DNA of 32,000 nucleotides from Candidatus Harpocratesius repetitus (GTDB taxonomy: Archaea > Asgardarchaeota > Lokiarchaeia > Sigyniarchaeales > Promethearchaeaceae): NCBI GenBank assembly GCA_021498095.1, contig JAIZWK010000001.1, positions 150,001-182,000 on the forward strand, written 5' to 3'. Positions 1 through 32,000 of the stretch are shown here, piece after piece. Each line of letters opens with the position of its first letter. Positions within the stretch are counted from its first letter, which is position 1. The position numbers and the translations under genes were made by a program. The notes below the pieces were generated by a model, which saw only the letters and a list, made by a program, of their open reading frames with translations, had not been told where the DNA came from and searched no databases.

Positions 1-471
1 GCTGTCTCCTTCAAGATGAACAAATGCATCATCCTTATTAAAATAACCATGAGTCTTTTTCTGCTGAGAAATAATGGATATTGGATGAAGTTGAGTGATT
101 GCGACAGGAGATAATCTTACCTGACTTACATTAACATTACCCATAGCATCACTAGATACAGACTGATCAAAACCTTCAAAATATCCAAATAAATCATGTT
201 CTGCCTTAAAAAAATTTAAATTCTCAAGCTTTTGTAATTTAGGATTATAATTTAGCTCTTTACGATAAATTTGATTAAAAATCTTTCGCCAATAATGCCG
301 CCAGGACTGAGCAGAGATATATGGAGTTTCATTTCCATTATACATTAAAAATTTTGGCATGCTGATATCAGATTTTGATTCTTTTTGGGGATCGCCACCA
401 TTAATGAAACCTGAATCAACTTTAACAGCAAAAAAGCCACATAAATGTGTTATTTTACGAGTAGTCGACAT
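1..471 (-). CDS. cas7: Type I-B-like Cas7 (Cst2/DevR family), 5' part; gene continues off the left edge
   Basis: Manual translation from ATG at 471 (SD-like AGGAAGG upstream): MSTTRKITHLCGFFAVKVDSGFINGG...ETPYISAQSWRHYWR...EHDLFGY...VRLSPV...DDAFVHLEGDS, open for 157 codons to the edge. PYISAQSWR, DLFGY, RxSP and HxEGD match the Cst2/DevR Cas7 pattern. Absent from the ORF track because no stop lies in the window. Confidence 0.85.
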   Translation of the reverse strand, partial: MSTTRKITHLCGFFAVKVDSGFINGGDPQKESKSDISMPKFLMYNGNETPYISAQSWRHYWRKIFNQIYRKELNYNPKLQKLENLNFFKAEHDLFGYFEGFDQSVSSDAMGNVNVSQVRLSPVAITQLHPISIISQQKKTHGYFNKDDAFVHLEGDS

Positions 472-1113
472 ATTCCTTCCTTTTTATCTTGTTTGATGAA
501 TTTATTTTGAAAAACCAATTTTTAAAATATTGATATTATCTTACTTAATTTTTGTTGTGTTGTATATTTAAATTCAATGGTCTCAAAATTCAATTAAAAA
601 TTAATTAAAATCGATCTTTTTTATAAGAAAGATTTCAAATAACTTTTATTTTCTTGCTTAATTTTAAAATCAGCGTGAATTTCATTTTATATTTAGATGA
701 TTCTTAAAAATTTTTATTTGAATCAAAAGAATTGAGATTTTAATATAGTTTTTATTTTGGGAACACTTAGCAACATTTATAAAATTAACATCGAATTGAA
801 AATCTTGCATGCAATATACATTTGCTAATATACATTTGCTGATATACAATCTAAATTTAGAATTTCCTATCAAATAAAGTAATTTTTATTGATTCAAATC
901 AAATTGAATGGATTTAATAATTGTGGAACAACGAAGATAGAAATTGTAATGCAAATCATGTAATTTTTAACGAATTAATAATTTTTTTTTACCTTAAAAT
1001 GAAAATTATATATTCATTTTTTCTGGAACATTACATTAATAAAGAAAAAGCACTAATAATTATTCACTAATTTGATAACTAATATCTAAGACAGATGAAC
1101 ATGAGGGAAAATT
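472..1113. promoter_or_regulatory. Divergent promoter region between type I cas7 and type III cas10
   Basis: 642-nt very AT-rich gap between head-to-head genes, with several TTTAAA/TTTATA-like boxes. Individual promoters not assignable by eye. Confidence 0.55.
805..848. repeat. 10-bp palindrome TTGCATGCAA overlapping a 14-bp direct repeat (AATATACATTTGCT x2 plus partial third copy)
   Basis: Read directly: 805-814 ttgcatgcaa; 813-826 and 827-840 aatatacatttgct; 841-848 gatataca. Confidence 0.85.
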
Positions 1114-4100
1114 GTGGCGTCACAGATAATAAGATTTAATCCAATAAATTTTTCTAAACAATCTTGTGGAACTGCGGATGAAATAATCAAAAATAATCAA
1201 TATGTTTTTAATCGCATTCAGGAAATAATAAATTCGAAATATAAGAATAAAAGTACATTAAATAAACTTCAAAAATTAGAAGAATTAATTTTAGATTGTT
1301 ATACAAACAACACAAATATTATTAATCTAAAGAAAAATCCCTTCATTGAAGTTCCAAGTGATACAAGATTCCCTAATAATTTTAACTCAATTGCAGATCA
1401 TTCCATATTTACGGCTGCATTAATGCAGTTACTACTTTCACTCTGCTTCGACAAATTAAATCAAAAATCGAATATTGATAACAATATAAATACAAAGAAC
1501 TACGAAGATTATCAGGATTTAATTCAAAAATCCCCATTCTATGAAAAATTATTAGATGCTTTATTTCCATCTTCTCCAAAAATATTTCTAGAGAATGCCT
1601 CAAAAAATCAAATTAAACCACTTGATATTTTGTTATATGGACGACTAGCAGGATTACTGCACGATATTCAAAAACCTAAACTAAATAAGCATGCAGAAAT
1701 TGGAGCTGAAAGAGTAGAAAAACTATTAACTAATATCGGAATTCAAAAAGAGATTACAGAAATAATCGTGTCTGCAATAAAGCAACATCATACAAAAAAT
1801 CCAAATATCGGATTGTTTGGTGAAATTCTTCAACTTTCTGATAAAATAGGGACTGCAGATAGAAGTTCATTATTTGATCTTGAGATATTCTACAATATTT
1901 TAAAAAGTGATCCTCTTATTCATAGTGTTTTTACCGATAAAGGAAAAGAAGATTTTATCAAAGGAATAGAAGAGCATGATGTTGAGAAACTCATAAATTT
2001 AAAGATTCAATGGCAGTACGGAATAGAATTTCCATTTTTTATTACTAATGATTCGCAGGTTAAAGAGAGTTATTTAAATAAAGAATTACGAAATTTGAGT
2101 GCTAAAATAAATAAACTTTTTGATCTTCCAATTGAAAAAAGAATTCAATTTGATAATGATCATGCATTGTTTTTCTTTTTTGTTGAATTTCGTAGCATTC
2201 AGAAGTTCATTTTTCGCTCTCCTGAACTCAAACAAATAAGGGGTTCAAGCGAATTAATTATATGGATTAATAAACTAATAAAGGAAGAGTTCTCAAAAAT
2301 CAATGGAAGAGAGGCAATAGTAAATGAAAAAGGTGGAAGCTTTTTAGGAATATGTACATTTCAACAATACAAATTTATAAAGAAGGCAATTATTAAAAGA
2401 ATCTCCAATGAATTAAAAGGTCTCGATTCTAATCTTGATTCAGATGAAATTCTAAAAAGACTTGATTTTCATCCTTTGCACACACCTTTTTCTCTTTCAG
2501 AAATATTTTTTGGTTCCGAACAAATGGGATATGATTTTAACAAAATATGGAATGAGATACAATTAACACCAGATAATACTAATTCAGAAGAGCATAGAAA
2601 TGCAATTCTATCATATTTCAATATCAATCCCCATCTATTTGATAAAATGACGATTGCTGCCAAAAAGTTTTATTTCTTTTCAAATTTTATTCGAAAAAAA
2701 GGTTTTGGTGAACTTATTTCATTATTTTTTAATACGCCCCATTTACAAGAGTTTTCGAAAATAATGAATCATTCTGTCAATGATATTTCTGATAATCAAA
2801 AACAGGCAGAATTACTCAAAAATTCACTTTCAGCCCAAATTTTTGAACAATTTAATTCTAATTTACTTCTATGTCAAGTTTGTGGAGAAGAAATTGCTTC
2901 AATTATAAATTCCACTGATAATGATGATGAAAATAACCCCATGTACATTTGCCAACAATGTAAATTAGCATACATTAAGGATGAAGAAGTAAAGAAACGA
3001 ATTTCAACTAATACGACAAGATATTTTGATTATTCAAATTTATTCCGTTTAAAAATGGAAATTTTAAACCAATTGAAAGCAAATTTTAAATTAAAATATC
3101 CCAACCTTAAAATCGATCTCCCTAAATCCATAGATGATATTGTTTTAGAGCACCAATCTAAAGAAAACAAAGGTAGACAACTAATTGCAATGATAAAGCT
3201 TGATGGTAATAATGTCGGTGTTGCAAAATCTAATTTGAGTTCATGGGCAGCATATCGTACTTTTTCTCAAATGCTAGATCAAAAAGTCTATAAAAATATT
3301 AAAGAAATAATAATTAATATCGTTGAAAAAGACATTATTACTTTAATAAATGAAAAGAATAATAAAAAGAACTTAGAGGAAATCAAGTCTGATAAAGAAA
3401 AAATCATCTATTTCATTCCTTTTGAACCAATCATTATTGGTGGAGATGATATCACTTTAATCCTGCGTGGAAATTTGGCATTTAATTTTATTAAAGATTT
3501 TTTTGAAAGATTAAAAATAATATTTGGAAATCCAAGATTATTCTATCTAAACCAAAATAAATTAAAAATATTCAAAGAAAGAATAAACAATTTTGAAGAA
3601 ATGGGATTAGATTGGAAAGAGCGATGTAAATTAATTGCATTAACTACTGATGAAATTGTAGAATTTAATGGAAGTACTTTTCCAATGGGTTATTCTGGCG
3701 GATTAGTTTTTGGAAATTCAAAGGCACCTCTAACCCGTTTATTTTCTTTAGCAGATACTCTTGAACAAAAATCTAAGCAATATATTAAATCAAAAATAAT
3801 GAAATTACTTCAAAAAGTGTTTACTGATGAATTATTCGACAATAAGAAGCAGCACGAAGATATTTTCAAGGATTCAGATCATCTTATAAGAATTATGGGT
3901 TCATGGAGCAGTATATCATCATTTTACTCTTCAACTCATGATCTTTCAAAAAGCTTCTTAGAAAAATATTTTCAAAAAGAAATCTTGAATTATGAAGAAG
4001 AAAATTCATATAAATATATTTTAACACAATTTCCAATGACTGAAATTGAATTTAATAAATTTTTCAATGATATATATAAATTGAAGGCACTATTTTTTGG

Positions 4101-4377
4101 TGGACATACGGGAAAAAATAAGAAAGAAATCAGCTATAATTCCTTAAAAATGAAAATTCGAAATATTCTCGAAAAAACACCAAATGAAAATAAGTTGGAT
4201 TTTTATTACTGGGCAGGAAGAGTAGATGAAAAGGACAAAAAACATGCGGAAATCCTAAAATTAATTCCAAGACTTATCCTTCCCACAAGTCAAACCAAAT
4301 CTTCAAAATTATTCTATATCCCATTTTTCGACTTGGTACAGTATTCAAATATCGTCGATAAAAAGGAGGCTTATTAA
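1114..4377 (+). CDS. cas10: Cas10 large subunit with N-terminal HD nuclease, Zn finger and GGDD cyclase palm (1087 aa)
   Basis: PSDTRFP..SIADHS, LLHDIQKP, KHA, QHH and LSDKI (HD set); FRSIQKFIF..LKQIRGSS (palm 1); CQVC..CQQC; IKLDGNNVG and IGGDDI (palm 2). GTG start with GAGGG SD-like motif. Confidence 0.95.
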   Translation: MASQIIRFNPINFSKQSCGTADEIIKNNQYVFNRIQEIINSKYKNKSTLNKLQKLEELILDCYTNNTNIINLKKNPFIEVPSDTRFPNNFNSIADHSIFTAALMQLLLSLCFDKLNQKSNIDNNINTKNYEDYQDLIQKSPFYEKLLDALFPSSPKIFLENASKNQIKPLDILLYGRLAGLLHDIQKPKLNKHAEIGAERVEKLLTNIGIQKEITEIIVSAIKQHHTKNPNIGLFGEILQLSDKIGTADRSSLFDLEIFYNILKSDPLIHSVFTDKGKEDFIKGIEEHDVEKLINLKIQWQYGIEFPFFITNDSQVKESYLNKELRNLSAKINKLFDLPIEKRIQFDNDHALFFFFVEFRSIQKFIFRSPELKQIRGSSELIIWINKLIKEEFSKINGREAIVNEKGGSFLGICTFQQYKFIKKAIIKRISNELKGLDSNLDSDEILKRLDFHPLHTPFSLSEIFFGSEQMGYDFNKIWNEIQLTPDNTNSEEHRNAILSYFNINPHLFDKMTIAAKKFYFFSNFIRKKGFGELISLFFNTPHLQEFSKIMNHSVNDISDNQKQAELLKNSLSAQIFEQFNSNLLLCQVCGEEIASIINSTDNDDENNPMYICQQCKLAYIKDEEVKKRISTNTTRYFDYSNLFRLKMEILNQLKANFKLKYPNLKIDLPKSIDDIVLEHQSKENKGRQLIAMIKLDGNNVGVAKSNLSSWAAYRTFSQMLDQKVYKNIKEIIINIVEKDIITLINEKNNKKNLEEIKSDKEKIIYFIPFEPIIIGGDDITLILRGNLAFNFIKDFFERLKIIFGNPRLFYLNQNKLKIFKERINNFEEMGLDWKERCKLIALTTDEIVEFNGSTFPMGYSGGLVFGNSKAPLTRLFSLADTLEQKSKQYIKSKIMKLLQKVFTDELFDNKKQHEDIFKDSDHLIRIMGSWSSISSFYSSTHDLSKSFLEKYFQKEILNYEEENSYKYILTQFPMTEIEFNKFFNDIYKLKALFFGGHTGKNKKEISYNSLKMKIRNILEKTPNENKLDFYYWAGRVDEKDKKHAEILKLIPRLILPTSQTKSSKLFYIPFFDLVQYSNIVDKKEAY

Positions 4378-5033
4378 TGAAATCTAAAGTCACTGTTAAT
4401 CTGTTATTTCATCATTCTTTCCATATTGGTGCAAGCGGACATGAAAGTGAAGTAATTGATATGCCGATATTAACAGATATAAAAAACAATAAACGAATCC
4501 CAAAAATTCCGGAAAATGTAATTAAAGGGGTGTTACGTAAAACCGCTTTTCACATATCTTTAAATCTTTTTAAGAATAAAACTGATAAAGAAATTTGGGA
4601 TATTTTTAGTAAAAAAGCACATCACATGTCCCCCATGGATGATGTAAAGAACCATCCTTTTGTCCAACTATTCGGAGCACCAAATATTCCAGGTAAAATC
4701 AGAATATTAGATTCAAATTTTATCAGCCAACCTAAAATATTTGTAAAACAAGGAATTCGAATCAACAGAGAACTTCTTTCAACTGAACAAAATGCACTTT
4801 TCAATATGGAACTTGCTGAAGTTAAAGGATTTTCATTTAAAATTGAAGGTATCTTTCTAACTTCAGAGGAAAAAGCTTTATTATTAGCAACATTAAATGC
4901 ATTACAGTATAGCTCATTTGGCGGCTTAATATCACAAGGCGCGGGATTAATTTCAAAAGTTGAGATTGAAGGAAAAAAATTTGTGAAAATAGCACAATCC
5001 ACTTTAAAACAACTAATTCAAAATGAAACTTAA
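4377..5033 (+). CDS. cas7: Cas7-group RAMP (Csm3-like)
   Basis: FHIGASG, IPENVIKGVLR (variant of IPGSSLKG), QLFG, GIRINR, Gly loop FGGLISQGAG. Start overlaps the cas10 stop (TAATG); SD GGAGG. Confidence 0.8.
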   Translation: MKSKVTVNLLFHHSFHIGASGHESEVIDMPILTDIKNNKRIPKIPENVIKGVLRKTAFHISLNLFKNKTDKEIWDIFSKKAHHMSPMDDVKNHPFVQLFGAPNIPGKIRILDSNFISQPKIFVKQGIRINRELLSTEQNALFNMELAEVKGFSFKIEGIFLTSEEKALLLATLNALQYSSFGGLISQGAGLISKVEIEGKKFVKIAQSTLKQLIQNET

Positions 5034-5096
5034 AAACTAACACCATAATAAATAAAATCCTATGTAATAACAACAATCCAATAAAGAGGAAAAATA

Positions 5097-6431
5097 ATGA
5101 CAATTAAAGAAATAAACCTAATATTACAAAATAAAACACCAATAATAATTAAAACGGGAAAAAAGCAATTAAACATTGTAAAAACGCTAAATTTTATTCC
5201 AGGTTCCACCTTATATGGTGCTATTGTTAATCAGATTTTATTGGATCATTATGAACGGAATAATACGGAGCTTTTATCAAAAATATATAAAGATGGTTGG
5301 CTGGAAATACTTAACGATAATAACAAGAATAATGAAGAAATTCGTCAAAATTCAGAAGGACAATATCGAAATTGGATTCAAAATCTTTCATCTGATATGA
5401 ATACAATCAGTTTAAAGGTTTCAGACTTTTTACCTGTTAACATTAATAAAAATAACCATCAAAATTCAATTTCTCCTTATCCACCTTTAGATTCAATTTT
5501 TCGATGTCGGGTGAATGGCAACCACATATCTGATGGCTTATTACATATAATAATTAAAAATAGAATTATTCAAGAACAAAATACTGAAGAATATAAGTAT
5601 TTTGCCTTTAGTTCGCTAAAATGTCCATATTATCATTGCAATAGTTCTATGAAAAAGGGAACTTCCTTATTACAAATGAATTTAAAGGAAAATAAAATTG
5701 AAAAAGTTGAATTTCAAACAGAAGAAAAAATTGGAATAGGAATAAATGAAAGGACATATTCAATTCTGAGGGAATCAATAGGAAAAGACACAAAGGGATA
5801 TTTATTCTATCAAGAAACGATACAACCCAATCAATATTTCGCAGGGAAAATCATTTTTAATGATAACATAATTTCTCTTTCAAAATTAAAGGAATATATT
5901 GAATCTTGCAATATTGGAGCAAAAAAATCTGTAAATTTCGGAAAATTGAGGATTATTTCACATGATGTAAATGAGAGAACCATAGATAAAGTAAAAGAAG
6001 AATTATACAAAAAATATCAAAAGAATCATAATGATTTAATAGAATATCAAGAAAAGTATAACCTTAATCCAAAAATGATAATTCCATTCTTGATTTATAG
6101 CAATACTTCAATAACTGCCATGAAAAATATCTCAAACTATTTAGCAACTAAATTCAATTGTAAAGAAATAAATTTTATCAAAGGTAGTTATGAAATTTTA
6201 TCCCTAAAAGATTTCGTTTCAGGAAAATCAACACATTTTGGAATTTTACCACGTGGTTCTACAGGATATATTCAAAATAATAAAATTTTAGAGGGAAAAA
6301 CTAAAGAAGAATTTTTCAACTTTTTAAGTAATATTGAAATATTTGGATTTGGAACAAATTCTGCGAAGGGCTTAAGTGAAATCCGCTTTTTCCCAAATAT
6401 TTTTTATCATAATCAGAAAATTAAGTTATAG
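5097..6431 (+). CDS. csx10: Csx10-like (Cas5-group, double RAMP) type III-D subunit
   Basis: FIPGSTLYGAI, IGINERT, YQETIQPNQYFAG, IGAKKSVNFG, second Gly loop GFGTNSAKG; position matches the III-D order. Confidence 0.7.
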   Translation: MTIKEINLILQNKTPIIIKTGKKQLNIVKTLNFIPGSTLYGAIVNQILLDHYERNNTELLSKIYKDGWLEILNDNNKNNEEIRQNSEGQYRNWIQNLSSDMNTISLKVSDFLPVNINKNNHQNSISPYPPLDSIFRCRVNGNHISDGLLHIIIKNRIIQEQNTEEYKYFAFSSLKCPYYHCNSSMKKGTSLLQMNLKENKIEKVEFQTEEKIGIGINERTYSILRESIGKDTKGYLFYQETIQPNQYFAGKIIFNDNIISLSKLKEYIESCNIGAKKSVNFGKLRIISHDVNERTIDKVKEELYKKYQKNHNDLIEYQEKYNLNPKMIIPFLIYSNTSITAMKNISNYLATKFNCKEINFIKGSYEILSLKDFVSGKSTHFGILPRGSTGYIQNNKILEGKTKEEFFNFLSNIEIFGFGTNSAKGLSEIRFFPNIFYHNQKIKL

Positions 6432-6532
6432 GAGTTGCACAAGAATATAAAACTAAGTTAATAACTAAAATTATTTTTTTTTTGCGTAAAGAAATAAAAA
6501 GAAACAAAACAATGCTTTATGTGGTGAAAAAA

Positions 6533-6919
6533 ATGACAGACACAAAAAAGTCTATAACAAAGGAAGAATTACGAGAACTCATTGCGAAAAAAGCAATTGA
6601 ACTCGTAAATAAATACGAATTTAGCGAACGAAATGGAGTTTCTTCATCAAATTTAAGAAATTTATTAAATTTCAGTACATCATCAGCAGTTTCTCCAAAT
6701 CAGTTCATTCTTTTTGCAAAATATCAAGCAACACGTAAAGATGATCGGGTTTATTCTAAATTTACAAACGACTTTCTTAATACTGCTAAAGAATTAATTT
6801 CAAAGATTGGATGCAGATCAATTAAAGAAAAGATGGAAATATATAAGGAATTGCTTATCAGCATAGTTATGGGCGGAACTTTTCGGAAGAACGCACACGA
6901 AAAGATAGAAGCAATATAA
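6533..6919 (+). CDS. Small subunit Cas11 (Csm2-like), about 128 aa
   Basis: All-helical; SSSNLRNLL and FAKYQATR resemble III-D small subunits. Start moved to ATG 6533 because GTGGTG SD lies 6 nt upstream (ORF track starts at 6482). Confidence 0.65.
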   Translation: MTDTKKSITKEELRELIAKKAIELVNKYEFSERNGVSSSNLRNLLNFSTSSAVSPNQFILFAKYQATRKDDRVYSKFTNDFLNTAKELISKIGCRSIKEKMEIYKELLISIVMGGTFRKNAHEKIEAI

Positions 6920-6937
6920 ATAATTTGAGGGTGAAAA

Positions 6938-7714
6938 ATGACAGGAGAAATTTTAGGAAAATATATTATCGATTATTCCATCAAAACTTTAGAACCTTTA
7001 GCCATCGGAGGAACTCAACAGAACATTAGAATATCCGAGTCCGATCGCCCTGTTCTAAAGGATTCAAATGAAATTCCCTATATTCCCGGTAGTTCAATAA
7101 AAGGTCTTTTCCGAACATTCTTTGATCGAATGACAGAAGGATTTAAGCAGTTAACACAGAATCATCCAGCATTTTCTGGAGTTAAATTTAATTTAACTCA
7201 CAACAATCCAAATAAATCAGAGGAAGTTTGTGACTGTACACAATTAACAACACTAAAAGAAGATGAAATTTGCGATTTATGCCTACTTTTTGGAGCAAAA
7301 GGATACGGTTCACCTTTAATTTTTACTGATTTACTTTTAGATGAAGAAAAAGAGGATATCGAATTAGAACATAACACACATATCCGAATTGACAGAGGGA
7401 CGGATACAACAGTTAAAGGCGCGCTATTTTATGTAGAATCTGTTCCGAAAGATATAGAATTTAAAGGAAAAATAATCTTTGAAGTTCGAGATATAAATGA
7501 ACAGATTAAAAATCGAATTGATCTACTATTTAAAATACTTCTCCATCAAATTGAAAATAGAGAAATGCATGTAGGAGGAATGAAATCCAGAGGATACGGC
7601 TTATGTTCCTTTAAAATAAATGAAATCCATTATTATAGCCTTCAAGACCTAATTTTAGGTAATTTAGAAGAGAAGAAACCATTGATCATAGATCAATTTT
7701 TATCATGGTCTTAA
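6938..7714 (+). CDS. csm3: Cas7 (Csm3) backbone RAMP
   Basis: EPLAIGG, SDRPVLKD, PYIPGSSIKG, CDC..CDLC.LFG, HIRIDR, LFYVE, VGGMKSRGYG; SD GAGGGTGA. Confidence 0.9.
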   Translation: MTGEILGKYIIDYSIKTLEPLAIGGTQQNIRISESDRPVLKDSNEIPYIPGSSIKGLFRTFFDRMTEGFKQLTQNHPAFSGVKFNLTHNNPNKSEEVCDCTQLTTLKEDEICDLCLLFGAKGYGSPLIFTDLLLDEEKEDIELEHNTHIRIDRGTDTTVKGALFYVESVPKDIEFKGKIIFEVRDINEQIKNRIDLLFKILLHQIENREMHVGGMKSRGYGLCSFKINEIHYYSLQDLILGNLEEKKPLIIDQFLSWS

Positions 7715-7778
7715 AATATAATTAAATTCCAAAAAAAACAATTAGAATAAATAAGAAACATAAAGGAGATGCATTAAA

Positions 7779-8576
7779 ATAACATATAAATTTTCAAACT
7801 CATCAAAATTTTCAAAATACGATAGTTTTGCCAAAATAACTTTCGAAATCGAAACACAATCACCGCTATTAATTAAAAGCGGCGATAATGATTTACTTCC
7901 ATCAAGCAAAGATATGAGATTTGTACGAGATTCTTCAGGAAGTATTTTTATACCTGGATCCACCATGAAGGGTTTCTTTAAGGGAAATTTAGAACGTCTA
8001 AATGAATATTTTAAAGAAGATATTATTGAACACAGCTTTGGAACGCAGCAATTTGCAAGTAGTTTTCTGTTTAATGATGTTTATCCAACTGATAACGAAA
8101 CAATTTCATTTGAAACACGCTCTCAAATTGCGATTGATCGCCAAACTCAAGGCGTTCAAAAAGGTGCATTATTCTTTATTGAGTGCTTATCAAAAGGTGC
8201 AAAACTTGCTGGAAGTATTAATATCAGAAATCTCCGTTTATACCATTTGGGGCAACTTTATGCAATTATAATGATGGCAAATGATCAAAATATTAGTATT
8301 GGATTTAACAAAACGAGAGGATATGGAAAAATTAAGTTCTCCATCAAAGAACTAATTATTGATACACTTCCAAACCAATGGATCTTCAATTCAACTGATG
8401 GAAAGATAATAATTTCAGATGGTATAAAAACAATAGAATTTAAAGATGAAAATTTTAATACAAACAGTTTAAAAACGAAAAAATCTTTGTTGATGGATAA
8501 TTATCAATTTAAAGAAAAAGAAGCGTCGATGATAATGGAATCTTGTCTTGAAATTATTAAGAAAGGTGAAAACTAA
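7779..8576 (+). CDS. cas7: Cas7 (Csm3-like) RAMP; true start is upstream of the ORF-track start, probably non-AUG (ATA 7779)
   Basis: Frame open from 7764 and encodes AKITFEIETQSPLLIKSG (first RAMP strand) before the ATG at 7914; then FIPGSTMKG, QIAIDR, LFFIE, IGFNKTRGYG. SD AAGGAG at 7763-7768. Start position is inferred. Confidence 0.8.
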   Translation: MTYKFSNSSKFSKYDSFAKITFEIETQSPLLIKSGDNDLLPSSKDMRFVRDSSGSIFIPGSTMKGFFKGNLERLNEYFKEDIIEHSFGTQQFASSFLFNDVYPTDNETISFETRSQIAIDRQTQGVQKGALFFIECLSKGAKLAGSINIRNLRLYHLGQLYAIIMMANDQNISIGFNKTRGYGKIKFSIKELIIDTLPNQWIFNSTDGKIIISDGIKTIEFKDENFNTNSLKTKKSLLMDNYQFKEKEASMIMESCLEIIKKGEN

Positions 8577-8692
8577 AATTAGGTGGGAATATAAACGAAA
8601 TAAAGGCAGATATTGTAAAAATTAGATCCATGAAAAATGAATGAAAAAAAAAGATCAAAAAAATTAGAAAAAAGTGATGAGGACAAAAAAAA

Positions 8693-9346
8693 ATGGAAAA
8701 AAACACTAAACTCATTCGAACCCTGCTTTATATTTCAATAGATTCGGAAATAGATACATATATTAGTAAATTATTTTCCAAAATTCAAGAAATAATTGAT
8801 TTTAACAGCAACAATATTCAAAAAAATAATCATGATATTAATGAAATCGAAGAAAATAAGTATCGTATTTTAGCCCAAAAATACCATTTTATCGATTACA
8901 AGCAGATAGACTCGCTTTCAGATATAAAAAATAAAGATTTACTTAATTCTTATAAATTCAATATAATTCATCGTTACATTTCAATATCGATAATTAATAA
9001 AGAAACTAAATTAGATGTAAATATTTTCGCTACCAAAAGAATAATAACGCAAATTCTCGAAAGTTCAGTCTTAAAAGATATAAAAAACAATGATTTTATT
9101 CATGCAGACTATATTCCCATTAGTTCAATTGAAGAGAACAAAAAAGAAAAAACATACAATAATAATTATCAAAAAAATATTTTCATATATTCAACAGAAT
9201 CACAAAAAGATATATACAATTTAAAGATTGAACCATGGCTGAGATCAGAAAAGGAGTCTGATGAAAATAATAAAACTAAAATGGGAATTAATTTACCCGA
9301 ATTACCTGAAGTCTACTATAATATTCTTAATATCATATCTGTTTAG
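8693..9346 (+). CDS. Hypothetical protein in the Csx19 position of the III-D operon
   Basis: 217 aa between the tandem cas7 pair and the terminal cas7, the slot Csx19 occupies in III-D loci. No motif recognised; assignment is positional only. Confidence 0.4.
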   Translation: MEKNTKLIRTLLYISIDSEIDTYISKLFSKIQEIIDFNSNNIQKNNHDINEIEENKYRILAQKYHFIDYKQIDSLSDIKNKDLLNSYKFNIIHRYISISIINKETKLDVNIFATKRIITQILESSVLKDIKNNDFIHADYIPISSIEENKKEKTYNNNYQKNIFIYSTESQKDIYNLKIEPWLRSEKESDENNKTKMGINLPELPEVYYNILNIISV

Positions 9347-9370
9347 TGAATTAAAAAAAAAGTGATATGT

Positions 9371-10339
9371 ATGGCACAAAACTCAAATAAAGTTGCAATT
9401 GTTGATGAAAATGACTATTACATGTATTTAACTATTCCCAATTTGGAACAGGTTAAAAAAAAGCAAATGACAGTTAGATCAACTATAAAAAATATATGGA
9501 AAATCAAATATCAATTTAAAGTTTCACATGATTCAGCCCTACATGTTGGAAGTGGATTAGTTAAATACCCTATAGATTCCGATAACCCTAATCAAGAAAG
9601 TGCACTGGATTTTATGAGAACTCCAGATAGAAAGCCGTTTATTCCAGGATCAACATTAAAAGGATATACCCGCTCTAATTTTGAAATATTAGTTCCCGGT
9701 TGTTGTTTTATCACAAATAATAAATCCATGGATAAACCGCCCGCCTGTAAAGGCGATTCTATAAATATATGCTCCGCTTGTGATCTATTTGGCGTTAATA
9801 AAATTATGGGAAGGGTATCATTTTCTGATGCCTATTTAATGGGAGATTTTACTGAAAAAGTACTACAGATTCCAAGATTAATGGGTCCTTCAAAGAATAA
9901 GTATATTGCAGGGACTAAAAAACTTTATAAATATATTAAATTAGAAGAACTTTCACAAATATCCAAAAGAAGGGATGCAATTTGGGTTGTAAACCCCGGA
10001 GCGGAATTCCAAGGTGAAATTACGGTAACAAACAGCAATATTAATGAAATTAGACAATTAACTTTATCATTCGCATATATGTATAAAGATGCAACATTAA
10101 TTTTAGGACATGGTAAAAATATCGGTTTAGGTCACTGCCAAATTTCAAAATTAATTATCTTTCAGAAAAAGACACCATTCGAAAAATTAAAAAAGCACAC
10201 AGTGAAAATTCCTGAAATTTACAAAGATCCATTAATTGGAAAAAGTAAAACTGAGAAATTAATTCGCTGGGATATTCTTAAAAAAACATTTACTAAAAAT
10301 GGATTTCCATATCCAGGTCATGGAGATAGAAATTACTAA
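9371..10339 (+). CDS. cas7: Terminal Cas7-group RAMP of III-D (no large insertion)
   Basis: ALHVGSG, PFIPGSTLKGYTRS, C..C..CSACDLFG, GRVSFSDA, KKLY, LGHGKNIGLG. Start either GTG 9362 or ATG 9371 (GTGA SD-like motif 5 nt upstream). Confidence 0.8.
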   Translation: MAQNSNKVAIVDENDYYMYLTIPNLEQVKKKQMTVRSTIKNIWKIKYQFKVSHDSALHVGSGLVKYPIDSDNPNQESALDFMRTPDRKPFIPGSTLKGYTRSNFEILVPGCCFITNNKSMDKPPACKGDSINICSACDLFGVNKIMGRVSFSDAYLMGDFTEKVLQIPRLMGPSKNKYIAGTKKLYKYIKLEELSQISKRRDAIWVVNPGAEFQGEITVTNSNINEIRQLTLSFAYMYKDATLILGHGKNIGLGHCQISKLIIFQKKTPFEKLKKHTVKIPEIYKDPLIGKSKTEKLIRWDILKKTFTKNGFPYPGHGDRNY

Positions 10340-10423
10340 AAATTATAGAAATTAATGTAAAATTTAATCATAATAATTAAAGTAGTTAAAATGGTAATAA
10401 TTATAATCAAAGGTGGTTAAGAA

Positions 10424-10894
10424 ATGACTCAATTATCAATTCAAGCAAAATCTAGAATGTTTTTGTTTCATGACAAAATATATCATCATATTAAAACCCA
10501 ATATCCGACAATTCTTTCTCAAATATCAAATGTCTTAAAAGATCTTGGAAGATTTTTGATAATTATTAAAACATCAAATATCGAAGAATTATTGAATGAA
10601 TGTGGCAAATTTATTGATGAAACATTAAGTAACAACCAAAAAATCAGTGTGTTTAAGATTAAAGCAAATATGGATGATGATATAGATAATTTTATCGAAT
10701 ACTTCATAAATGTTTTAGAAGATTTTTGCTATAGTGAAGAAAAATCTGAAAAAATCGAAAAAGAAACAAATATGAGTCAAAATGATAGTTCTAATATTGA
10801 TTTTGAGCATCAAAAATTATTTCTTCAATCTTTAATCTCAAATTTGGCATTAAGTCTATTCTATGAATCAAAAAGGCATAAGAGAAGGAGATAA
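10424..10894 (+). CDS. Hypothetical helical acidic protein (156 aa), possibly a second small-subunit-like or ancillary protein
   Basis: Good SD (GGTGG, 7 nt upstream), amphipathic helical pattern, co-oriented in the operon. No family motif recognised. Confidence 0.55.
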   Translation: MTQLSIQAKSRMFLFHDKIYHHIKTQYPTILSQISNVLKDLGRFLIIIKTSNIEELLNECGKFIDETLSNNQKISVFKIKANMDDDIDNFIEYFINVLEDFCYSEEKSEKIEKETNMSQNDSSNIDFEHQKLFLQSLISNLALSLFYESKRHKRRR

Positions 10895-10896
10895 AT

Positions 10897-11058
10897 TTGA
10901 TCTCTTTTAATGATGATGAAAAAAAAAGGAATTTATCAATAATTGATGATTTAATTGCAGAAAATAACGATACTATCACATTATTTCTTTCAAACCAAAC
11001 AGAGAGCGTGATATTCAATTTGAAGAAGAGATTTCAAAAAAAATTATGGAAACATTGA
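10897..11058 (+). CDS. Small unannotated ORF (53 aa)
   Basis: AGGAG SD 6 nt upstream of TTG 10897; reads LISFNDDEKKRNLSIIDDLIAENNDTITLFLSNQTESVIFNLKKRFQKKLWKH. Below the ORF-track size cutoff. Confidence 0.35.
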   Translation: MISFNDDEKKRNLSIIDDLIAENNDTITLFLSNQTESVIFNLKKRFQKKLWKH

Positions 11059-11130
11059 TGAGTTAATGGATAAATTCCGCATTCCAATCCATTATTTTAA
11101 AGATTACGCATAATATATTATCTTATATCG

Positions 11131-12534
11131 ATGAAAATTCAAACCCTCTTTTATTCTTATGATTGTTACTTATCAAAAAATGAGAAAAATACGCTAAATT
11201 CTCAAAAAACAGCAGTATCAGATTCTTTTCAAAGCTTTTTTTTCCAAAACTATAACATCTTTATAGAAACTAGAAAAATCCCAAAAAAGCACCAATTTAT
11301 CTTATTTTTAACAAAACCTATGTCTTTATCAGATATCAAAACAACATACTGCAATCAAAACACTAATTTTTCATTCTCATTAATTTGGTGGAATGAACCT
11401 GATCCTGATTTAGTTCTATTTTATGAAACACTTTTTTCTCAAACATTTCCATTAAAATTAATAAAAATTCAATTCCGAGAAAAATATACGTCATTTAGAA
11501 AAAATAGGGCGGATTATTACAAATTCAAAGAGAAAATCGCTTTTATTTCAAATTTGAAATCAGATCTCGCTATTAAATATAAAAACAATAAAAATTCAAT
11601 TAATAATTCATCTGATTGGAATAAAAGAGACATAAAAAAATTAAAAGAATTAAATAAGTCGAAAAACTCAAAAGAACTAAATAAGTCGAAAAACTCAAAA
11701 GAATCAGCTAATTCAACAGAAACAAAGGCTCAAACTCAAATTAAAATAAAAGATTGTCAAAAGAAAATAACAATCTATTGCAAAACACCATTTTTCGGCT
11801 CAATCTCGAAAGAATTATCTGCTTTTTTTATTGGTTTAGATGAATCAAATGGAAATATCAACAGAGAAAATCTAAAAAAGCGTTTTCTGGCATTAAAAAA
11901 TTTCATAATTACCTTATTACATAATTCTGTAGATAATTTTAATCGCCTATTTCCAGAATACTTTAATGAATTTCAAAATAAAAGTAATAATGATTTAAAT
12001 CTACGTAATTTTGATACTGCCAATTCTCTTAAAATTTTTATAATTTTTGAAAAATGGTGGGAACAAGTAGTAAAAGAAACAAATCACACAGCGTATGATT
12101 TGATCAATTCACAAATTTCAATAAATTCAGGAAATTCAACAGACCAAGCAAGTCAGATAAACCAAACAAATCCAACAAATCTAACAAATCAAACAAATCC
12201 AACAAATCAAACAAATCCAACAAATCTAACAAACCAAACAAATCCAATAAATCGAAAAAATTTACAAATTTCAGCAGTTTCAACAAATTTAAAACAATCT
12301 CAGTTTTTTAAAAAATCATTAACAATTTATCCCAATTTTTCATATTGGAAATTTAATTTGGAACTTCCATTAAATATTTTTAACGGTTTTCCACAACTTT
12401 TAGATTACTTGCTTGATATTGCGGCATTTCAAATCCCTTTACAAAAACCTTCACAATATGGAAATGCAATTATAGGAATTACAGAAGTATCGAAATTATT
12501 TTCAAATGAAAAGCAAATTTCACAAAGATCTTAA
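11131..12534 (+). CDS. Divergent Cas6-like protein with low-complexity insertions and a degenerate Gly loop
   Basis: Between the effector operon and cas4; ITIYCKTPF resembles the second-RRM strand; C-terminal LLDYLLDIAAFQIPLQKPSQYGNA aligns with the LL..A...GhG.....GhG segment but has lost most Gly. Confidence 0.55.
   Translation: MKIQTLFYSYDCYLSKNEKNTLNSQKTAVSDSFQSFFFQNYNIFIETRKIPKKHQFILFLTKPMSLSDIKTTYCNQNTNFSFSLIWWNEPDPDLVLFYETLFSQTFPLKLIKIQFREKYTSFRKNRADYYKFKEKIAFISNLKSDLAIKYKNNKNSINNSSDWNKRDIKKLKELNKSKNSKELNKSKNSKESANSTETKAQTQIKIKDCQKKITIYCKTPFFGSISKELSAFFIGLDESNGNINRENLKKRFLALKNFIITLLHNSVDNFNRLFPEYFNEFQNKSNNDLNLRNFDTANSLKIFIIFEKWWEQVVKETNHTAYDLINSQISINSGNSTDQASQINQTNPTNLTNQTNPTNQTNPTNLTNQTNPINRKNLQISAVSTNLKQSQFFKKSLTIYPNFSYWKFNLELPLNIFNGFPQLLDYLLDIAAFQIPLQKPSQYGNAIIGITEVSKLFSNEKQISQRS
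11643..11705 (+). repeat. 27-nt in-frame tandem repeat (KELNKSKNS x2 plus partial)
   Basis: aaaagaa(t/c)taaataagtcgaaaaactc at 11643 and 11670, partial copy at 11697. Confidence 0.9.
12160..12252 (+). repeat. 9-nt in-frame tandem repeat, about 10 units (NQT/NPT/NLT)
   Basis: Read directly; encodes NQTNPTNLTNQTNPTNQTNPTNLTNQTNPIN. Confidence 0.9.
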
Positions 12535-12638
12535 AATATTAAGGATCTGAGATATTTTTTATTTTGTTCATTAACATTTAGGTCCCATTTTATTGACCTT
12601 TTTTTCATCTCAGCTTTCAAATATTTTAGCTCTCTCAA

Positions 12639-13325
12639 ATGATAATGAAAATGTCAAAAATAATGGATGATTGGTTCCCATTAGAGCCATTAAACAAAAA
12701 GAAAAATGGGGAATGGTTTTTCTCAGCAGATGAATTACGACAATATTTTTACTGCCCCAGAATTCCATTTTATAGAATTGTCCGTAAATTAAAAACAAAT
12801 CAAACAGCAATAATGCGTAGAGGTAAAGTATTTCATGAAAAAATTGTTCATAAACGCAAAAAACTTGAAAAATGGCTTAAAATTAATGAAAAAAACCAAG
12901 AAAAAAACATGTATTACTTCAATCTTTATTTAGAATCTCCATCATTGCACCTGCTTGCCTACTTAGACTTGGTTGAAAAGGAAAAAGATTCAAATGAAAT
13001 ATATCCAGTCGAATTAAAAACTGTGTCAGAACTCCCTAAAAATAATATATTTTTAGTAAAAGGTCATTTAATTCAACTCACTGTACATTCACTCCTTTTA
13101 GAAGAACATTTTAACACTTTTATCTCCAAAGCAAAATTAATCTATATATCTAATGAAAAAGTAAAATCTTTTTGGCAGGAAATCACAATTGACATGAAGA
13201 AGGTTGTTCTGAAAACGGTGAATAAGATGCATAAAAGTATAATTTCGGAAGATATTCCCGCTCCAATCAAAAATCTGAATAAGTGCAGAGTTTGTGATTT
13301 CAGACGCATTTGTAAAATAATTTAG
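12639..13325 (+). CDS. cas4: Cas4 RecB-like Fe-S nuclease
   Basis: QYFYCPR, GKVFHE, YLDLVE, PVELK, QLTVH, C-terminal CRVCDFRRIC (four-Cys cluster). Confidence 0.9.
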   Translation: MIMKMSKIMDDWFPLEPLNKKKNGEWFFSADELRQYFYCPRIPFYRIVRKLKTNQTAIMRRGKVFHEKIVHKRKKLEKWLKINEKNQEKNMYYFNLYLESPSLHLLAYLDLVEKEKDSNEIYPVELKTVSELPKNNIFLVKGHLIQLTVHSLLLEEHFNTFISKAKLIYISNEKVKSFWQEITIDMKKVVLKTVNKMHKSIISEDIPAPIKNLNKCRVCDFRRICKII

Positions 13326-13383
13326 ATTTTTTCAATTTTCATTTATCTATTTCAAAAAATAAATATGTGGTTAATTTTGCTAA

Positions 13384-16300
13384 ATTTCAATTAACTCTTT
13401 GATAGTTTCAAGCTTGCAGGTAGACACCTTTTTAAACGACAAATCAGTAACCATTAAATATTTCAATTATCTCTTTGATAGTTTCAAGCTTGCAGGAAAA
13501 AAAAAATTTATTTTAGGGGGGGGGTACTGCTTTATTTCAATTATCTCTTTGATAGTTTCAAGCTTGCAGGAGCATTTATGCTCAGATGGGACCTGGCACT
13601 ATCCACGCATTTCAATTATCTCTTTGATAGTTTCAAGCTTGCAGGATTATACTACAAAAGTTCTAAATCCCAAATTCTTTTTATTTCAATTATCTCTTTG
13701 ATAGTTTCAAGCTTGCAGGCTCAATCATCTGATCGATCTTCGATTAATTGAAGAGAAATTTCAATTATCTCTTTGATAGTTTCAAGCTTGCAGGGGGAGC
13801 ATGTGATTATCATGCTCAATTTGCTGAAGATGGATTTCAATTATCTCTTTGATAGTTTCAAGCTTGCAGGTTATCCTCAAAATAATTATACCATGCGAGT
13901 AAATCTTCATTTCAATTATCTCTTTGATAGTTTCAAGCTTGCAGGGGTCAACCCGATTTTGTTATTCGATCTCAATTATACTGATTTCAATTATCTCTTT
14001 GATAGTTTCAAGCTTGCAGGAAACTGAAGGGCTTTTTCCCTAATCTGACTGTAGGTTATTTCAATTATCTCTTTGATAGTTTCAAGCTTGCAGGGATCGG
14101 TTGTATCATCAGATCTACAGTGAAGTGCTTGAATTTCAATTATCTCTTTGATAGTTTCAAGCTTGCAGGACATGGCTTGTGCCAACTGGGAAAGTTGCTT
14201 CAACAATGAATTTCAATTATCTCTTTGATAGTTTCAAGCTTGCAGGGGTCAACCCGATTTTGTTATTCGATCTCAATTATACTGATTTCAATTATCTCTT
14301 TGATAGTTTCAAGCTTGCAGGCTCGTGGGATTAGCACTTGTGAAGCGTGGAAACTGCAGATTTCAATTATCTCTTTGATAGTTTCAAGCTTGCAGGCCCA
14401 AAGATGCGGCAAAAATCATTAGAAATTGCTTAAAATTTCAATTATCTCTTTGATAGTTTCAAGCTTGCAGGGATATCTTGTCCGTTTAAATCGATAGTAT
14501 CTTTTCTTAAATTTCAATTATCTCTTTGATAGTTTCAAGCTTGCAGGGATCAAATCAATGGATAACAAGAATGCGCTTTTACACATTTCAATTATCTCTT
14601 TGATAGTTTCAAGCTTGCAGGAGAATCGAGCAAAGATTATTATATTTCTTTGCAAGATTAATTTCAATTATCTCTTTGATAGTTTCAAGCTTGCAGGTGG
14701 AAAGAACAATGAAAAGATGTCAGTTGAAAAAGCATTTCAATTATCTCTTTGATAGTTTCAAGCTTGCAGGAAAAAAAAAGATTATTCTTCCCACCCTTCG
14801 GGGGTGAATTTCAATTATCTCTTTGATAGTTTCAAGCTTGCAGGTGCAATGAAGGTATTGAAGGTGTATAAAAACAATAAAATTTCAATTATCTCTTTGA
14901 TAGTTTCAAGCTTGCAGGTTGCCAAAAGCTATTCAATCTCTCAAATCTGAGTTGAGATTTCAATTATCTCTTTGATAGTTTCAAGCTTGCAGGGATAATG
15001 ATCATTTCATAAACTCAAGCGAAAAAAAAGAATTTCAATTATCTCTTTGATAGTTTCAAGCTTGCAGGGTTACCTTCTATAATAACTTTGGGTGGAAGAC
15101 AATAGAATTTCAATTATCTCTTTGATAGTTTCAAGCTTGCAGGGAGCTCCCTTCTCAATGCTGGTGGGCTGTATGTTCACATTTCAATTATCTCTTTGAT
15201 AGTTTCAAGCTTGCAGGCGTTCTTGACATAAATTTCTCTCACCTCAGCTTTTAACATTTCAATTATCTCTTTGATAGTTTCAAGCTTGCAGGCCACGTAT
15301 TTGAGGCAGAAGCAGAAATTCTTTCTGAGATATTTCAATTATCTCTTTGATAGTTTCAAGCTTGCAGGAATATGATTTGAAATTATATATCTTAAGATGT
15401 TCTACAATTTCAATTATCTCTTTGATAGTTTCAAGCTTGCAGGGATGAATATTCCTCATCTTCAGGATCGGTGATTACCATTTCAATTATCTCTTTGATA
15501 GTTTCAAGCTTGCAGGCAATTATGTTTTTTGAGCAACTTAAACTGATTTTAGCAATTTCAATTATCTCTTTGATAGTTTCAAGCTTGCAGGGTTAAGATT
15601 CCCATTAAAACTGATGAGGAGACTGGCGATTTCAATTATCTCTTTGATAGTTTCAAGCTTGCAGGAAATTATTCAAAAAAAATGGAGATCTTAATCCAAA
15701 CTAATTTCAATTATCTCTTTGATAGTTTCAAGCTTGCAGGAGAGAAATTGAGAATGCCTCTCTGACCTCTTCAGAGTTATTTCAATTATCTCTTTGATAG
15801 TTTCAAGCTTGCAGGAGAAATAAAGCAATTAGAGCAAGATTTTCAAAGAAAATATTTCAATTATCTCTTTGATAGTTTCAAGCTTGCAGGTCTCTTGATT
15901 TAACAAAATCTCTTCTAAACTCGAATTCAATTTCAATTATCTCTTTGATAGTTTCAAGCTTGCAGGTTCAAGTCAAACAATTGAATTGAGTAAATCCGTC
16001 GATTTATTTCAATTATCTCTTTGATAGTTTCAAGCTTGCAGGTGGGATAGCCACTACAACAGAGAAACTGAGAGAAATTGATTTCAATTATCTCTTTGAT
16101 AGTTTCAAGCTTGCAGGATCTACAGTTGGATGAATTGGAAAGACTTAAGCCAATGCATTTCAATTATCTCTTTGATAGTTTCAAGCTTGCAGGTTTTATT
16201 GCAGCAGTAGTTAAGAATGATGCGTGGGCTATTTCAATTATCTCTTTGATAGTTTCAAGCTTGCAGGCTTTTTCACGTAATAACTCATATATTGCATCTG

Positions 16301-19300
16301 CTGAGATTTCAATTATCTCTTTGATAGTTTCAAGCTTGCAGGCCAAACATTTTATTATATATTATGAAGTTATCAAAGGAATTTCAATTATCTCTTTGAT
16401 AGTTTCAAGCTTGCAGGGCATTTTACGGAATGCATCAAGATTGGTTTTGGACCGCATTTCAATTATCTCTTTGATAGTTTCAAGCTTGCAGGGTGGTTGT
16501 TCCTTATACGGGTAATAAAAGCGATTTTAAATTTCAATTATCTCTTTGATAGTTTCAAGCTTGCAGGGTTCATGAGAAACGCGTTCAGAAAATAAAGCAA
16601 TTTGAATTTCAATTATCTCTTTGATAGTTTCAAGCTTGCAGGATTAATGCTAAAGTCAAGCCAAAAGAATGGCATTACGAATTTCAATTATCTCTTTGAT
16701 AGTTTCAAGCTTGCAGGCTAACAACATTCAAGCTGATGCTTCTGAATCTTCCAACTATTTCAATTATCTCTTTGATAGTTTCAAGCTTGCAGGTAATTAT
16801 AATTGTAATATGGGTACTATTTATATTGATTTATTTCAATTATCTCTTTGATAGTTTCAAGCTTGCAGGTGAACTGAAAGAAGAGTTCAAAGATATCGTG
16901 CAATTTTTATTTCAATTATCTCTTTGATAGTTTCAAGCTTGCAGGGAAGAATTTCCTTCAAAATCTCATGGGAGATTCAAGACATTTCAATTATCTCTTT
17001 GATAGTTTCAAGCTTGCAGGACGGAAAAGAGCAGCATTTTTGATGAGAAGAGGGTAAAATTTCAATTATCTCTTTGATAGTTTCAAGCTTGCAGGCTGTA
17101 TAACCAGGAAAAAAGCGCCGGAAGAAAATTCAAATTTCAATTATCTCTTTGATAGTTTCAAGCTTGCAGGAAAATTTCTGTTAGACAGGATGTCTATGCA
17201 CAATTATGATTTCAATTATCTCTTTGATAGTTTCAAGCTTGCAGGCCTTTGATATGGGTGCTGAAATCTATACTGCACAAAATATTTCAATTATCTCTTT
17301 GATAGTTTCAAGCTTGCAGGTTCTTTAATCAAATATTTTAATCAATCTTTCAATTTCAATTTCAATTATCTCTTTGATAGTTTCAAGCTTGCAGGCCAAG
17401 CGGATTTCGTGGGATCTCCGAGATCTGCATAAATTTCAATTATCTCTTTGATAGTTTCAAGCTTGCAGGAGGTTCAACGAAAGAAGATCCTTTATATCCA
17501 CATGGAGATTTCAATTATCTCTTTGATAGTTTCAAGCTTGCAGGGAATTTATTAGTTTGGGTGGTGAGTAGAGACAAAAGAATTTCAATTATCTCTTTGA
17601 TAGTTTCAAGCTTGCAGGAAGGATGCAGTATTAAGGCAATACTGCTCCATCCGGTTATTTCAATTATCTCTTTGATAGTTTCAAGCTTGCAGGAAATTAT
17701 TTAAAGAAATGTATGAATTAACATCAATTAAATTTCAATTATCTCTTTGATAGTTTCAAGCTTGCAGGAGTGAGAGTTAATACTCTCATGTTTGCTGGGA
17801 GTCTATAATTTCAATTATCTCTTTGATAGTTTCAAGCTTGCAGGGGTGCATTTACCCATTCGATCTTCTTTTATAAATGAGTATTTCAATTATCTCTTTG
17901 ATAGTTTCAAGCTTGCAGGTTTGAAGTTTTGCTGCTGAAGGGTTTTACTATACCGGAAATTTCAATTATCTCTTTGATAGTTTCAAGCTTGCAGGTTTTT
18001 TTTCGTGATTTTTTCTTGACTTGGATTACAGGAATTTCAATTATCTCTTTGATAGTTTCAAGCTTGCAGGAGCAGACAATTCAATTCCAGAAGAGGGTAA
18101 AAAGTTTCATTTCAATTATCTCTTTGATAGTTTCAAGCTTGCAGGTGAGTGTGAATGAGTATAACCGTCCAGCCCAAATCTCCTATTTCAATTATCTCTT
18201 TGATAGTTTCAAGCTTGCAGGAATTTCTTTGGGACAAAGACATTCAACACATTCGAATTCATTTCAATTATCTCTTTGATAGTTTCAAGCTTGCAGGAGT
18301 GAGATTTGGAATGAAATTTTATGCTCATGTCTCAGATTTCAATTATCTCTTTGATAGTTTCAAGCTTGCAGGGTATTTTAATCATTTCTTCCCATGTTTT
18401 ATCATTAAAATTTCAATTATCTCTTTGATAGTTTCAAGCTTGCAGGTCCTACATATGGATAATCTTGACACAGTTCGAGAGAATAATTTCAATTATCTCT
18501 TTGATAGTTTCAAGCTTGCAGGTTCCTACTTCAGTTTGGTTGCATTCCCCAAAATCTTCAATTTCAATTATCTCTTTGATAGTTTCAAGCTTGCAGGCCA
18601 TTACCCCTATCATAAAATTTCTAAGAGTAGGCTCAATTTCAATTATCTCTTTGATAGTTTCAAGCTTGCAGGTTATATATTTTAAAATATAATGTAAAGT
18701 CTTATCTGTAAATTTCAATTATCTCTTTGATAGTTTCAAGCTTGCAGGAAAAGATCTCTTTTTTCTTTATCTTCTGGAAGATTAATATTTCAATTATCTC
18801 TTTGATAGTTTCAAGCTTGCAGGAATAATTACAACTTTTCAAAAATGTGAATTCTACATGTATTTCAATTATCTCTTTGATAGTTTCAAGCTTGCAGGAA
18901 TTAAGGAAGCATTACCGTCCAAAGAGACAATATTGGATTTCAATTATCTCTTTGATAGTTTCAAGCTTGCAGGTTTGAATGCAGAAGAAGAAAAGCAATA
19001 TGAAAAAATCAGATTTCAATTATCTCTTTGATAGTTTCAAGCTTGCAGGTTTTTTCTTTATCCATTCTAACCATCTCACTAAATTATAATTTCAATTATC
19101 TCTTTGATAGTTTCAAGCTTGCAGGTATGATGCAGTAACTCATATTTCAGAAATAACTTTTGCATTTCAATTATCTCTTTGATAGTTTCAAGCTTGCAGG
19201 CTATTATCTTGATATAAATTCGTTATATCCTTACGTAAATTTCAATTATCTCTTTGATAGTTTCAAGCTTGCAGGATTCACGAGCAAAGGCTCAAGAAAA

Positions 19301-22300
19301 TAAAACAATTTGAATTTCAATTATCTCTTTGATAGTTTCAAGCTTGCAGGCCGTGGGGATGAAAGAGATATGCAAAATATCAATCGAGATTTCAATTATC
19401 TCTTTGATAGTTTCAAGCTTGCAGGGTTAAAATTATACGTGAGTATGATGAAAATAATATTGAATTTCAATTATCTCTTTGATAGTTTCAAGCTTGCAGG
19501 AAGAACTGATTAAGATTATGAAGGAGCATGGTTTTACATTTCAATTATCTCTTTGATAGTTTCAAGCTTGCAGGATAATAGTTGATGAACGGGAAAGACC
19601 TTCCGGATTAATATTTCAATTATCTCTTTGATAGTTTCAAGCTTGCAGGTAATATTTTTAAAACGGGTGGAAAAGGAGGAATAAACAATTTCAATTATCT
19701 CTTTGATAGTTTCAAGCTTGCAGGCTAAAGCGGTAATCCTCATACCGAAAACTGCATTTGTTATTTCAATTATCTCTTTGATAGTTTCAAGCTTGCAGGG
19801 CCGGTAAGACGACTGAGAGCACCAAATAAAGATACAGATTTCAATTATCTCTTTGATAGTTTCAAGCTTGCAGGTAGGTATTTGCGGATCTTGTAGTCAA
19901 CACTGTAATTGTATTTCAATTATCTCTTTGATAGTTTCAAGCTTGCAGGGATCCTGTTTATCATCAACAACAATATTTAACAGACATATTTCAATTATCT
20001 CTTTGATAGTTTCAAGCTTGCAGGGTGGCACAATATAGACAACAGAGAAAAGAAGGACTTGCTATTTCAATTATCTCTTTGATAGTTTCAAGCTTGCAGG
20101 TTTCTCTGTGGATAATCTATTCGACGCCTTAAAAATGAATTTCAATTATCTCTTTGATAGTTTCAAGCTTGCAGGAACATATCAATCCACTGTTGGCAAA
20201 TGTCGATAAAGATATTTCAATTATCTCTTTGATAGTTTCAAGCTTGCAGGTTCAAATCTTTTTGGATCTCGGTAAACATTTTAATCGAATTTCAATTATC
20301 TCTTTGATAGTTTCAAGCTTGCAGGAGAGTGGGAAGAAAAAGAACAAGAACGCTTGTTCTTATTTCAATTATCTCTTTGATAGTTTCAAGCTTGCAGGTT
20401 TATTCTGCCCAAGTGCCATAATCAAACTTTGAAGGATTTCAATTATCTCTTTGATAGTTTCAAGCTTGCAGGGCTTTCATCTGGTCGTTTGAGACAGAAG
20501 TTCCTTCAAAATTTCAATTATCTCTTTGATAGTTTCAAGCTTGCAGGAGATTTTTCGATATTTTCATCTATTTTTTTTGTTTTTATTTCAATTATCTCTT
20601 TGATAGTTTCAAGCTTGCAGGGTTGTTCTGTATGCCCTGTGACAGTTGTATTTGCTGATATTTCAATTATCTCTTTGATAGTTTCAAGCTTGCAGGTAAC
20701 GGCGATTGTATGTATTTCTTTAAGATTATATTCCATTTCAATTATCTCTTTGATAGTTTCAAGCTTGCAGGAATCCATGCTATCCCAAATAATGAACCAC
20801 ATAAAAGCAATTTCAATTATCTCTTTGATAGTTTCAAGCTTGCAGGATGAAATTCTTGCTCAGAATTGAAAAAAGCGGATTAACATTTCAATTATCTCTT
20901 TGATAGTTTCAAGCTTGCAGGTTTTTTTATAGTGTATTAGTTGTAATAACAAAATTTAATTTCAATTATCTCTTTGATAGTTTCAAGCTTGCAGGACAAT
21001 CGAAATAACATATACGCCGAAAGATTATTTGATATTTCAATTATCTCTTTGATAGTTTCAAGCTTGCAGGCTGCCAATAGATACCACTTCGGTATAATAC
21101 AAATAATTATTTCAATTATCTCTTTGATAGTTTCAAGCTTGCAGGCTTTTTCCCAAGAAAAAAGTGAAAGGAAAACACTATGTATTTCAATTATCTCTTT
21201 GATAGTTTCAAGCTTGCAGGTTGAACGACATTGGTTTGTACAACCAATATCGTAGTATAATTTCAATTATCTCTTTGATAGTTTCAAGCTTGCAGGCTCC
21301 AAGCACCAGCTGGAGATGACAAGTGGATATTTATTTCAATTATCTCTTTGATAGTTTCAAGCTTGCAGGTCAAAGGGTATTATGGTTTCAATAAAAAGTG
21401 AAGAACTAATTTCAATTATCTCTTTGATAGTTTCAAGCTTGCAGGAGCAATGGAATAATAGAATGGTATTGGAAATTTGGGCAATTTCAATTATCTCTTT
21501 GATAGTTTCAAGCTTGCAGGTTTTAATCTTGCTAATATATTTCTGCTCATAGAAATTGCATTTCAATTATCTCTTTGATAGTTTCAAGCTTGCAGGCGGG
21601 GCGGGGGTGTAGAGATGAATCCACCGAATTTTAATTTCAATTATCTCTTTGATAGTTTCAAGCTTGCAGGGGCTCCTTCTTCAAAGAGTCTCATCTTTGA
21701 AGAAATATATTTCAATTATCTCTTTGATAGTTTCAAGCTTGCAGGCATTGGGGTTTGGAGGGGGTCCGAGTTAGATCGAAATAATTTCAATTATCTCTTT
21801 GATAGTTTCAAGCTTGCAGGTAACTTCCATGATATTTTAAACGAGATCCAAGAGGAGAAATTTCAATTATCTCTTTGATAGTTTCAAGCTTGCAGGGCCC
21901 TTGTAAGAGGCAGCATAGCAACCAGATTGTTCTAATTTCAATTATCTCTTTGATAGTTTCAAGCTTGCAGGACGGGCAGGAAGAATATTTAAAACTTTCG
22001 GACGCGGAATTTCAATTATCTCTTTGATAGTTTCAAGCTTGCAGGTAACAAATCAATTTCTCTTCTAAATTCTGCAAGTTGAGATTTCAATTATCTCTTT
22101 GATAGTTTCAAGCTTGCAGGCAGAAAATATGAGAAAATCATGATTGAATCACCAGGTGATTTCAATTATCTCTTTGATAGTTTCAAGCTTGCAGGCTCAA
22201 GCGGGTATTTGAATGAATCATGTCTGTTATTGGATTTCAATTATCTCTTTGATAGTTTCAAGCTTGCAGGAAATTTTTGGCTTGAATAGAGCCTTCTTCT

Positions 22301-24745
22301 TAAAGAAATTTCAATTATCTCTTTGATAGTTTCAAGCTTGCAGGCTTTTGATTGCACAGATATGTGGAGCGTAGAGATTGAATTTCAATTATCTCTTTGA
22401 TAGTTTCAAGCTTGCAGGGGTATAAATGCAAATTCACTTTTGATTGCACAGATATGATTTCAATTATCTCTTTGATAGTTTCAAGCTTGCAGGTATAAAT
22501 GCTATCGAAATGATATTAAACGCTTCTTTTCATTTCAATTATCTCTTTGATAGTTTCAAGCTTGCAGGGCAAGATAATGCAAGATCTTTGGATAATCTGG
22601 ATATTATTTCAATTATCTCTTTGATAGTTTCAAGCTTGCAGGTAGAAAGATATCGATTAGTAGAATTAATTAATGTAAATATTTCAATTATCTCTTTGAT
22701 AGTTTCAAGCTTGCAGGGAGAGATAATACTCTCTCAAGCGCTTCTGCATATTTGTAATTTCAATTATCTCTTTGATAGTTTCAAGCTTGCAGGTTAGTGT
22801 TCAGATAACTGAACCGGAGTGAAAAAAAATAATTTCAATTATCTCTTTGATAGTTTCAAGCTTGCAGGAAGGAAAGGATAGATTTGGATATCTATCCTGG
22901 GATTTATTTCAATTATCTCTTTGATAGTTTCAAGCTTGCAGGAGATAATTAATTTCCTTATATGTAATCTCAAATACAAAATTTCAATTATCTCTTTGAT
23001 AGTTTCAAGCTTGCAGGTCACTTTTTTTTCACTCCTGTTTTTTATCACTCCCGGCATTTCAATTATCTCTTTGATAGTTTCAAGCTTGCAGGTCCGATAT
23101 TGACAGAGGTATTCTCAGGGAACTGTATAATTTCAATTATCTCTTTGATAGTTTCAAGCTTGCAGGTAATATTATATAATCACTATGTCAACTAATAACG
23201 GTCGTATTTCAATTATCTCTTTGATAGTTTCAAGCTTGCAGGGTGGTATGGATGTGCTGGTGTGGATTTGGATGATGAAATTTCAATTATCTCTTTGATA
23301 GTTTCAAGCTTGCAGGTCCCACCATTTTAAAGAGAGCGTTCTTAAACACTCTCTTATTTCAATTATCTCTTTGATAGTTTCAAGCTTGCAGGTTGGAAAC
23401 GTATTTATGCACAGATTATAAAAGGGCTGAGCATTTCAATTATCTCTTTGATAGTTTCAAGCTTGCAGGGGTGTAAATTCACATGCGGAGATTGATTCTC
23501 ATATTGCATTTCAATTATCTCTTTGATAGTTTCAAGCTTGCAGGTAATGATACTAATGCTAACGATTTAGATCTAAGTGGAAATTTCAATTATCTCTTTG
23601 ATAGTTTCAAGCTTGCAGGGACATGAACTCAGAATTGGATAAAATTCTTGAGAGGATATTTCAATTATCTCTTTGATAGTTTCAAGCTTGCAGGAAGGAT
23701 GCTAAACCAGTGTAATATACTCGCGATTGGATTTCAATTATCTCTTTGATAGTTTCAAGCTTGCAGGGTATTTGTATCAGGGGAAGGATTATAAGCCTCA
23801 ATTAATTTCAATTATCTCTTTGATAGTTTCAAGCTTGCAGGTAATTTAGAAGTGTTAAAAACACTTCCTGATGAAAGTGATTTCAATTATCTCTTTGATA
23901 GTTTCAAGCTTGCAGGATTTAATCCTAAACCACCCGAAAAAATACCGGATGGAAATTTCAATTATCTCTTTGATAGTTTCAAGCTTGCAGGTGATTTGAA
24001 CGGGCGTTTATATTTGATGAGAACCTTCAAATTTCAATTATCTCTTTGATAGTTTCAAGCTTGCAGGTGAAGTATTAGAGGTGATCTCAGAGGAATTTGA
24101 TTATCAATTTCAATTATCTCTTTGATAGTTTCAAGCTTGCAGGAAAGGATGTTGGAGTTACCACGAACTGGGAAGTTATCAATTTCAATTATCTCTTTGA
24201 TAGTTTCAAGCTTGCAGGGATGATCTTGTTAAAGAAGGTTATATCGAGCATTACTTATTTCAATTATCTCTTTGATAGTTTCAAGCTTGCAGGGGAAAAT
24301 TTCAATATTATGATGGATCTTGGCACGATATATTTCAATTATCTCTTTGATAGTTTCAAGCTTGCAGGTGTAAAATTGTAATAATTCTAATGTTTTTTGT
24401 ATATGTATTTCAATTATCTCTTTGATAGTTTCAAGCTTGCAGGAAAATTCCCACAATTGCGGACATGATTCAAGATGCAGTATTTCAATTATCTCTTTGA
24501 TAGTTTCAAGCTTGCAGGCATAGATTTTATGCTCAAAGGTGAGTGGGCAGAAAGATATTTCAATTATCTCTTTGATAGTTTCAAGCTTGCAGGAAGAAAT
24601 GTATCTAAAATATCCCCGAAATTGGTTATTTTATTTCAATTATCTCTTTGATAGTTTCAAGCTTGCAGGTCTGATACCAGGTCAGCATTTTAGCAGATCC
24701 CATACATGATTTCAATTATCTCTTTGATAGTTTCAAGCTTGCAGG
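13384..24745 (-). CRISPR. CRISPR array: 152 repeats of 37 nt, 151 spacers of 36-40 nt (mostly 38)
   Basis: Plus-strand repeat ATTTCAATTATCTCTTTGATAGTTTCAAGCTTGCAGG; transcribed form CCTGCAAGCTTGAAACTATCAAAGAGATAATTGAAAT, with a 4-bp TATC/GATA hairpin followed by exactly 8 nt ATTGAAAT (Cas6-type 5' handle). The only variant repeat noticed is the leftmost (trailer end). Counted by hand; mean period 75.0 nt. Confidence 0.99.
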
Positions 24746-24900
24746 TGCTTCTAAAATGCCCTATACTTCAAAATCAGGCACTAAGAACAAAAACACCTAC
24801 ACTAATTAATATTGAATTTCCTTAAAAATTTATGCATTGGAAATTACTCCAATTAAATATGCACCAAATTCACCGAGAATTCTTCAATTACTTATTATTT
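24746..24900 (-). promoter_or_regulatory. CRISPR leader
   Basis: AT-rich non-coding stretch next to the non-degenerate end of the array, on the cas1/cas2 side; TATA-like TTTTTAAG on the minus strand near 24821-24828. Extent approximate. Confidence 0.7.
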
Positions 24901-25667
24901 ATGAAAATTCATGGAGGTGGCATGAGATTTATGTTTGAATTTAAATAAAATGAATTTCGTTCAACCTTATTTCACCCATGTGCTTTTAAAAATGAACGGA
25001 AATCGAATTCCTTGGAAAACAGGAAAAAGTGTGAATCCGCCAGTAGATGTTGCTTGATCTTAAGATTTTCAGAAATAATCATTGATAACGCAGTTTGAAT
25101 AAAATTATTGTATGTTTATGATTAACTGAGTAAATATTGGAAAAATTCTAATACAAATTCCAACATTAAAAATTTTGATGCACGGAAAATGAAATATGAA
25201 TAAGAAATTTTTTAAGTGCAAAAGCAATCATAGTGTCAACCAATAATATCTCCTGTAGAGTAAAGCGTAGTTGACACAGAACAAGGGTAATGTTTTTATT
25301 TTGGGTTTACGATAAATATTGATAAGTTTAGAAGAAATCGGTCGAAAATTTTATGCAAAATAAAATCAATTTCAAGAGATAGACATAGGACAGGAACAAG
25401 CGAGATTAAACCTGACCAAACCTGACAAGCAAAAATAAAGGAGAAATTCAAAAGTAAAGTTTGGAATGGCAGAAAAATAGTGAAATACAATAATATGAAC
25501 CGTTTTAATTGTGTTAATTCATAGTCTATAGTTAGACAATTGCATGATTACATTTAGTAGCGTTATTGTAATACACTAAAAAGTGAAGGGTGTAATTGTG
25601 ATATTTTTTTGGGGCATATTTTTTTTGAGTAATGTGAAAAAGATTACATAGTTTTGGCGCAAAAATA

Positions 25668-28520
25668 ATGGATTTTAAACAATTATTCAAGATTCTTTCA
25701 GCATCTGGTGTTGCTTACAAAAACGGTTGGGAAACATATTCAAAAAATCAATCAAAGGAAATACCTGTCAATCCTACGAATGAAACTTTTAATGAACAGT
25801 TTAAAAAATCTATAGATGGATCATTCAGCATTTTGTCTGATAAGCAGTTTGATTCTAATATTGATGCTGTTTGCAGCGATGAGGGGCATATTGATAATTT
25901 ATGGGATAATTACTATGGTATAATCATAGCGGTAGAATATAAGATTTTTTTTGGTGGGATTTTTGTTCCACATTTAGTAGTTCAAGGATTTAATGGTGAA
26001 ATAACATGGATTCCATTGGTAGATTATGTAATTTTGCGGGTATCTCGTGAAAAGTATTGTTTAGATTGTATCAGGTTAATTTCAAGAAATAAGAAAGAAA
26101 AAGAAGAATCCAAAATCACAAAAGAATCTGTAAACACGAGAGAATCTAAAATCGCAAAAGAATCTGCAAACACGAGAGAATCTAAAATCGCAAAAGAATC
26201 TGTAAACACGAGAGAATCTAAAATCGCAAAAGAATCCAAAATCCCAAGAAAGCATATAAGTTTTAGAGATAACTTTACACAAGATGCGGGTCAATTATAC
26301 CGGATAAATTTACTAAATCACGAAATACAACAGCAATATAGAGCATCGGAGCATTTATGTGATAATTGTTCGACACTAAATAAATCAGCACTTTTTCATT
26401 ATTTTGAGCATCGTTATAATTATTCTTGTTTCCTTTATCCTTTTAGGTGTCATTTATGCGAGGGATGTCGGCGTTGTTGGAGTTGTGAGTATATAGAGAA
26501 GTGTTATGAAGATAAAGGGCTTGGAATATTATTAGATTCTGAAGATATTTTAATTATTAAGGATTTTTTTTCGATTAATCGAGATAAAAAAAGAAAAAAC
26601 AAAGAAGAAAGTAAAAAGCGTGGAAAAGAAATAAATAAAGATAGAGAAGAAAGAATAAAACATAGAGAAAAAAGAAATAAAGAAGAAGAAAGTAAAAAGC
26701 GTGGAAAAGAAATAAATAAAGATAGAGAAGAAAGAATAAAACATAGAGAAAAAAGAAATAAAGAAGAAGAAAGTAAAAAGCGTGGAAGAGAAATAAATAA
26801 AGATAGAGAAGAAAGAATAAAGCATGGAGAAAAAATAAAAAATAAAAATGAAAGTGAAAAAAGCGAGGGGCTCAATAGAGGGCTTTTTTGGTTTTTCCCT
26901 CATAATAAGACACCAAAAATAATCATTGGGAGTTGGGATGAATGTTTATGGGAAGGATTGAAAATTGGGGGGCGTTATTTACTTTATTGTGAACCTGAGG
27001 AAATGATAAACTTTGATGCATTATATAATGGAATTTTACGAGATATTGACAACAGCATTAAAGATTGGAATGATTGGAATGATTGGGATGATTGGAATGA
27101 CTTAAATGATTCAATATTTTCCAGCGAATATAATGGATCAGATAAGGAAAAATCCGACATTGTTGCGCCCCAATATATTAATAAATTTGAAGATAATGAG
27201 ATAAGGCAAAAAGATTACAAGATAATAAGCAAATTTGAGAAATATATTCATTCATGGTTGTTTGAACGAATAAATGAGAATTCTGCAATTTTTAAAGATA
27301 TTTTAGAAGAAATTTTGATTGACACAAAAGACAGCACTAATATCACAAACACCACAAACACTATAAACAGCAAAAACACTGCAAACAACAAAAACACTAT
27401 AAACAGCAAAAACACTGCAAACAACAAAAACACTATAAACAGCAAAAACACTGCAAACAACAAAAACACTATAAACAGCAAAAACACTGCAAACAACAAA
27501 AACACTGCAAACAGCAAAAGCATTCAAATAAGAAAAGAAGATATAACTTCGAAAAATTTGGAAGAACAAAAAGAATGTGAAAAAACTTTGGAAAATCAAA
27601 AAGAGAAGCACATGCATAAACAAAAAAAGAATCAGATGAAGAAGCAAAAAGAGATTCAGATTAATAAAAGTAAGCATGATTCATATAATTCCCAAAATTA
27701 TCAGTCAAAGGTGATTTTGCATGTATCTCATCCAAATACAAATTGGAACATATCGATATATGAGATTTCGAGCGAAAAAGTGGAGAATCGTCAATTTTTA
27801 GGAAATATTGATATTTTTTCTCCAGAAAGGATTCATCTATATGAGAATATTGTTCATAAAAAATGGAGTGCCTTTTCAAGTCGAGATTACAGAGCAGAGC
27901 AATTTTCTGAAATATTATCTGATGATTTTACTTTAAAAAACAGGAGATGTGAAAATGCTGAAGAAACACAATATGCTGAAGAAACACAATATCCTGAAGA
28001 AATACAATATGCTGAAGAAACACAATATCCTGAAGAAACACAATATCCTGAAGAAACACAATATGCTGAAGAAACACAATATGCTGAAGAAACACAATAT
28101 CCTGAAGAAATACAATATGCTGAAGAAACACAATATCCTGAAGAAACACAATATCCTGAAGAAACACAATATCCTGAAGAAACACAATATGCTGAAGAAA
28201 CACAATATCCTGAAAAGATACAAGATAGAGAAGATATGCAAAACTCCTTTTCTGTTGGATTTTTTGGTTTTTATAGTCATGATATGATTAATCTGGAATT
28301 TTATGTTGAAAATTATGCTGGATCTCGACTTTTGGTGAGATTTAGGACTAATACAGTCGATGAGATGGAAAGAAAAAACATCATTGATAATGTAAATTTA
28401 GAAAACAGAAAAAGCATCAATAAAAAGGATTTTTTCTTAAAAAACGAAAAAAATAGCCCATTACGATGGCTAAACTTGAATGATCTAATCGGGCATAAGA
28501 TTTGGTTGGATGTGGTTTAG
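25668..28520 (+). CDS. Cys-rich hypothetical protein (950 aa) interrupted by five tandem-repeat blocks; core weakly resembles DUF2797-type Zn-finger proteins
   Basis: Long ORF with YCLDC, LCDNC and C..RCHLCEGCRRCWSCEYIEKC; ends LNLNDLIGHKIWLDVV. The CDS itself is near certain; the family resemblance is from memory and unverified. Confidence 0.6.
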   Translation: MDFKQLFKILSASGVAYKNGWETYSKNQSKEIPVNPTNETFNEQFKKSIDGSFSILSDKQFDSNIDAVCSDEGHIDNLWDNYYGIIIAVEYKIFFGGIFVPHLVVQGFNGEITWIPLVDYVILRVSREKYCLDCIRLISRNKKEKEESKITKESVNTRESKIAKESANTRESKIAKESVNTRESKIAKESKIPRKHISFRDNFTQDAGQLYRINLLNHEIQQQYRASEHLCDNCSTLNKSALFHYFEHRYNYSCFLYPFRCHLCEGCRRCWSCEYIEKCYEDKGLGILLDSEDILIIKDFFSINRDKKRKNKEESKKRGKEINKDREERIKHREKRNKEEESKKRGKEINKDREERIKHREKRNKEEESKKRGREINKDREERIKHGEKIKNKNESEKSEGLNRGLFWFFPHNKTPKIIIGSWDECLWEGLKIGGRYLLYCEPEEMINFDALYNGILRDIDNSIKDWNDWNDWDDWNDLNDSIFSSEYNGSDKEKSDIVAPQYINKFEDNEIRQKDYKIISKFEKYIHSWLFERINENSAIFKDILEEILIDTKDSTNITNTTNTINSKNTANNKNTINSKNTANNKNTINSKNTANNKNTINSKNTANNKNTANSKSIQIRKEDITSKNLEEQKECEKTLENQKEKHMHKQKKNQMKKQKEIQINKSKHDSYNSQNYQSKVILHVSHPNTNWNISIYEISSEKVENRQFLGNIDIFSPERIHLYENIVHKKWSAFSSRDYRAEQFSEILSDDFTLKNRRCENAEETQYAEETQYPEEIQYAEETQYPEETQYPEETQYAEETQYAEETQYPEEIQYAEETQYPEETQYPEETQYPEETQYAEETQYPEKIQDREDMQNSFSVGFFGFYSHDMINLEFYVENYAGSRLLVRFRTNTVDEMERKNIIDNVNLENRKSINKKDFFLKNEKNSPLRWLNLNDLIGHKIWLDVV
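26106..26243 (+). repeat. 36-nt in-frame tandem repeat (ESKIAKESVNTR x3 plus partials)
   Basis: Read directly. Confidence 0.9.
26601..26834 (+). repeat. 81-nt in-frame tandem repeat (27 aa, about 2.8 copies)
   Basis: AGT(Ser) anchors at 26610, 26691 and 26772; encodes EESKKRGKEINKDREERIKHREKRNKE. Confidence 0.92.
27063..27110 (+). repeat. 9-nt in-frame repeat (DWN/DWD x4-5)
   Basis: gattggaat gattggaat gattgggat gattggaat gacttaaat gat. Confidence 0.85.
27357..27518 (+). repeat. 36-nt in-frame repeat (NTINSKNTANNK x4 plus half unit)
   Basis: aacactataaacagcaaaaacactgcaaacaacaaa at 27357, 27393, 27429 and 27465. Confidence 0.92.
27957..28226 (+). repeat. 18-nt in-frame repeat ([A/P]EE[T/I]QY x14 plus 1 degenerate)
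   Basis: Read directly from DNA and ORF translation. Confidence 0.95.
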
Positions 28521-28553
28521 ATTAAATCTTATTAGTGAAATCTGTGAAATTTA

Positions 28554-28625
28554 CAAAATAGAACCACCAAGAACAAAACAGAAAAAAAGCAAAATAGAAC
28601 CATTAAGAACAAGCCAAAAAAAAGA
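28554..28625 (+). repeat. Intergenic imperfect 36-nt tandem repeat x2
   Basis: caaaatagaacc recurs at 28554 and 28590. Confidence 0.7.
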
Positions 28626-28754
28626 AATCAATAAAAATTCAAAGCAACAAACCAAAAAAAGCAAATATATTAACCGTATTTTATAAATAACCGAGAATGG
28701 TAAATTTTATAGTAATTGAAATAAAGAAACAGAAAAAACGGATATGAAATAAAA

Positions 28755-32000: not shown

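Follow-up and report, generated by a model that had tools for sequence, protein, structure and literature searches.

The CRISPR array and its cas gene neighbourhood

The window, meaning the whole 32,000-nt stretch of the Candidatus Harpocratesius repetitus genome analysed here, contains a CRISPR array (A4; 13384..24745, minus strand) that, on regular-expression and TRF parsing, comprises 152 copies of a 37-nt repeat separated by 151 spacers, each 36-40 nt long. All but one of the spacers are unique (150 of 151), and 151 of the 152 repeats are identical, the lone variant lying at the 13384 end. An earlier note on this DNA had delimited the array as 13421-24708, which matches exactly the span from the first to the last spacer. 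A4 is one of four co-oriented arrays (A1-A4, with 204 unique spacers in all) with the same 37-nt repeat, the large arrays differing by 0-1 nt. When the high-coordinate flanks of these arrays were aligned, A4 and the second large array (A3, with 47 unique spacers) proved to share long conserved blocks, defining a leader of approximately 290 nt (24746..25040, minus strand). A4 runs from its leader end (24745) down to its trailer end (13384), and on the minus strand the 3′ terminus of the repeat is ATTGAAAT, the usual 8-nt crRNA handle motif. The production of crRNA from the minus strand, proposed in the earlier note on the basis of repeat geometry, is borne out by the variant repeat at 13384, by the leader side of A3 and A4 and by the repeat terminus.

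On the plus strand, the window begins with a type III-D-like effector module. Its cas10 gene (1114..4377) encodes 1087 aa with a Cas10 palm2 domain, an HD domain at residue 183 (Pfam HD, E = 3.6e-6) and a GGDD cyclase motif at residue 776. It is followed by a block of RAMP subunits (4377..10339, plus strand) recognised through NCBIfam and Pfam matches, comprising three Csx7-like proteins (4377-5033, 6938-7714 and 7914-8576), a Csx10-like protein (5097-6431) and a TIGR03986-like protein (9362-10339), together with two plus-strand ORFs assigned to no family (6482-6919 and 8693-9346). A first cas4 gene (12639..13325, plus strand; Pfam Cas_Cas4, E = 1e-9) precedes the array, and a second lies just beyond the window (genome positions 182349-183044; TIGR00372, E = 3.5e-23), in agreement with the Cas4-type adaptation module that had been postulated. 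Between the leader and cas1 is a repeat-rich ORF of 950 aa (25668..28520, plus strand) that could be assigned to no family, its only Pfam match being weak and sub-threshold. The cas1 gene (28755..30278, plus strand; 507 aa; Pfam Cas_Cas1, E = 3.7e-71) carries a K/E-rich insertion and no reverse transcriptase (RT) fusion; it is the single cas1 detected in the closed genome by a whole-genome PF01867 search, and cas2 and cas4 adjoin it. When genome contigs were searched with Cas1, no extended match exceeded 38% identity, and short segments reached up to 50%. The cas2 gene (30414..32000, plus strand) extends past the end of the window and encodes 585 aa in full, of which residues 1-87 form the Cas2 core. 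The earlier note had raised the possibility that the Cas2 extension ends in an RT or RNA-binding domain; Pfam and NCBIfam searches with the full-length protein identified no domain in this long tail. The 950-aa ORF, the giant Cas2 and a beta-CASP nuclease are the unusual extra members of the adaptation operon.

These genes belong to a 70-kb cluster that holds type I-B, III-B and III-D-like modules, CARF proteins and the two cas4 genes. The III-B module (cmr1-cmr6) lies upstream, and the I-B module contains cas3, cas5b and two Cst2/DevR cas7 genes; no Cas6 was recognised. Type III effectors are in place both within the window (III-D-like Cas10) and upstream of it (III-B Cmr). GGDD is retained in both Cas10 proteins, and its HD and GGDD motifs make the III-D-like Cas10 intact-looking at the sequence level. 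As the earlier note had it, there is no RT in or near the cas cluster: RVT_1 matches occur in the genome only at 701 kb, at 786 kb (weak, below the family cut-off) and at 1131 kb, placing the RT genes 0.5-1 Mb from the cluster. Cas1 consists of the Cas1 domain alone, and neither Cas1 nor Cas2 bears an extra enzymatic domain. From this gene content, we predict that A4 crRNAs can serve one I-B and two type III complexes.

Coding sense of the spacers

Direct mapping of the spacers yielded no protospacers in the collections searched. Comparison of the whole of A4 with GenBank phages (in a near search mode and, as two halves, in a distant search mode) produced only chance-level matches of 31-37 nt (E >= 0.01) to Klebsiella and Methanothermobacter phages, and PLSDB plasmids contained no protospacer. 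A search of all 210 spacers against the organism's own genome with arrays masked gave no match above 27 nt, and BLAST of A4 against 14 family-level and 161 class-level Lokiarchaeia genomes gave marginal partial matches only. Recurrent Lokiarchaeia matches were traced to a T-rich, low-complexity spacer (20548-20584), and the two best (28/29 and 29/30 nt) were discarded as being within chance for AT-rich sequence and ambiguous in gene context. Five merged degenerate patterns covering 15 spacers detected no protospacer in IMG/VR, nor did one of the five in JGI metagenomes, and the back-translated PolB peptide of spacer 19201-19238 matched none of the viral, metagenome and genome contigs.

The earlier note had claimed that the spacers are strongly biased towards crRNAs antisense to mRNA, citing open plus-strand frames in most of them. 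Such frames do not discriminate between strands: an open frame is present on the plus strand in 145 of the 150 unique spacers and on the minus strand in 140, with a mean of 1.596 open frames per spacer on each strand. Open-frame counts were rejected as a test of sense, since stop codons are purine-rich and the counts are confounded, as was the RNY score, which equals its own reverse complement.

Coding sense was instead scored with a codon-usage model trained on host genes, so that the sense fraction reflects codon statistics and not mapped protospacers. Tested on host 38-mers, the classifier is right in 80% of cases, and on resident mobile elements in 78-83%. It called 87 spacers plus-sense and 64 minus-sense (57.6% positive), with a mean log-likelihood ratio (LLR) of 0.50 ± 0.22. 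Shuffled spacers gave an LLR of −0.1, so the signal lies in codon structure rather than in composition. The plus-sense fraction was estimated at 0.62 by a mixture model with host codon usage, at 0.65 (0.52-0.775) by a kernel-density fit and at 0.66-0.68 when codon usage was learned anew from the spacers by expectation-maximization (EM), for an overall range of 0.62-0.68 with a 95% confidence interval of about 0.52-0.78; in simulation, the mixture estimator recovered known fractions with a standard deviation of approximately 0.05. Coding-potential scoring of all the spacers hence upheld the direction of the claimed bias but not its strength. Likewise, the two spacers singled out as examples of an opposite minority (15891-15929 and 20548-20584) do score as minus-sense, but the opposite share, at 64 of 151, is no small minority. 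On balance, we favour the reading that the array leans about 2:1 at most towards crRNAs able to pair with target mRNA, a modest rather than a strong bias.

The most serious competitor, which we nonetheless regard as unlikely, is that there is no meaningful coding-sense bias, the codon signal being sampling noise and the purine skew deriving from a few heavily sampled elements or from the context of the protospacer-adjacent motif (PAM). The sign test on the 87 and 64 calls falls short of significance (binomial p = 0.07), the A3 array yields a plus-sense fraction of 0.46-0.56, that is, no codon-model bias, and spacers devoid of any open frame number 5 on the plus and 10 on the minus strand in A4 but 4 and 1, respectively, in A3; moreover, these data had already been inspected for the earlier note when the tests were selected. 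Against this, the t-test on LLR values is significant (p = 0.014), as is that on plus-strand purine content (0.530, with 89 spacers above and 52 below 0.5; p = 7e-4), and within spacers purine content correlates with LLR (r = 0.32, p = 7e-5). The purine skew of A3 has the same sign as that of A4. Acquisition in bursts, or primed from one strand of a few elements, was rejected, as neither autocorrelation (lag-1 r = 0.03) nor runs (runs test z = −0.29) point to single-element bursts.

Conversely, selection by type III complexes could have generated a strong bias, of at least 85% antisense crRNAs, that a host-trained model underestimates because the targets use other codons. We consider this improbable, even though several observations favour it. 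The plus-strand purine excess (0.030 ± 0.008) and G-C skew (0.035 ± 0.009) of A4 match or surpass those of host genes all oriented in sense, and they exceed the 0.005-0.020 predicted on host-like DNA by a 65% fraction or by the PAM alone; a score based on G at codon position 1 implies a plus-sense fraction of 0.81-0.86; and absolute LLR values are lower in spacers than in host genes (coding signal of 1.75 versus 2.59), suggesting that the classifier is weaker on the targets. The PolB-motif spacer (19201-19238), the sole one with independent evidence of plus sense, scores as minus-sense, illustrating that single calls are noisy, and the dedicated type III-A arrays of Streptococcus thermophilus are almost fully biased (PMC8860593). 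However, 11 spacers score below −3 and 25 above +3, when only 1.2% of true sense host windows fall below −3; the EM estimate holds at 0.66-0.68 even with codon usage learned from the spacers; host genes with an equally weak coding signal are still called correctly in 76% of cases, and resident mobile elements in 78-83%; and the G-based score is confounded with the very skew it is meant to explain. Provided that targets have host-like codon usage, a sense fraction of 0.9 fits worse by 9.2 log-likelihood units and is rejected; were target codons to differ greatly, the true bias could be higher than this host-trained model indicates. Two further sources of skew were discarded: position-specific end effects, as the G-C skew does not vary with position in the spacer, and transcription-linked deamination within the array, which predicts the opposite G-C sign and is at odds with the unmutated repeats.

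Candidate sources of the strand tilt

Overlapping spacers provide some insight into how orientation may be set. The protospacers of two adjacent spacers (22345-22381 and 22419-22456, within 22345..22456) lie on the same strand and have 20 nt in common, and the single flank available from this pair gives the only PAM that can be inferred, CCA, located 5′ of the protospacer on the crRNA-identical strand. This motif resembles the CCN PAM of Pyrococcus furiosus. In addition, spacers 16568-16605 and 19276-19313 sample two diverged variants in identical register. CCA, TTC or CTT sites in host genes fall on the antisense strand in 57-61% of cases; CCN and TTC would yield 57-58% antisense crRNAs on these genes, and AAG 56% sense. 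In simulations of PAM-anchored sampling of host DNA, the mean LLR was 0.41-0.51, with 55.6-55.8% positive calls. In simulation, then, a pyrimidine-rich PAM by itself is enough to generate the bias seen by the codon model. Type III selection is thus a plausible contributor that the bias does not demand: retention through type III would be sufficient for it without being required.

The explanation that we consider probable as a whole is that A4 is an ordinary shared array with a modest tilt, whose minus-strand crRNAs would be usable by a DNA-targeting I-B complex and by transcript-sensing III-B and III-D-like complexes. The one Cas1-Cas2 module of the genome, together with Cas4, would capture spacers from DNA, and Cas4 would orient each of them by the PAM, not by transcription. 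Some 60-68% of the spacers would then give rise to crRNAs antisense to the target gene. Two ordinary sources, not separable here, may account for this tilt: a pyrimidine-rich PAM would be commoner on the antisense strand of purine-rich genes, contributing 56-61% by itself, and spacers of use to the type III complexes as well may be preferentially retained. The earlier note had type III selection or RNA-linked acquisition dominating the array; with a bias of about 2:1 at most, nothing dominates, and nothing points to RNA-linked acquisition.

We know of no description of orientation-specific uptake from DNA without an RT. A transcription- or RNA-linked route that fixes orientation at acquisition, possibly independent of RT and acting through the 950-aa ORF, the giant Cas2 and the beta-CASP nuclease, is very improbable: these unusual genes, the transcription-dependent location of spacer sampling in S. 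thermophilus type III-A (PMC13575424) and the lack of a significant dependence of bias on spacer age speak for it, but the cluster and its vicinity are devoid of RT, Cas1 and Cas2 carry only their own domains, the published effect of transcription concerns location and not orientation, the pair of cas4 genes implies that the PAM directs orientation, as it does in P. furiosus (PMC7293040), the shared register and the 22345-22456 overlap both fit PAM anchoring, and an opposite minority of 35-40% is unlike RNA-derived uptake. Equally far-fetched is the combined proposal that the true bias is much stronger than the codon model indicates, as the purine and G-C skews hint, and that it is imposed at acquisition by an RT-independent, transcription-coupled mechanism involving the accessory proteins.

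The size of the A4 bias is ordinary, matching what the literature gives for arrays that DNA-targeting and RNA-sensing systems have in common, and as one more instance, obtained in an Asgard archaeon through statistical inference only, it matters little in itself. Of broader consequence is that open frames in 38-nt spacers cannot reveal coding sense, and first-pass readings based on them are not to be trusted. PAM base composition alone yields strand biases of published size and direction, so the RNA preference or avoidance attributed to CRISPR subtypes should be normalised by per-strand availability of PAM sites before selection is read into it, a need that we infer from one genome.

Comparison with known systems

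In RT-Cas1 systems, such as those of Marinomonas mediterranea (III-B; PMC5576922) and Vibrio vulnificus (III-D; PMC6821258), a type III effector adjoins the adaptation module, as it does here. In those systems RT is fused to Cas1, and spacers can be obtained from RNA, whereas the Cas1 described here has no RT. Type III-A of S. thermophilus resembles A4 in acquiring spacers from DNA without RT (PMC8860593, PMC13575424). It inserts them in both orientations, at random upon integration, and the bias of natural arrays arises by selection (PMC8860593). That system has a dedicated array with near-complete bias and no PAM, whereas A4 would be a PAM-oriented shared array with a bias of about 2:1.

Pyrococcus furiosus has seven shared arrays, I-A, I-B and III-B effectors and one Cas1-Cas2 module with Cas4-1 and Cas4-2, a pair that sets PAM and orientation (PMC7293040). 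The Lokiarchaeia-type Asgard host studied here likewise has several effector types predicted to use crRNAs from repeat-sharing arrays and one adaptation module with two Cas4 proteins. It differs in its effector set (I-B, III-B and III-D-like), in the long low-complexity insertions of Cas1 and Cas2 and in having no recognised Cas6.

Shared I-B/III arrays are common (category three, with 71 I-B/III genomes), and coding-strand targeting averages 65% for type III arrays and 55% for I-B, the latter figure referring to type I spacers of genomes in which type III is present too (Vink et al. 2021, Genome Biol, PMC8482600). Unlike in that study, where bias was derived from mapped protospacers, the bias of A4 comes from codon statistics, and the Asgard host has two type III modules, one III-B and one III-D-like. 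As in the multi-effector arrays of Vink et al., one repeat type and a single adaptation module accompany both I-B and type III effectors in this genome, and the estimated coding-strand bias equals the type III average given there and lies near the I-B figure.

The CRISPR array and its cas surroundings

The main CRISPR array of the window (A4, 13384-24745) lies in a closed genome of 4.36 Mb and 31% G+C, of which the window spans bases 150001-182000. Its 152 repeats are each 37 nt long and, apart from one, identical. They separate 151 spacers measuring 36-40 nt, of which 150 are unique; the duplicated spacer is present as two identical copies (13946-13983 and 14247-14284), four units apart and close to the trailer end. 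The same repeat, in the same orientation, recurs upstream in the genome in three other arrays of 1, 6 and 52 spacers. The second large array (A3), upstream of the window, contains an internal tandem duplication (genome 135315-136171) in which units 22-26 are repeated as units 27-31 (five consecutive spacers), and one of these five recurs a third time in unit 33.

A4 sits in a cluster of roughly 70 kb, whose elements follow one another along the genome as a one-spacer mini-array; a Csx20/CARF gene; a 6-spacer array; type III-B genes cmr1 to cmr6; a 52-spacer array; an aCPSF1-like beta-CASP gene with a CARF gene; a minus-strand type I-B module (cas3, cas5b, cas7, a 742-aa ORF and a second cas7); within the window, a type III-D-like module (cas10 with HD and GGDD, a csx10-like gene and several csx7-like RAMPs); cas4 and then A4; and, finally, a 950-aa ORF without family assignment, cas1, a 585-aa cas2, a second cas4 and a beta-CASP/MBL nuclease. 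The 742-aa ORF, to which no family was assigned, occupies the expected cas8 position. No family hit was obtained for the ORFs at 8693-9346, 10424-10894 and 11131-12534, which lie between the RAMP genes and cas4, and Cas6 (PF01881) has no match anywhere in the closed genome.

The genome has no cas1 other than the one beside A4. An earlier note had correctly described a Cas4-type adaptation module with no visible reverse transcriptase: the genome matches this family at 701 kb, at 1131 kb and, weakly and below the family cut-off, at 786 kb, but nowhere else, and no reverse transcriptase resides in the Cas2 extension, where the note had suggested looking, since Cas1 and full-length Cas2 carry no domain other than their own. 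The match at genome 1130942-1131613 contains two in-frame TAA stops and is probably a decayed copy, with the intact copy at genome 701060-701743.

The sole variant repeat of A4 is at its 13384 end, the high-coordinate flanks of both large arrays have in common a conserved leader some 290 nt long, and the repeat read on the minus strand has ATTGAAAT as its 3' end, the motif usual for the 8-nt 5' handle of class 1 crRNAs processed by Cas6. These three features bear out the proposal that crRNA derives from the minus strand. A crRNA is therefore antisense to mRNA when its spacer is plus-sense, meaning that the sense strand of the target gene corresponds to the spacer's plus strand.

Strand asymmetry of the spacers

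A codon-usage model was trained on long host ORFs and used to obtain, for each spacer, the log-likelihood ratio (LLR) of plus- versus minus-sense, summed over frames. Its accuracy was 80% on held-out host 38-mers (mean LLR 2.2) and 78-83% on resident mobile elements of the same genome. In A4, 87 calls were positive and 64 negative (57.6% positive), with a mean LLR of 0.50 ± 0.22 (t-test p = 0.014; sign test p = 0.07). Shuffled spacers gave -0.1, indicating that the signal is due to codon structure and not to base content. A mixture with fixed host codon usage placed the plus-sense fraction at 0.62 for A4, 0.55 for A3 and 0.60 for all spacers; the corresponding estimates were 0.66-0.68, 0.46-0.54 and 0.63-0.65 with codon usage re-estimated by EM, and 0.65 (95% CI 0.52-0.775), 0.56 (0.355-0.76) and 0.62 (0.515-0.72) in a kernel-density fit, which rejects a fraction of 0.9 for A4 by 9.2 log-likelihood units. 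Simulations with known fractions showed the estimator to be nearly unbiased (SD ~0.05). Confident calls in A4 number 25 above +3 and 11 below -3; among host windows known to be sense, no more than 1.2% score below -3. The coding signal of the spacers is about two-thirds of the host's (1.75 vs 2.59), so the classifier is somewhat weaker on them; host genes of equally weak coding signal are still called correctly in 76% of cases. The original observation is confirmed in part, while the claim that the bias is strong is not supported: the asymmetry is real but modest, at most about 2:1 by the best available measure. It shows neither autocorrelation (lag-1 r = 0.03) nor an excess of runs (z = -0.29) in A4 spacer order, and no significant trend with spacer age (Spearman p = 0.25; mean LLR 1.10 in the oldest third, 0.28 and 0.27 in the others).

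The cue behind that claim, open and protein-like plus-strand frames, has no discriminating power at spacer length. An open frame is present in 145 of 150 spacers on the plus strand and 140 of 150 on the minus strand, the mean number per spacer is 1.596 on either, and such counts are confounded because stop codons are purine-rich.

On the plus strand A4 spacers are 53.0% purine (89 above half, 52 below; p = 7e-4), with G-C and A-T skews of 0.035 ± 0.009 and 0.026 ± 0.013. They are as purine-skewed as fully sense-oriented host genes (0.526), and more so than expected from a 65% fraction, whether on host-like DNA or on that of resident elements. Either the target coding strands are purine-richer than the host's, or the true fraction lies above the codon-model value. 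Purine content correlates with LLR within spacers (r = 0.32), so both measures partly track the same thing. The G-C skew, uniform along spacer length, is larger than in fully sense-oriented host genes (0.021) and in resident mobile elements (-0.007 to 0.030), and none of the models tried explains it in A4 or in A3 (genome 133706-137630).

Protospacer mapping found no targets in GenBank phages, PLSDB, the host genome or Lokiarchaeia genomes, nor, for a few spacers, in IMG/VR and metagenomes; the mobilome recorded by A4 is absent from the collections searched. The T-rich, low-complexity spacer 20548-20584 gives spurious 80-90% matches across many Lokiarchaeia genomes and should be masked whenever spacers are matched to targets. 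Spacers 16568-16605 and 19276-19313 represent two diverged variants of one protospacer in the same register (29/38 nt identical). Codon position 2 (plus frame 0) is untouched by their nine differences, and an Arg codon changes from CGC to AGG, a pattern that fits both re-acquisition, anchored by the PAM, from related elements and coding on the plus strand; against the latter, the host codon model calls both minus-sense (-3.6 and -0.7).

PAM composition and type III retention as possible sources of the bias

Two ordinary mechanisms, PAM composition and type III retention, would each suffice for the bias. With Cas4, spacer orientation is set by the PAM (PMC7293040), and the single flank from which one can be inferred (overlapping spacers 22345-22456) gives CCA. 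In host genes, 57-61% of pyrimidine-rich motif sites are on the antisense strand. Simulated PAM-anchored sampling of host DNA (CCA, TTC, CTT) produced mean LLRs of 0.41-0.51 with 55.6-55.8% positive, matching the A4 observation, and a purine excess of only 0.005-0.020. PAM composition may be the source of the codon-model bias.

The interpretation in the earlier note is supported in part. Type III use of A4 spacers is plausible: both Cas10 proteins look intact, CARF effectors are present, and experiments show that spacer integration is unoriented relative to transcription, the bias being produced by selection (PMC8860593). The dominance that the earlier note ascribed to type III selection does not hold, and a side effect of base composition under PAM selection accounts for the bias equally well. 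Nothing supports RNA-linked acquisition.

The pattern has been described before in arrays of this kind: type III arrays target the coding strand in 65% of cases, against 55% for type I spacers from genomes that also carry type III, in a survey where shared I-B/III arrays were the commonest arrangement (PMC8482600). Across host genes genome-wide, CCN and TTC lead to 57-58% antisense crRNAs, and AAG to 56% sense. PAM base composition, which is not discussed in Vink et al. 2021 (PMC8482600), by itself yields, on these genes, coding- or template-strand biases that agree in size and sign with those published for CRISPR subtypes.

Follow-up and report, generated by a model that had tools for sequence, protein, structure and literature searches.

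A CRISPR spacer of Candidatus Harpocratesius repetitus with the sense of motif A of a protein-primed DNA polymerase

Results

The CRISPR island and its main array

Candidatus Harpocratesius repetitus FW102 is a Lokiarchaeon (Lokiarchaeia) from deep-sea vent rock of the Pescadero Basin; the RNA-silencing Argonaute HrAgo1 comes from this organism (PMC11217426). Its assembly consists of one scaffold of 4,361,485 bases with 31% GC, 10 Ns and two 16S genes, and is 93.6% complete. The stretch of 32,000 nucleotides analysed here, referred to as the window, contains part of a CRISPR-Cas island with III-B, I-B and III-D-like modules (loci L104 and L105, about 122-150 kb in the host genome, G000, together with window positions 1114-10339). 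A complete type I-B module (Cas8b, Cas7, Cas5 and Cas3) lies just upstream of the window, as do a III-B module and Csx1 proteins; the III-D-like operon and the main array fall within it (Table 1). The I-B, III-B and III-D-like modules have one repeat family and a single Cas1 between them, which suggests that the I-B and the two type III modules share repeats and acquisition. The island also encodes two Csx1-type CARF-HEPN proteins, one of them fused to Csx20, and contains small degenerate arrays. At the place expected for Cas6 there is a 467-aa open reading frame with repeat inserts (window 11131-12534), for which no NCBIfam or PADLOC match was found.

Table 1. Features of the CRISPR island discussed in the text; positions are those of the window unless G000 is given, and the strand of the array features is that of the most likely transcript
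Feature	Position	Strand	Description
Type III-D-like effector operon	1114..10339	+	Cas10 (HD, GGDD motifs), Cas7-like RAMPs, Csx10-like protein, small-subunit candidate; most RAMP matches are under their curated cut-offs
Cas4	12639..13325	+	TIGR00372 above cut-off
Main CRISPR array	13384..24745	-	152 copies of a 37-nt repeat, 151 spacers of 36-40 nt
CRISPR repeat (37 nt), leader-distal of spacer 78	19164..19200	-	TATC/GATA stem, then 8-nt handle ATTGAAAT
Spacer 78 of 151	19201..19238 (38 nt)	-	between repeat copies 78 and 79 of the main array
CRISPR repeat, leader-proximal of spacer 78	19239..19275	-	predicted to give the 8-nt 5' handle of the spacer-78 crRNA
Putative leader	24746..24900	-	resembles DNA right of the second array (G000 137630 onward)
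Cas1	28755..30278	+	sole Cas1 in the genome; low-complexity insert
Second array (L105)	G000 133706-137630		53 repeats; repeat variant by one base

The 8-nt 5' handle was assigned from the established geometry of Cas6 cutting. The main array is most likely read from the minus strand, because the 8-nt handle and stem are arranged accordingly, the only degenerate repeat is the leftmost one, at the trailer end, and both large arrays have similar leader-like DNA on their right; spacer pairs anchored at their right ends were also used for this orientation. The stem of the repeat is weak (-1.1 kcal/mol, no better than shuffles). The adjacent spacers 120 (22345-22381) and 121 (22419-22456), both on one strand, share an overlap of 20 nt, which implies a 5'-CCA PAM on the crRNA side, and three further spacer pairs have a common right end, as PAM-anchored capture would give; this one overlapping pair and the three pairs sharing a right end form the basis of the PAM assignment.

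Several spacers in the two arrays resemble one another. Spacers 8 (13946-13983) and 12 (14247-14284) are identical, and spacers 43 (16568-16605) and 79 (19276-19313), the latter adjoining spacer 78, agree at 29 of 38 positions in the same register and with the same ends; a search of IMG/VR with the peptide common to spacers 43 and 79 gave no match. In the second array, a block of five spacers is duplicated, and two spacer pairs have a common right end and different left ends. The repeat was not found in 13 other genomes of the host's family, which thus contributed no extra spacers.

Spacer 78 reads as motif A of a protein-primed polymerase

Spacer 78 is a unique stretch within the 36-40 nt range of the array, flanked on both sides by identical repeats, with cas genes adjoining. 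[quoted passage not shown] Met stands directly C-terminal to motif A in 143 of 148 pPolBs. The sequence-only reading of this DNA had claimed that frame 2 of the spacer encodes PolB motif A, and that the motif is of the protein-primed type; both claims are supported by the comparisons that follow.

By a Markov model of the spacers, the expected number of occurrences in the whole array, both strands included, is 1.5e-4 for D-x-N-S-L-Y-P and 1.3e-6 for the longer form [YF]-x-D-[IV]-N-S-L-Y-P. Against a profile of 123 pPolB motifs A the peptide scores 38.2 bits, more than 65% of the true motifs, and 2.8e-10 such scores are expected per array; this profile was picked after the motif had been seen, and a 1e5-fold correction for other motifs still leaves an expectation far below 1. 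In blind scans of whole libraries, the sole match of spacer 78 (with short flanks) among 24,736 Pfam models was PF03175, at an E-value of 0.046 that is under the curated cut-off and weak alone, and its sole match among 38,880 PHROGs was phrog_1907, a DNA polymerase, at an E-value of 0.028 that is also weak alone; both name the predicted pPolB family. Among the 757 stop-free frames of all 210 spacers of the genome, a pPolB HMM matched one, that of spacer 78 (E 0.0019; runner-up E 14), and the confinement of pPolB similarity to 1 of the 210 spacers counts against the reading. The codon model of the host scores frame 2 at -63.2 and minus-strand frame 1, which is also open, at -61.9; as this model shows no preference for frame 2, the pPolB case rests on the motif. 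The peptide had no match in the PDB, and a search of Rfam gave nothing relevant.

Motif A takes the form D-[IV]-N-S-[LM]-Y-P-x-[VI]-M in pPolBs (PF03175), which spacer 78 follows, and D-[FY]-x-S-[LM]-Y-P-[ST]-[IV] in RNA-primed PolBs (PF00136), which it does not. The pPolB family is further marked by TPR1 and TPR2 insertions, motifs B and C and an exonuclease domain; of the target gene, the spacer provides 12 codons. Profiles built from 132 pPolB and 57 RNA-primed motifs favour pPolB by +26.2 bits, with a leave-one-out accuracy of about 98%; both sets are biased, since L012, which went into the pPolB query alignment, had been chosen because it resembles the peptide, and the pattern DF-x-S-x-YP had been used to gather part of the RNA-primed set. 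Columns unused in choosing the RNA-primed set still give about 23 bits for pPolB, and an independent set of pPolBs from IMG/VR points the same way (-17.6 vs -37 bits).

Searches with the motif lead to the same family. Each of the 12 JGI contigs matching the degenerate form Y[LF]DINSLYPY encodes a PolB, and the layout is that of pPolBs in the contigs checked: GG-R/I-T-E lies upstream, and motifs B or C of pPolB type are present wherever the contig extends that far. Region-limited protein searches returned PF03175 proteins exclusively. Protein and profile searches found 11 of the 12 residues identical in 13 PF03175-type proteins, and the exact 12-mer YYLDINSLYPYV in none of the proteins examined. 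For the 150 best relatives of pPolBs associated with Lokiarchaeia the consensus is Y-K-L-D-V-N-S-M-Y-P-Y-V, and the spacer agrees with them in columns near the motif where Y (69%), L (70%), N (95%), Y (37%) and V (59%) occur. Judged from these sequence comparisons, spacer 78 very probably derives from a pPolB gene.

Within the limits of a 93.6% complete assembly, an origin from the genome of the host itself is excluded. The host's RNA-primed PolB had been named at the outset as a source that would overturn the reading; the host has two PolB genes, both of the PF00136 family, whose motifs, LDFSSLYPTT and LDFTSMYPAL, differ from that of the spacer, and a six-frame search of its genome gave no second D-[IV]-N-S-L-Y-P. 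A PF03175 search of the host genome gave no match; it included no positive-control genome, but PF03175 was detected in relatives.

Protospacer searches and pPolB contigs in Asgard bins

No protospacer of spacer 78 was found in the host's own genome, IMG/VR (exact and degenerate searches), JGI metagenomes (exact 23-mer), GTDB (degenerate search), phages and plasmids, 400 Asgard genomes (at up to 3 mismatches) or the supplements of two Pescadero papers; the source metagenome is apparently not among these. Two IMG/VR matches were rejected, as they read YLDINRLYP and are not PolB, and one degenerate match in GTDB was a false, non-PolB match. A comparison of 154 genomes of the host's order with part of the array gave AT-rich chance matches only, of which the one touching spacer 78 reads LDICSLYRYE.

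The best in-register DNA match, contig L101 (31 of 38 nt), was rejected as the target on account of its 7 mismatches, its 37% GC and an Amidase_2 gene pointing to a bacterial host, and we regard it as a motif relative. L101 (8587-9006) and contig L094 (9175-9606), both pPolB elements, have in common a 140-aa helical protein, 37% identical between the two, which belongs to unnamed viral clusters and is a possible capsid protein; the fold model of the L101 protein was too poor to classify (pLDDT 49).

Gene content differs widely among the elements that match the peptide at 11 of 12 residues, and their GC ranges from 24 to 56%; a virus family therefore cannot be identified from the motif. The hope that the spacer would offer a direct handle on an undescribed virus has not been fulfilled so far: no protospacer was recovered, the motif is too conserved, and pPolB viruses of Lokiarchaeia and Odinarchaeia have already been described. 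With no protospacer found, we regard the frame and the gene identity as predicted, and the linearity and the virion type of the element as presumed.

Contigs with strong PF03175 matches (3-13 kb) occur in 7 of the 400 Asgard genomes, all of them from the class of the host but from other families; in 13 relatives from the host's own family, the one to which the cultured strains belong, a PF03175 search gave no match. Four contigs from Lokiarchaeia bins, L086 (G236:C14), L087 (G241:C27), L089 (G017:C18) and L090 (G026:C100), are wyrdvirus-like, with 23-25% GC, a pPolB and an ATPase, and a small hydrophobic capsid-like gene in three of the four. The capsid candidate of L086 and the capsid protein of Muninn virus share 46% identity (E 1e-10), and the four contigs appear to fit the wyrdviruses (bioRxiv 10.1101/2021.07.29.453957). 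Contigs of this type gave no convincing match to the spacers of the genome. Another Lokiarchaeia bin contains an unusually long pPolB of about 1150 aa (L091:468-4037, G046:C76), whose long N-terminal extension may be a fused terminal protein.

Discussion

Nature of the invading element

We think it likely that spacer 78 was taken from a pPolB gene on an AT-rich mobile element, for which the foremost candidate is a virus of the wyrdvirus or Muninn kind, or another pPolB archaeal virus, with a small linear dsDNA genome and terminal inverted repeats. This AT-rich element would have entered the lineage of the Lokiarchaeon, most likely as a linear dsDNA virus of about 10-20 kb bounded by terminal inverted repeats. 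Linearity is typical of pPolB elements, and a linear genome and terminal-protein priming are assumed here from knowledge of the family. That the element is a virus rather than a plasmid or casposon is likely; that it is spindle-shaped in particular is a tentative suggestion, with a chance slightly below even. Spindle-shaped viruses of the wyrdvirus and Muninn type are marked by a His1-like major capsid protein and a pI-like ATPase.

The closest parallel is Muninn virus (OM716000) of Ca. Odinarchaeum yellowstonii, a 12.7-kb linear spindle-shaped virus with terminal inverted repeats of about 80 nt, whose pPolB gene is matched by Odinarchaeum spacers according to Tamarit et al. (PMC9246712). The two cases have in common an Asgard host, co-located type I and III-D systems and spacers against a pPolB gene. 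They differ in that protospacers are known for Odinarchaeum (three exact and three with one mismatch), whereas none was found for spacer 78; Muninn virus has the motif A KQYDVNSLYPSI and is not the target. Among the wyrdviruses of Lokiarchaeia, WyrdV2, V3, V6 and V7 encode a DNA polymerase, which in V2 and V3 is a pPolB accompanied by terminal repeats (bioRxiv 10.1101/2021.07.29.453957). Lokiarchaeial hosts and, in L086, L087, L089 and L090, AT-richness and a D-[IV]-N-S-x-Y-P motif like that of the spacer link the wyrdviruses to spacer 78, but none of the fetched contigs matches it, their motifs being, for example, YKMDINSMYPSI and TKLDINSHYPKP.

Beyond these, the Chaacviridae of ANME-1 from the Pescadero Basin are pPolB viruses with polymerases related to those of wyrdviruses (PMC9894754); they come from the same vent field as our host and differ in hosts and virion types. 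A rod-shaped virus of Jordarchaeia (PMC13700489) is likewise a pPolB-encoding archaeal virus, with another host and another virion type. As these two examples illustrate, pPolB moves between capsid types, and spacer 78 therefore cannot name a virion.

A target from a family of pPolB elements yet to be described, such as a virus of rod-like or icosahedral shape, a pPolB casposon or a linear plasmid, infecting the Asgard family of the host and the cultured strains, is rather unlikely. Were this true, recovery of the element from the FW102 enrichment would yield a pair of named virus and host, the host being a Lokiarchaeon that can be enriched; we found no named virus of Ca. Harpocratesius repetitus in the literature.

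A target that encodes a pPolB and is non-viral, either a linear plasmid or a self-synthesising transposon like the family 1 casposons, seems improbable. The motif is common to all pPolB elements (the mitochondrial-plasmid-like pPolB of L013 likewise reads YLDINSLYPY), and family 1 casposons are defined by a protein-primed PolB, together with terminal inverted repeats (PMC4046053). Such casposons, however, are integrated and need a Cas1-solo casposase, whereas the host has no pPolB and a single Cas1, located in the CRISPR locus; among the pPolB contigs from Lokiarchaeia bins, those of sufficient length for a judgement have capsid-like genes and ATPase genes, with no Cas1-like gene seen on inspection by eye, and the published Asgard pPolB elements are viruses.

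There is little chance that the source was instead an RNA-primed PolB, whether carried by a tailed virus, plasmid or family 2-3 casposon or encoded by a neighbouring cell. DxNSLYP is known from RNA-primed PolBs, where N occupies that place in 4 of 46 viral motifs (for example ILLDFNSLYPNI), but I follows D in only 1 of 57 RNA-primed motifs and Y follows P in none of the 57; the Pfam scan gave no PF00136 match to spacer 78, and the profile comparison favours pPolB by 26 bits, about 23 of them on columns that played no part in selecting the set. Coincidence, with the motif arising by chance in another frame or in non-coding DNA, is most improbable: minus-strand frame 1 is open and scores equally under the host codon model, and no target was recovered, but between 1.5e-4 (core motif) and 2.8e-10 (full profile) occurrences are expected per array, the last spacer base agrees with the conserved Met, and the rough prior that at least one of 151 spacers would fall on motif A, given pPolB viruses in the habitat, is a few percent and thus far above chance.

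Spacer 78 makes Ca. Harpocratesius repetitus one more Asgard archaeon for which there is evidence that a pPolB element attacked it. The spacer is real but ordinary, and the invader behind it, though not yet seen itself, is of a kind already known from Asgard archaea; published work covers pPolB viruses of Lokiarchaeia and of Odinarchaeia, spacers against pPolB genes and shared type I-B/III arrays. Spacer 78 illustrates that spacers can be classified by translation even when there is no protospacer, and in practice it can serve, with the other spacers of the genome (210 in all), to probe the source metagenome.

RNA and DNA targeting

The crRNA of spacer 78 is predicted to be antisense to the polymerase mRNA, because the array is most likely read from the minus strand, an orientation drawn from the handle, the leftmost repeat, the right-hand leader and the right-anchored pairs. 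Counts of open frames across the spacers show no strand bias (241 vs 241). In the main array a codon model assigns 89 of 150 spacers to the antisense type (59%, p 0.027; about 65% after correction for accuracy), and it finds no strand bias in the second array. Shared type I-B/type III arrays form a category with a common repeat and common acquisition, and a 65% coding-strand bias has been reported for type III (PMC8482600). The island resembles this category in its one Cas1 module, its one repeat family, its combination of I-B with type III and its mild bias, estimated here at about 65%; it differs in having two type III modules (III-B and III-D-like), and the sharing is in our case inferred.

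Targeting of DNA is equally possible, since the I-B, III-B and III-D-like modules have a common repeat and Cas1 and the predicted flank of the protospacer fits the PAM. Spacer 78 probably has a protospacer with a 5'-NCA PAM: the motif would be followed by ATG, the codon of the conserved Met, and NCA is compatible with the CCA given by the overlapping pair. The proposal that the polymerase mRNA is the target thus holds in part, in that repeat geometry and the shared leader make the crRNA antisense to that mRNA; restricting the target to mRNA is too narrow, given a complete type I-B module beside type III with the same repeat and the only Cas1. We suggest that the guide probably serves both activities. 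A transcript of the minus strand of the array would be processed to a crRNA that pairs with the polymerase mRNA and guides type III complexes, with RNA cutting and cOA signalling to Csx1, and the same crRNA would guide type I-B Cascade/Cas3 to the DNA of the element. The spacer also contains a perfect 7-bp stem (window 19211-19229; GATATAA / TTATATC, with a 5-nt loop), which could fold the crRNA and weaken the guide.
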